DNA of 57,148 bases, from assembly GCF_003334255.1 (NCBI RefSeq), contig NZ_QOWU01000032.1. One strand, given 5' to 3'. This document shows, one piece after another, positions 1 to 57,148 of the stretch. The notes beneath the pieces were generated by a model. It was not told the origin of the DNA and made no database searches. It worked only from the letters and a program-made list of their open reading frames with translations. How positions within the stretch are numbered: position 1 is the first letter of the stretch; the number at the start of each line of letters is the position of its first letter. A program made the translations under genes and the position numbers. The stretch is from Escherichia coli. Its GTDB lineage: Bacteria; Pseudomonadota; Gammaproteobacteria; Enterobacterales; Enterobacteriaceae.

Positions 1-64
1 ACGCGAGGCATCGTCTTAACGAGGCACCGAGGCGTCGCATTCTTCAGATGGTTCAACCCTTAAG

Positions 65-667
65 TTAGCGCTTATGGGGATCCTCCCCGCCATTGGCAAA
101 CCAGCTTGCGGCAAGGCGCTGTTTTTCTTTCATCTGACGTTGCAGGCTATCGTCGGTGATCAGCCGTAACGCCTGATTCGGGCAAGCGCGAACGCAGGCC
201 GGACCTTCTGGCAAGAAATCACACAGGTCGCATTTCACCGCGACGGTCTGGACACCAGGTTCCCAGCGCAGCAACGCATGTTGGGGCAGCACGTTTTCTT
301 CGCCGTTTTTGAGTGAGCCTTCAGCCTGAAAAACATATTGCGCATGGGCATTCACCGGACGGCTTCCTGAAGCGCTGATTGCGCCAAATGGGCAGACCAC
401 GGCGCAAAGCTTGCAGCCAATACAGAGGCTTTCGTTGAGTTGGATCGCATCATCCCTCTGAGAGATGGCATTGACCGGGCAGACCTGCAGGCAAGGGGCT
501 TCCTCACAGTGATGACACACGACAGGGGCAGTGATTGTTGACGTCTTCGCCAGGGCCAGGCGCGGGTGTTGCTGTAAACCTTGCGTTTTATGCACGTCCG
601 AACAGGCAGCGAGACAGGTATTACATCCTGTACACCACAGTGGTTCGGCCACCACAAAGCGGTTCAT
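65..667 (-). CDS. hyfA: Hydrogenase-4 component A, 4Fe-4S ferredoxin-type subunit
   Basis: Translation has multiple CxxCxxCxxxCP ferredoxin motifs and matches my memory of HyfA (MNRFVVAEPLWCTGCNTC...). The ATG at 665-667 is preceded by AAGGAG; the ORF-track start at 706 is probably an over-extension. Confidence 0.85.
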   Translation of the reverse strand: MNRFVVAEPLWCTGCNTCLAACSDVHKTQGLQQHPRLALAKTSTITAPVVCHHCEEAPCLQVCPVNAISQRDDAIQLNESLCIGCKLCAVVCPFGAISASGSRPVNAHAQYVFQAEGSLKNGEENVLPQHALLRWEPGVQTVAVKCDLCDFLPEGPACVRACPNQALRLITDDSLQRQMKEKQRLAASWFANGGEDPHKR

Positions 668-719
668 GTCGGCTCCTTGAAAATGATATGAAACATTGCA
701 TTTCATATTGCATAAAGGA

Positions 720-735
720 TGCCATCCTGATTAAC
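720..735 (-). promoter_or_regulatory. Putative sigma54 (-24/-12) promoter for hyfA
   Basis: Minus strand reads TGGCAT-cctttA-TGCA, giving the GG-N10-GC spacing of the TGGCAC-N5-TTGCA consensus, about 40 nt upstream of the hyfA ATG. The hyf operon is known to be sigma54-dependent. Confidence 0.5.
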
Positions 736-848
736 TCAATATATTCAATAAGTTATGTATTAACTGGATTCTGAACGGTACAAAAATGATGGTCATTAAC
801 GTTCAGCAAAAAATGGATTCGACACCCGTGTCGCAGGGGAAAGCGAGA

Positions 849-866
849 ATGTGATCTTGATCACGA
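849..866. promoter_or_regulatory. CRP-like site (TGTGA-N6-TCAC) in the bcp-hyfA intergenic region
   Basis: aaTGTGATcttgaTCACgag matches both CRP half-sites with correct spacing. Assignment to CRP rather than another regulator is inference. Confidence 0.3.
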
Positions 867-919
867 GAAGTGAGGTATGCTGGCCGCAAGCGCAGCCAGC
901 ACGGAATGGAGCAAAGTAA

Positions 920-1390
920 TCAGGCGTGTTCTTTCAGCCAGTTCAGCACAACGTCGTGGTGATTGCTGGTTTTGAAATCGTCAAAGACATGTTCGATTTT
1001 GCCATCAGCGTCAATCAGGAAGCTGATGCGATGAATGCCATCGTAGGTTTTGCCCATGAAGGACTTTTCACCCCAGACGCCGAATTGTTCGCACACCTGG
1101 TGGTCCTCATCAGACAGGAGCGTAAAGTTAAGCAGCTCTTTTTCCGCAAAACGGGAGAGTTTTTCGGGTTTATCGGTGCTGATACCCAGCACATCAACGC
1201 CCGCTTTTTTCAACTCATCCATGTTATCGCGTAAGCCGCAGGCCTGTACGGTACAGCCGGGGGTCATGGCTTTCGGGTAGAAATAAACCAGAACACGCTG
1301 TCCCTGGAAGTCGGTCAAATTAACTTGTTCTCCGTCTTGATCCGGCAAGCTAAATTTCGGTGCGATATCACCGGCTTTCAGTGGATTCAT
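920..1390 (-). CDS. bcp: Thiol peroxidase / peroxiredoxin Bcp
   Basis: 156-aa translation (MNPLKAGDIAPKFSLPDQDGEQVNLTDF...) with the peroxiredoxin active-site context PGCT; matches Bcp from memory. Confidence 0.95.
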   Translation of the reverse strand: MNPLKAGDIAPKFSLPDQDGEQVNLTDFQGQRVLVYFYPKAMTPGCTVQACGLRDNMDELKKAGVDVLGISTDKPEKLSRFAEKELLNFTLLSDEDHQVCEQFGVWGEKSFMGKTYDGIHRISFLIDADGKIEHVFDDFKTSNHHDVVLNWLKEHA

Positions 1391-1962
1391 TACTTAACTC
1401 CATCCTGTTCATCATGTTGGGAATAATTGACGACGTTAATACTGCCTTGTGCATTGAGTTCTGTACATAGGGCTTTGAACGCTTGCTCAATATTTGCTGC
1501 GTCCGCAGATGCGGGGCTGTGGGCGGTTATCTGAATATGCAACTGCGCAGCCCGTTCATTTTCAGCAGGTTGCGTGCGCGACACCAGCTCCGCAATGTTC
1601 ATATGATGCGCGTCGAAAAGTGCTGTGAAGCGTTCAATTAAATGCGGGGAGTCTGCCACATCGACCTGAACCCAGACAGATGCTGGCATTGGCGGACGCG
1701 GACGCGCCGTCGTGCGCTTCATCACGATTAAAAGATCCAGTTCGGCACCTTTCAACGGTAACGTTGATTCAATCAGAGTAATGGCATTCCATGAACCGGA
1801 AAGCAGCATAATAAACGTGAACTCTTCTCCCAGCATCGCCAGGCGACTGTCTTCAATATTACAGCCGCAACTACTGACATGACGGGTGATGGTGTTCACA
1901 ATTCCAGGGCGATCGGCACCCAACGCAGTGATCACCAGATAATGTTGCGATGACAGTGTCAA
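1390..1962 (-). CDS. gcvR: Glycine cleavage system transcriptional repressor GcvR
   Basis: Translation (...TLSSQHYLVITALGADRPGIVNTITRH...) matches GcvR, which has ACT-like domains. The 190-aa protein requires a TTG start at 1960-1962; the longer ORF-track start at 2028 is unlikely. The stop overlaps the bcp ATG by 1 nt. Confidence 0.85.
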   Translation of the reverse strand: MTLSSQHYLVITALGADRPGIVNTITRHVSSCGCNIEDSRLAMLGEEFTFIMLLSGSWNAITLIESTLPLKGAELDLLIVMKRTTARPRPPMPASVWVQVDVADSPHLIERFTALFDAHHMNIAELVSRTQPAENERAAQLHIQITAHSPASADAANIEQAFKALCTELNAQGSINVVNYSQHDEQDGVK

Positions 1963-2107
1963 ACTGGTTATTCCTTTAAGGGGTGAGTTGTTCTTAAGGA
2001 AAGCATAAAAAAAACATGCATACAACAATCAGAACGGTTCTGTCTGCTTGCTTTTAATGCCATACCAAACGTACCATTGAGACACTTGTTTGCACAGAGG
2101 ATGGCCC

Positions 2108-2986
2108 ATGTTCACGGGAAGTATTGTCGCGATTGTTACTCCGATGGATGAAAAAGGTAATGTCTGTCGGGCTAGCTTGAAAAAACTGATTGATTATCAT
2201 GTCGCCAGCGGTACTTCGGCGATCGTTTCTGTTGGCACCACTGGCGAGTCCGCTACCTTAAATCATGACGAACATGCTGATGTGGTGATGATGACGCTGG
2301 ATCTGGCTGATGGGCGCATTCCGGTAATTGCCGGGACCGGCGCTAACGCTACTGCGGAAGCCATTAGCCTGACGCAGCGCTTCAATGACAGTGGTATCGT
2401 CGGCTGCCTGACGGTAACCCCTTACTACAATCGTCCGTCGCAAGAAGGTTTGTATCAGCATTTCAAAGCCATCGCTGAGCATACTGACCTGCCGCAAATT
2501 CTGTATAATGTGCCGTCCCGTACTGGCTGCGATCTGCTCCCGGAAACGGTGGGCCGTCTGGCGAAAGTAAAAAATATTATCGGAATCAAAGAGGCAACAG
2601 GGAACTTAACGCGTGTAAACCAGATCAAAGAGCTGGTTTCAGATGATTTTGTTCTGCTGAGCGGCGATGATGCGAGCGCGCTGGACTTCATGCAATTGGG
2701 CGGTCATGGGGTTATTTCCGTTACGGCTAACGTCGCAGCGCGTGATATGGCCCAGATGTGCAAACTGGCAGCAGAAGGGCATTTTGCCGAGGCACGCGTT
2801 ATTAATCAGCGTCTGATGCCATTACACAACAAACTATTTGTCGAACCCAATCCAATCCCGGTGAAATGGGCATGTAAGGAACTGGGTCTTGTGGCGACCG
2901 ATACGCTGCGCCTGCCAATGACACCAATCACCGACAGTGGTCGTGAGACGGTCAGAGCGGCGCTTAAGCATGCCGGTTTGCTGTAA
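2108..2986 (+). CDS. dapA: 4-hydroxy-tetrahydrodipicolinate synthase
   Basis: 292-aa translation starting [19 protein letters not shown]... matches DapA. The ORF-track start at 2090 is a short in-frame extension. Confidence 0.95.
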
Positions 2987-3002
2987 AGTTTAGGGAGATT
3001 TG

Positions 3003-4037
3003 ATGGCTTACTCTGTTCAAAAGTCGCGCCTGGCAAAGGTTGCGGGTGTTTCGCTTGTTTTATTACTCGCTGCCTGTAGTTCTGACTCACGCTATAAGCG
3101 TCAGGTCAGTGGTGATGAAGCCTACCTGGAAGCGGCACCGCTTGCGGAGCTTCATGCCCCGGCTGGAATGATTTTGCCGGTGACCTCCGGTGATTATGCA
3201 ATCCCGGTGACCAACGGTAGTGGTGCTGTCGGTAAGGCGCTGGACATTCGTCCACCAGCCCAGCCGCTGGCACTGGTTTCTGGCGCGCGTACCCAGTTCA
3301 CGGGCGATACCGCTTCATTGCTGGTGGAAAATGGTCGTGGCAATACTCTGTGGCCGCAGGTGGTTAGCGTGCTGCAGGCGAAAAACTACACCATCACCCA
3401 ACGTGATGATGCTGGTCAGACACTGACCACCGATTGGGTACAATGGAACCGTCTGGACGAAGACGAGCAGTATCGTGGTCGTTATCAAATCTCTGTTAAG
3501 CCGCAGGGTTATCAGCAGGCGGTTACGGTTAAACTGCTGAACCTGGAACAGGCGGGCAAACCGGTTGCAGACGCGGCTTCCATGCAGCGTTACAGCACGG
3601 AGATGATGAACGTTATTTCCGCCGGTCTGGATAAATCTGCCACTGACGCCGCGAACGCTGCGCAAAATCGTGCCTCCACCACTATGGACGTACAAAGTGC
3701 AGCTGATGACACCGGTTTACCAATGCTGGTCGTACGCGGGCCGTTCAATGTGGTTTGGCAACGTCTGCCAGCGGCGCTGGAAAAAGTGGGCATGAAAGTG
3801 ACCGACAGCACCCGTTCGCAGGGCAACATGGCCGTAACTTATAAGCCGCTGTCTGACAGCGACTGGCAGGAACTGGGCGCGAGCGATCCAGGCCTGGCAT
3901 CCGGTGACTATAAACTGCAGGTTGGCGATTTAGATAACCGCAGCAGCCTACAGTTCATCGATCCGAAAGGTCATACTCTGACTCAGAGTCAGAACGACGC
4001 GCTGGTAGCTGTCTTCCAGGCTGCGTTTAGCAAGTAA
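3003..4037 (+). CDS. bamC: Outer membrane protein assembly factor BamC (lipoprotein NlpB)
   Basis: Translation [27 protein letters not shown]... has a lipoprotein signal peptide with a lipobox Cys; matches BamC. Lies 14 nt after dapA, consistent with a dapA-bamC operon. Confidence 0.9.
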
Positions 4038-4043
4038 AAATAC

Positions 4044-4070
4044 AGGGCTGGAATCATCCGGCCCTTTTTT
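4044..4070 (+). terminator. Rho-independent terminator after bamC
   Basis: GC-rich stem GGGCTGG/CCGGCCC (one G-U pair) with a 6-nt loop, followed by TTTTTT. Confidence 0.5.
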
Positions 4071-4080
4071 CTGATATGAT

Positions 4081-4096
4081 ACGCAAACGTGTGCGT
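4081..4096. promoter_or_regulatory. PurR operator (PUR box) in the purC leader
   Basis: ACGCAAACGTGTGCGT matches the PurR consensus ACGCAAACGTTTGCGT at 15 of 16 positions; it lies about 155 nt upstream of the purC ATG. Confidence 0.6.
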
Positions 4097-4142
4097 CTGC
4101 AGGAAAACGCGATTTTAGCGGTAATTCGCACGAAATTTGTTT

Positions 4143-4192
<50 letters not shown>

Positions 4193-4249
4193 GGCACACC
4201 AGACAGCAAAAGATTTTAAAACGTTAATTCACACCCAGGAGTGATAAAG

Positions 4250-4963
4250 ATGCAAAAGCAAGCTGAGTTGTATCGTGGTAAAGCGAAAACCGTATACAGC
4301 ACGGAAAACCCGGACCTGTTGGTGCTCGAATTCCGCAATGATACGTCAGCAGGGGATGGCGCGCGCATTGAGCAGTTTGATCGCAAAGGTATGGTGAACA
4401 ACAAGTTCAACTACTTCATTATGAGCAAACTGGCTGAAGCGGGTATCCCGACTCAAATGGAGCGTCTGCTCTCCGATACCGAATGTCTGGTGAAAAAGCT
4501 GGATATGGTGCCGGTTGAGTGTGTCGTGCGTAACCGTGCTGCTGGCTCTCTGGTGAAACGTCTTGGAATCGAAGAAGGTATTGAGCTGAACCCGCCGCTG
4601 TTCGATCTGTTCCTGAAAAACGACGCCATGCACGATCCGATGGTCAACGAATCTTACTGCGAAACCTTTGGCTGGGTGAGCAAAGAGAACCTGGCGCGTA
4701 TGAAAGAGCTGACCTACAAAGCGAACGACGTGCTGAAAAAACTGTTCGATGATGCTGGTCTGATTCTGGTCGACTTCAAGCTGGAATTTGGTCTGTACAA
4801 AGGCGAAGTGGTACTGGGTGATGAGTTCTCCCCGGACGGTAGCCGCCTGTGGGACAAAGAAACGCTGGAGAAAATGGACAAAGACCGTTTCCGCCAGAGC
4901 CTCGGTGGCCTGATCGAAGCCTATGAAGCCGTCGCCCGCCGCCTGGGTGTACAGCTGGACTGA
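4250..4963 (+). CDS. purC: Phosphoribosylaminoimidazole-succinocarboxamide (SAICAR) synthase
   Basis: 237-aa translation [37 protein letters not shown]... matches PurC; GGAG RBS upstream of the ATG at 4250. Confidence 0.95.
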
Positions 4964-5130
4964 TTTTTCTGTTCATCATCTTGCCGTGCAGCTGGCACGG
5001 CAAGACAACCGCTCTCGGAATATATGCATTGAACGCTCATTCCTCCGCCATTTCATCCCGCTTTCCTGTGGTAATCTTCCTCTGAACCACCTACGATCAT
5101 TTCTATAATGAATATATTGTTGAGGTATCT

Positions 5131-5994
5131 ATGCGTTGGCAAGGGCGACGTGAAAGTGACAATGTTGAAGACAGGCGCAACAGCTCTGGTGGTCCATCTA
5201 TGGGCGGTCCCGGTTTTCGCCTGCCAAGCGGTAAAGGCGGGCTGATTTTACTGATAGTCGTGCTGGTTGCAGGCTACTATGGTGTTGATTTAACCGGGTT
5301 GATGACCGGGCAGCCGGTTTCCCAACAACAATCAACGCGGTCAATTAGCCCAAATGAAGACGAAGCCGCAAAATTCACCTCGGTGATTCTGGCAACCACG
5401 GAAGACACCTGGGGACAACAGTTCGAGAAGATGGGTAAGACCTATCAGCAACCGAAGCTGGTCATGTACCGTGGAATGACGCGTACCGGCTGCGGGGCGG
5501 GCCAGTCCATAATGGGGCCGTTCTATTGCCCGGCGGATGGCACGGTTTATATCGATCTCTCCTTCTATGATGACATGAAAGACAAACTTGGCGCGGATGG
5601 CGATTTTGCCCAGGGGTACGTTATCGCCCATGAAGTCGGTCATCATGTGCAGAAACTGTTAGGCATCGAGCCGAAAGTTCGTCAACTGCAACAAAACGCG
5701 ACGCAGGCGGAAGTAAACCGCTTATCTGTGCGTATGGAACTCCAGGCCGACTGTTTTGCCGGTGTCTGGGGGCATAGTATGCAGCAGCAAGGCGTTCTGG
5801 AAACCGGCGATCTGGAAGAGGCGCTGAACGCGGCGCAGGCCATCGGCGATGACCGTTTACAACAGCAAAGTCAGGGGCGAGTAGTACCAGACAGTTTCAC
5901 TCATGGCACTTCTCAGCAACGCTACAGCTGGTTTAAACGTGGTTTCGACAGCGGCGATCCGGCACAATGCAATACTTTTGGTAAAAGCATTTAA
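5131..5994 (+). CDS. ypfJ: Putative neutral zinc metallopeptidase (YpfJ family)
   Basis: 287-aa translation with an N-terminal transmembrane segment and an HExxH motif (IAHEVGHH); matches YpfJ from memory. Confidence 0.85.
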
Positions 5995-6008
5995 CTTCCG
6001 GGGCAGGG

Positions 6009-8024
6009 ATGGCTGAACTGACTGCGCTTCACACATTAACAGCGCAAATGAAACGTGAAGGGATCCGCCGCTTGCTGGTGTTGAGCGGGGAAGAGGGTTG
6101 GTGTTTTGAGCATACTCTTAAGTTGCGTGATGCCTTACCTGGCGACTGGCTGTGGATTTCGCCGCGGCCAGATGCTGAAAACCACTGTTCTCCCTCGGCA
6201 CTACAAACTTTACTTGGGCGCGAGTTCCGGCATGCGGTATTCGACGCCCGCCACGGCTTTGATGCCGCTGCCTTTGCCGCACTTAGCGGAACGTTGAAAG
6301 CGGGAAGCTGGCTGGTTTTGTTACTCCCTGTATGGGAAGAGTGGGAAAACCAACCTGATGCCGACTCGCTGCGCTGGAGTGATTGCCCTGACCCTATTGC
6401 GACGCCGCATTTTGTCCAGCATCTCAAACGCGTACTTACGGCGGATAACGAGGCTATCCTCTGGCGGCAAAACCAGCCATTCTCGTTGGCGCATTTTACT
6501 CCCCGTACTGACTGGTACCCCGCGACTGGCGCACCACAACCAGAACAACAGCAACTCTTAAAGCAGCTAATGACCATGCCGCCGGGCGTGGCAGCGGTAA
6601 CGGCTGCGCGTGGGCGCGGTAAGTCGGCGTTGGCAGGGCAACTCATTTCTCGTATTGCGGGCAGAGCGATTGTCACCGCGCCCGCAAAAGCGTCAACGGA
6701 TGTACTGGCACAATTTGCGGGCGAGAAGTTTCGCTTTATTGCGCCGGATGCCTTGTTAGCCAGCGATGAGCAAGCCGACTGGCTGGTGGTCGATGAAGCC
6801 GCAGCCATACCTGCGCCATTGTTGCATCAACTGGTATCGCGTTTTCCTCGAACGTTGTTAACCACTACGGTGCAGGGCTACGAAGGCACCGGACGTGGTT
6901 TTTTGCTGAAATTTTGCGCTCGCTTTCCGCATTTACACCGTTTTGAACTGCAACAGCCGATCCGCTGGGCGCAGGGATGCCCGCTGGAAAAAATGGTCAG
7001 CGAGGCACTGGTTTTTGACGATGAAAACTTCACCCATACACCACAAGGCAATATTGTCATTTCCGCATTTGAACAGACGTTATGGCAAAGCGATCCAGAA
7101 ACGCCGTTAAAGGTTTATCAGCTCTTGTCTGGTGCGCACTATCGGACTTCGCCGCTGGATTTACGCCGGATGATGGATGCACCAGGGCAACATTTTTTAC
7201 AGGCGGCTGGCGAAAACGAGATTGCCGGGGCGCTGTGGCTGGTGGATGAGGGTGGATTATCTCAACAACTCAGTCAGGCGGTATGGGCAGGTTTTCGTCG
7301 CCCGCGGGGTAATCTGGTGGCCCAGTCGCTGGCGGCGCACGGCAACAATCCACTGGCGGCGACATTGCGTGGACGGCGGGTCAGCCGGATAGCAGTTCAT
7401 CCGGCTCGTCAGCGGGAAGGCACAGGGCGGCAACTTATTGCTGGTGCTTTGCAATATACGCAAGACCTCGACTATCTTTCGGTGAGTTTTGGTTACACCG
7501 GGGAGTTATGGCGTTTCTGGCAACGCTGCGGTTTTGTGCTGGTGCGGATGGGTAATCATCGGGAAGCCAGCAGCGGTTGCTATACGGCGATGGCGCTGTT
7601 ACCGATGAGTGATGCGGGTAAACAGCTGGCTGAACGTGAGCATTACCGTTTACGTCGCGATGCGCAAGCTCTCGCGCAGTGGAATGGCGAAACGCTTCCT
7701 GTTGATCCACTAAACGATGCCGTCCTTTCTGACGACGACTGGCTTGAACTGGCCGGTTTTGCTTTCGCTCATCGTCCGCTATTAACGTCGTTAGGTTGCT
7801 TATTGCGTCTGTTACAAACCAGTGAACTGGCATTACCGGCGCTGCGTGGGCGTTTACAGAAAAACGCCAGTGATGCGCAGTTATGTACCACACTTAAACT
7901 TTCAGGCCGCAAGATGTTACTGGTCCGTCAGCGGGAAGAGGCCGCGCAGGCGCTGTTCGCACTTAATGATGTTCGCACTGAGCGTCTGCGCGATCGCATA
8001 ACGCAATGGCAATTATTTCACTGA
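6009..8024 (+). CDS. tmcA: tRNA(Met) cytidine acetyltransferase TmcA
   Basis: 671-aa translation with a Walker A-like motif (AARGRGKSALAG) and a C-terminal GNAT-like region; matches TmcA (YpfI). Confidence 0.9.
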   Translation: MAELTALHTLTAQMKREGIRRLLVLSGEEGWCFEHTLKLRDALPGDWLWISPRPDAENHCSPSALQTLLGREFRHAVFDARHGFDAAAFAALSGTLKAGSWLVLLLPVWEEWENQPDADSLRWSDCPDPIATPHFVQHLKRVLTADNEAILWRQNQPFSLAHFTPRTDWYPATGAPQPEQQQLLKQLMTMPPGVAAVTAARGRGKSALAGQLISRIAGRAIVTAPAKASTDVLAQFAGEKFRFIAPDALLASDEQADWLVVDEAAAIPAPLLHQLVSRFPRTLLTTTVQGYEGTGRGFLLKFCARFPHLHRFELQQPIRWAQGCPLEKMVSEALVFDDENFTHTPQGNIVISAFEQTLWQSDPETPLKVYQLLSGAHYRTSPLDLRRMMDAPGQHFLQAAGENEIAGALWLVDEGGLSQQLSQAVWAGFRRPRGNLVAQSLAAHGNNPLAATLRGRRVSRIAVHPARQREGTGRQLIAGALQYTQDLDYLSVSFGYTGELWRFWQRCGFVLVRMGNHREASSGCYTAMALLPMSDAGKQLAEREHYRLRRDAQALAQWNGETLPVDPLNDAVLSDDDWLELAGFAFAHRPLLTSLGCLLRLLQTSELALPALRGRLQKNASDAQLCTTLKLSGRKMLLVRQREEAAQALFALNDVRTERLRDRITQWQLFH

Positions 8025-8097
8025 CTCCTTCAATTTTATCTCATGGTCATTGTGAGTCAGCGGCGTAAAATTAATGACATCAGTTAAGGAGTTCGCC

Positions 8098-8796
8098 ATG
8101 AAACATGACCATTTTGTTGTTCAAAGCCCGGATAAACCTGCGCAACAGTTGTTACTGCTTTTCCACGGTGTCGGGGATAACCCGGTGGCAATGGGGGAAA
8201 TAGGCAACTGGTTTGCACCGCTGTTTCCTGATGCGCTGGTGGTGAGTGTCGGTGGCGCGGAGCCGAGCGGTAATCCGGCGGGGCGTCAGTGGTTTTCGGT
8301 GCAGGGTATTACGGAAGATAATCGCCAGGCGCGTGTGGATGCGATCATGCCGACGTTTATTGAAACGGTGCGCTACTGGCAGAAACAGAGCGGAGTAGGG
8401 GCTAACGCCACGGCGCTCATCGGTTTCTCTCAAGGCGCGATTATGGTGCTGGAGAGCATTAAAGCCGAACCGGGCCTTGCTTCACGCGTCATTGCTTTTA
8501 ACGGACGCTATGCGAGCCTGCCGGAAACTGCGTCTACAGCCACGACAATTCACCTGATTCATGGCGGTGAAGATCCGGTTATCGATCTGGCGCATGCGGT
8601 TGCGGCGCAGGAAGCGTTAATCAGTGCCGGTGGTGACGTGACGCTGGATATCGTGGAGGATTTAGGCCATGCGATCGACAATCGCAGTATGCAATTTGCC
8701 CTGGATCACTTGCGTTATACCATTCCGAAACATTATTTCGACGAAGCGCTAAGTGGCGGTAAGCCTGGCGATGATGATGTGATTGAAATGATGTAA
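8098..8796 (+). CDS. ypfH: Esterase YpfH (alpha/beta hydrolase)
   Basis: 232-aa translation MKHDHFVVQSPDKPAQQLLLLFHGVGDN... with a GxSxG nucleophile elbow (GFSQG); the ORF-track start at 8074 is an N-terminal extension. Confidence 0.85.
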   Translation: MKHDHFVVQSPDKPAQQLLLLFHGVGDNPVAMGEIGNWFAPLFPDALVVSVGGAEPSGNPAGRQWFSVQGITEDNRQARVDAIMPTFIETVRYWQKQSGVGANATALIGFSQGAIMVLESIKAEPGLASRVIAFNGRYASLPETASTATTIHLIHGGEDPVIDLAHAVAAQEALISAGGDVTLDIVEDLGHAIDNRSMQFALDHLRYTIPKHYFDEALSGGKPGDDDVIEMM

Positions 8797-8809
8797 AAGA
8801 CAGATTACC

Positions 8810-8892
8810 TGGCCTGATAAGACGCGTGAGCGTCGCATCAGGCATCGTTCACCATTGCCGGATGCGGCGTTAACGCCTTATCCGGCCTACGG
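8810..8892. repeat. REP element cluster (BIME-like) between ypfH and ypfN
   Basis: Inverted REP units: GCCTGATAAGACGCGTGAGCGTCGCATCAGGC and GCCGGATGCGGCGTTAACGCCTTATCCGGCCTAC. Confidence 0.55.
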
Positions 8893-8905
8893 TTGAGCAC
8901 TCAGC

Positions 8906-9106
8906 TTACTTCTTCGGTTGATCCTTTTTCGGCCAGTCGTCGTCATCGTCCCACTTATCGTTGAAATCACGATGCGGGGGAAGCTCCGGCTTGTTGGCGA
9001 GAAATTTCTTATGGTCGACGCGCTTGAGATCTTTAATCACGTTCAGCAGGACGCCTACCAAAAAGACAATCACCAGAATCCACCAATATTTAGCCAGCCA
9101 GTCCAT
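8906..9106 (-). CDS. ypfN: Small membrane protein YpfN (66 aa)
   Basis: Translation [23 protein letters not shown]... has one transmembrane helix and an acidic C-terminus; matches YpfN. The ORF-track start at 9130 is probably an extension. Confidence 0.75.
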
Positions 9107-9133
9107 GCTTATTTCCTCTTGCAGAACCACTCA

Positions 9134-10261
9134 TCAGGCGACGAGCTGTTCCATGATACGTTGATACATACGGGCAAGTAGCTGCAGGTCGGCAGCGTTC
9201 ACACATTCATTAATTTTATGAATAGTGGCATTGACCGGCCCGAGTTCCACCACCTGCGCCCCCATGCGGGCAATAAAGCGCCCGTCGGACGTTCCGCCTG
9301 TGGTCAGTAGCTGCGGTTTAATTTCATTATAGTGCTCAACCGCGTTAACGACCGCATCCACCAGTTTACCGCGCGCGGTCAAAAATGGCTGCCCGGAAAG
9401 CCACCAATCCACCGTATAGCGCAGTTGATGTTTTTCAAGCAGGGCAAGCACCTGCGCTTTGATCATCTCATCAGTCAGTTCGGTGCTGAAGCGGAAGTTA
9501 AACTGCACAAACAGTTCACCCGGAATAACGTTGTTACTGCCCGTTCCCGCCTGAATATTGGCAATCTGCATACTGGTCGCCGGGAAGAATTCATTGCCCT
9601 GATCCCACTCAATAGCCACTAATTCATTAAGGAAAGGTGCTGCGCGATGTACCGGATTGTCAGCCAGATGTGGGTAGGCAACATGCCCCTGAACGCCATG
9701 AATGGTAAGGTTGCAGGTTAATGATCCGCGACGACCATTTTTCACCACATCACCTACCACTTCGATACTCGACGGTTCGCCAACCAGGCAGTAATCGAGA
9801 CGCTCATTACGTGCCATTAACGCTTCGACGACTTTTACCGTACCGTTGTGGGCACTGGCTTCTTCATCAGAGGTGATCAGAAATGCCAGTCGCCCCGTAT
9901 GGTTGGGATGTTGTGCGACAAAACGTTCTGCCGCCACCACCATCGCCGCCAGCGAGCCTTTCATATCTGCCGCACCGCGCCCGAATAACATGCCGTCACG
10001 AATGGTGGGTTCAAACGGGGGATTGATCCAACGATCGGCGTCGCCAGGCGGCACCACGTCGGTATGCCCGGCAAAGGCTAACGTTTCACCCTGCCCACGC
10101 CATGCCCAAAAATTCTGCGTATCGGCAAAGTCCATGCGTTCAACGGTAAAACCGATCGCCTGCAAACGTTCAATCAACAAAGCCTGGCATCCTGCATCAT
10201 CAGGACTCAGGGAAGGGCGGCGAATAAGCTGTTGTGTCAGCTCAATAACCGGGCACGACAT
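9134..10261 (-). CDS. dapE: Succinyl-diaminopimelate desuccinylase
   Basis: 375-aa translation [38 protein letters not shown]... of M20 peptidase type; matches DapE. Confidence 0.95.
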
Positions 10262-10264
10262 AGA

Positions 10265-10639
<375 letters not shown>

Positions 10640-11001
10640 TTATGAGAATAAATACTCATTTAAGGGTGAAAACATTTTGCCTGCAAATGATTATCAGGAA
10701 ATATAACATTATCGAAGTATTCAAATTAACAACTATTAAATAATATTAAACATTTTTAACGTAAACATTAAGAATATTCATCTTGTTATCTGTCTGTATT
10801 TTAACCAGAATTAAATCAGTATTAGATGCCGTATGAATATCTCGAAATGTTGCTGTGTATCACATACAAATCATCACCGCAGGACCATAGTATTTACATA
10901 AGATTTGTCCCCCGGAGGTAGTCATCGCAGCAATCGAGTAAATTAGCTTCACCACGGTATATTGTTTCCGTAGAATACCCATAATTATAAGAGAGGTTGT
11001 T

Positions 11002-22251: not shown

Positions 22252-23202
22252 TTATAGTTTGGCGGCAAGAAGATCTTCCAGTTTGCGTTGATCAACGGCG
22301 AACAGACGAATGCCTTCAGACAGTTTTTCTACCGCCATCGCATCCTGATTGTGCTCCCAACGGAACTCCGCTTCGCTCATGGGAGCTGGGCGTGGGAACG
22401 TCTGAGAAGGTGGGATTAATTTACGTACCACTGGCGAAACTTTTTCCTGCAGCTCCTTCAGTAAATTCGGTGCGATAGTCAGTCGATCGCAGCCGGTTAA
22501 GGCGAGGATTTGTTCGGTGCGACGGAAGCTCGCGCCCATCACAATGGTTTCATAGTGGTGTTGCTTATAGTAGTCGTAGATATTGCGCACCGATTTAACG
22601 CCCGGATCTTCTTCCACCACATACGGGTCCATCGGCTTGCGTGCCTGATACCAGTCATAAATACGCCCGACAAACGGCGAAATCAGAAAAACGCCTGCTT
22701 CCGCACAGGCCCGTGCCTGTGCAAAAGAAAACAGCAGCGTCAGGTTGCAGTTAATACCTTCTTTTTCCAGCTCTTCTGCCGCGCGAATTCCTTCCCAGGT
22801 CGAAGCCAGCTTGATCAGAATGCGTGATTTCTCAACGCCTTGTTGCTGATACAAGTCCACCAGATGGCGCGCCTTCTCAATACTCTTTTCTTTATCAAAA
22901 GAGAGGCGTGCATCAACTTCTGTTGACACGCGACCGGGTACGATTTTGAGGATTTCAGCACCGAAATTGACCGCCAGTTTGTCACACGCTGCGACCACCT
23001 GTTGTTCCTGGGTCTTGCCATTTTTTTTACCCCAGGCGATAGCATCGTCTATTAAATGCTCATATTGTGATAATCCGGCAGCTTTGAGTAACAGCGAAGG
23101 ATTGGTGGTGGCATCCTGGGGATGATAATGGCGAATGGACTCAATATCGCCGCTGTCTGCCACGACAGTGGTGAACTGTTTGATGCCGTCTAACTCGTTC
23201 AT
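22252..23202 (-). CDS. talA: Transaldolase A
   Basis: 316-aa translation [42 protein letters not shown]... matches TalA; 19 bp upstream of tktB, consistent with a talA-tktB operon. Confidence 0.95.
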
Positions 23203-23490
23203 AGGAAATACTCCTTGAAAAGTAAAGTGTTAGATGAGTGCGTTAATTCACACTTCTGAGAAATTTCGCTAAACGCATCAAAAAAGCATAGCAGACAGGC
23301 ATGGTATTGCTGGATTAAGCAGGTAACATCAGTGTTATAGGATTATTACCAAAACATTATATTAATGGTGAGAGTTTGGACTTGCTCAAAGTCTGTAGAC
23401 TCCGGCAGGGTAATAATGTGCGCCACGTTGTGGGCAGGGGCTGTTGCCCACACACTTTATTTGTGAACGTTACGTGAAAGGAACAACCAA

Positions 23491-25770
23491 ATGGATGACC
23501 AGTTAAAACAAAGTGCACTTGATTTCCATGAATTTCCAGTTCCAGGGAAAATCCAGGTTTCTCCAACCAAGCCTCTGGCAACACAGCGCGATCTGGCGCT
23601 GGCCTACTCACCAGGCGTTGCCGCACCTTGTCTTGAAATCGAAAAAGACCCGTTAAAAGCCTACAAATATACCGCCCGCGGTAACCTGGTGGCGGTGATC
23701 TCTAACGGTACGGCGGTGCTGGGGTTAGGCAACATTGGCGCGCTGGCAGGCAAACCGGTGATGGAAGGCAAGGGCGTTCTGTTTAAGAAATTCGCCGGGA
23801 TTGATGTATTTGACATTGAAGTTGACGAACTCGACCCGGACAAATTTATTGAAGTTGTCGCCGCGCTCGAACCAACCTTCGGCGGCATCAACCTCGAAGA
23901 CATTAAAGCGCCAGAATGTTTCTATATTGAACAGAAACTGCGCGAGCGGATGAATATTCCGGTATTCCACGACGATCAGCACGGCACGGCAATTATCAGC
24001 ACTGCCGCCATCCTCAACGGCTTGCGCGTGGTGGAGAAAAACATCTCCGACGTGCGGATGGTGGTTTCCGGCGCGGGTGCCGCAGCAATCGCCTGTATGA
24101 ACCTGCTGGTAGCGCTGGGTCTGCAAAAACATAACATCGTGGTTTGCGATTCAAAAGGCGTTATCTATCAGGGCCGTGAGCCAAACATGGCGGAAACCAA
24201 AGCCGCATATGCGGTGGTGGATGACGGCAAACGTACCCTCGATGATGTGATTGAAGGCGCGGATATTTTCCTGGGCTGTTCCGGCCCGAAAGTGCTGACC
24301 CAGGAAATGGTGAAGAAAATGGCTCGTGCGCCAATGATCCTGGCGCTGGCGAACCCGGAACCGGAAATTCTGCCGCCGCTGGCGAAAGAAGTGCGTCCGG
24401 ATGCCATCATTTGCACCGGTCGTTCTGACTATCCGAACCAGGTGAACAACGTCCTGTGCTTCCCGTTCATCTTCCGTGGCGCGCTGGACGTTGGCGCAAC
24501 CGCCATCAACGAAGAGATGAAACTGGCGGCGGTACGTGCGATTGCAGAACTCGCCCATGCGGAACAGAGCGAAGTGGTGGCTTCAGCGTATGGCGATCAG
24601 GATCTGAGCTTTGGTCCGGAATACATCATTCCAAAACCGTTTGATCCGCGCTTGATCGTTAAGATCGCTCCTGCGGTCGCTAAAGCCGCGATGGAGTCGG
24701 GCGTGGCGACTCGTCCGATTGCTGATTTCGACGTCTACATCGACAAGCTGACTGAGTTCGTTTACAAAACCAACCTGTTTATGAAGCCGATTTTCTCCCA
24801 GGCTCGCAAAGCGCCGAAGCGCGTTGTTCTGCCGGAAGGGGAAGAGGCGCGCGTTCTGCATGCCACTCAGGAACTGGTAACGCTGGGACTGGCGAAACCG
24901 ATCCTTATCGGTCGTCCGAACGTGATCGAAATGCGCATTCAGAAACTGGGCTTGCAGATCAAAGCGGGCGTTGATTTTGAGATCGTCAATAACGAATCCG
25001 ATCCGCGCTTTAAAGAGTACTGGACCGAATACTTCCAGATCATGAAGCGTCGCGGCGTCACTCAGGAACAGGCGCAGCGGGCGCTGATCAGTAACCCGAC
25101 AGTGATCGGCGCGATCATGGTTCAGCGTGGGGAAGCCGATGCAATGATTTGCGGTACGGTGGGTGATTATCATGAACATTTTAGCGTGGTGAAAAATGTC
25201 TTTGGTTATCGCGATGGCGTTCACACCGCAGGTGCCATGAACGCGCTGCTGCTGCCGAGTGGTAACACCTTTATTGCCGATACATATGTTAATGATGAAC
25301 CGGATGCAGAAGAGCTGGCGGAGATCACCTTGATGGCGGCAGAAACTGTCCGTCGTTTTGGTATTGAGCCGCGCGTTGCTTTGTTGTCGCACTCCAACTT
25401 TGGTTCTTCTGACTGCCCGTCGTCGAGCAAAATGCGTCAGGCGCTGGAACTGGTCAGGGAACGTGCACCAGAACTGATGATTGATGGTGAAATGCACGGC
25501 GATGCAGCGCTGGTGGAAGCGATTCGCAACGACCGTATGCCGGACAGCTCTTTGAAAGGTTCCGCCAATATTCTGGTGATGCCGAACATGGAAGCTGCCC
25601 GCATTAGTTACAACTTACTGCGTGTTTCCAGCTCGGAAGGTGTGACTGTCGGCCCGGTGCTGATGGGTGTGGCGAAACCGGTTCACGTGTTAACGCCGAT
25701 CGCATCGGTGCGTCGTATCGTCAACATGGTGGCGCTGGCCGTGGTAGAAGCGCAAACCCAACCGCTGTAA
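23491..25770 (+). CDS. maeB: NADP-dependent malic enzyme (malic enzyme fused to a PTA-like domain)
   Basis: 759-aa translation [44 protein letters not shown]... matches MaeB. Confidence 0.95.
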
Positions 25771-26061
25771 TTTTTTTTAACTCTCACGCTTACCCTGAAT
25801 ATTCAGGGTAAGCAGTTTAGCTGCAATATATTAGTAAAGCTTATTACTGAGTTTGCGAATAATAAAAAAAGCAGTCTATATAATATCTCGATATTATTTT
25901 ATTTATATTCATGCGTTGCATATGAAAGTTTATGCACCACAGCGAATATCTCTCCATTCTTAGTGATCTACCTCACCTTTTAAACGCGCTTGCCGAATTT
26001 TGTTATTTACTCTGACGAAAAATTGTCACGATACACGAAAGTTTTTCACAGGCGGCGACTC

Positions 26062-26397
26062 ATGGATAAAGAACGCATCATTCAGGAATTTGTGCCCGGC
26101 AAACAGGTCACACTGGCGCATCTCATCGCGCATCCCGGTGAGGAACTGGCGAAGAAAATCGGCGTTCCGGATGCGGGCGCAATTGGCATTATGACGCTAA
26201 CTCCCGGCGAAACGGCGATGATCGCCGGTGATTTAGCGCTGAAAGCCGCTGATGTGCATATCGGTTTTCTCGACCGATTCAGCGGTGCATTGGTGATTTA
26301 TGGCTCGGTGGGCGCAGTAGAAGAAGCGTTATCACAAACCGTCAGCGGTTTAGGTCGCTTATTAAATTATACGCTTTGTGAAATGACCAAAAGTTAA
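26062..26397 (+). CDS. eutS: Ethanolamine utilisation microcompartment shell protein EutS
   Basis: 111-aa translation [46 protein letters not shown]... of BMC-domain type; first gene of the eut operon. ORF-track start at 25990 is an extension. Confidence 0.9.
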
Positions 26398-26409
26398 TAC
26401 GAGGCATTC

Positions 26410-26889
26410 ATGAAACGAATTGCGTTTGTGGGTAGCGTCGGGGCAGGAAAAACAACGTTATTTAATGCGTTGCAGGGGAATTATACCCTCGCCAGAAAAA
26501 CACAGGCCGTGGAATTTAATGATAAGGGCGATATTGATACGCCGGGTGAATATTTTAACCATCCCCGCTGGTATCACGCCTTAATTACCACGCTACAGGA
26601 TGTAGACATGCTGATCTATGTCCATGGCGCAAATGACCCGGAAAGTCGGTTGCCTGCCGGGTTGCTGGATATTGGCGTCAGCAAACGGCAAATCGCCGTC
26701 ATCAGTAAAACGGACATGCCAGATGCTGACGTCGCCGCAACGCGAAAGTTATTGCTTGAGACGGGTTTCGAAGAGCCGATTTTCGAGCTAAACAGCCACG
26801 ACCCGCAAAGCGTGCAGCAACTGGTGGATTATCTGGCATCTCTCACCAAACAGGAGGAAGCAGGTGAAAAAACTCATCACAGCGAATGA
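26410..26889 (+). CDS. eutP: Ethanolamine utilisation protein EutP (P-loop GTPase-like)
   Basis: 159-aa translation MKRIAFVGSVGAGKTTLFNALQG... with a Walker A motif; matches EutP. Confidence 0.9.
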   Translation: MKRIAFVGSVGAGKTTLFNALQGNYTLARKTQAVEFNDKGDIDTPGEYFNHPRWYHALITTLQDVDMLIYVHGANDPESRLPAGLLDIGVSKRQIAVISKTDMPDADVAATRKLLLETGFEEPIFELNSHDPQSVQQLVDYLASLTKQEEAGEKTHHSE

Positions 26890-27565
26890 TATTCGTGAAG
26901 CACACGCGCGCGGCGAACAGGCAATGTCCGTGGTTCTGCGCGCCAGCATTATTACCCCGGAAGCCCGTGAAGTGGCGGATCTACTGGGTTTTACCATCAC
27001 CGAATGTGATGAATCGATCCCGGTAACGGCGTCCGTGCCCGCCAGCGTGCCAGCCGACAAAACCGAAAGCCAGCGCATCCGCGAAACCATCATTGCCCAG
27101 CTGCCGGAAGGCCAGTTTACCGAAAGCCTGGTCGCACAGCTGATGGAAAAAGTGATGAAGGAAAAACAGTCGCTGGAGCAGGGCGCAATGCAGCCGAGCT
27201 TCAAATCGGTGACCGGCAAAGGCGGCATCAAAGTGATTGATGGCAGTAGCGTCAAGTTTGGTCGTTTCGACGGCGCAGAGCCGCATTGCGTGGGCTTGAC
27301 TGATCTTGTGACCGGAGACGACGGCAGCAGCATGGCCGCCGGTTTTATGCAGTGGGAGAACGCATTCTTCCCGTGGACCCTGAACTACGACGAAATCGAC
27401 ATGGTGCTGGAAGGGGAGCTGCATGTTCGCCACGAAGGCCAAACCATGATCGCCAAAGCAGGCGACGTGATGTTTATCCCGAAAGGCTCCAGCATCGAAT
27501 TTGGTACGACATCCAGCGTGAAATTCCTGTATGTCGCCTGGCCGGCTAACTGGCAATCCCTATGA
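26864..27565 (+). CDS. eutQ: Ethanolamine utilisation protein EutQ (cupin-type)
   Basis: 233-aa translation MKKLITANDIREAHARGEQAMSVVLRASIITPEAREVADLLGF...; overlaps the eutP 3' end by 26 nt. Confidence 0.9.
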   Translation: MKKLITANDIREAHARGEQAMSVVLRASIITPEAREVADLLGFTITECDESIPVTASVPASVPADKTESQRIRETIIAQLPEGQFTESLVAQLMEKVMKEKQSLEQGAMQPSFKSVTGKGGIKVIDGSSVKFGRFDGAEPHCVGLTDLVTGDDGSSMAAGFMQWENAFFPWTLNYDEIDMVLEGELHVRHEGQTMIAKAGDVMFIPKGSSIEFGTTSSVKFLYVAWPANWQSL

Positions 27566-28365
27566 AAGATTTCATCACCGAAGCATGGCTAAGAGCGAAC
27601 CATACGCTCAGCGAAGGCGCAGAGATCCATCTCCCTGCGGACAGTCGCCTGACGCCCTCTGCCCGGGAGTTGCTGGAAAGCCGCCATCTGCGCATCAAGT
27701 TTATTGACGAGCAGGGCCGCCTGTTTGTTGACGATGAACAGCAGCAGCCGCAGCCCGTTCATGGGCTGACCAGTAGCGATGAACATCCGCAGGCGTGCTG
27801 CGAACTGTGTCGCCAGCCGGTGGCAAAAAAGCCGGATACGCTGACTCACCTGTCGGCGGAAAAAATGGTCGCCAAAAGCGATCCGCGTCTGGGTTTTCGC
27901 GCGGTTCTCGACAGCACCATTGCGCTGGCAGTGTGGCTGCAAATTGAACTGGCGGAACCGTGGCAGCCGTGGCTGGCGGATATCCGTTCGCGTCTTGGCA
28001 ACATTATGCGCGCCGATGCGCTGGGGGAACCGCTGGGCTGCCAGGCGATTGTCGGGCTTTCTGACGAAGATCTGCATCGGCTTTCTCATCAGCCGCTGCG
28101 CTATCTCGACCACGATCATCTGGTGCCGGAAGCCAGCCACGGGCGCGATGCTGCGTTGCTCAATCTGCTACGCACCAAAGTGCGGGAAACCGAAACCGTA
28201 GCGGCGCAGGTCTTTATCACCCGCAGCTTTGAAGTATTACGCCCGGACATTTTGCAGGCGCTGAACCGCCTTTCGAGCACGGTCTACGTGATGATGATCC
28301 TGAGCGTAACGAAGCAGCCGCTAACGGTGAAGCAGATCCAACAACGACTGGGGGAAACGCAATGA
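27562..28365 (+). CDS. eutT: Ethanolamine utilisation cob(I)alamin adenosyltransferase EutT
   Basis: 267-aa translation [43 protein letters not shown]... with a Cys-rich motif ([12 protein letters not shown]); 4-nt overlap with eutQ. Confidence 0.9.
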
Positions 28366-29378
28366 TTATTGAACGTTGTCGTGAACTGGCGTTGCGAGCG
28401 CCCGCCAGAGTGGTTTTTCCGGATGCGTTAGACCAACGTGTGCTGAAAGCCGCGCAATATTTACATCAACAAGGTCTGGCAACGCCCATTCTGGTCGCCA
28501 ATCCGTTTGAACTTCGTCAGTTTGCGCTCAGTCACGGCGTGGCGATGGACGGGCTACAGGTGATTGATCCGCATGGCAACCTCGCAATGCGGGAAGAATT
28601 TGCTCATCGCTGGCTGGCCCGCGCGGGCGAAAAAACGCCGCCGGATGCGCTGGAAAAACTTACCGACCCTCTGATGTTCGCCGCAGCAATGGTCAGCGCC
28701 GGTAAAGCGGATGTCTGTATCGCGGGCAACCTCTCTTCCACGGCAAATGTGCTGCGTGCCGGATTACGCATTATCGGCTTGCAGCCAGGCTGTAAAACGC
28801 TCTCTTCCATTTTCCTGATGTTGCCACAGTACAGCGGCCCGGCGTTGGGCTTTGCCGATTGCAGCGTGGTGCCACAGCCGACGGCGGCGCAGCTGGCGGA
28901 TATCGCGCTTGCCAGTGCCGAAACCTGGCGCGCCATCACCGGAGAAGAGCCGCGCGTGGCGATGCTGTCGTTTTCCAGCAATGGTAGCGCCCGTCACCCC
29001 TGTGTTGCTAACGTCCAGCAGGCGACAGAAATCGTCCGTGAGCGCGCACCAAAGCTGGTGGTGGATGGCGAGTTACAGTTTGACGCCGCCTTCGTGCCGG
29101 AAGTGGCGGCGCAAAAAGCGCCTGCCAGCCCGCTACAGGGCAAGGCCAATGTGATGGTTTTTCCGTCGCTGGAAGCCGGAAATATTGGTTACAAAATCGC
29201 ACAACGACTCGGCGGATATCGTGCCGTCGGGCCACTGATACAAGGACTTGCCGCGCCGATGCACGATCTCTCTCGTGGTTGTAGCGTGCAGGAAATTATC
29301 GAGCTGGCGCTGGTGGCAGCTGTGCCGCGTCAGACAGAAGTGAACCGCGAAAGCAGTTTACAAACACTGGTTGAATGA
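28362..29378 (+). CDS. eutD: Phosphotransacetylase EutD
   Basis: 338-aa translation [48 protein letters not shown]... of PTA family; 4-nt overlap with eutT. Confidence 0.9.
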
Positions 29379-29416
29379 ACGGTCCCGTTCTGGACCCTGA
29401 TAAAGAGGAAAGCACA

Positions 29417-29710
29417 ATGGAAGCATTAGGAATGATCGAAACCCGGGGCCTGGTTGCACTGATTGAGGCTTCTGACGCGATGGTGAAAGCTGCGCGCGTC
29501 AAGCTGGTTGGTGTTAAGCAGATTGGCGGCGGCCTGTGTACTGCCATGGTTCGTGGTGATGTTGCAGCCTGTAAAGCCGCGACCGATGCAGGTGCCGCAG
29601 CGGCACAGCGTATCGGCGAGCTGGTATCTGTACACGTTATCCCGCGTCCGCACGGCGACCTGGAAGAAGTCTTCCCGATCGGCCTGAAAGGCGATAGCAG
29701 CAACCTGTAA
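29417..29710 (+). CDS. eutM: Ethanolamine utilisation microcompartment shell protein EutM
   Basis: 97-aa translation [55 protein letters not shown]..., canonical BMC hexamer; AGAGGA RBS upstream. ORF-track start at 29375 is an extension. Confidence 0.92.
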
Positions 29711-29816
29711 TCACCCTGTGTGACGTCGATTCGGGCGTCACGCTCTCTCCTTTTTCATTTTACCTTCTGCGGAGGGTAGGGGGAGCTTTTACCTGAAATA
29801 CGCCACGGAGGCGGGT

Positions 29817-30104
29817 ATGAAACTGGCAGTCGTCACTGGACAAATTGTTTGTACCGTACGCCATCACGGACTGGCGCATGACAAATTGCTGATGGTGGAA
29901 ATGATTGATCCACAAGGTAATCCTGACGGGCAATGCGCCGTCGCCATCGACAATATTGGCGCGGGAACCGGGGAGTGGGTGTTACTGGTGAGTGGCAGTT
30001 CCGCCCGCCAGGCGCATAAAAGCGAAACGTCACCGGTCGATCTGTGCGTGATTGGCATTGTCGATGAGGTGGTGTCTGGCGGTCAGGTAATTTTCCACAA
30101 ATAA
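29817..30104 (+). CDS. eutN: Microcompartment vertex protein EutN
   Basis: 95-aa translation MKLAVVTGQIVCTVRHHGLAHDKLLMVEMIDPQGNPDGQCAVAIDNIGAG..., EutN/CcmL family. Confidence 0.9.
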   Translation: MKLAVVTGQIVCTVRHHGLAHDKLLMVEMIDPQGNPDGQCAVAIDNIGAGTGEWVLLVSGSSARQAHKSETSPVDLCVIGIVDEVVSGGQVIFHK

Positions 30105-30115
30105 GGCAGAACATC

Positions 30116-31519
30116 ATGAATCAACAGGATATTGAACAGGTGGTGAAAGCGGTACTGCTGAAAATGCAAAGCAGTGACACGCCGTCCGCCGCCGTTCATG
30201 AGATGGGCGTTTTCGCGTCCCTGGATGACGCCGTTGCGGCAGCCAAAGTCGCCCAGCAAGGGTTAAAAAGCGTGGCAATGCGCCAGTTAGCCATTGCTGC
30301 CATTCGTGAAGCAGGCGAAAAACACGCCAGAGATTTAGCGGAACTTGCCGTCAGTGAAACCGGCATGGGGCGCGTTGAAGATAAATTTGCAAAAAACGTC
30401 GCTCAGGCGCGCGGCACACCAGGCGTTGAGTGCCTCTCTCCGCAAGTGCTGACTGGCGACAACGGCCTGACCCTAATTGAAAACGCACCCTGGGGCGTGG
30501 TGGCTTCGGTGACGCCTTCCACTAACCCGGCGGCAACCGTAATTAACAACGCCATCAGCCTGATTGCCGCGGGCAACAGCGTCATTTTTGCCCCGCATCC
30601 GGCGGCGAAAAAAGTCTCCCAGCGGGCGATTACGCTGCTCAACCAGGCGATTGTTGCCGCAGGTGGGCCGGAAAACTTACTGGTTACTGTGGCAAATCCG
30701 GATATCGAAACCGCGCAACGCTTGTTCAAGTTTCCGGGTATCGGCCTGCTGGTGGTAACCGGCGGCGAAGCGGTAGTAGAAGCGGCGCGTAAACACACCA
30801 ATAAACGTCTGATTGCCGCAGGCGCTGGCAACCCGCCGGTAGTGGTGGATGAAACCGCCGACCTCGCCCGTGCCGCTCAGTCCATCGTCAAAGGCGCTTC
30901 TTTCGATAACAACATCATTTGTGCCGACGAAAAGGTACTGATTGTTGTTGATAGCGTAGCCGATGAACTGATGCGTCTGATGGAAGGCCAGCACGCGGTG
31001 AAACTGACCGCAGAACAGGCGCAGCAGCTGCAACCGGTGTTGCTGAAAAATATCGACGAGCGCGGAAAAGGCACCGTCAGCCGTGACTGGGTTGGTCGCG
31101 ACGCAGGCAAAATCGCGGCGGCAATCGGCCTTAAAGTTCCGCAAGAAACGCGCCTGCTGTTTGTGGAAACCACCGCAGAACATCCGTTTGCCGTGACTGA
31201 ACTGATGATGCCGGTGTTGCCCGTCGTGCGCGTCGCCAACGTGGCGGATGCCATTGCGCTAGCGGTGAAACTGGAAGGCGGTTGCCACCACACGGCGGCA
31301 ATGCACTCGCGCAACATCGAAAACATGAACCAGATGGCGAATGCTATTGATACCAGCATTTTCGTTAAGAACGGACCGTGCATTGCCGGGCTGGGGCTGG
31401 GCGGGGAAGGCTGGACCACCATGACCATCACCACGCCAACCGGTGAAGGGGTAACCAGCGCGCGTACGTTTGTCCGTCTGCGTCGCTGTGTATTAGTCGA
31501 TGCGTTTCGCATTGTTTAA
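30116..31519 (+). CDS. eutE: Acetaldehyde dehydrogenase (acetylating) EutE
   Basis: 467-aa translation MNQQDIEQVVKAVLLKMQSSDTPSAAVHEMGVFASLDDAVAAAKVAQQG..., aldehyde dehydrogenase family with an N-terminal encapsulation-like helix. Confidence 0.92.
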   Translation: MNQQDIEQVVKAVLLKMQSSDTPSAAVHEMGVFASLDDAVAAAKVAQQGLKSVAMRQLAIAAIREAGEKHARDLAELAVSETGMGRVEDKFAKNVAQARGTPGVECLSPQVLTGDNGLTLIENAPWGVVASVTPSTNPAATVINNAISLIAAGNSVIFAPHPAAKKVSQRAITLLNQAIVAAGGPENLLVTVANPDIETAQRLFKFPGIGLLVVTGGEAVVEAARKHTNKRLIAAGAGNPPVVVDETADLARAAQSIVKGASFDNNIICADEKVLIVVDSVADELMRLMEGQHAVKLTAEQAQQLQPVLLKNIDERGKGTVSRDWVGRDAGKIAAAIGLKVPQETRLLFVETTAEHPFAVTELMMPVLPVVRVANVADAIALAVKLEGGCHHTAAMHSRNIENMNQMANAIDTSIFVKNGPCIAGLGLGGEGWTTMTITTPTGEGVTSARTFVRLRRCVLVDAFRIV

Positions 31520-31529
31520 GGAGTAACAG

Positions 31530-32366
31530 ATGGCGCACGACGAACAATGGCTCACCCCACGTCTGCAAACGGCGGCAACGCTGTGTAACCAGACGCCCGC
31601 CGCGACGGAATCTCCGCTGTGGCTGGGGGTGGATCTGGGCACCTGCGATGTGGTGTCGATGGTTGTCGACCGCGACGGTCAGCCAGTGGCGGTATGCCTC
31701 GACTGGGCCGATGTGGTTCGCGACGGCATCGTCTGGGATTTCTTCGGCGCTGTCACCATTGTTCGTCGCCATCTCGACACGCTCGAGCAGCAATTCGGTC
31801 GTCGTTTTAGCCATGCGGCGACTTCATTTCCTCCAGGTACGGACCCGCGTATTTCCATCAACGTGCTGGAATCTGCCGGACTGGAAGTGAGCCATGTGCT
31901 GGATGAGCCAACCGCAGTTGCGGATCTGCTGCAACTGGACAACGCCGGTGTAGTGGATATCGGCGGCGGCACTACCGGCATTGCCATCGTGAAAAAGGGC
32001 AAGGTGACGTACTCGGCGGATGAAGCCACCGGCGGACATCACATCTCTCTGACTCTCGCCGGAAATCGCCGTATTTCGCTGGAAGAGGCGGAGCAGTACA
32101 AGCGCGGTCACGGTGAAGAGATTTGGCCTGCGGTGAAACCGGTGTACGAAAAAATGGCGGACATTGTCGCCCGGCATATTGAAGGGCAGGGCATTACTGA
32201 TTTATGGCTGGCGGGCGGCTCTTGTATGCAACCGGGCGTGGCGGAACTGTTTCGCAAACAATTCCCGGCGTTACAGGTGCATTTACCGCAGCACAGTTTG
32301 TTTATGACCCCGCTGGCGATCGCCAGTAGTGGGCGAGAGAAAGCGGAGGGGCTATATGCAAAATGA
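31530..32366 (+). CDS. eutJ: Ethanolamine utilisation chaperonin-like protein EutJ
   Basis: 278-aa translation MAHDEQWLTPRLQTAATLCNQTPAATESPLWLGVDLGTCDVVSMVVD..., actin/Hsp70-like ATPase fold. Confidence 0.9.
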   Translation: MAHDEQWLTPRLQTAATLCNQTPAATESPLWLGVDLGTCDVVSMVVDRDGQPVAVCLDWADVVRDGIVWDFFGAVTIVRRHLDTLEQQFGRRFSHAATSFPPGTDPRISINVLESAGLEVSHVLDEPTAVADLLQLDNAGVVDIGGGTTGIAIVKKGKVTYSADEATGGHHISLTLAGNRRISLEEAEQYKRGHGEEIWPAVKPVYEKMADIVARHIEGQGITDLWLAGGSCMQPGVAELFRKQFPALQVHLPQHSLFMTPLAIASSGREKAEGLYAK

Positions 32367-33543
32367 ATTGCAGACCGCGCTCTTTCAGGCGTTCGATACC
32401 CTGAATCTGCAACGGGTAAAAACATTTAGCGTTCCACCGGTGACGCTTTGCGGTCCGGGCTCGGTGAGCAGTTGCGGACAGCAAGCGCAAACGCGTGGGC
32501 TGAAACATCTGTTCGTGATGGCAGACAGCTTTTTGCATCAGGCAGGGATGACCGCCGGGCTGACGCGTAGCCTGACCGTTAAAGGTATCGCCATGACGCT
32601 CTGGCCATGTCCGGTGGGCGAACCGTGCATTACCGACGTGTGTGCAGCCGTGGCGCAGTTGCGTGAGTCAGGCTGTGATGGGGTGATCGCGTTTGGCGGC
32701 GGCTCGGTGCTGGATGCGGCGAAAGCCGTGACGTTGCTGGTGACGAACCCGGATAGCACGCTGGCAGAGATGTCAGAAACCAGCGTTCTGCAACCGCGCT
32801 TGCCGCTGATTGCCATTCCAACTACCGCCGGAACCGGCTCTGAAACCACCAATGTAACGGTGATTATCGACGCGGTGAGCGGGCGCAAGCAGGTGTTAGC
32901 CCATGCCTCGCTGATGCCGGATGTGGCGATCCTCGACGCCGCATTGACCGAAGGTGTGCCGTCGCATGTCACGGCGATGACCGGCATTGATGCGTTAACC
33001 CATGCCATTGAAGCATACAGCGCCCTGAACGCTACACCGTTTACCGACAGTCTGGCGATTGGTGCCATTGCGATGATTGGCAAATCGCTGCCGAAAGCGG
33101 TGGGCTACGGTCACGACCTTGCCGCGCGCGAGAGCATGTTGCTGGCTTCATGTATGGCGGGAATGGCGTTTTCCAGTGCGGGTCTTGGGTTGTGCCACGC
33201 GATGGCGCATCAGCCGGGCGCGGCGCTGCATATTCCGCACGGTCTCGCGAACGCCATGTTGCTGCCAACGGTGATGGAATTTAACCGGATGGTTTGTCGT
33301 GAACGCTTTAGTCAGATTGGTCGGGCACTGCGAACTAAAAAATCCGACGATCGTGACGCTATTAACGCGGTAAGTGAGCTGATTGCGGAAGTTGGGATTG
33401 GTAAACGACTGGGCGATGTTGGTGCGACATCTGCGCATTACGGCGCATGGGCGCAGGCCGCGCTGGAAGATATTTGTCTGCGCAGTAACCCGCGTACCGC
33501 CAGCCTGGAGCAGATTGTCGGCCTGTACGCAGCGGCGCAATAA
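32356..33543 (+). CDS. eutG: Ethanolamine utilisation alcohol dehydrogenase EutG
   Basis: 395-aa translation MQNELQTALFQAFDTLNLQRVKTFSVPPVTLCGPGSVSSCGQQAQ..., iron-containing ADH family; overlaps eutJ by 11 nt. ORF-track start at 32329 is an extension. Confidence 0.9.
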   Translation: MQNELQTALFQAFDTLNLQRVKTFSVPPVTLCGPGSVSSCGQQAQTRGLKHLFVMADSFLHQAGMTAGLTRSLTVKGIAMTLWPCPVGEPCITDVCAAVAQLRESGCDGVIAFGGGSVLDAAKAVTLLVTNPDSTLAEMSETSVLQPRLPLIAIPTTAGTGSETTNVTVIIDAVSGRKQVLAHASLMPDVAILDAALTEGVPSHVTAMTGIDALTHAIEAYSALNATPFTDSLAIGAIAMIGKSLPKAVGYGHDLAARESMLLASCMAGMAFSSAGLGLCHAMAHQPGAALHIPHGLANAMLLPTVMEFNRMVCRERFSQIGRALRTKKSDDRDAINAVSELIAEVGIGKRLGDVGATSAHYGAWAQAALEDICLRSNPRTASLEQIVGLYAAAQ

Positions 33544-33545
33544 AT

Positions 33546-33729
<184 letters not shown>

Positions 33730-33759
33730 ATAAATAACAACTAACAGGGAGTAAAGGCG

Positions 33760-34986
33760 ATGGGAATTAACGAAATCATCATGTACATCATGATGTTCTT
33801 TATGCTGATAGCTGCCGTAGACAGGATCCTGTCGCAGTTCGGCGGTTCTGCTCGTTTCCTCGGTAAGTTCGGTAAAAGTATCGAAGGATCAGGCGGTCAG
33901 TTCGAAGAAGGCTTTATGGCAATGGGCGCACTGGGCCTGGCGATGGTCGGTATGACCGCGCTGGCACCGGTACTGGCTCACGTTCTCGGGCCGGTAATTA
34001 TTCCGGTTTACGAAATGCTCGGCGCTAACCCATCGATGTTCGCCGGAACACTGCTGGCGTGCGATATGGGCGGCTTCTTCCTCGCCAAAGAGCTGGCGGG
34101 CGGCGACGTAGCCGCGTGGCTATACTCTGGGTTAATTCTCGGGTCGATGATGGGGCCAACGATTGTGTTTTCCATTCCGGTGGCGCTCGGCATTATCGAA
34201 CCTTCTGACCGTCGTTATCTGGCGCTCGGCGTGCTGGCGGGCATTGTGACCATTCCGATTGGTTGTATCGCTGGTGGTCTGGTTGCTATGTACTCCGGTG
34301 TGCAGATCAACGGCCAGCCGGTGGAATTCACTTTCGCCCTGATCCTGATGAACATGATCCCGGTGATCATTGTTGCGATTCTGGTGGCGCTGGGGCTGAA
34401 ATTCATCCCGGAAAAAATGATCAACGGCTTCCAGATCTTCGCCAAATTCCTCGTTGCATTGATCACCCTCGGTCTTGCCGCTGCGGTAGTGAAATTCCTG
34501 CTTGGCTGGGAACTGATCCCCGGTCTGGATCCTATCTTTATGGCCCCTGGCGATAAACCCGGTGAGGTGATGCGCGCCATTGAAGTTATCGGTTCTATCT
34601 CCTGCGTTCTGTTAGGGGCGTATCCGATGGTGCTGCTGCTGACTCGCTGGTTTGAAAAACCGCTGATGAGCGTCGGTAAAGTACTGAATATGAACAACAT
34701 CGCGGCAGCCGGCATGGTGGCAACGCTTGCCAACAACATCCCGATGTTCGGCATGATGAAGCAGATGGATACCCGCGGCAAAGTCATCAACTGCGCCTTC
34801 GCCGTTTCCGCTGCTTTCGCCCTGGGCGACCACTTAGGCTTCGCCGCTGCCAACATGAACGCCATGATCTTCCCGATGATTGTCGGCAAGTTGATCGGCG
34901 GCGTAACGGCGATTGGCGTGGCGATGATGCTGGTGCCAAAAGAAGACGCGACCGCGACTAAAACCGAAGCGGAGGCACAATCGTGA
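33760..34986 (+). CDS. eutH: Ethanolamine permease EutH
   Basis: 408-aa highly hydrophobic multi-pass membrane protein (MGINEIIMYIMMFFMLIAAVDRILSQFGG...); matches EutH. Confidence 0.92.
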   Translation: MGINEIIMYIMMFFMLIAAVDRILSQFGGSARFLGKFGKSIEGSGGQFEEGFMAMGALGLAMVGMTALAPVLAHVLGPVIIPVYEMLGANPSMFAGTLLACDMGGFFLAKELAGGDVAAWLYSGLILGSMMGPTIVFSIPVALGIIEPSDRRYLALGVLAGIVTIPIGCIAGGLVAMYSGVQINGQPVEFTFALILMNMIPVIIVAILVALGLKFIPEKMINGFQIFAKFLVALITLGLAAAVVKFLLGWELIPGLDPIFMAPGDKPGEVMRAIEVIGSISCVLLGAYPMVLLLTRWFEKPLMSVGKVLNMNNIAAAGMVATLANNIPMFGMMKQMDTRGKVINCAFAVSAAFALGDHLGFAAANMNAMIFPMIVGKLIGGVTAIGVAMMLVPKEDATATKTEAEAQS

Positions 34987-36386
34987 ACACTCGCCAGCTA
35001 TTGAGCGTCGGTATCGATATCGGCACCACCACCACCCAGGTGATTTTCTCCCGGCTGGAGCTGGTTAACCGTGCGGCGGTGTCGCAGGTGCCGCGCTACG
35101 AATTCATTAAACGCGAAATTAGCTGGCAAAGTCCGGTGTTCTTTACCCCTGTCGATAAACAGGGCGGTTTAAAAGAAGCGGAACTGAAAACCTTAATACT
35201 CGAGCAATATCATGCTGCGGGTATTGAGCCGGAAAGCGTTGATTCTGGTGCCATCATCATCACCGGTGAAAGCGCGAAAACCCGCAATGCTCGCCCGGCG
35301 GTGATGGCGCTCTCTCAGTCGCTGGGCGATTTTGTCGTTGCCAGCGCCGGGCCGCACCTCGAATCCGTGATCGCCGGTCACGGAGCCGGGGCACAAACCC
35401 TTTCTGAACAACGGCTGTGTCGGGTACTGAATATCGACATCGGCGGTGGCACCGCGAACTACGCCCTGTTCGATGCCGGAAAAATCAGCGGCACTGCCTG
35501 CCTCAACGTCGGTGGTCGCCTGCTGGAAACCGACAGCCACGGGCGCGTGGTTTACGCTCATAAACCGGGGCAGATGATTGTGGATGAGTGCTTCGGTGCA
35601 GGCACCGACGCCCGTTCGCTGACCGGCGCGCAGCTGGTGCAGGTGACCCGGCGGATGGCAGAACTGATTGTCGAAGTGATTGACGGAACGCTCTCACCGC
35701 TCGCGCAGGCATTGATGCAAACCGGTTTGCTGCCCGCAGGTGTTACGCCCGAAATCATTACGCTTTCTGGCGGCGTGGGCGAATGTTATCGCCACCAGCC
35801 CGCCTACCCGTTCTGTTTTGCCGATATTGGCCCGCTGCTGGCAACTGCGCTGCATGATCATCCGCGCCTGCGTGAGATGAACGTACAGTTTCCGGCGCAA
35901 ACCGTGCGCGCCACGGTGATTGGCGCGGGCGCGCATACCCTTTCGCTCTCTGGCAGCACAATCTGGCTTGAGGGCGTACAACTGCCGCTGCGCAATTTGC
36001 CGGTGGCGATCCCGATTGATGAAACGGATCTGGTGGGGGCCTGGCAACAGGCGCTGATTCAGCTGGATCTTGATCCCAAAACTGACGCGTACGTGCTGGC
36101 GCTTCCCGCCTCGCTGCCTGTGCGTTACGCCGCGGTACTGACGGTCATCAACGCGTTGGTCGATTTCGTCGCGCGTTTTCCGAATCCGCATCCCCTGCTG
36201 GTGGTGGCCGGGCAGGACTTTGGTAAAGCTCTGGGCATGTTGTTGCGCCCACAGCTACAACAACTCCCGTTGGCAGTCATTGACGAAGTGATTGTCCGCG
36301 CGGGGGACTATATCGACATTGGTACGCCTCTTTTTGGCGGATCGGTTGTGCCGGTGACGGTGAAATCACTCGCATTTCCTTCCTGA
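34983..36386 (+). CDS. eutA: Ethanolamine ammonia-lyase reactivase EutA
   Basis: 467-aa translation MNTRQLLSVGIDIGTTTTQVIFSRLELVNRAAVSQVPRYEF...; 4-nt overlap with eutH. eutB follows directly, with no intervening prophage. Confidence 0.92.
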   Translation: MNTRQLLSVGIDIGTTTTQVIFSRLELVNRAAVSQVPRYEFIKREISWQSPVFFTPVDKQGGLKEAELKTLILEQYHAAGIEPESVDSGAIIITGESAKTRNARPAVMALSQSLGDFVVASAGPHLESVIAGHGAGAQTLSEQRLCRVLNIDIGGGTANYALFDAGKISGTACLNVGGRLLETDSHGRVVYAHKPGQMIVDECFGAGTDARSLTGAQLVQVTRRMAELIVEVIDGTLSPLAQALMQTGLLPAGVTPEIITLSGGVGECYRHQPAYPFCFADIGPLLATALHDHPRLREMNVQFPAQTVRATVIGAGAHTLSLSGSTIWLEGVQLPLRNLPVAIPIDETDLVGAWQQALIQLDLDPKTDAYVLALPASLPVRYAAVLTVINALVDFVARFPNPHPLLVVAGQDFGKALGMLLRPQLQQLPLAVIDEVIVRAGDYIDIGTPLFGGSVVPVTVKSLAFPS

Positions 36387-36397
36387 GGGAACGACTT

Positions 36398-37759
36398 ATG
36401 AAACTAAAGACCACATTGTTCGGCAATGTATATCAGTTTAAGGATGTAAAAGAGGTGCTGGCTAAAGCCAACGAACTGCGTTCGGGGGATGTGCTGGCGG
36501 GCGTCGCAGCGGCAAGCTCACAGGAGCGCGTGGCGGCAAAGCAGGTGTTGTCGGAAATGACCGTAGCGGACATCCGCAATAATCCGGTGATTGCCTATGA
36601 AGATGACTGCGTGACGCGGCTGATTCAGGACGATGTTAACGAAACGGCCTACAACCAGATTAAAAACTGGAGCATCAGCGAACTGCGTGAGTATGTGCTG
36701 AGCGATGAAACCAGCGTGGACGACATTGCCTTTACCCGCAAAGGGCTGACCTCGGAAGTGGTCGCGGCGGTAGCGAAGATTTGCTCCAACGCGGACCTGA
36801 TCTACGGCGCGAAGAAAATGCCGGTAATCAAAAAGGCCAATACCACCATCGGTATTCCGGGCACCTTTAGCGCCCGTTTGCAGCCAAATGACACCCGTGA
36901 CGACGTGCAAAGTATCGCCGCGCAAATCTACGAAGGGCTTTCCTTCGGGGTGGGCGATGCGGTGATCGGCGTTAACCCGGTGACTGACGACGTGGAAAAC
37001 TTAAGCCGCGTGTTGGATACCATCTATGGCGTGATCGACAAATTCAACATCCCAACTCAGGGCTGTGTACTGGCGCACGTCACCACCCAGATCGAAGCGA
37101 TCCGTCGTGGCGCACCGGGCGGGCTGATTTTCCAGAGTATCTGTGGCAGCGAAAAAGGGCTGAAAGAGTTTGGCGTGGAGCTGGCGATGCTCGACGAAGC
37201 GCGCGCAGTGGGCGCGGAGTTCAACCGTATCGCCGGGGAAAACTGCCTCTACTTCGAAACCGGACAAGGCTCTGCGCTATCCGCTGGCGCTAACTTCGGC
37301 GCAGACCAGGTAACGATGGAAGCACGTAACTACGGGCTGGCGCGTCATTACGATCCGTTTATCGTCAACACCGTGGTCGGCTTTATTGGGCCGGAGTATC
37401 TCTACAACGACCGCCAGATTATCCGTGCTGGCTTAGAAGATCACTTTATGGGCAAGCTGAGCGGCATCTCTATGGGCTGTGACTGCTGTTATACCAACCA
37501 CGCTGACGCTGACCAGAACCTCAACGAAAACCTGATGATCCTGCTCGCCACCGCAGGCTGCAACTACATCATGGGGATGCCGCTGGGTGATGACATCATG
37601 CTCAACTACCAGACCACCGCATTCCACGATACCGCCACTGTGCGTCAGTTACTCAACCTGCGCCCGTCACCGGAGTTTGAACGCTGGCTGGAAAGCATGG
37701 GCATTATGGCAAACGGTCGCCTGACCAAACGGGCGGGCGATCCGTCACTGTTCTTCTGA
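36398..37759 (+). CDS. eutB: Ethanolamine ammonia-lyase heavy chain EutB
   Basis: 453-aa translation MKLKTTLFGNVYQFKDVKEVLAKANELRSGDVLAGVAAASSQERVAAKQVL...; matches EutB. Confidence 0.95.
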   Translation: MKLKTTLFGNVYQFKDVKEVLAKANELRSGDVLAGVAAASSQERVAAKQVLSEMTVADIRNNPVIAYEDDCVTRLIQDDVNETAYNQIKNWSISELREYVLSDETSVDDIAFTRKGLTSEVVAAVAKICSNADLIYGAKKMPVIKKANTTIGIPGTFSARLQPNDTRDDVQSIAAQIYEGLSFGVGDAVIGVNPVTDDVENLSRVLDTIYGVIDKFNIPTQGCVLAHVTTQIEAIRRGAPGGLIFQSICGSEKGLKEFGVELAMLDEARAVGAEFNRIAGENCLYFETGQGSALSAGANFGADQVTMEARNYGLARHYDPFIVNTVVGFIGPEYLYNDRQIIRAGLEDHFMGKLSGISMGCDCCYTNHADADQNLNENLMILLATAGCNYIMGMPLGDDIMLNYQTTAFHDTATVRQLLNLRPSPEFERWLESMGIMANGRLTKRAGDPSLFF

Positions 37760-37779
37760 TGACGCGGAGATAACATATC

Positions 37780-38667
37780 ATGGATCAAAAACAGATTGAA
37801 GAAATTGTACGCAGCGTGATGGCGTCAATGGGACAAGCGGCCCCCGCGCCGTCAGAAGCAAAGTGCGCCACCACCAACTGTGCGGCACCGGTGACCTCGG
37901 AAAGCTGTGCGCTGGATTTAGGTTCCGCTGAAGCAAAAGCGTGGATTGGTGTTGAAAATCCGCATCGCGCAGACGTATTAACAGAACTGCGCCGCAGCAC
38001 CGTGGCCCGCGTTTGTACCGGTCGTGCCGGTCCGCGTCCACGTACGCAGGCGCTGCTGCGTTTCCTGGCCGATCACTCTCGTTCGAAAGATACCGTACTG
38101 AAAGAAGTGCCGGAAGAGTGGGTGAAAGCGCAGGGCTTGCTGGAAGTACGCTCTGAAATTAGCGACAAAAATCTCTACCTGACTCGCCCGGATATGGGCC
38201 GCCGCCTGTGTGCAGAAGCTGTTGAAGCGCTGAAAGCGCAGTGTGTTGCCAATCCGGACGTACAGGTCGTTATTTCTGATGGCCTGTCAACTGATGCGAT
38301 CACCGTGAACTACGAAGAGATCCTGCCACCGCTGATGGCGGGCCTGAAACAGGCCGGGCTGAAAGTCGGTACACCATTCTTTGTTCGTTATGGTCGCGTG
38401 AAGATTGAAGATCAGATCGGTGAGATCCTCGGCGCGAAAGTAGTGATCCTGCTGGTGGGCGAACGTCCGGGGTTGGGTCAGTCAGAAAGCCTCTCCTGCT
38501 ACGCCGTTTACTCGCCGCGTATGGCGACCACCGTTGAGGCCGATCGCACCTGTATCTCTAACATTCACCAGGGCGGCACGCCGCCGGTTGAAGCCGCAGC
38601 CGTCATTGTGGATTTGGCGAAACGTATGCTGGAGCAGAAAGCATCCGGCATCAACATGACCCGATAA
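37780..38667 (+). CDS. eutC: Ethanolamine ammonia-lyase light chain EutC
   Basis: 295-aa translation [29 protein letters not shown]... with an N-terminal encapsulation-peptide-like helix; matches EutC. Confidence 0.95.
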
Positions 38668-38676
38668 GGAGGCATC

Positions 38677-39336
38677 ATGCCAGCTTTAGATTTGATTCGA
38701 CCGTCTGTCACCGCTATGCGGGTGATTGCCTCCGTTAACGCCGATTTTGCGCGTGAACTGAAATTGCCGCCGCATATTCGTAGCCTCGGTCTGATTTCTG
38801 CCGACTCCGATGACGTCACCTACATTGCCGCTGATGAAGCGACCAAGCAGGCGATGGTGGAAGTGGTGTATGGCCGCTCGCTATATGCGGGCGCTGCACA
38901 CGGCCCGTCACCGACTGCCGGTGAAGTGCTGATTATGCTTGGTGGGCCAAACCCGGCGGAAGTGCGTGCAGGTCTGGATGCGATGATTGCGCATATTGAA
39001 AATGGCGCAGCTTTCCAGTGGGCTAATGACGCGCAAGATACGGCATTCCTGGCACATGTAGTTTCGCGTACCGGTTCTTATCTCTCATCAACCGCCGGGA
39101 TCACGCTTGGCGATCCGATGGCGTATCTGGTGGCACCGCCGCTGGAAGCGACCTATGGCATTGATGCAGCCCTGAAGTCTGCCGACGTACAGCTGGCGAC
39201 CTATGTCCCGCCACCGTCTGAAACCAACTACTCGGCAGCATTTTTAACCGGTAGCCAGGCAGCGTGTAAAGCAGCCTGTAACGCCTTTACCGATGCAGTG
39301 CTGGAAATCGCGCGTAATCCAATCCAGCGTGCGTAA
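38677..39336 (+). CDS. eutL: Microcompartment shell protein EutL (tandem BMC domains)
   Basis: 219-aa translation [55 protein letters not shown]...; matches EutL. Confidence 0.92.
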
Positions 39337-39348
39337 CGGAGGTTGCCG

Positions 39349-39849
39349 ATGATCAATGCACTGGGATTGCTGGAAGTGGACGGCATGGTCGCCGCGATAG
39401 ATGCAGCGGATGCCATGCTCAAAGCAGCTAACGTTCGTCTGCTCAGTCACGAAGTGCTTGACCCTGGTCGCTTAACGCTGGTGGTGGAAGGCGATCTGGC
39501 GGCGTGTCGTGCGGCGCTGGACGCAGGTTGTGCTGCCGCGATGCGTACCGGGCGTGTCATCAGCCGCAAGGAGATCGGTCGGCCAGACGATGACACCCAG
39601 TGGCTGGTTACTGGCTTTAACCGCCAGCCGAAGCAACCCGTAAGGGAACCCGACGCGCCAGTTATCGTCGCGGAATCTGCTGACGAGTTGTTGGCGCTGT
39701 TAACATCAGTACGTCAGGGAATGACGGCAGGAGAAGTGGCTGCCCACTTTGGCTGGCCGCTGGAAAAAGCCAGAAATGCGCTCGAACAGCTCTTTTCTGC
39801 CGGGACGTTACGTAAACGCAGTAGTCGTTATCGTCTCAAGCCCCATTAA
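39349..39849 (+). CDS. eutK: Microcompartment shell protein EutK (BMC domain with C-terminal nucleic-acid-binding-like extension)
   Basis: 166-aa translation MINALGLLEVDGMVAAIDAADAMLKAANVRLLSHEVLDPGRLTLVVEGDLAACRAA...; ORF-track start at 39343 is 2 codons earlier. Confidence 0.9.
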   Translation: MINALGLLEVDGMVAAIDAADAMLKAANVRLLSHEVLDPGRLTLVVEGDLAACRAALDAGCAAAMRTGRVISRKEIGRPDDDTQWLVTGFNRQPKQPVREPDAPVIVAESADELLALLTSVRQGMTAGEVAAHFGWPLEKARNALEQLFSAGTLRKRSSRYRLKPH

Positions 39850-39894
39850 CCTGTCGGAGGTGCCGGGTGTCCTACAACACCCGGCATTAACATC

Positions 39895-40947
39895 ATGAAA
39901 AAGACCCGTACAGCCAATTTGCACCATCTTTATCATGAACCCTTACCCGAAAACCTGAAGCTCACGCCGAAGGTCGAAGTGGATAATGTTCATCAACGAC
40001 AGACAACGGATGTCTATGAACATGCTTTAACGATTACCGCCTGGCAGCAGATTTACGATCAGCTGCATCCGGGCAAGTTTCATGGTGAATTTACGGAAAT
40101 TCTACTCGATGATATTCAGGTTTTTCGTGAATACACCGGTCTGGCGCTGCGTCAGTCGTGCCTGGTCTGGCCGAACTCGTTCTGGTTTGGCATTCCGGCG
40201 ACGCGCGGTGAGCAGGGATTTATCGGTTCGCAATGTCTGGGAAGCGCGGAAATCGCCACCCGCCCTGGTGGCACTGAATTTGAACTGAGCACGCCGGATG
40301 ATTACACGATCCTGGGCGTGGTGCTTTCTGAAGATGTCATCACCCGGCAGGCTAACTTTTTGCATAACCCGGATCGGGTATTACATATGTTGCGTAACCA
40401 GTCGGCGCTGGAAGTGAAAGAGCAGCATAAAGCCGCGCTGTGGGGCTTTGTCCAACAGGCGCTGGCGACGTTTTGCGAGAATCCGGAAAATCTCCATCAG
40501 CCTGCAGTGCGAAAAGTGCTGGGGGATAATTTGCTAATGGCGATGGGGGCCATGCTGGAAGAAGCGCAACCAATGGTGACGGCGGAAAGCATCAGTCATC
40601 AGAGTTACCGTCGATTGCTTTCCCGCGCCCGTGAATATGTGCTGGAAAACATGTCCGAACCGGTGACGGTGCTGGATTTGTGTAATCAACTGCATGTCAG
40701 CCGCCGCACGCTACAAAACGCGTTTCACGCTATTTTAGGCATTGGCCCGAACGCGTGGCTGAAACGCATTCGCCTGAACGCCGTACGCCGCGAACTGATA
40801 AGTCCGTGGTCGCAAAGTATGACGGTAAAAGACGCCGCCATGCAGTGGGGATTCTGGCATCTGGGGCAATTTGCCACGGATTACCAGCAGCTGTTTTCCG
40901 AGAAGCCGTCACTGACGCTGCATCAGCGGATGCGGGAGTGGGGGTGA
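39895..40947 (+). CDS. eutR: AraC-family transcriptional activator of the eut operon, EutR
   Basis: 350-aa translation with a C-terminal AraC-type HTH (...[40 protein letters not shown]...); last gene of the operon. Confidence 0.92.
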
Positions 40948-40952
40948 GGGAG

Positions 40953-41855
<903 letters not shown>

Positions 41856-42725
41856 TTATCGCTTTTTCGAATGTGCTTTCTGGTTGTCGAACCAGTGGAA
41901 ATAACTGATCACGCCTTCAGCAATCGCTGTGGCGATTTTCTGACGAAACGCCGCCGTGCCTAACAGCCGTTCTTCTTCCGGGTTGGTGATAAACGAGGTT
42001 TCCACCAGCACCGAAGGAACCGACGGTGATTTCAACACCACAAATGCCGCTTGTTCGGTGTTGCGGCTGTGCAGTTTATGCACCGGCTTAATCTTCTTCA
42101 GAATATGCGAGCCGAGCGTCAGACTATTTTTAATGGTATCTGTTTGCACCAGATCAAACAGCACTTGTTGCAATAGGTGATCCTTGTCAGTCGCCTTTTT
42201 ACCGGCAACTTCATCGGCGCGGTTTTCGCGTTCAGACAGGTATTTCGCCATTGCGCTACTTGCCCCACGGTTAGAGAGGGCAAATACCGAAGCACCGGCA
42301 GCTTTCGGGTTGGTAAAGCCATCGGCATGAATTGACATAAACAGATCTGCGCCATGTTTATGGGCGATTTCAACGCGATCGTAAAGTGGGATAAACGTAT
42401 CGCCAGAACGCGTTAAACGCGCATCAATCCCATGATTACGCAAAATGGAACGGACGTTTTTAGCAATCGCCAGCACCACATGTTTTTCTTTCGAACCGTT
42501 GCGTCCGATCGCTCCGGTATCAATTCCGCCGTGACCTGGATCGAGAACAACGACACGTTTGCCGCCAGATTTTTTGGCTTTCGGCTTGCTGTGTCCGTTG
42601 CTGGTTTTTAAAAGTTCGTCTTTGGCGATGGCTTGCGACATTCCTGACAACGTCAGGGCAGCCAAACCGGCTTTCAGCACCTGGCGGCGCGAAGTGAGTG
42701 TTTTTAGTGGTTTAAAAGTGCTCAT
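41856..42725 (-). CDS. amiA: N-acetylmuramoyl-L-alanine amidase AmiA
   Basis: 289-aa translation MSTFKPLKTLTSRRQVLKAGLAALTLSGMSQAIA... with a Tat-type signal (SRRQVLK) and an Amidase_3 domain; 3 bp upstream of hemF, consistent with an amiA-hemF operon. Confidence 0.95.
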   Translation of the reverse strand: MSTFKPLKTLTSRRQVLKAGLAALTLSGMSQAIAKDELLKTSNGHSKPKAKKSGGKRVVVLDPGHGGIDTGAIGRNGSKEKHVVLAIAKNVRSILRNHGIDARLTRSGDTFIPLYDRVEIAHKHGADLFMSIHADGFTNPKAAGASVFALSNRGASSAMAKYLSERENRADEVAGKKATDKDHLLQQVLFDLVQTDTIKNSLTLGSHILKKIKPVHKLHSRNTEQAAFVVLKSPSVPSVLVETSFITNPEEERLLGTAAFRQKIATAIAEGVISYFHWFDNQKAHSKKR

Positions 42726-42938
42726 ACGGCCTGAGTTGTAATAATAAAGTTCCAGATGTTATATCGTATCGCGTAATCCGTTACGACGGTTTGCTGTTGA
42801 GAATTGTTTTACTTTTCATTTCAATAGTTGACAACTCCCCATTATGCCACTTTTTCAACCGATTTTCGTCAGATATTGGCTAATTCGACCGTTCACGCCA
42901 TAATCAGCCTTTTAACCCGCAAAAAGGTAACGAATACC

Positions 42939-43364
42939 ATGGAGATACGCGTATTTCGCCAGGAAGATTTCGAAGAGGTCATCACCCTTTGGGAGCGTTG
43001 CGACTTGCTGCGTCCGTGGAACGATCCGGAAATGGACATCGAGCGTAAGATGAACCATGACGTCAGTTTGTTTTTGGTCGCTGAGGTAAACGGTGACGTG
43101 GTCGGAACGGTGATGGGCGGTTATGACGGGCATCGCGGGTCTGCTTATTATCTTGGCGTGCATCCAGAGTTTCGTGGGCGTGGGATTGCCAATGCGTTGC
43201 TTAATCGGCTGGAGAAAAAGCTGATTGCTCGTGGCTGCCCGAAAATTCAGATCAATGTGCCGGAAGATAACGACATGGTGCTCGGAATGTATGAACGCCT
43301 GGGATATGAACACGCCGACGTGCTGAGTCTGGGTAAGCGTTTGATTGAAGATGAAGAGTACTGA
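42939..43364 (+). CDS. ypeA: GNAT-family acetyltransferase YpeA
   Basis: 141-aa translation [37 protein letters not shown]... with the GNAT motif ([10 protein letters not shown]); ORF-track start at 42828 is an extension. Confidence 0.8.
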
Positions 43365-43800
43365 GTTTCATCCTGTCCATTATGATGCGCACGGTCGCCT
43401 GCGTTTACCCTTGCTCTTCTGGCTTGTGCTATTGCTTCAGGCGCGAACCTGGGTGCTGTTTGTCATTGCCGGTGCGTCGCGCGAGCAGGGTACTGCGCTG
43501 CTAAATCTGTTTTATCCCGATCACGATAATTTCTGGCTGGGGCTGATTCCTGGCATTCCGGCGGTGCTGGCGTTTTTGTTGAGCGGTCGGCGGGCTACGT
43601 TTCCTCGCACCTGGCGTGTACTCTATTTTCTGTTGCTGTTGGCGCAGGTGGTTTTACTTTGCTGGCAACCGTGGCTGTGGCTGAACGGTGAATCCGTTAG
43701 CGGTATCGGTCTGGCGCTGGTAGTGGCGGATATTGTGGCGTTAATCTGGCTGCTGACCAATCGACGTTTACGCGCTTGTTTTAATGAAGTAAAAGAATAA
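43351..43800 (+). CDS. yfeZ: Inner membrane protein YfeZ
   Basis: 149-aa hydrophobic translation [41 protein letters not shown]...; overlaps the ypeA 3' end by 14 nt. A start at 43345 is also possible. Confidence 0.75.
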
Positions 43801-43860
43801 CGGCACTTTTTGGTGAATTTGCACTCCAAGCAACGTTATTGAATAACCAAAGGAAGTGAC

Positions 43861-44436
43861 ATGAAATCGCTGCGTTTAATGTTATGCGCTATGCCATTGA
43901 TGCTGACCGGCTGTTCCACGATGTCGTCAGTTAACTGGTCTGCCGCTAACCCGTGGAACTGGTTTGGGTCGTCCACCAAAGTGAGCGAGCAGGGCGTGGG
44001 TGAATTAACGGCGTCCACACCACTGCAAGAACAAGCCATTGCCGATGCGCTTGATGGCGATTATCGCCTGCGCAGCGGAATGAAAACCGCGAACGGCAAC
44101 GTGGTGCGCTTTTTTGAAGTGATGAAGGGCGACAACGTGGCGATGGTGATTAACGGCGATCAAGGCACGATCAGTCGCATTGACGTGCTGGATAGCGATA
44201 TTCCTGCTGACACCGGTGTTAAAATCGGTACACCGTTTAGCGACCTTTACAGCAAAGCATTTGGCAATTGCCAAAAAGCTGATGGTGATGATAATCGTGC
44301 CGTCGAATGTAAAGCCGAAGGCAGTCAACATATTAGCTACCAGTTCAGCGGGGAATGGCGTGGTCCTGAAGGGTTAATGCCTTCGGACGATACCCTGAAA
44401 AACTGGAAAGTCAGTAAAATTATCTGGCGGCGTTAA
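43861..44436 (+). CDS. yfeY: Lipoprotein YfeY
   Basis: 191-aa translation MKSLRLMLCAMPLMLTGCSTMSSVNWSAANPW... with a lipoprotein signal peptide and lipobox (LTGC); matches YfeY. Confidence 0.8.
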   Translation: MKSLRLMLCAMPLMLTGCSTMSSVNWSAANPWNWFGSSTKVSEQGVGELTASTPLQEQAIADALDGDYRLRSGMKTANGNVVRFFEVMKGDNVAMVINGDQGTISRIDVLDSDIPADTGVKIGTPFSDLYSKAFGNCQKADGDDNRAVECKAEGSQHISYQFSGEWRGPEGLMPSDDTLKNWKVSKIIWRR

Positions 44437-44447
44437 TTTGCGTCTGA

Positions 44448-45431
<984 letters not shown>

Positions 45432-45506
45432 GCGTTTCTGATTCATTGATTAAAGGCCAGGCAGTAACATTACTGACTGGCCTCAGATTGTTGACCAAGT
45501 GCGCGT

Positions 45507-45625
45507 TGTACACGCCGGATGCGGCGTGAACGCCTTATCCGGCCTACGAAATCGTGCTAATTCAATATATTGTGGGCTCCACGTAGGCCTGATAAGCGTA
45601 GCGCATCAGGCAGTTTTGCGTTTGT
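45507..45625. repeat. Composite REP element (REP - central A/T-rich core - inverted REP; RIP/BIME-like), copy A
   Basis: GCCGGATGCGGCGTGAACGCCTTATCCGGCCTAC, then AAATCGTGCTAATTCAATATATTG core, then GTAGGCCTGATAAGCGTAGCGCATCAGGC; highly similar to the inverted copy at 56430-56557. Confidence 0.6.
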
Positions 45626-45636
45626 CAGCACTCTCA

Positions 45637-45672
45637 GACCAGCCAGTAACATTACTGACTGGCCTTTTTATT
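45637..45672 (+). terminator. Hairpin plus T-tract (terminator-like) downstream of yfeX, overlapping the yfeW stop
   Basis: GACCAGCCAGTAACATTACTGACTGGCC forms an interrupted ~10-bp stem and is followed by TTTTTATT; a 26/28-identical copy without the T-tract lies at 45455-45482. Confidence 0.45.

Positions 45673-57148: not shown

Follow-up and report, generated by a model that had tools for sequence, protein, structure and literature searches.

Control elements in the bcp-hyfA spacer of an Escherichia coli genome: a sigma54 promoter, a candidate FhlA/HyfR dyad, an IHF-like site and a CRP site

The closest described system is the promoter hyfAp of Escherichia coli K-12, which is sigma54-dependent, activated by FhlA and HyfR, and a target of CRP. 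Skibinski et al. in 2002 reportedly mapped the hyf transcription start 30 nt upstream of the gene by primer extension, found hyf expression to be dependent on sigma54, FhlA and HyfR, and observed binding of HyfR to a hyf promoter fragment. Self et al. in 2004 are said to have found a CRP-cAMP requirement for hyf expression. Next to hyfAp stand the FhlA-dependent promoters of fdhF, hydN-hypF, hycA and hypA. They have the -24/-12 element in common with hyfA, and the DNA-binding domains of the activators are nearly identical. The locus analyzed here is the same as K-12 hyfAp, and both the 17-mer spanning the -24/-12 element and the 16-mer of the CRP site are identical. It differs from K-12 by an insertion sequence, IS421, that cuts hyfA short and lies between it and hyfB.

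We analyzed a stretch of 57,148 nt of E. coli DNA, referred to below as the window. The bcp-hyfA spacer corresponds to window positions 668-919 and belongs to the E. coli chromosome. In the first 6 kb, the minus strand carries hyfA (667 to 65), bcp (1390 to 920) and gcvR in this order, and the plus-strand genes dapA, bamC, purC and ypfJ follow gcvR. A megablast search with the window finds matches in all 5,426 complete E. coli genomes. Window positions 600-960 align with K-12 MG1655 with one difference in 361 nt, a G in the window for an A in K-12 immediately 5' of the promoter 17-mer, and every element is unchanged. The downstream gene had been called hyfA in the preliminary description. Annotation of the matching genomes confirms this name, and published data on the identical K-12 sequence establish the identity of the gene. 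Its ATG at 667 is preceded by a Shine-Dalgarno sequence, also as described. The region is the control region of the hyf (hydrogenase-4 / formate hydrogenlyase-2) operon, previously characterised in E. coli. The coordinates of all features are summarized in Table 1.

Table 1. Features in and around the bcp-hyfA spacer, in window coordinates. Centres are given relative to the predicted transcription start.
Feature	Position	Strand	Basis and remarks
hyfA CDS	65..667	-	ORF list, annotation, K-12 alignment; last codons replaced by the IS421 end
hyfA Shine-Dalgarno, AAGGAG	673..678	-	sequence; 5 nt before ATG (667-665); invariant in Citrobacter
sigma54 promoter, TGGCAT-CCTTT-ATGCA	709..724	-	GG 723-722, GC 711-710; TGGCAT 724-719, ATGCA 713-709
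IHF-like site, TAACTTATTGAAT	743..755	-	8 of 9 specified positions of YAANNNNTTGATW (reverse of WATCAANNNNTTR); centre about -51
Conserved block, TGACCATCATTTTTGT	780..795	-	alignment; centre about -90
Candidate FhlA/HyfR UAS, CGACA-CCCG-TGTCG	820..833	.	exact CGWCA-N4-TGWCG; centre -128.5
CRP site, TGTGA-TCTTGA-TCACg	850..865	.	sequence; identical ChIP-seq 16-mer; centre -159.5
Stable stem-loop	877..902	-	fold -20.9 kcal/mol, z = -4.4; 18 nt after bcp stop (920-922)

The preliminary description had proposed layered control of hyfA by a sigma54 promoter, a palindrome at enhancer distance and a CRP site. This interpretation is supported overall; the finding is correct, but ordinary and already known. 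A sigma54 promoter, an FhlA/HyfR dyad, an IHF-type bend and CRP very probably make up the control layout of hyf. The sigma54 element TGGCAT-N5-ATGCA with its GG-N10-GC spacing is indeed present on the minus strand, but it occupies 709-724 and not 720-735. The earlier coordinates are about 11 nt off, and the true site still falls within the region of 707-919 that had been outlined. Its 3' end lies 42 nt upstream of position 667, in agreement with the distance of about 40 nt to the ATG given before. Membership in the sigma54 class was defined by GG and GC 10 bp apart within TGGCAC-N5-TTGCW. The sequence TGGCATCCTTTATGCA (724-709, minus strand) has one mismatch to TGGCAY-N5-TTGCW, with GG and GC exactly 10 bp apart. 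With the published RpoN weight matrix the site scores 12.0 bits and ranks 7 among 114,266 window positions. Consensus matching alone gives no significance to either the sigma54 or the CRP site. When up to one mismatch is allowed, the sigma54 pattern has 3 matches in the window versus 6.5 expected, and the CRP pattern has 4 versus 1.7 expected. The support for both sites comes from their position, their conservation and published binding data.

For the promoter, the motif OS23 assigned to hyfA by sigma54 ChIP-seq in MG1655, with a fold-above-threshold of 16, equals the 17-mer ATGGCATCCTTTATGCA (PMC4591121). OS23 is flagged as experimentally confirmed in EcoCyc, and its predicted start is 31 nt before hyfA (PMC4591121), which corresponds to about position 698 (697-698) of the window. 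In genomic SELEX with RpoN holoenzyme alone, the bcp-hyfA spacer reaches 92% of the top peak, and with NtrC added it is itself the top peak, 100% (PMC8743547). Sigma54 binding is established by these published data on the identical K-12 sequence, and the identity of the 17-mer with the K-12 bound site indicates that the element would be occupied in this strain as well. The promoter is also conserved. In four Citrobacter genomes it reads TGGCATCCTTTGTGCA (TGGCATCCTTTrTGCA) and has the same distance to hyfA as in E. coli; Kosakonia conserves the -24/-12 element at the E. coli distance, too. Of the 43 hyfA-homologue loci that were scored, 32 have strong -24/-12 elements, and for hyfA homologues of other genomes they are mostly found 54-99 nt before the start codon. 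Two other sequences, AGGCGCGGGTGTTGCT and CGGCGCAAAGCTTGCA, on the plus strand at 558-573 and 400-415 inside hyfA, have RpoN-matrix scores equal to or higher than that of the real promoter. They are antisense to hyfA, have an incomplete TGGCA core and probably match by chance.

Upstream of the promoter, the stretch that separates the palindrome from the -24 element is A/T-rich, as stated before, with a GC content of 20-37% across 710-809. A putative IHF site lies between enhancer and promoter, where ATTCAATAAGTTA at 743-755 agrees with the consensus WATCAANNNNTTR at 8 of the 9 specified positions. An IHF-like motif with zero or one mismatch is found 26-27 bp upstream of GG in Escherichia, Citrobacter, Kosakonia, Morganella, Providencia and Pectobacterium. 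This fixed position fits the usual layout of activator, IHF bend and sigma54 promoter, and 743-755 most likely is an IHF-type bend site. Farther upstream, the block at 780-795 (TGACCATCAyTTTTGT) is near-invariant in Escherichia, Citrobacter and Kosakonia, with a single T/C position. It is invariant among divergent E. coli and is more conserved than any of the assigned sites.

The CRP site TGTGATCTTGATCACG at 850-865 matches TGTGA-N6-TCACA at 9 of 10 positions, so the half-sites noted before are present. In ETEC H10407, CRP ChIP-seq assigns to hyfA a high-confidence site whose 16-mer equals that of the window on the hyfA strand, CGTGATCAAGATCACA (PMC4287617), and genomic SELEX has recovered hyfA as one of the known CRP targets (PMC3105977). 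CRP binding is established by the published data on the identical ETEC sequence, and the identity of the 16-mer argues that CRP would bind it in vivo in this strain too. The proposal of catabolite input is supported by the published ChIP-seq and the known-target listing. In Citrobacter, where the synteny gcvR-bcp-hyfA is as in E. coli, the half-sites are conserved and form a perfect TGTGA-N6-TCACA around a different spacer. Kosakonia has the variant TTTGA-N6-TCACA at this position. Selection on a protein site would be expected to leave such fixed half-sites with a variable spacer. We also considered FNR and rejected it. The sequences TTAATGACCATCAT and GTGATCAAGATCAC both agree with TTGAT-N4-ATCAA at 8 of 10 positions, and the left half of TTAATGACCATCAT is not conserved; a predicted FNR site at hyfA has been reported as unoccupied in vivo.

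The centre of the CRP site at -159.5 from the sigma54 start fits none of the standard class I/II distances (-41.5, -61.5 and -92.5). The centres of the CRP site and the dyad (857.5 and 826.5) are 31 bp apart in Escherichia, two Citrobacter lineages and Kosakonia, and the sequence of the 16-nt spacer between the two sites differs. Since 31 bp is three helical turns, CRP and the dyad would be on the same face of the DNA. Only tentatively, then, might the CRP site and the FhlA/HyfR dyad form one composite enhancer, and a 16-nt spacer easily stays free of indels by chance among related genera, which makes this evidence weak. If the composite enhancer is real, CRP would act positively on the sigma54 promoter from about -160, aiding assembly or binding of the enhancer-binding protein by a DNA bend or by direct contact, and this mode would be outside the standard CRP activation classes.

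Another possibility is that CRP serves mainly a separate, weak sigma70 promoter (ATGACC-17-CAGAAT, start near 761) in a class-I-like manner. RpoD-holoenzyme SELEX reports this promoter as a predicted constitutive one in the bcp-hyfA spacer (PMC3946193). Its -35/-10 pair overlaps the block at 780-795, with the -35-like TGACC inside the near-invariant sequence. The CRP centre would be at about -96 from the putative start, close to the common -92.5 class, but this spacing is 3-4 bp off the usual helical phase. Moreover, a simple sigma70 scan of 500-1100 finds zero promoter-like sites, and neither Citrobacter nor Kosakonia has kept the proposed -10. Expression of hyf reportedly depends on sigma54, which also counts against this proposal. 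We consider it unlikely and keep the reading in which CRP would add its control to the sigma54 promoter.

The palindrome described at 820-833, CGACACCCGTGTCG, is present there, but instead of a full 14-bp palindrome it is a 6-bp inverted repeat with a non-symmetric CC centre. This and the coordinates of the -24/-12 element are the only errors in the preliminary description. The repeat does lie at enhancer distance, its centre (826.5) being 104 bp upstream of GG. Its proposed role as a candidate activator UAS gains support from the dyad it shares with fdhF, hydN and hyfA homologues of other genera. The MG1655 regulatory regions used for comparison were those of hycA/hypA, fdhF and hydN. Exact CGWCA-N4-TGWCG is found in the upstream regions of hyfA (CGACAcgggTGTCG), fdhF (CGTCAaaacTGACG) and hydN (CGTCActagTGTCG), while the hyc-hyp region has no exact CGWCA-N4-TGWCG. 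In the 57-kb window, 820-833 is the only exact match. At least 7 genera besides Escherichia also have the dyad upstream of their sigma54-driven hyfA homologues. The arm hexamer CGWCAC/GTGWCG is more widespread, being found upstream of hyfA, fdhF, hydN, hyc-hyp and most hyfA homologues. In loci of other genera, exact dyads number 22 in 7,264 upstream positions versus 0 in 64,545 coding control positions, and the arm hexamer is enriched 5.6-fold over coding controls (p = 1.4e-8, one locus per genus); these enrichment figures are partly post hoc because the dyad was defined after the sequences had been seen, which is mitigated by a spacing control where, of N0 to N8, N4 is found in 6 of 13 genera and each other spacing in 0 of 13. 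Without degeneracy, any single exact-arm dyad is present in only 2 of the 13 genera, which makes the A/T degeneracy at position 3 of the arm necessary.

The position of the dyad is conserved as well. Its centre is about 102-105 bp from GG in Escherichia, Citrobacter, Kosakonia and Atlantibacter. In Citrobacter and Kosakonia one arm is invariant and the promoter-proximal arm reads TGCCG, one mismatch to the dyad. Footprinting within the genus was based on divergent E. coli genomes, the related-locus retrieval having returned no Escherichia species besides E. coli, and the dyad is invariant among them. The C-terminal helix-turn-helix regions of FhlA and HyfR are nearly identical (KRTTLLSRM.RLGI), suggesting that both proteins could read one dyad. 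From these sequence comparisons, the dyad at 820-833 is most likely a site for FhlA and/or HyfR.

Two published descriptors of FhlA sites were tried and rejected as discriminators. The consensus CATTTCGTACGAAATG (quoted in PMC4987338) has its best match in the hyfA spacer at 10 of 16 positions, and the best that the accepted UAS regions achieve is 9 of 16; with no region above 9-10 of 16, accepted ones included, it is uninformative. The FhlA weight matrix (PMC7658346) gives the dyad 5.0 bits and rank 463 in the window. With this matrix the CRP site outranks the dyad, yet the accepted enhancers of fdhF and hydN are missed as well; these and the hyc-hyp enhancers do no better, mostly under 9 bits.

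The FhlA/HyfR site could instead be elsewhere in the spacer, in the block at 780-795 or in the CRP-like palindrome, with the dyad bound otherwise or not at all. The CRP-like palindrome TGATCAAGATCACA is the best match of the spacer to the FhlA matrix (9.9 bits versus 5.0 for the dyad), yet the matrix is poor on accepted FhlA enhancers and 850-865 is bound by CRP in vivo. The block is the most conserved stretch and resembles ATGACATCGTTTTT, which adjoins the hydN dyad, and enhancer-binding proteins usually occupy at least two sites. The block, however, is confined to three related genera, and of the two only the dyad reappears at fdhF, at hydN and in distant genera. A site away from the dyad is improbable. 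That 820-833 acts as an intrinsic bcp terminator, a minus-strand hairpin followed by AAUCCAUUUUUU, is highly improbable and the palindrome lacks credibility as a terminator: a T-run comes after it, its position is downstream of bcp and a consensus scan lists it as the one terminator-like site on the minus strand, but the RNA fold of 800-845 is weak (-7 kcal/mol, z = +0.36 versus shuffles) and leaves the palindrome stem unused, the U-run begins 6 nt past the stem, Citrobacter and Kosakonia keep CGACAC...TGCCG, where the hairpin is impossible and the T-run is lost, the bcp stop codon already has a much stronger hairpin after it (877-902, -20.9 kcal/mol), and Rfam gives zero matches on window 600-1000.

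The stem-loop at 877-902 has no U-run and is kept in E. coli genomes that do not have hyf. In Citrobacter this position is taken by a different hairpin rich in GC. The E. coli stem-loop is probably a bcp 3'-end or terminator structure, outside the control of hyf.

Taken with the dyad as the activator site, the elements suggest the following mechanism. Sigma54 RNA polymerase would sit as a closed complex on 709-724. Transcription would start at about 698, some 31 nt before hyfA, only after remodelling by an ATP-hydrolysing enhancer-binding protein. This activator would be FhlA and/or its paralogue HyfR, most likely bound to CGACA-N4-TGTCG at 820-833, with GG 104 bp downstream. The activator is most likely looped to the polymerase by an IHF-type bend at 743-755. 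From 850-865, three turns of the helix farther upstream than the dyad, CRP-cAMP would add catabolite control.

Natural variants are found in both the promoter and the operon. Window positions 1-75 are the end of an IS4-like element, IS421, which replaces the last codons of hyfA (3' end at 65-76) and separates hyfA from hyfB. In a matching genome, that of strain G1/2, hyfB is annotated as frameshifted, and the IS421-hyfA junction is found in 44 of the 5,426 complete E. coli genomes. With this disruption, an intact promoter would drive a disrupted operon in this strain. In O157:H7 (strain 86-24 was compared), the -24 element is CTGACAT for CTGGCAT, a GG-to-GA change at window position 722. The exact 51-mer of the O157:H7 type is present in at least 139 genomes. 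Judged from the sequence, this change should inactivate the O157:H7 sigma54 promoter. About a fifth of the E. coli genomes (approximately 1,127 of 5,426) are without hyfA-focB, and convergent yfgO is then the immediate neighbour of bcp. The spacer of these genomes resembles a decayed version of the enhancer region at about 800-865 (CAACACTCGTTTAA...TTTTTTCGCTGAAG), and the CRP site is absent. GCTGAA at both ends suggests that hyf may have been deleted by microhomology. The IS421 disruption, the GG-to-GA change of O157:H7 and the loss of hyf bear on the silence of hydrogenase-4 in many strains.

The analysis re-identifies a textbook layout of a sigma54 operon and adds little new biology. Its practical value is in annotation, with the elements fixed to exact coordinates. 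Mildly new are the dyad descriptor, the fixed 31-bp spacing of CRP site and dyad, which has low evidential weight, and the natural variants of promoter and operon. At the loci tested here, CGWCA-N4-TGWCG performs better than the published consensus and matrix for FhlA/HyfR-type enhancers across genera.

Compared with the formate regulon, hyfA has a single exact dyad plus a CRP site 31 bp further upstream. At fdhF and hydN, CGWCA-N4-TGWCG is 70-105 bp from GG, as in hyfA. In the fdhF enhancer, a CRP-like dyad, CGTGATGGCTGTCACG (2 mismatches, minus strand), is centred 33 bp upstream of CGTCAaaacTGACG, and this arrangement resembles that of hyfA. The hyc-hyp region, unlike hyfA with its exact dyad, has clustered TGTCG/CGACA repeats. 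The IHF-like site of hyfA is at -27 from GG, and an equally good one is not found at this position in hyc, hyp and hydN. The hyf/FHL-2 promoters of Citrobacter, Kosakonia, Atlantibacter, Morganella, Providencia, Dickeya, Pectobacterium and Sodalis combine a sigma54 element with one or two upstream dyads (exact or with one mismatch), and most of the promoters from these other Enterobacterales carry an IHF-like motif. The number and distance of the dyads vary among them. The CRP site is confined to the bcp-linked loci of Escherichia and Citrobacter, with the TTTGA variant in Kosakonia.

Follow-up and report, generated by a model that had tools for sequence, protein, structure and literature searches.

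A stem-loop with a U-poor tail at the 3' end of the purC transcript of Escherichia coli

The purC locus and its hairpin

The sequence analyzed was a stretch of 57,148 nt from Escherichia coli (RefSeq assembly GCF_003334255.1, contig NZ_QOWU01000032.1), hereafter the window; positions are counted from its first nucleotide, and bamC, purC, ypfJ and tmcA lie on the + strand. The 300 nt spanning the hairpin under study are identical to K-12 MG1655, and window positions (p) were converted to K-12 coordinates as 2596905 - (p - 4963), on the minus strand. The window is not identical to MG1655 throughout: a 1-nt indel was found near position 25867, and between 5000 and 11150 the two sequences drift out of register by about 10 nt. 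The source strain, although K-12-like at purC, is therefore possibly not MG1655.

The bamC gene (3000-4037) is followed by an intrinsic terminator (4044-4065, with the 3' end reaching to 4071), and this by the PurR operator of purC (4082-4097), in which the PUR box ACGCAAACGTGTGCGT has one mismatch to the consensus ACGCAAACGTTTGCGT. Expression of purC is repressed in LB. The purC gene, coding for SAICAR synthase, was assigned from its open reading frame (4250-4963) and from the way RefSeq annotates K-12, where the sequence is identical; it ends with a TGA codon at 4961-4963. The published transcription start site (TSS) of purC (K-12 2597781, window 4087; Yan et al., 2018) falls inside the PUR box. 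Counted from this start, the purC leader is 163 nt long and holds a REP element at 4153-4197, whose match to naRNA4 is sub-threshold, with 30.9 bits where the gathering score is 59.5. Downstream of purC lie ypfJ (5131-5994), which codes for a zinc metallopeptidase and is reached by read-through from purC, and tmcA (6009-8024).

The purC stop codon is separated from the hairpin by a short spacer (4964-4978; TTTTTCTGTTCATCA) that opens with a T5 run (4964-4968). The hairpin, CTTGCCGTGC-AGCTG-GCACGGCAAG, has a perfect 10-bp stem and a 5-nt loop (4980-5004), and its first nucleotide is the 17th past the stop codon. Both the stem and its distance from purC had been described in the original prediction and are borne out by the sequence; with the flanking T-A pair counted, the repeat finder extended the stem to 11 bp, with arms at 4979-4989 and 4995-5005 that are 100% complementary and lie 5 nt apart. 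As RNA, the stem-loop covers 4979-5005 (11 bp when the outer U-A pair is counted, with the loop AGCUG at 4990-4994). The folding energy of the isolated hairpin is -19.5 kcal/mol, and its 91-nt context folds with a z-score of -2.67 relative to shuffled sequences.

The pattern has a single occurrence in the window, and of 5426 complete E. coli genomes 3806 carry it at exactly one place each. Perfect hairpins in general (stem of at least 10 bp, loop of 3-8 nt) were more numerous in the 57-kb window than expected by chance, with four distinct cases against 0.49 +/- 0.82 in 100 dinucleotide shuffles. Another of them, TGCCGGGTGT-cctaca-ACACCCGGCA (39861-39886), has a perfect 10-bp stem, fills most of the 45-nt gap between two open reading frames on the same strand (39343-39849 and 39895-40947) and looks like an intercistronic stem-loop within an operon. 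A palindrome of the A5-stem-T5 type (AAAAAGGCGACACATTGGCATGTCGCCTTTTT, 11122-11153) has the look of a bidirectional intrinsic terminator; a dominant Term-seq 3' end, classed as antisense to acrD, has been mapped in this sequence (K-12 2590726; Adams et al., 2021).

The purC stem, with 11 bp and a 5-nt loop, is of the kind found in intrinsic terminators (GC-rich, about 5-14 bp, short loop). The 3' tail of the hairpin (CAACCGCTCT) has a single U in its first 8 nt (CAACCGCU), and the tail on the minus strand begins AUGAUGAA; a U-tract is thus absent on either strand, and there is no A-tract upstream of the stem. On neither strand was the purC hairpin called by the scan for terminators and promoters, which did call the bamC terminator (4044-4065, followed by T6). 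The earlier view that the T-rich run precedes the hairpin instead of following it, and that a canonical intrinsic terminator is present on neither strand, is therefore confirmed.

A covariance-model search of Rfam 15 at E <= 10 gave no match overlapping 4979-5005, and the sole Rfam signal nearby was the weak naRNA4/REP match upstream of the hairpin. Membership in the REP/BIME elements or in another repeat family was rejected, as the hairpin is present in one copy only, both in the window and in each of the 3806 genomes, and has no Rfam match; the description of the hairpin as not REP-like accordingly held. A sigma-54 site was also discarded, since by eye neither strand fits the consensus TGGCACG-N4-TTGC.

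Two segments with distinct composition follow the hairpin. An A/U-rich spacer (5009-5036), hypervariable in the alignment of Escherichia sequences, is a candidate entry site for an endonuclease. A C-rich, G-poor tract (5021-5120), with a GC skew down to -0.46 and about 2.7-fold more C than G, falls in the top 0.3% when 80-nt windows across the 57 kb are ranked; it is untranslated, between the purC stop (4963) and the ATG of ypfJ (5131), and is a candidate Rho-utilization site. Two start sites of ypfJ have been mapped here (K-12 2596784 and 2596763, window 5084 and 5105; Yan et al., 2018). A motif conserved across genera, TGGTAATC...CCTACGATCA, is found upstream of ypfJ (5069-5105), and within it a -35 element TGGTAA (5069-5074), a 17-nt spacing and a -10 element TACGAT (5092-5097) fit a promoter for the start at 5105. 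The tract and the conserved promoter region of ypfJ overlap, and the promoter alone may account for the C-rich composition.

The mapped 3' end of purC

A published supplementary table already contains the 3' end of the purC transcript, without comment. A SMRT-Cappable-seq study of cells grown in M9 (Yan et al., 2018; PMC6131387; Supplementary Data 1, M9_TTS) lists a transcript of purC only, 2596861-2597781 in reverse orientation, which covers b2476 and no other gene. The same row gives 88 reads at the TSS, of which 58 end at the transcription termination site (TTS) and 19 pass through; 8 reads end within 50 bp downstream, the median read-through is 1077 nt, and the site is labeled 'novelTTS'. 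K-12 2596861 corresponds to window 5007, and a range of 5006-5008 was adopted to cover 0- or 1-based numbering and the trimming of terminal A residues, which is part of the method (Yan et al., 2018); 5007 and 5008 are both A. The 3' end of the purC-only primary transcript thus lies 1-3 nt past the 11-bp stem, and the transcript ends anticipated at or just after 5004 by the original prediction are found there.

In minimal medium, the base of the hairpin marks the 3' end of about two thirds of the primary transcripts of purC. Others continue: operon variants recorded by Yan et al. (2018) are purC, purC-ypfJ, bamC-purC(-ypfJ), dapA-bamC-purC-ypfJ and ypfJ(-tmcA-ypfH). The method captures transcripts with a 5' triphosphate, and the ends alone do not separate termination from processing. 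For annotation, the purC transcription unit gains a defined 3' boundary at K-12 ~2596861, with some 20-30% of transcripts reading on into ypfJ (19/88, or ~22%, by the read counts).

Intrinsic termination in E. coli releases the RNA from a U-rich RNA:DNA hybrid, about 7-9 nt past the stem. The ends so formed lie within the U-tract, several nucleotides past the stem; that of purC lies 1-3 nt past it. An end this close to the stem, with a U-tract lacking, is not the product expected of canonical intrinsic termination. The bamC intrinsic terminator was used as a control, and its 3' end (K-12 2597797-2597799, window 4069-4071; Yan et al., 2018; Adams et al., 2021) was located inside the U-tract, 4-6 nt past the end of the stem at 4065. 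Since the control ends further out and in a U-tract, the purC end is too near the stem for canonical release.

The curated lists of dominant Term-seq ends for LB at OD 0.4, LB at OD 2.0 and M63 at OD 0.4 (1175, 882 and 1053 ends, respectively; Adams et al., 2021) do not contain the purC end, and do include that of the bamC terminator. Neither purC nor ypfJ is named in four supplementary files of the same study, whose main text gives Supplementary file 2 as the one with the regions of Rho termination. No entry for purC was found in the TERMITe supplements, and a literature search returned no paper pairing purC with ypfJ and none usefully pairing purC with bicyclomycin.

Variation of the hairpin and of its surroundings

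Eighty purC loci were fetched from other species, and the closest 41, together with the window, were examined. A strong hairpin follows purC in 42 of 42 Enterobacterales loci (-12.6 to -35.5 kcal/mol), and starts 8-30 nt past the purC stop in 40 of them. When the same 90-nt stretches were subjected to dinucleotide shuffling, only 23% reached -12.6 kcal/mol and 9% reached -15 kcal/mol. The hairpin sequences are unrelated between genera (for example CTTGCCGTGC in Escherichia, TGAGCCGG in Citrobacter, GCCAAAGGATG in Enterobacter, CAGAGGGTGC in Pseudocitrobacter and CCGGCATCG in Kluyvera). Their tails form a continuum, from 8 U in 8 nt (Klebsiella sp. BIGb0407, Brenneria) through 6 in 8 (Shimwellia, Serratia oryzae and a metagenome-assembled genome, MAG) to 1 in 8 (E. 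coli, E. albertii, Kluyvera); in Cedecea and Siccibacter the U-runs lie partly inside the reported fold.

The hairpins of Enterobacter, Leclercia, Pseudocitrobacter and Pluralibacter can be aligned, and compensatory changes were found in 6 of their 11 pairs. Paired cells make up 88% of this alignment and 78% of shuffled ones (0 of 500 shuffles reached 88%), and pairing collapsed to 40-52% when the alignment was slid out of register. Within Escherichia, the stem arms are invariant in six sequences (K-12, Nissle, O157:H7, two other strains and E. albertii), and the only changes are A to T and G to A in the loop and a switch of the loop-closing pair to G.U; substitutions cluster in the 20 nt 3' of the hairpin. 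As pairing and position are kept across genera while the sequence turns over, the comparison of sequences indicates a constraint on pairing and position, and so a function as RNA structure rather than as a protein-binding DNA site.

The position of the PUR box was scanned in 64 loci, allowing up to 3 mismatches, and proved bimodal. The box lies upstream of purC, as in E. coli (window 4082-4097), in 41 loci, and 16 have none within 300 nt upstream, nor within 1 kb at the same stringency. Fifteen of these 16 carry a conserved ACGCAATCGTTTACGT-like PUR box 2 nt past the purC stop, ahead of the terminator hairpin; the sixteenth, from Rahnella inusitata, has it 25 nt past the stop. No locus of the 64 has both an upstream and a downstream box at 3 mismatches or fewer. 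Shimwellia has an upstream box and a weaker box-like motif past the purC stop, a similar downstream box was seen by eye in a few more loci, and a search past the end of purC in E. coli gave no residual box. A PurR operator at the 3' end could act as a roadblock giving rise to stop-less transcripts.

The hairpin lies on a 65-bp intergenic segment (4972-5036) that is dimorphic within E. coli. The flanks were matched in 5426 of 5426 genomes and the hairpin was present in 3806-3807; in 1615 (~30%), an unrelated 824-bp vapBC cassette, a vapB-vapC toxin-antitoxin pair with a tRNA-fMet endonuclease, replaces the segment at exactly the same junctions. The two alleles cover 5421 of the 5426 genomes, and E. 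albertii has the hairpin allele. No direct repeats were found at the junctions. The possibility that the hairpin segment is a deletion scar of the cassette was rejected, there being no homology between the two inserts (the best local score was trivial). Plasmid-borne vapBC genes are only ~77% identical to the cassette. The vapBC allele opens with a perfect 11-bp hairpin of its own, TTTAGCCGGAG-GGTA-CTCCGGCTAAA, 20 nt past the purC stop, in keeping with a lasting need for a stem-loop at the 3' end of purC.

Formation of the purC 3' end and its relation to known systems

That Rho-dependent transcripts carry protective 3' stem-loops is a hypothesis reportedly advanced by Peters and colleagues in 2012. 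Rho-dependent transcripts of E. coli were later found to have precise steady-state 3' ends directly after stable stem-loops, with a low U content, no upstream A-tract and more C than G downstream; these ends are extended in pnp and rnb mutants, the trimming being carried out by PNPase and RNase II (Dar and Sorek, 2018; NAR 46:6797). The purC hairpin is an ordinary feature of this already described class of U-less 3' stem-loops and, by analogy, most probably a member of the protective stem-loops found on Rho-terminated transcripts.

We consider it probable that the hairpin is the 3'-terminal protective stem-loop of the purC mRNA, with termination taking place downstream, most likely by Rho, and exonucleases then trimming the RNA back to the stem. 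RNA polymerase would transcribe past the hairpin, and most transcripts would be ended further on, in the untranslated C-rich spacer between purC and ypfJ. Rho, as the most likely agent, would load at about 5021-5120, where the RNA is rich in C and poor in G, after ribosomes leave at the purC stop codon. The 3'-to-5' exonucleases PNPase and RNase II would trim the tail until blocked by the stable 11-bp stem, which would leave the precise end 1-3 nt past the stem and protect the purC message; a minority of the transcripts, about one fifth, would go on into ypfJ and tmcA. What we infer for purC from these features is that Rho terminates the transcripts, that exonucleases trim them and that the mRNA is stabilized. 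The suggestions of the original prediction that the hairpin blocks exonucleases and marks a Rho-dependent terminator thus find support in the sequence features and in the class description (Dar and Sorek, 2018), from which stabilization and Rho dependence at purC itself are extrapolated.

The hairpin might instead release the RNA by itself without a U-tract, perhaps aided by NusA or NusG, the end being then nibbled by a few nucleotides. Such a non-canonical intrinsic terminator would agree with about two thirds of the purC-initiated reads ending at a single position, and Yan et al. (2018) read their own TTSs, 95% of them with stem-loops, as genuine termination. A canonical hairpin with a U-tract also occupies this position in other genera (Klebsiella sp. 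BIGb0407, Brenneria, Shimwellia, Serratia oryzae and the MAG), and weak intrinsic and Rho-dependent termination can coexist as transition states (Dar and Sorek, 2018). We nevertheless regard this explanation as unlikely, with one U in the eight nucleotides of a tail where, by textbook accounts, release 7-9 nt past the stem requires a U-rich hybrid, an end merely 1-3 nt past the stem and no A-tract upstream. Unlikely as well is an origin of the end by processing only, in which long read-through into ypfJ-tmcA is cut by an endonuclease (for example RNase E) in 5009-5036 or beyond and trimmed to the hairpin cap, with no termination nearby. Long purC-ypfJ and dapA-bamC-purC-ypfJ transcripts are known, an A/U-rich single-stranded stretch (GGAAUAUAUGCAUUGAA) lies directly 3' of the hairpin, and Yan et al. 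(2018) grant that some of their ends may stem from processing. The reads that end at the hairpin keep their 5' triphosphate, however, which disfavors 5'-end-dependent RNase E (an argument of Yan et al., 2018), and with 19 of 88 reads extending beyond the hairpin the long precursor would need to be short-lived.

A role at the level of DNA appears very unlikely. The hairpin could be a palindromic operator through which a dimeric regulator controls ypfJ, whose promoter lies 80-100 bp downstream; it could also be a cruciform, or a site of recombination, tied to the vapBC dimorphism. Its 11-bp inverted repeat is indeed perfect and precedes the ypfJ starts at 5084 and 5105, and the 65-bp segment around it is the one for which the cassette substitutes. 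The sequence of the hairpin is not conserved outside Escherichia, however, whereas hairpin potential is universal at this position and covaries in the sister clade; relative to the junctions, which have no direct repeats, the hairpin is set 7 nt in from the left one and ~30 nt away from the right one, and it is single-copy and does not match the sigma-54 consensus by eye. Cleavage by RNase III in the purC 3' untranslated region, also put forward in the original prediction, would account for a 3' end adjoining a perfect duplex, and is the reading to which we give least credence. The stem of 10-11 bp is about half the length of a typical substrate (two helical turns or so, by textbook accounts; duplexes of ~20 bp or more), and the enzyme would cut within the stem whereas the mapped end lies outside it; only 7 TTSs overlap RNase III sites in the data of Yan et al. 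(2018), in which 347 TTSs were defined in M9.

A more ambitious proposal is that the hairpin acts as a U-tract-independent switch between termination and read-through that sets the coupling of ypfJ-tmcA-ypfH to the purine-regulated purC, the hairpin/vapBC dimorphism reflecting selection to keep the switch when the spacer is exchanged. We hold this to be quite improbable. As a protective stem-loop, the purC hairpin adds one more documented case of an E. coli mRNA that, lacking an intrinsic terminator, still ends at such a structure, a case that carries little weight alone. Terminators may change mode merely by a change in U content (Dar and Sorek, 2018), and the series of purC hairpins illustrates this idea of a drift between a Rho-independent and a Rho-dependent mode of termination through U content alone.

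Canonical intrinsic terminators, such as that of bamC (4044-4071) and those of purC in Cedecea, Brenneria and Shimwellia, resemble the purC hairpin of E. coli in stem length, loop size, energy and position relative to the purC stop, and in ending most transcripts. The E. coli hairpin differs from them in its lack of a U-tract (1/8), in an end that lies 1-3 nt and not 5-9 nt past the stem, and in a read-through of ~22%. REP/BIME 3' stabilizers, represented at this locus by the REP element at 4153-4197, are likewise extragenic palindromes able to block 3' exonucleases; unlike them, the purC hairpin is single-copy, is unrelated to the REP consensus and has no Rfam or naRNA match.

Within the window, a hairpin of similar architecture follows maeB. 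It has a perfect 11-bp stem (GCTTACCCTGA-atat-TCAGGGTAAGC, 25788-25813) that starts 18 nt past the maeB stop, with T8 before the stem and a U-poor tail (AGTTTAGC), and a 'novelTTS' of maeB maps 4-5 nt past the stem (K-12 2576050, window 25818; Yan et al., 2018). The sequences of the two hairpins differ, and maeB has no recorded read-through reads.

The closest likeness is to the class of Dar and Sorek (2018). The purC hairpin shares with it a stable stem-loop just past the stop codon and a precise 3' end right after the stem, an end found in one dataset (Yan et al., 2018) and missing from the curated lists of Adams et al. (2021). Also shared are a tail low in uridine, the absence of an A-tract before the stem, a non-REP sequence and a rut-like excess of C over G downstream, which at purC is confounded with the ypfJ promoter located in the same tract. 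It departs from the class in that we infer, for purC, both Rho dependence and trimming by PNPase and RNase II, and in that the segment carrying the hairpin is dimorphic within the species.

Follow-up and report, generated by a model that had tools for sequence, protein, structure and literature searches.

An uninterrupted 17-gene eut operon of EUT1 type in Escherichia coli with an unoccupied CPZ-55 attachment site

The region from 26062 to 40947 of the 57,148-nt stretch of Escherichia coli DNA analysed here (the window) is, very probably, a canonical chromosomal EUT1-type eut operon, located at the conserved position between maeB and hemF and kept in the ancestral state, uninterrupted by a prophage. 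The seventeen genes are arranged on the + strand in the order eutS-P-Q-T-D-M-N-E-J-G-H-A-B-C-L-K-R; all 17 frames are of full length, without an internal stop and each closed by a stop codon, and every product matches the NCBIfam model of its own Eut family from end to end, with a score above the curated cut-off. This microcompartment operon is well studied and already known, and the preliminary description was right to present it as a well-described rather than a novel system, since it is an ordinary E. coli eut operon in its majority form.

Gene content and layout of the operon

The 17 intact genes without frameshifts that had been read from the sequence alone were all recovered on the + strand with open frames, and their identities and order agree with the NCBIfam matches and with the comparison to MG1655 and to the RefSeq annotation of the human faecal isolate G1/2. 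The coordinates equal those of the G1/2 annotation, eutQ included, and those of MG1655 minus the prophage. The flanking genes, maeB upstream and hemF/amiA downstream, are the same as in MG1655 and other E. coli. The genes are listed below with the family matched and its bit score against the cut-off.

26062-26397, +, eutS, BMC-domain shell protein, 111 aa (NF012012, 247 against 123, full length)
26410-26889, +, eutP, EutP/PduV-family GTPase-like protein, annotated acetate kinase, 159 aa (NF012011, 350 against 258)
26864-27565, +, eutQ, cupin-type protein, annotated acetate kinase, 233 aa, GTG start (NF012001, 502 against 193)
27562-28365, +, eutT, corrinoid (cob(I)alamin) adenosyltransferase, 267 aa (NF011595 equivalog, 571 against 226)
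28362-29378, +, eutD, phosphotransacetylase, 338 aa (NF007233, 411 against 310; TIGR00651, 331 against 311)
29417-29710, +, eutM, major hexameric BMC shell protein, 97 aa (NF012018, 213 against 133)
29817-30104, +, eutN, pentameric vertex-type shell protein, EutN/CcmL family, 95 aa (NF011992, 210 against 118)
30116-31519, +, eutE, CoA-acylating acetaldehyde dehydrogenase, 467 aa (NF011927, 738 against 403)
31530-32366, +, eutJ, DnaK/actin-fold putative chaperone, 278 aa (NF011660, 403 against 182)
32356-33543, +, eutG, iron-type alcohol dehydrogenase, 395 aa (NF011998, 888 against 556)
33760-34986, +, eutH, ethanolamine permease/facilitator, 408 aa (NF011665, 874 against 574)
34983-36386, +, eutA, ethanolamine ammonia-lyase reactivase, 467 aa, GTG start (NF007991, 1066 against 799)
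36398-37759, +, eutB, ethanolamine ammonia-lyase large (alpha) subunit, 453 aa (NF011649, 665 against 554)
37780-38667, +, eutC, ethanolamine ammonia-lyase small (beta) subunit, 295 aa (NF003971, 340 against 230)
38677-39336, +, eutL, tandem-BMC-domain (trimeric) shell protein, 219 aa (NF011934, 400 against 198; TIGR04502, 334 against 300)
39349-39849, +, eutK, BMC-domain shell protein with a C-terminal extension, 166 aa (NF012010, 362 against 218)
39895-40947, +, eutR, AraC-family activator of the eut operon, 350 aa (NF007522, 789 against 319)

The sequence features of the EUT1 class are all present. The signature enzyme, the B12-dependent ethanolamine ammonia-lyase EutB and EutC, is encoded by two intact frames scoring above the cut-offs, and the aldehyde-processing and cofactor-recycling core (EutE, EutG and EutD) is complete, likewise above all cut-offs. 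The three classes of shell protein are represented by hexameric BMC proteins (EutM, EutS, EutK), a tandem-domain trimer (EutL) and a pentameric vertex protein (EutN). B12 maintenance is provided for by the reactivase EutA together with EutT, and the equivalog-level match of the latter bears out the earlier statement that the operon has its own cobalamin adenosyltransferase. The regulator is an AraC-type EutR encoded by the last gene, in contrast to the EutVW two-component system and riboswitch of Firmicutes; no cobalamin riboswitch turned up when the whole window was scanned with Rfam.

The cargo enzymes EutC and EutE both carry N-terminal sequences of the encapsulation-peptide kind, with a putative role in targeting. 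Since the NF003971 match covers only residues 52-294 of EutC, residues 1-51 form an N-terminal extension, the putative encapsulation peptide of this subunit; EutC1-20 serves as a BMC-targeting tag (PMC11334477). The N-terminus of EutE, MNQQDIEQVVKAVLLKMQ, resembles such a peptide.

At 14 of the 16 junctions the genes are indeed closely packed or overlap, as described, with distances between -26 and +45 nt (the 26-nt overlap being that of eutP and eutQ); the exceptions are eutM-eutN and eutG-eutH. The former spacer measures 106 nt and contains two hairpins. The latter contains repeats and is listed here together with the region upstream of eutS.

25771-26061, +, maeB-eutS intergenic region, presumed site of the main promoter PI, dependent on ethanolamine plus B12 and EutR
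33544-33759, +, eutG-eutH spacer of 216 nt with two REP/BIME repeat copies of ~100 nt (Rfam naRNA4 match)

The naRNA4 match (REP-derived) lies at 33598-33679 with 71.8 bits, and the fold z-score of the eutG-eutH spacer is -3.4. The corresponding spacer of strain 1604D011 is 116 nt long, which is consistent with a single repeat copy in that strain. The position of PI was taken from the PI/PII descriptions in a figure legend of PMC7617246. A simple sigma-70 consensus scan of 25771-26061 gave no match and missed the eut promoter, as expected for an activator-dependent promoter at this presumed site. Within the same region an A7 tract (25857-25863) replaces the A8 tract of MG1655 and G1/2; the A7 form is found as an exact match in 1627 complete genomes and is a common natural form.

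The eutA-eutB junction and the strain background

In K-12 strain MG1655 the 6.79-kb cryptic prophage CPZ-55 lies exactly after the eutA stop, bounded at both ends by the 8-bp repeat CTTCCTGA; its genes, intZ and yffL-yffS, are transcribed opposite to eut. The K-12-type strain JME67 (L002) also has CPZ-55 directly after the eutA TGA, with the 8-bp core doubled at the ends, and strain 1604D011 has a 12.4-kb element at the end of eutA with the same core on either side. CPZ-55 and related integrase-bearing elements integrate at this octamer; the same core has been reported (PMC6379469), and the eutA-eutB site has been described as a recurrent integration hot spot (PMC6652756). In the window it occurs as one copy:

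36379-36386, +, unoccupied attachment core, a single 8-bp copy formed by the last bases of eutA including the TGA stop

The order at the junction is eutA TGA, conserved spacer, eutB ATG: eutA stops at 36386, eutB starts at 36398, and the 11 nt measured between them agree with the 11 bp noted before. The sequence at 36347-36410 is that of the eutA side of K-12 up to the TGA, continued by that of its eutB side. The preliminary description had pointed to a prophage between eutA and eutB in K-12, had regarded the site as empty here and had proposed a comparison with K-12. This comparison has now been made by BLAST of the window against MG1655 2527000-2603000: it gave two collinear blocks that skip the prophage and detected no CPZ-55 DNA (intZ, yffL-yffS) in the window. 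The attachment site is thus confirmed as empty, and the junction differs from that of MG1655. Of 5426 complete E. coli genomes, 4965 (about 91%) have a continuous eutA-eutB junction and 213 have full-length CPZ-55; those of the 213 that were sampled are largely K-12 laboratory derivatives. The uninterrupted operon is the norm of the species, and the prophage-split form of K-12 is the exception.

An empty site (attB) could also have been regenerated, if CPZ-55 or a relative of it was once present in a K-12-like ancestor and was later cut out precisely by an integrase. Such a history would fit the flanks, which are nearly identical to K-12 (three SNPs over the 14.9-kb operon), and the use of the hot spot with an exact 8-bp core, where precise loss would be scarless (PMC6652756). 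Yet the site is empty in about 91% of E. coli in all lineages, full-length CPZ-55 is limited to the 213 genomes above, and natural isolates with K-12 Eut protein accessions, such as LR-03, are also without the prophage, so that we consider excision very improbable. Because the empty site is widespread, CPZ-55 confined and LR-03-like isolates free of the prophage, a site that was never occupied is the parsimonious reading, although an excision history would have left the identical sequence.

The uninterrupted junction had also been taken as a sign of a non-K-12 background. The background is indeed non-K-12, as judged from SNPs, IS ends and identity to faecal isolates; the junction alone is weak evidence for it, because the same state occurs in 4965 of the 5426 genomes. 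The window is 100% identical to the 5.3-Mb human faecal isolates G1/2, G6/7 and G8. Towards MG1655 the identity is 99.96% over 57 kb, with 17 SNPs, nine of them clustered in hyfA, and the A-tract indel; the two ends of the window, an IS4-family terminus beside hyfA and an IS1 terminus in yfeS, fall outside the alignment to the MG1655 locus. The window is a piece of a non-K-12 chromosome that is nonetheless very close to K-12. The closeness, and the existence of K-12 stocks with an intact operon, among them a laboratory W3110 stock on record (PMC11334477), could point instead to a K-12 laboratory derivative cured of CPZ-55, similar to W3110 eut+ or BW25113 eut+, rather than to a wild strain. 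Such an origin is almost certainly wrong in view of the 17 SNPs and indel in 57 kb with their hyfA cluster, the IS4-family and IS1 ends, and the complete identity to the three faecal isolates, which extends to a private EutA allele.

Predicted ethanolamine utilization and the EutA variant

By analogy with Salmonella and other E. coli, EutR would respond to ethanolamine and adenosylcobalamin by activating the promoter upstream of eutS, its own expression being kept up by a weak internal promoter. Ethanolamine would enter via EutH, and a protein shell would be built from EutS, M, N, L and K. Inside the shell, EutBC, targeted by the N-terminal peptide of EutC, would use adenosyl-B12 to split ethanolamine into ammonia and acetaldehyde, while EutA would reactivate the lyase and EutT adenosylate cobalamin. 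The acetaldehyde, a volatile and toxic compound that the shell would hold back, might then be converted to acetyl-CoA by EutE or to ethanol by EutG, the latter recycling NAD, and EutD would form acetyl-phosphate. Since E. coli has, to our knowledge, no de novo B12 synthesis, the pathway would require an external corrinoid.

BW25113 carries the prophage and cannot use ethanolamine, which serves it again as a nitrogen source once the prophage has been removed scarlessly (PMC11334477); neither eutB induction nor microcompartments are seen in BW25113 (PMC7617246). In the window, transcription from eutS to eutR need not cross oppositely oriented CPZ-55 genes, and the source strain is therefore predicted to draw nitrogen, at least, from ethanolamine. 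The earlier judgement of a probably functional system is well supported by this analogy, as the prophage-cured K-12 operon, which differs by two residues, restores growth with ethanolamine as the nitrogen source.

One of the two residues deserves attention. EutA carries Y275 (T at 35805), where K-12 and all other E. coli examined have D, and an exact 71-mer search found the T allele in three of 5426 complete genomes, only G1/2, G6/7 and G8, which are German faecal isolates. D275Y is a change private to this lineage and the sole non-textbook element of the operon. A substitution that impaired the reactivase would lead to fast inactivation of ethanolamine ammonia-lyase and poor use of ethanolamine, leaving an operon that is intact but weakened. 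The rarity of the allele would agree with this, as would the occurrence of D, S or A at position 275 in the other 16 enterobacterial sequences aligned and the comparison of 119 distant homologues, whose eight most frequent residues at 275 do not include tyrosine, a bulky aromatic residue. However, residue 275 is located in a variable loop (270-278) between the conserved motifs SGGV and (Y/F)GDIG, where homologues have D, N, S, E, A, K, G or a gap; at least three gut isolates, each sequenced independently, have kept the allele, and no other lesion was found in the operon. We regard a weakened EutA as very unlikely, and equally so that D275Y alters reactivase activity or the interaction with EutBC and so leaves this natural and in other respects K-12-like operon with an attenuated or modified Eut phenotype. 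The other residue, I124 of EutP (M in K-12), is also found in the unrelated strain 1604D011.

Users of this genome should predict ethanolamine catabolism, a fitness trait in the gut and urinary tract, to be present, unlike in models based on MG1655 or BW25113. The prophage hot spot, the 8-bp duplication and the effect of the insertion have already been published (PMC6379469, PMC6652756, PMC7617246, PMC11334477), and the region opens no new question.

Relation to known eut operons

The eut locus of MG1655 (b2437-b2462) has the same 17 genes in the same order and maeB-hemF position as the window. Direct comparison showed 13 proteins to be identical (EutS, Q, T, D, M, N, E, J, G, H, B, C and L), and EutK and EutR have RefSeq accessions common to G1/2 and strain LR-03. 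Three nucleotide differences separate the operons, giving EutP M124I, EutA D275Y and one synonymous SNP. MG1655 has the 6.79-kb CPZ-55 and an 8-bp duplication after eutA, whereas the window has a single unoccupied site.

Salmonella is capable of anaerobic B12 synthesis, whereas E. coli needs an external corrinoid. The operons of Salmonella enterica LT2 and of E. coli Nissle 1917, UPEC and EHEC are uninterrupted eutSPQTDMNEJGHABCLKR operons with EutR like that of the window, from which they differ only by species- or strain-level sequence divergence; Salmonella EutA is ~90% identical. The 17-gene operon of LT2 goes back to Kofoid et al. 1999, as cited in PMC7617246, and for these operons microcompartments and growth on ethanolamine plus B12 were demonstrated experimentally (PMC7617246, PMC6652756).

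The prophage-free K-12-type operons of the engineered BW25113 eut+ and of W3110 eut+ (Jallet et al. 2024, PMC11334477) have the same arrangement as the window and support growth on ethanolamine as a nitrogen source (PMC11334477). The window differs from them by the same two residues (EutP M124I, EutA D275Y), by one synonymous SNP and by A7 in place of A8 upstream of eutS. Unlike these strains it belongs to a wild-type non-K-12 genome, and it shows a K-12-type eut operon free of CPZ-55 as it occurs in nature.

Gene content, spacers and upstream region of the eut operon

The ethanolamine-utilisation (eut) operon was delimited with the ORF list and a base-by-base comparison with the RefSeq-annotated genome of the human faecal isolate G1/2:

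26062-40947, plus strand: consecutive genes eutS, P, Q, T, D, M, N, E, J, G, H, A, B, C, L, K and R

All 17 genes have the start annotated in G1/2 and a terminal stop codon, and neither the frame check nor the NCBIfam scan revealed a hidden lesion (frameshift, internal stop, truncated match or altered start) in any of them. With the curated NCBIfam cut-offs as the threshold for Eut family assignment, each product scored above the cut-off of its own Eut-specific model and covered essentially the full profile, as seen for EutA (1066 bits versus a cut-off of 799), EutT (571 versus 226), EutB (665 versus 554), EutL (400 versus 198) and EutR (789 versus 319). The frame check, the comparison with G1/2 and the NCBIfam matches thus bear out the preliminary description of 17 intact genes in order. 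The operon is flanked by maeB and hemF, likewise in all E. coli examined, and all sequence-testable hallmarks of the enterobacterial EUT1 locus are present. Numerous antisense ORFs of at least 80 amino acids occur inside the eut genes in the ORF list; they were put down to chance in GC-rich coding DNA.

Most of the genes are indeed tightly spaced or overlapping, as had been described, with intergenic distances from -26 to +45 nt; this wording does not hold for two junctions:

29711-29816, eutM-eutN gap (106 nt): two stable hairpins, 29718-29743 and about 29745-29785 (-43.5 kcal/mol, z-score -2.7)
33544-33759, eutG-eutH gap (216 nt): two REP/BIME copies of ~100 nt, with an Rfam naRNA4 match at 33598-33679 (71.8 bits; fold z-score -3.4)

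Both hairpins lie directly 3' of the eutM stop codon, where they could stabilise the transcript or cause partial termination behind this major shell gene. Since the eutG-eutH spacer is only 116 nt long in the pig isolate 1604D011, the REP/BIME copy number inside the operon differs among strains. Apart from REP-derived naRNA4 matches, the Rfam scan found no riboswitch or other RNA family in the eut operon. Elsewhere in the window, Rfam matches correspond to a REP-derived naRNA4 between ypfH and ypfN (8811-8887, 92.7 bits) and to the ES036/CssrF sRNA between cysM and yfeS (56466-56508, minus strand, 40.9 bits versus a gathering score of 37.6). Matches in the sigma-70 promoter scan were fewer than in shuffles, and those in the terminator scan no more numerous than in shuffles. 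About 200 nt upstream of eutS, an A tract (25857-25863) has seven residues in the window and eight in MG1655 and G1/2. A private promoter lesion is ruled out here, because the A7 form is found exactly in 1627 complete E. coli genomes, O157:H7 included; it is a common, ordinary polymorphism.

The eutA-eutB junction and the strain background

The eutA stop codon (TGA, 36384-36386) is followed by the eutB start at 36398. Of 5426 complete E. coli genomes, 5424 matched a 2-kb query over this junction, and the match was continuous in 4965 (~91.5% of the genomes), so that an uninterrupted eutA-eutB is the species norm. In K-12, represented by JME67 (locus L002) and MG1655 (NC_000913.3, loci L006/L007), the alignment stops exactly after the eutA stop codon, where the 6.79-kb cryptic prophage CPZ-55 (yffS to yffL and intZ) is inserted on the opposite strand; the preliminary description was therefore correct about the K-12 prophage. 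The junction comparison revealed one copy of the attachment core CTTCCTGA in the window and one at each prophage end in K-12, in agreement with the published 8-bp target duplication at the CPZ-55 site (PMC6379469). The eutB side additionally has an imperfect extension of ~20 nt.

Full-length CPZ-55 was found in only 213 complete E. coli genomes; a sample of these consists largely of laboratory derivatives of K-12. Partial matches with 82-86% identity, usually to the integrase end, occur in about 200 more genomes. One of these is 1604D011, in which eutA and eutB are separated by a 12.4-kb integrase-bearing element (17488-29902 of locus L003) at this same core, CTTCCTGA. This element is related to CPZ-55 but larger, with yffS-like and terminase-small-subunit-like genes and a 2.2-kb hypothetical gene, and its position fits the published account of a "prophage insertion hot spot" in UPEC (PMC6652756).

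The absence of the prophage alone is no proof of a non-K-12 background, since an intact eut operon has also been recorded in a laboratory stock of W3110 (PMC11334477). The window is 99.96% identical to MG1655, from which it differs by 17 SNPs and the 1-nt shorter A tract, and 25-kb stretches of it are 100% identical to the human faecal isolates G1/2, G6/7 and G8. Nine of the SNPs cluster within 156 nt of hyfA (152-307), which points to a short patch of recombined or divergent sequence beside the IS insertion. For bases 1-75, no alignment to MG1655 was obtained; G1/2 matches from base 1, and its annotation has an IS4-family IS421 transposase immediately upstream, between hyfB and hyfA (annotated length of hyfA 603 nt in G1/2 versus 618 nt in K-12), so the window starts within an IS end. 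The last 77 bases (57072-57148, GGTGATGCTGCCAACTTACTGAT...) do not align to yfeS of G1/2 or MG1655 at this locus; in strain LR-03, where an IS1A copy lies within yfeS, they run on into that copy, so the window has a disrupted yfeS. Since both ends are IS-element termini, the window is probably a contig of short reads that was broken at IS copies. The SNPs, the IS ends and the identity to wild isolates rule out a cured K-12 laboratory origin. The same evidence upholds the non-K-12 background proposed earlier, and the source is probably a wild strain near K-12 yet distinct from it.

Sequence differences from the K-12 operon

Three nucleotide differences separate the operon from that of K-12:

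EutP residue 124: I in the window, M in K-12; I124 also in the unrelated strain 1604D011
eutA: a synonymous change
EutA D275Y: window position 35805, codon 275

An exact 71-mer with the Y275 codon occurs in 3 of 5426 complete E. coli genomes, namely G1/2, G6/7 and G8, and this rare allele is the only unusual feature of the operon. The loop that holds residue 275 is variable and lies between two invariant motifs, SGGV and (Y/F)GDIG. In an alignment of 17 enterobacterial EutA sequences, the other 16 have D, S or A at this position, and 119 representatives with 33-55% identity have D, N, S, E, A, K, G or a gap. A hit on a conserved residue is thus ruled out by variation in both close and distant homologues. 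D275Y may have some effect on EutA; the variable position suggests, however, that the allele is probably neutral.

Predicted function and comparison with known systems

The Eut pathway is well established. In the source strain, EutR with ethanolamine and adenosyl-B12 would activate transcription from upstream of eutS, and EutH would import ethanolamine. The shell would be built from hexamers of EutS, M and K, trimers of EutL and pentamers of EutN. EutBC would be directed inside by the EutC N-terminal peptide, which is present in the window sequence, and EutE, EutD and EutG would also be enclosed. Acetaldehyde would thereby stay in the shell until turned into acetyl-CoA, acetyl-phosphate or ethanol, and EutA and EutT would keep the B12 cofactor active.

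Strain BW25113, which carries the prophage, shows no ethanolamine use, no eutB induction and no microcompartments (PMC7617246), and after scarless removal of the prophage it was again able to use ethanolamine as a nitrogen source for growth (PMC11334477). Because this restored operon is nearly identical to ours, we strongly infer that the window operon would support ethanolamine use. The intact operon first described is real and was correctly interpreted, and it is already known: the eut system, its interruption by the K-12 prophage, the target site and the phenotype are all in the literature. Compared with the restored BW25113 operon, that of the window differs by EutP I124, the synonymous eutA change, EutA D275Y and the A7 tract.

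Follow-up and report, generated by a model that had tools for sequence, protein, structure and literature searches.

The eutM-eutN spacer of the Escherichia coli eut operon is a previously undescribed, conserved bipartite intercistronic RNA structure; its functional class is familiar, and the mechanism is not new. The structure was found in a window of 57,148 nucleotides (contig NZ_QOWU01000032.1), whose + strand carries the 17-gene E. coli eut operon, and it comprises a first hairpin (HP1), a second, composite hairpin (HP2) and a near-invariant box (Table 1). The initial annotation had flagged HP1; this hairpin is only the first half of a larger element, with HP2 and the box following it. Judged by comparison of orthologous spacers, covariation, strong purifying selection and replacement by REP/BIME palindromes indicate that the eutM/eutN hairpin is a functional RNA stem-loop and no chance palindrome. 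Microcompartment shells need very unequal parts, with thousands of EutM hexamer subunits and ~60 EutN subunits, and a conserved RNA element sitting precisely on the EutM/EutN boundary makes an obvious candidate for delivering this ratio, and one that is easily mutated. The element is also relevant to engineering, because synthetic Eut shells are usually made from re-spaced eutSMNLK genes, which drop the spacer.

Table 1. Coordinates, within the window, of the features at the eutM-eutN junction.
Feature	Position	Strand	Description	Source
eutM coding sequence	29417-29710	+	97 aa, major hexameric shell protein; stop TAA 29708-29710	ORF table, RefSeq annotation of identical sequence
HP1 (hairpin flagged initially)	29718-29743	+	10-bp stem 29718-29727 / 29734-29743; loop GAUUCG 29728-29733	
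G-free pyrimidine tract UCUCUCCUUUUUCAUUU	29744-29760	+		
HP2 (composite hairpin)	29745-29785	+	MFE -16.8 kcal/mol	
HP2 outer helix CUCUCCU/GGGGGAG	29745-29751 / 29779-29785	+		
HP2 inner helix UACCUUC/GAGGGUA	29761-29767 / 29772-29778	+	apical loop UGCG 29768-29771	
Conserved box UUUUACCUGAA / UUUUACCUGAAAU	29787-29799	+	directly 3' of HP2	
eutN Shine-Dalgarno (SD) GGAGG	29807-29811	+		
eutN start ATG	29817-29819	+		
eutN coding sequence	29817-30104	+	95 aa, pentameric vertex protein	ORF table, annotation

The spacer is 106 nt long, as had been stated initially, but the operon around it is not otherwise an overlapping one: 216 nt separate eutG from eutH in the window (116 nt in another strain), 38 nt separate eutD from eutM and 45 nt separate eutK from eutR. 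The eutM-eutN region was present at at least 95% identity in 5,409 of 5,426 complete E. coli genomes, and the K-12 spacer is identical to that of the window. A blastn search with 11-nt words placed the 106-nt spacer at a median of 1 place per genome (5,408 of 5,426 E. coli genomes); being single-copy, it therefore represents no repeat family. RefSeq annotates no feature inside the spacer, and an Rfam cmscan of positions 28500-31000 on both strands returned 0 matches at E ≤ 10. A sigma70 promoter scan of both strands of the spacer found none, and literature searches turned up no account of a hairpin, an internal promoter or an sRNA in the eutM-eutN intergenic region.

HP1 starts 7 nt 3' of the eutM stop codon and has the arms GUGUGACGUC and GGCGUCACGC, with 6 G-C and two G-U pairs. 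The initial annotation had placed a TGTGACG/CGTCACG stem with a 10-nt loop 8 nt after the stop; the hairpin is present and close to the stop, but it was under-called, the real stem measuring 10 bp and the loop 6 nt. The predicted free energy was -16.2 kcal/mol, and the pair probability was ~1.0 in every sequence context folded. The hairpin has the G+C-rich stem (~5-14 bp) and short loop expected of intrinsic terminators, and the pyrimidine-rich tract reported after the stem does follow it (TCTCTCCTTTTTCATTTT, G-free up to 29768). Such terminators typically carry a run of 6-8 U immediately 3' of the stem, the residues closest to it mattering most. The tail UCUCUCCUUUUU passes a permissive terminator rule (5 or more T within 8 nt, the window opening 0-2 nt beyond the stem), yet only 4 of the first 8 nt in E. 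coli (UCUCUCCU) are U; the other four form rC:dG hybrid pairs, and no U-run abuts the stem. Across 12 kb of the eut operon, HP1 ranked first among terminator-like sites. Because terminator-like patterns as such were not enriched in the operon (16 found vs 14.0 ± 3.6 in shuffles), the significance of HP1 rests on its conservation. Hairpins of at least 10 bp numbered ~12 per shuffled 57-kb window on both strands, with ~0.01 expected per 106-nt spacer.

The pyrimidine tract contributes to two parts of the predicted HP2 fold: positions 29745-29751 provide the 5' strand of the outer helix, and positions 29752-29760 form a single-stranded, U-rich internal loop (predicted unpaired probability 0.94-1.0 at 29752-29759 and 0.5 at 29760). 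The outer helix is the less certain part, with a probability of ~0.2 in long-context folds. The MFE structure of the E. coli spacer contains both HP1 and HP2, which together amount to -34.3 kcal/mol directly after eutM, and the fold of 29705-29825 gave z = -2.4 relative to shuffles. HP2 is followed in E. coli by C-UUUU-A (29786-29791), and HP2 with its UUUU (29745-29790) is at least as terminator-like as HP1. The box, which like the internal loop is predicted to be single-stranded, could by this model act as the U-tract of HP2, as an RNase E-type single-stranded site or as a weak anti-SD sequence.

The junction was compared at 48 eutN loci from species-representative genomes and at 9 further loci obtained via EutN homologues. 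The results revealed two kinds of enterobacterial eutM-eutN spacer. In type A, HP1 is accompanied by a CU strand, an inner hairpin, a GA strand and the box; this type occurs in Escherichia, the C. freundii complex, Citrobacter sp. R56/NCU1, K. spallanzanii, Phytobacter, Buttiauxella, Entomohabitans and Pluralibacter gergoviae-like genomes. Short spacers of 50-52 nt with HP1 only occur in Yokenella and one metagenomic relative (L057). Type B carries REP/BIME palindromes (GCCGGATGGCG...CTTATCCGGCCTAC) at the same site, without HP1, and these start within a few nt of the eutM stop; this type was found in Salmonella, Klebsiella, C. koseri, C. amalonaticus, C. sedlakii, Pseudocitrobacter and a Pluralibacter metagenome-assembled genome (L021). 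None of the enterobacterial spacers examined was without a stable hairpin. REPs have the consensus GCCGGATG...CTTATCCGGCCTAC, and an effect at ≤15 nt from the stop is described for them (PMC12306157); the eutG-eutH spacer of this window does contain true REPs. The repeated swap of a unique hairpin for REP/BIME at one orthologous site constitutes a natural experiment on the question of whether REPs function as stem-loops or are carried along neutrally.

HP1 appeared in the independent MFE structure of every non-REP orthologue (18 of 18 spacers), 4-9 nt after the eutM stop, with a stem of 8-12 bp and a loop of 4-20 nt whose sequences are unrelated. HP2 was recovered in most full-length non-REP orthologues folded alone, and RNAalifold recovered HP1 and both the outer and inner helices of HP2 independently of the E. 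coli fold. When 21 type-A spacers were aligned with MAFFT, 89.7% of cells were paired, compared with 43-58% in slid controls, and double changes occurred in 11 of the 25 pairs, a value reached in 0 of 500 shuffles. When the P. gergoviae-type sequences were added and HP1 was considered alone, double changes were seen in 6 of 12 pairs (CG/UG/UA, AU to GC, and CG to UA). The HP2 inner helix was fully paired with a sequence that differs by lineage (ACCUUC/GAGGGU, GUUCUC/GAGAGC, GCCCUC/GAGGGC, GCCGCC/GGCGGC and GCUGCC/GGCGGU). A covariance model whose seed excluded the P. gergoviae-type spacers found them (E = 3e-5 for two, 0.01 and 0.06) as well as the Yokenella spacer (E = 0.0075), and matched exactly one site in the 57-kb window. 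HP2 of the P. gergoviae-type spacers was checked by hand, their CU strand having been misplaced in the covariance-model alignment.

Relative to E. coli, the HP1 arms were identical at 15-16 of 16 positions in every genus, whereas identity was 45-66% at the 4-fold degenerate sites of eutM and eutN, 0-30% in the HP1 loop and 0-86% in the spacer before HP1. The box was identical at 9-13 of 13 positions in the aligned type-A spacers. By this comparison, the constancy of the arm sequence exceeds what pairing needs. Among the sampled E. coli variants, changes fell in loops (29730, 29758 and 29768) or broke a single outer-helix pair (29750, in O157:H7, and 29783), and none fell in the HP1 arms. The tail after HP1 contained 1-6 U per 8 nt in orthologues (3-6 U in 15 of 18 spacers) and 7-8 pyrimidines out of 8 in 13 of 18. 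U/pyrimidine-rich tails were found in Buttiauxella (CUUCUUUU), P. gergoviae (CGUUUUUA) and the loci L056 (GUUUUACC) and L057 (CUCAUUUU); Yokenella and locus L051 have no U-tract after HP1. UUUU follows HP2 in Escherichia, Citrobacter, K. spallanzanii, Phytobacter and P. gergoviae, and locus L053 has U7 there.

Published data show a step at the junction in both protein and RNA. In induced K-12, iBAQ values relative to EutQ (100) were 96 for EutM, the most abundant shell protein, and 1 for EutN, a 95-aa protein for which iBAQ is imprecise; the values for EutE, EutB, EutC, EutL and EutD were 27, 37, 24, 39 and 10, respectively (PMC11334477). The only per-gene RNA values found for the junction were those of AIEC LF82, with basal/bile RPKM of 13/83 for eutT, 108/357 for eutD, 55/177 for eutM, 5/62 for eutN, 14/149 for eutE, 13/147 for eutJ, 35/168 for eutG and 106/514 for eutH (PMC6379400). 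These values form a local RNA maximum over eutD-eutM, with its 3' boundary at the eutM-eutN spacer, and a step at the junction of 4- to 11-fold under basal conditions and 1.2- to 2.9-fold in bile. RNA drops from eutD and eutM to eutN, eutE and eutJ in both conditions, but the increments induced by bile were flat across the junction (eutM +122, eutE +135), and the elevated segment covers eutD-eutM only, not eutSPQTDM as had been proposed. In an EHEC array, induction was high from eutS through eutN and low from eutE onward. For Salmonella, a passage of PMC12487888 that cites Kroeger 2013 reports shell genes to be more highly expressed than cargo genes. Published MG1655 Term-seq (Adams 2021) yielded a single 3' end, antisense and in eutM, and no sense-strand signal, because the eut operon was off in those media; the TERMITe supplements, for which the operon was likewise uninduced, contain no 3' ends at the junction.

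We tentatively favour an explanation in which the spacer would serve as an intercistronic stem-loop module that protects the 3' end of the upstream message, with at most leaky termination. Held with the same reserve, HP1, HP2 and the A/U-rich box would punctuate the polycistronic eut mRNA immediately downstream of the cistron whose product is required in the largest amount. HP1 would fold immediately on transcription, and HP1 and HP2 would together present a stable 3' structure impassable to 3'-to-5' exonucleases (PNPase, RNase II). An endonucleolytic cut in the downstream single-stranded U/A-rich stretches, or occasional termination, would then generate an RNA ending after eutM; this RNA would outlive the distal RNA, so that eutM message would become enriched relative to eutN, and the 106-nt structured gap would uncouple translation of eutN from that of eutM, where ribosome traffic is heavy. 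The internal loop at 29752-29760 and the box at 29787-29799 are plausible entry sites for an endonuclease in the modelled fold. We infer the exonuclease block, the site of cleavage and the size of the effect.

In keeping with a decay barrier, a stable stem-loop lies 3' of the higher-expressed cistron, and the structure is either kept or replaced by another stem-loop. The replacement by REP/BIME favours a barrier because REPs are stem-loops without U-tracts that protect upstream mRNA, and the short spacers with HP1 alone favour it as well; REPs accumulate in many permissive spacers, and their presence at eutM-eutN could be neutral. Some observations stand against a barrier. The conserved pyrimidine/U-rich tail after HP1 would be unneeded by a pure exonuclease barrier; LF82 has a large basal step and flat induced increments, and a barrier of fixed efficiency predicts otherwise; and the fold changes in the EHEC array drop after eutN, not after eutM. 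RNA-level partitioning may also contribute little, because protein abundance across the operon follows the predicted accessibility of the RBSs.

The junction may instead hold a leaky intrinsic (Rho-independent) terminator, formed by HP1 with the pyrimidine tract and/or by the HP2 outer helix with C-UUUU-A, which would release a fraction of RNA polymerases so that fewer transcripts reach eutN, with 3'-end protection as a side effect; we consider this possible but doubtful. The rank of HP1 among terminator-like sites in the operon, a U/pyrimidine-rich tail that is kept despite differing downstream architecture, the U residues after HP2 in several lineages and the LF82 drop from eutM to eutN are all consistent with it. 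The 4 U of the E. coli tail with no U-run at the stem, the missing U-tract in Yokenella and L051 and the Salmonella and Klebsiella REP/BIME substitutes, which are not intrinsic terminators, argue against it. A strong terminator is excluded by the C residues that interrupt the tail and by the abundance of EutE, EutB and EutL; from the abundance of downstream proteins (EutE, B, C and L) and the flat induced RNA increments in LF82, the efficiency of any terminator is therefore low. The stop codon also lies only 7 nt from the stem, where a terminating ribosome coupled to RNA polymerase would be expected to hinder hairpin formation. The initial suggestion of a partial terminator or stabiliser accordingly survives as regards a functional RNA stem-loop but not as regards a canonical or efficient terminator, given the tail and EutE/B/C/L levels of 24-39% of the maximum. 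Protective and leaky-terminator roles commonly coexist.

The protein data also bear on translation of eutN. The ~100-fold gap between EutM and EutN protein must be mostly translational, the drop being far larger than any RNA step. Insulation of eutN translation is an unlikely main role of the spacer and is treated as a secondary or rival one; in such a scheme, the structured spacer would block re-initiation from the dense flow of eutM ribosomes, and pyrimidine-rich strands (the CU strand, the ACCU box or eutM codons 29641-29650) would occlude the strong eutN SD, keeping EutN at ~1% of EutM. The predicted opening energy of the eutN RBS was 14.8 kcal/mol, compared with 6.2 for eutM and 8.4 for eutE, and was among the highest of the first eight genes, but those of eutD and eutG were similar. 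The eutN SD was predicted to be paired in most orthologues, and the RNAalifold consensus pairs the CCU of the box with the AGG of the SD. The partners differ, however. In Escherichia and the C. freundii group the SD pairs with eutM I-P-R-P codons, P. gergoviae-type spacers use the CU strand, and in Buttiauxella the partner is the spacer itself; a G+C-rich sequence usually finds some partner. HP1, the most conserved piece, takes part in no predicted SD pairing, the short spacers of Yokenella and L057 retain HP1 alone, and iBAQ imprecision weighs on the EutN value itself.

Rather less probable is that the spacer acts as a sequence-specifically recognised cis-regulatory RNA that senses or sets shell stoichiometry, HP1 being no passive barrier. 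The parts of such an RNA would be the invariant GUGACG/CGUCAC arms of HP1, the U-loop hairpin HP2 and the ACCUGAA box, and it may work through protein binding, a switch of the CU strand between HP2 and the eutN SD, or an sRNA derived from the eutM 3' end. The C-terminal domain of EutK is nucleic-acid-binding, which makes it a candidate protein. A specific ligand site, with protein bound to HP1, or an ~80-nt eutM 3'-derived sRNA of HP1, HP2 and UUUU with a CU-rich seed, is very improbable. The HP1 arms are almost invariant across genera although compensatory change would be allowed, and two hairpins with a U-rich single strand and a terminal stem-UUUU resemble 3'-end-derived Hfq sRNAs such as SroC, which derives from the gltI-gltJ spacer. 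There was, however, no Rfam match at the threshold given above and no paper was found connecting eutM with an sRNA; local folds tie up the CU strand in HP2, and REP-type genera live without the element. That the spacer has no function of its own, being a neutral palindrome or mobile-element relic in a spacer that exists for other reasons, is hardly credible. Terminator-like patterns are no commoner in the operon than in shuffles, and one natural strain lives with an IS911 element inserted in the spacer; against this stand the single-copy status, arms that are far more conserved than 4-fold sites while loops vary freely, and compensatory changes in both hairpins.

The protective stem-loop module that we favour has several known relatives. 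In work by Belasco, Cohen and Klug (1985-1988), 'mRNA decay terminator' hairpins were reportedly found between pufA and pufL of Rhodobacter capsulatus. Like these, the eut structure consists of stable intercistronic hairpins directly after genes for the most abundant structural subunits of an assembly, where they are proposed to block 3'-to-5' decay so that the proximal segment outlives the distal one and stoichiometry is set. The sequence and organism are unrelated, however, and for puf the half-life difference and its hairpin dependence are said to have been measured, whereas the eut case is known from sequence and a modest RNA step in one data set. REPs at malE-malF are likewise said, after Newbury and Higgins in 1987, to be mRNA-protecting stem-loops without U-tracts. 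The eut element shares with REP/BIME (malE-malF, hisJ-hisQ) the stem-loop nature, the proposed protective or attenuating role and, in type-B genera, the eutM-eutN site itself; unlike them, HP1 and HP2 lack the consensus GCCGGATG...CTTATCCGGCCTAC, are single-copy and have a bipartite architecture of their own with the ACCUGAA box. Membership of the REP/BIME family was rejected for the single-copy status of the spacer and its lack of the GCCGGATG/CTTATCCGGCCTAC motif.

The rplL-rpoB attenuator and the gltI-gltJ spacer are intra-operon attenuating intrinsic terminators. The eut spacer resembles them in having a G+C-rich stem and a pyrimidine/U-rich tail between a high- and a lower-expressed gene, with read-through required, and differs in that its U-tract is C-interrupted, two orthologues have no U-tract and termination here is putative. 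At papB-papA, Baga and Uhlin (1988) are said to have described processed, differentially stable mRNA for the major subunit; there, RNase E cuts upstream of papA to produce the stabilised RNA, whose 3' end lies at a genuine terminator. We propose for eutM too that a major structural subunit is encoded by a longer-lived mRNA with a stem-loop at its 3' end, but unlike pap the cleavage site at eutM-eutN is a predicted one.

Several other identities were considered and rejected. ANTAR substrates are two adjacent hexaloop hairpins with A at position 1 and G at position 4 of the loop; the HP1 loop (4-20 nt) has no conserved sequence and the HP2 loop is a tetraloop. RNA hairpins within an ethanolamine-utilisation operon are a feature shared with Firmicutes, whose eut operons have EutV/ANTAR-controlled terminators with hairpins that modulate read-through (PMC5821096), but the substrates there are paired hexaloop hairpins that overlap the terminator and need EutV/EutW, whereas Enterobacteria use EutR. 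Read-through of the eutM stop would give an in-frame C-terminal extension ending at TAG 29777-29779, and no reading frame is conserved because the differences between spacer lengths (105, 106, 110, 114, 120 and 121 nt) are not multiples of 3. An alternative in which the HP1 5' arm pairs with eutN codons 5-7 (GUCGUCAC) was dismissed, these codons being equally conserved in the HP1-less REP-type genera. The long-range pairing of the eutN SD with eutM codons 29641-29650 is a strong prediction in E. coli but is not conserved across lineages, and is noted here only in passing. A CRP site (TGTGA-N6-TCACA) was rejected as well, TGTGA (29719-29723) and TCAC (29738-29741) being 14 bp apart, and the spacing of these CRP-like half-sites varies widely between genera. 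A TGAAAT hexamer at 29794-29799 is, judged by eye, without a -35 partner, and the + strand sigma70 site nearest to the spacer lies inside eutN, at 29878-29905.

We folded 300-500 nt segments containing the eutM-eutN spacer. The results showed that the eutN Shine-Dalgarno (SD) region CGGAGGCGGG (29806-29815) is predicted to pair with the I-P-R-P codons of eutM, CCCGCGUCCG (29641-29650), with a probability of about 1. As modelled, this pairing could act as a translational-coupling clamp. Folds of orthologous loci predicted it in Escherichia, the C. freundii group, K. spallanzanii and some loci of the REP type (repeat palindromes at the eutM-eutN site), and it was absent from Buttiauxella and P. 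gergoviae-type loci. Long eutM-eutN spacers (131-211 nt) were also present in the eut loci of more distant proteobacteria, namely Pseudomonas nitroreducens (L041), a Rhodocyclaceae MAG (L044) and Pseudothauera (L045); these spacers are G+C-rich and highly structured by prediction, and their sequences are unrelated to the enterobacterial element.

Features in and around the eutM-eutN region (window positions unless stated; L064 is the eut locus of E. coli strain 90-1)
Feature	Position	Strand	Description
eutT-eutD boundary	27562-28365 / 28362-29378		
Antisense 3' end	~29640	minus	inside eutM
IS911 copy	L064 1700-2980; equivalent to ~29789		E. coli strain 90-1
Sigma70-like match	29878-29905	+	inside eutN; ATGACA-16-AATGAT, 9/12
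eutG-eutH spacer	33544-33759		216 nt; longest spacer of the operon

Published RNA-seq values for AIEC LF82 (PMC6379400) were considered at two other gene boundaries. RNA rose 4- to 8-fold from eutT to eutD (13 to 108 and 83 to 357 RPKM), suggesting that transcription starts internally, or that the transcript is processed, at an unannotated site 5' of eutD; such a site, if present, would set the 5' border of a eutD-eutM segment. RNA also stepped up from eutG to eutH, from 35 to 106 RPKM under basal conditions and from 168 to 514 RPKM with bile, a hint that transcription starts internally at this junction or that a 5' end is stabilised there. The eutG-eutH spacer of the window is made up of a REP pair (BIME) duplicated in tandem, and that of strain PapM-36-2 is 116 nt long with a single copy of the pair.

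In the natural isolate 90-1, IS911 lies within the eutM-eutN spacer, with the composite hairpin HP2 on one side and the conserved ACCUGAA box on the other, and cuts eutN and all distal genes off from the operon promoter. Only two sigma70-like matches were found on the + strand between 24000 and 36000. The match inside eutN, the closer of the two to the spacer, could feed eutE-distal transcription, but the total count of such sites was below the shuffle expectation. On the strand opposite eutM, the Term-seq supplement of Adams et al. (2021) reports an antisense 3' end with a low score (K-12 2572217, +); the 61 nt given for it match the reverse complement of window positions 29640-29700 exactly. 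An antisense RNA ending there would start inside the eutM-eutN spacer or pass through it.

What the first reader, a model, noticed from the sequence alone, without database searches (positions are those of the whole stretch)
45455..45672. REP element downstream of yfeX is bracketed by 28-bp direct repeats (duplicated hairpin)
Seen in sequence: GGCCAGGCAGTAACATTACTGACTGGCC (45455-45482) and GACCAGCCAGTAACATTACTGACTGGCC (45637-45664) are 26/28 identical, in direct orientation, and flank ~150 bp that contain the composite REP element. Each copy can fold into a hairpin, and only the second is followed by a T-tract (TTTTTATT), which overlaps the yfeW stop. REP elements are not known to generate target-site duplications. 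Inference: this looks like either an insertion that duplicated a pre-existing terminator hairpin, or a MITE-like element whose termini are these repeats.
Basis: partly seen in the sequence, partly recalled or inferred. Interest (0 to 1): 0.4.

Follow-up and report, generated by a model that had tools for sequence, protein, structure and literature searches.

The report
BIME-1 insertion that duplicated a terminator hairpin
A known 153-bp repeat element (BIME-1, two REPs around an IHF site) sits between two copies of the yfeX/pbp4b terminator hairpin; related genomes show that BIME-1 insertion copies the hairpin it lands on, which is a clue to how these repeats spread.

Summary
Two near-palindromic 28-30-nt copies (45455-45482 and 45637-45664, 26/28 identical, direct orientation) bracket a 153-bp BIME-1.

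- About 74% of 5,426 complete E. coli genomes carry an allele exactly 182 bp shorter, with one hairpin.
- The hairpin occurs nowhere else in the genome, so it is not a MITE terminus.
- A Citrobacter and a Salmonella genome have a single hairpin and no BIME at this position.

The insertion is old. Orthologous copies occur in E. whittamii and E. albertii. In two other Escherichia species they form tandem arrays of the 182-bp unit, with 2 and 7 copies. One E. coli strain lacks the 182 bp but matches K-12 exactly over 3.4 kb, which indicates recent precise loss. Two more match over the 400 bp tested.

The pattern is general:
- 8 of 23 independent BIME-1 loci carry flanking direct repeats of a locus-specific hairpin.
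- 20 of 23 abut a hairpin on at least one side.
- Five further filled/empty pairs show one hairpin when empty and two when filled.

The duplicated length tracks the hairpin (about 19-32 nt). This suggests staggered cutting at the hairpin feet, but that step is inferred. I found no description of it in the papers I could read.

The parts
44532..45431 (+). yfeX CDS (porphyrinogen peroxidase), upstream convergent gene
   Evidence: ORF list; RefSeq annotation of identical DNA
45455..45482 (.). Left copy of the terminator hairpin, GGCCAGGCAGTAACATTACTGACTGGCC. It is identical to the single copy in empty-site alleles. On the - strand it is followed by TTTAAT.
45483..45513 (+). BIME-1 left flanking motif / imperfect terminal inverted repeat (TCAGATTGTTGACCAAGTGCGC...)
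   Evidence: Homology with other BIME-1 loci starts here. Inverted repeat I1 extends 16 nt beyond the hairpin.
45514..45547 (+). Y-type REP (palindromic unit), ending in CTAC
   Evidence: Inverted repeats I5 and I2. REP copies occur elsewhere in the window. Sub-threshold Rfam naRNA4 hits.
45548..45582 (+). L linker with an IHF-consensus-like site, AATTCAATATATTG (45559-45572)
   Evidence: Sequence. The same 14-mer occurs at 121 metagenome loci. Its IHF role is taken from the literature, not tested here.
45583..45611 (+). Z1-type REP in inverted orientation, starting with GTAG
   Evidence: IS621 is inserted here in strain KW21.
45612..45635 (+). BIME-1 right flanking motif / imperfect terminal inverted repeat (...TTTTGCGTTTGTCAGCACTCTC)
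45637..45664 (.). Right copy of the terminator hairpin, GACCAGCCAGTAACATTACTGACTGGCC. It has 2 substitutions relative to the left copy.
45665..45672 (+). T-tract TTTTTATT; with the right hairpin it forms the + strand intrinsic-terminator shape. It overlaps the pbp4b stop codon.
   Evidence: the same junction is present in empty alleles
45671..46975 (-). pbp4b (yfeW) CDS, downstream convergent gene

Best explanation
The two 28-nt repeats are two copies of the bidirectional terminator-type hairpin that lies between the convergent genes yfeX and pbp4b (yfeW). A BIME-1 element integrated at that hairpin. BIME-1 consists of a Y REP, an IHF-site linker and a Z1 REP, with imperfect inverted end motifs. 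The integration duplicated the whole stem-loop, giving flank-H-BIME-H-flank, with both original flank junctions intact. This happened before the Escherichia species separated. Since then the two hairpin copies have acted as direct repeats around a large quasi-palindrome. They allow precise loss, which restores the single hairpin found in most E. coli. They also allow unequal exchange, which gives tandem arrays of the 182-bp unit in other species. In the filled allele, the hairpin nearer each gene has lost its T-tract. Each convergent transcript should therefore read through the BIME-1 and stop at the far hairpin, which puts the REP pair in both 3' UTRs. This last point is inferred, not tested. 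The same footprint at other BIME-1 loci indicates a general mode of BIME-1 integration. The duplicated length equals the hairpin length. This is best explained by cuts at the two feet of the extruded hairpin, one on each strand, followed by fill-in. This step is also inferred, and the enzyme is unknown. RAYT (TnpA_REP) is a candidate.
For: Shown for this locus:
- The empty allele is exactly 182 bp shorter and has one hairpin.
- About 1,400 of 5,426 genomes are filled.
- The hairpin is unique to this locus.
- Citrobacter sp. R56 and S. enterica arizonae have a single hairpin without BIME.
- Other Escherichia carry H-B-H (E. whittamii), (H-B)2-H (Escherichia sp. E1V33), (H-B)7-H with period 182 (Escherichia sp. 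MOD1-EC7003) and H-B followed by a deletion (E. albertii).
- BIME copies at this locus are 92-97% identical across species but only 87-91% identical to the fepA-entD copy, and their divergence roughly tracks yfeX gene identity.
- Strain S163-2 lacks the 182 bp yet has 0 mismatches to K-12 in 2 x 1,700 bp; two further strains are identical over 400 bp.

Shown in general:
- 23 independent BIME-1 loci were recovered from a metagenome scan.
- 8 of 23 have flanking direct repeats above the 99th percentile of 506 mismatched-flank controls. The null maximum is 11.5; observed scores are 25, 23, 16.5, 15, 15, 15, 11.5 and 10. The repeats abut the BIME ends.
- 20 of 23 abut a stable hairpin on at least one side, against 9 of 46 control windows (p = 5e-5).
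- Five more filled/empty pairs show one hairpin when empty and two when filled: ysgA-metE, fbaA, yfiE-srmB, mscK-rsmS and satP-mog.
- At yfiE-srmB the empty-site hairpin cannot be made by one crossover between the two filled-allele copies, so the empty state is ancestral there.

Compatible with the literature:
- RAYT cleaves at CC^T on both sides of REP hairpins. The hairpin foot here reads GGCC^T on both strands.
Against: No enzyme or intermediate was observed, so the cutting model is inference. C^T at the 3' foot is expected for any terminator and is absent at some loci (srmB, L120), so it is weak evidence for RAYT. IS200/IS605-type Y1 transposition, the family RAYT belongs to, makes no target duplication. 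15 of 23 loci show no clear duplicate; this may be decay or a second insertion mode. At fbaA the right junction lies inside the BIME end motif, next to a similar target sequence. That hints at microhomology-mediated joining and not precise cleavage. The sample holds only well-conserved BIME-1 copies from gut metagenomes. The 7-unit array comes from one short-read assembly. Within E. coli, whether most empty alleles are losses or retained ancestral alleles is not settled.
Confidence: 0.75

Rival explanations
1. The 28-mers are the terminal repeats of a composite MITE-like element (hairpin-REP-REP-hairpin) that moved into the spacer as one unit. The single hairpin in other strains is then a solo remnant.
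For: The whole 214-bp structure is a long imperfect palindrome with 47-nt arms that are 81% complementary.
Against: The hairpin occurs at no other place in 5,421 genomes: median 1 place, and 2 only in filled alleles. A homologous single hairpin follows yfeX in a Citrobacter genome that has no BIME there. At seven other loci the bracketing hairpins all have different, locus-specific sequences.
Confidence: 0.02
2. The hairpin duplication has nothing to do with insertion. BIME-1 first inserted beside the hairpin without any duplication. Later tandem duplication or rolling-circle-like amplification of a [hairpin + BIME] unit, followed by contraction, left the K-12 arrangement.
For: Tandem arrays of exactly this unit exist. 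A published model predicts RAYT-driven amplification that captures flanking sequence. Tandem REPIN clusters that include flanking sequence are known in P. fluorescens. A second tandem BIME-1 array with captured flank lies 1.8 kb away in the same genome.
Against: Tandem duplication of [H-B] from flank-H-B-flank gives an array that ends in B. All observed alleles end in H joined to the original right flank and begin with H joined to the original left flank. Seven other loci show H-B-H without any array.
Confidence: 0.1
3. The filled allele in K-12-like E. coli was imported by homologous recombination from another Escherichia lineage. It was not inherited vertically, and the empty sites of E. coli are ancestral for the species.
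For: Only about a quarter of E. coli genomes are filled, and their alleles are at least 99.7% identical. The right hairpin copy carries C at position 7, as in E. whittamii and E1V33, while the left copy carries G, as in neighbouring E. coli empty alleles.
Against: The K-12 BIME is not especially close to any sampled species: 94-97% to all of them. This rival concerns only how the allele is distributed. It does not explain how the duplication arose.
Confidence: 0.12
4. Two similar terminators evolved independently on each side of the REP pair, or the similarity is chance.
For: Both convergent genes need a terminator.
Against: The copies are 28/30 identical including the loop and the mismatched positions. 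Zero matches are expected by chance. The indel is exactly 182 bp, equal to the repeat spacing.
Confidence: 0.01

Closest known systems
BIME-1 (also called RIP or RIB elements) of E. coli: Y REP - L linker with IHF site - Z1 REP
   Same: The 153-bp core has this composition and order. It is extragenic and lies at the 3' ends of convergent genes. It is about 91% identical to the fepA-entD copy. BIME-1 are already known to be present or absent among isolates (citing Bachellier 1997).
   Different: The descriptions I could read do not mention duplicated target hairpins. They state that BIME-1 occur as single copies. At this locus, other species carry tandem arrays of 2 and 7 BIME-1, with the captured hairpin as the linker between units.
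YPAL / RU-2 elements of Yersinia (De Gregorio et al. 2006, as summarised by Delihas 2008)
   Same: These are GC-rich palindromic repeats of about 168 bp. Their insertion gives target duplications of variable length (3-26 bp), at or next to regions of dyad symmetry. That is the same behaviour seen here, with about 19-32 bp spanning a hairpin.
   Different: They belong to a different genus and sequence family. I could not read the primary paper or compare sequences, so any relationship is untested.
REPINs and tandem REPIN clusters of Pseudomonas fluorescens (Bertels and Rainey 2011)
   Same: A REP doublet is the mobile unit. Ordered clusters are tandem repeats of a REPIN together with its flanking sequence, like the (hairpin + BIME-1)n arrays here.
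   Different: My term searches of that paper found no mention of a target duplication or of a hairpin target. The REP family and RAYT group also differ.
IS200/IS605-type single-strand 'peel and paste' transposition (the family to which RAYT/TnpA_REP is related)
   Same: Hairpin-recognising HUH enzymes cut at the foot of stem-loops. RAYT cuts at CC^T on both sides of REP hairpins in vitro.
   Different: This mechanism leaves no target duplication. The BIME-1 footprint found here does leave one, so plain peel-and-paste does not account for it.
Precise excision of Tn10/Tn5 by slippage between short direct repeats that flank long inverted repeats (established knowledge, not tested here)
   Same: Direct repeats bracket a quasi-palindrome, and loss restores the original target exactly, as in strain S163-2.
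   Different: The direct repeats here are 28-30 bp and are themselves palindromic. The rate and its genetic requirements are unknown.

Membership tests
BIME-1 (RIP/RIB) | One Y-type and one Z1-type REP in inverted orientation, with CTAC/GTAG facing the linker | tested here: met
   CTAC at 45544-45547 and GTAG at 45583-45586. Inverted repeat I2 is 93% complementary. REP copies occur elsewhere in the window. There are 12-54 matching places per E. coli genome. The Y/Z1 assignment follows the nomenclature and similarity to other BIME-1 loci, not a curated model.
BIME-1 (RIP/RIB) | Long conserved L linker carrying an IHF site | tested here: inconclusive
   AATTCAATATATTG at 45559-45572 is shared exactly by 121 loci. 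It has one mismatch to WATCAANNNNTTR (my reading). IHF binding itself cannot be tested with these tools.
BIME-1 (RIP/RIB) | [quoted passage not shown] | tested here: met
   It lies in the 239-bp spacer between the convergent genes yfeX and pbp4b.
BIME-1 (RIP/RIB) | Occurs as a single unit, not in tandem | tested here: met
   Met in K-12. Not met by the orthologous locus in Escherichia sp. E1V33 (2 units) or MOD1-EC7003 (7.2 units, period 182).
Classical MITE (IS-derived, DDE-mobilised) | Terminal inverted repeats matching an IS, and a short target duplication of fixed length | tested here: not met
   The BIME ends are only 12/16 complementary, and no IS relative was sought. The duplication is long and variable (about 19-32 nt) and follows the hairpin length.
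   The hairpin is found only at this locus in 5,421 genomes.
IS200/IS605-like (RAYT) peel-and-paste product | Insertion without target duplication | tested here: not met
   The target hairpin is duplicated in six filled/empty pairs. Whether RAYT is involved was not tested.
Intrinsic (Rho-independent) terminator: the duplicated hairpin | GC-rich stem-loop followed by a T-tract; here A-tract before and T-tract after, giving bidirectional use | tested here: inconclusive
   The empty-site form AAAGGCC...GGCCTTTTTATT folds at -20.8 and -20.7 kcal/mol on the two strands. The consensus scan did not call it, probably because of the internal mismatch. Termination itself was not tested.

The most novel reading that the evidence does not exclude
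BIME-1 elements are mobile units that integrate specifically at extruded terminator hairpins. One cut is made at the 3' foot of the stem-loop on each strand, so the whole hairpin is duplicated. On this reading the 19-32-nt, structure-defined duplication is the first sequence footprint of REP/BIME integration. It is reversible by precise excision, it seeds tandem arrays, and it rules out simple IS200-type peel-and-paste as the way these elements spread.
Probability: 0.35. Interest if true: 0.8.

Novelty: new variant of a known kind. Interest (0 to 1): 0.55.

Why it matters
How REP and BIME sequences spread is still described as unknown. Reviews say REPs lack the signatures of transposable elements. 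A reproducible insertion footprint gives a concrete, testable constraint on the mechanism and on the role of RAYT. The footprint is duplication of exactly the target stem-loop, seen in six filled/empty pairs and in 8 of 23 loci. It also explains why BIME-1 lie at the 3' ends of genes: they target terminators. It explains why they are so often present or absent among strains: the duplicates allow precise loss. And it shows how an insertion can preserve termination for both convergent genes. In practice, K-12 and S163-2-type strains differ only by the 182 bp over the 3.4 kb compared. That makes a natural pair for measuring what a BIME-1 does to the 3' ends of two mRNAs.

Tried and rejected
- **Rfam.** Only sub-threshold REP-derived hits were found (naRNA4 36 bits against a gathering score of 59.5; ES036). 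They add nothing beyond "REP".
- **Promoter/terminator scan.** No terminator was called. I judged this a limitation of the scan, because the stems carry mismatches.
- **Arrays in E. coli.** I tried twice to count E. coli genomes with two or more units, using junction and two-unit queries. The tool joins pieces from one copy, so the counts are uninformative. Whether arrays exist in E. coli stays open; the hairpin search gave at most 3 places in any genome.
- **Locus L120.** This is the best perfect 23-nt duplicate, but its flanks have no counterpart in E. coli, so no empty site could be sought.
- **chbG-katE.** It is filled in 1,931 genomes, and no empty allele appeared among the rows shown.
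- **Viral contigs.** Only one BIME-1 hit.
- **Papers not held.** Bachellier 1997, Boccard and Prentki 1993 and De Gregorio 2006 could not be read. Prior description of the hairpin duplication therefore cannot be excluded.
- **C^T cleavage-site idea.** It fits yfeX, fbaA and katE but not srmB or L120. It is expected for any terminator, so I kept it only as a compatible detail.
- **Inverted counts.** For loci other than yfeX they are not register-optimised and should not be used.
- **RefSeq NC_000913.3.** No repeat feature is listed in the stretch shown, so the official REP/RIP name of this element could not be confirmed.

Full report
**1. The observation**

The window reads GATTAAA-GGCCAGGCAGTAACATTACTGACTGGCC-TCAGATTG... 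at 45455-45482. It reads ...CTCTCA-GACCAGCCAGTAACATTACTGACTGGCC-TTTTTATTAC at 45637-45664. The repeat finder reports a 30-nt direct repeat, 28/30 identical, spaced 182 nt. It also reports a 47-nt inverted repeat, because each copy is itself a near-palindrome. The asymmetric positions (7, 14-15 and 22) fit the direct orientation better: 26/28 against 23/28. A degenerate pattern finds only these two sites in 57 kb, with none expected by chance. Both copies fold well on both strands. Only the right copy carries the T-tract, which overlaps the pbp4b stop codon by 2 nt.

**2. Anatomy**

The genes are yfeX (44532-45431, +) and pbp4b/yfeW (45671-46975, -). They are convergent and separated by 239 bp. 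Between the hairpin copies lies a 153-bp BIME-1:
- a left end motif (45483-45513);
- a Y REP ending in CTAC (45514-45547);
- a linker with the IHF-like AATTCAATATATTG (45559-45572);
- a Z1 REP starting with GTAG (45583-45611);
- a right end motif (45612-45635).

The two end motifs are imperfect inverted repeats of each other. The same 153 bp matches the fepA-entD spacer at 91% identity, and the match stops exactly at the hairpin boundaries. A second BIME-1 lies at about 56425-56575 in the window.

**3. The empty site exists**

In complete E. coli genomes, about 1,400 of 5,426 carry the K-12 arrangement at 99.7% identity or more. The rest carry an allele in which the same flanks span exactly 182 bp less. 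Three examples read GATTAAAGGCCAGGCAGTAACATTACTGACTGGCCTTTTTATTAC. That is one hairpin with both original junctions, an A-tract before it and a T-tract after it, which is the shape of a bidirectional intrinsic terminator.

**4. The hairpin is a local sequence, not a mobile terminus**

A sensitive search with the 34-nt hairpin finds it in 5,421 of 5,426 genomes. The median is one place per genome. The total of 6,838 places implies about 1,400 genomes with a second copy, which matches the number of filled alleles. No hit was seen away from this locus in the rows shown or in the loci I fetched. Other E. coli lineages carry single, slightly different hairpins (L007-L009). Outside the genus:
- Citrobacter sp. 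R56 has a single perfect palindrome, AAAGGCCAGTCAGTGATGTCACTGACTGGCCTTTTT, after yfeX and no BIME.
- Salmonella enterica arizonae has a single related hairpin between yfeX and yfeW.

The single hairpin is therefore the ancestral state, and the MITE-terminus reading is rejected.

**5. The insertion is old, and the unit can amplify**

Other Escherichia species carry the same BIME-1 at the same place:
- E. whittamii has hairpin-BIME-hairpin.
- E. albertii has hairpin-BIME followed by a deletion into pbp4b.
- Escherichia sp. E1V33 has two units plus a final hairpin.
- Escherichia sp. MOD1-EC7003 has 7.2 units of period 182, with 96% matches between units.

Every array starts with a hairpin joined to the original left flank. 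Every array ends with a hairpin joined to TTTTT. The BIME copies at this locus are 92-97% identical between species and only 87-91% identical to the fepA copy. Their divergence roughly follows yfeX gene identity, which is 92-96%. This indicates one old insertion that has been inherited since.

**6. Precise loss**

A synthetic K-12 "empty" query (left flank + one hairpin + right flank) matches three genomes at 100% over 400 nt in one piece. In strain S163-2 the 1,700 bp on each side have no mismatch to the window. By comparison, O157 has 13 and 48 mismatches over about 1,500 bp on each side. The only difference from K-12 is the missing 182 bp. The filled allele is shared by about 1,400 genomes and by other species, so this is best read as recent precise loss through the two hairpin copies.

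Other decay products exist:
- a 29-bp deletion removes the left arm of the right hairpin (L218);
- an IS621 sits inside the Z1 REP in strain KW21.

**7. The pattern is general**

A metagenome scan with a BIME-1 core pattern gave 121 loci, which fall into 26 flank clusters. For the 23 clusters with full flanks I scored the best ungapped direct repeat between the sequences next to the two BIME ends. I compared these scores with 506 mismatched left/right flank pairs. The null has mean 6.3, 99th percentile 9.5 and maximum 11.5. The observed scores are 25, 23, 16.5, 15, 15, 15, 11.5 and 10, so eight loci exceed the 99th percentile. The repeats abut the BIME boundaries.

In every case the repeated sequences are different, locus-specific, GC-rich stem-loops. 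Twenty of 23 loci have a stable hairpin (-10 kcal/mol or stronger within 38 nt) touching at least one BIME end. Seven have one on both ends. Controls give 9 of 46 (Mann-Whitney p = 5e-5).

Five further filled/empty comparisons were then made in E. coli genomes:

| Locus | Empty allele | Filled allele |
|---|---|---|
| ysgA-metE | single ACCGGGTGGTATTACCACCCGGT | two copies in a related Escherichia-like contig |
| downstream of fbaA | strain NC101 | 3,724 genomes |
| yfiE-srmB | single AATGCCGGGCTTAAACCCGGCATT | 2,525 genomes |
| mscK-rsmS | an ST131 strain | 3,881 genomes |
| satP-mog | single GATCCCCCCGCTCGGGGGGATTTTTTT | 467 genomes, left copy decayed, right copy intact |

In all six pairs, including yfeX, the empty allele has one hairpin and the filled allele has hairpin-BIME-hairpin. 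The duplicated length is about 19-32 nt and follows the size of the stem-loop.

**8. Polarity**

At yfiE-srmB the two copies in the filled allele differ from each other at four positions (G,T,G,A against A,C,A,C). The empty-site hairpin reads G,C,G,C at those positions and forms a perfect stem. No single crossover between the two copies can give that sequence. The empty state is therefore ancestral there, and each copy mutated after the duplication. Together with the outgroups at yfeX, this shows that the duplication accompanies insertion. Section 6 shows that the reverse step also happens.

**9. How it most likely works**

Shown:
- the target is a terminator-type hairpin;
- the whole hairpin is duplicated in direct orientation;
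- both original flank junctions survive;
- the duplicates later support precise loss and, in some lineages, tandem arrays.

Inferred:
- A tandem duplication of [hairpin + BIME] cannot produce an array that ends in a hairpin joined to the original flank. The duplication must therefore arise at integration.
- A duplication whose length equals the stem-loop implies one cut at each foot of the hairpin, on opposite strands, followed by fill-in. Such cuts are natural for an enzyme that reads the hairpin on each strand of an extruded palindrome.
- RAYT/TnpA_REP is a candidate. In vitro it cuts at CC^T on both sides of REP hairpins and at C^T sites some distance from a BIME. The yfeX hairpin foot reads GGCC^T on both strands. 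This motif is expected for any terminator and is missing at some loci, so I give the RAYT step about 0.3.
- The fbaA junction hints at microhomology instead.

Functional consequence (inferred): the hairpin nearer each gene loses its T-tract. Both convergent transcripts should then cross the BIME-1 and end at the distal hairpin. The REP pair and the IHF site would thus sit in both 3' UTRs while termination is preserved.

**10. Comparison with what is known**

The element is a standard BIME-1 (RIP/RIB). BIME-1 are known to be present or absent among isolates: Bachellier 1997 as cited, whose abstract, from my memory, speaks of "excisions of a whole BIME-1". The papers I could read state the following:
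- BIME-1 occur as single copies.
- REPs lack MITE signatures.
- IS200/IS605 relatives make no target duplication.
- REP flanks were not examined in detail.
- The way these elements spread is unknown.

The closest behaviour reported is that of Yersinia YPAL elements, which make 3-26-bp duplications at dyad symmetries. Tandem REPIN clusters that include flanking sequence in P. fluorescens are also close. I could not read Bachellier 1997, Boccard and Prentki 1993 or De Gregorio 2006, so earlier mention of flanking duplicates cannot be excluded.

**11. Verdict**

The element itself is ordinary and known. What is not ordinary is the footprint it carries, its generality across BIME-1 loci, and the tandem arrays of BIME-1 plus captured terminator in other Escherichia species. 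I rate it a new variant of a known kind, with interest 0.55. The main uncertainties are the mechanism and possible prior description in papers I could not access.

Noticed in passing
L004 (E. coli KW21), equivalent to window 45586/45587: An IS621 (IS110 family, transposase frameshifted) is inserted inside the Z1 REP of this BIME-1, between ..CCACGTAG and GCCTGATAAG. This fits the REP-targeting reported for IS110-family elements.
   Followed up: partly
L015 1386-1760 (Escherichia sp. MOD1-EC7003), downstream of yfeZ: A second tandem BIME-1 array: 3 units of period 130-131. Each unit is 14 nt of unique left flank (AGAATAACGCAGAG) plus a truncated BIME-1. The locus has a single copy in E. whittamii and E1V33, and no BIME-1 match was found at the corresponding position of the K-12 window. 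Two arrays in one genome suggest active amplification in that lineage.
   Followed up: partly
L005 (NEBExpress, B strain), L007 (Ecol_743), L011: pbp4b/yfeW is almost entirely deleted in some E. coli lineages, leaving an 87-nt remnant next to murP. The single hairpin is retained in L005 and L007. L011 has a diverged BIME-1 and no hairpin.
   Followed up: no
L016 (E. albertii): Hairpin-BIME-1 is followed directly by internal pbp4b sequence. A deletion has removed the second hairpin and the 3' part of pbp4b.
   Followed up: no
L218 (E. coli Br_178_kylling), equivalent to window 45627-45655: A 29-bp deletion removes the end of the BIME right motif and the left arm of the right hairpin. It is an example of decay of one duplicate.
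   Followed up: partly
window 56425-56590 (- strand): A second BIME-1 in the window. In other strains (L101) its left flank is a perfect hairpin, ATTTGTCGGCAG-CAACAA-CTGCCGACAAAT, whose arms resemble the BIME right and left end motifs. In K-12 part of it is deleted. The 15-nt direct repeat D1 (80% identical, spacing 150) is related to this.
   Followed up: partly
window 45508-45660: Sub-threshold Rfam matches to naRNA4 (36.3 bits against a gathering score of 59.5) and ES036 (27.3 against 37.6). I take these to reflect REP sequence within those families.
   Followed up: no
window 4156-4181, 8811-8891, 20152-20202, 33550-33726, 55435-55470: Other REP or BIME-2-like clusters in the window, found by similarity to the Y and Z2 REPs. 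Their flanks were not examined for duplicates.
   Followed up: no
L008 (E. coli NMBU-W13E19) 1-458: An IS200C transposase gene lies directly upstream of yfeX, where yfeY normally sits.
   Followed up: no
L213 (E. coli O121 RM8352), metE upstream region: A different gene arrangement upstream of metE. A degenerate BIME-1 abuts a hairpin (AAAATGGCTTCCGGTGATGGAAGCCAT) on one side only.
   Followed up: no
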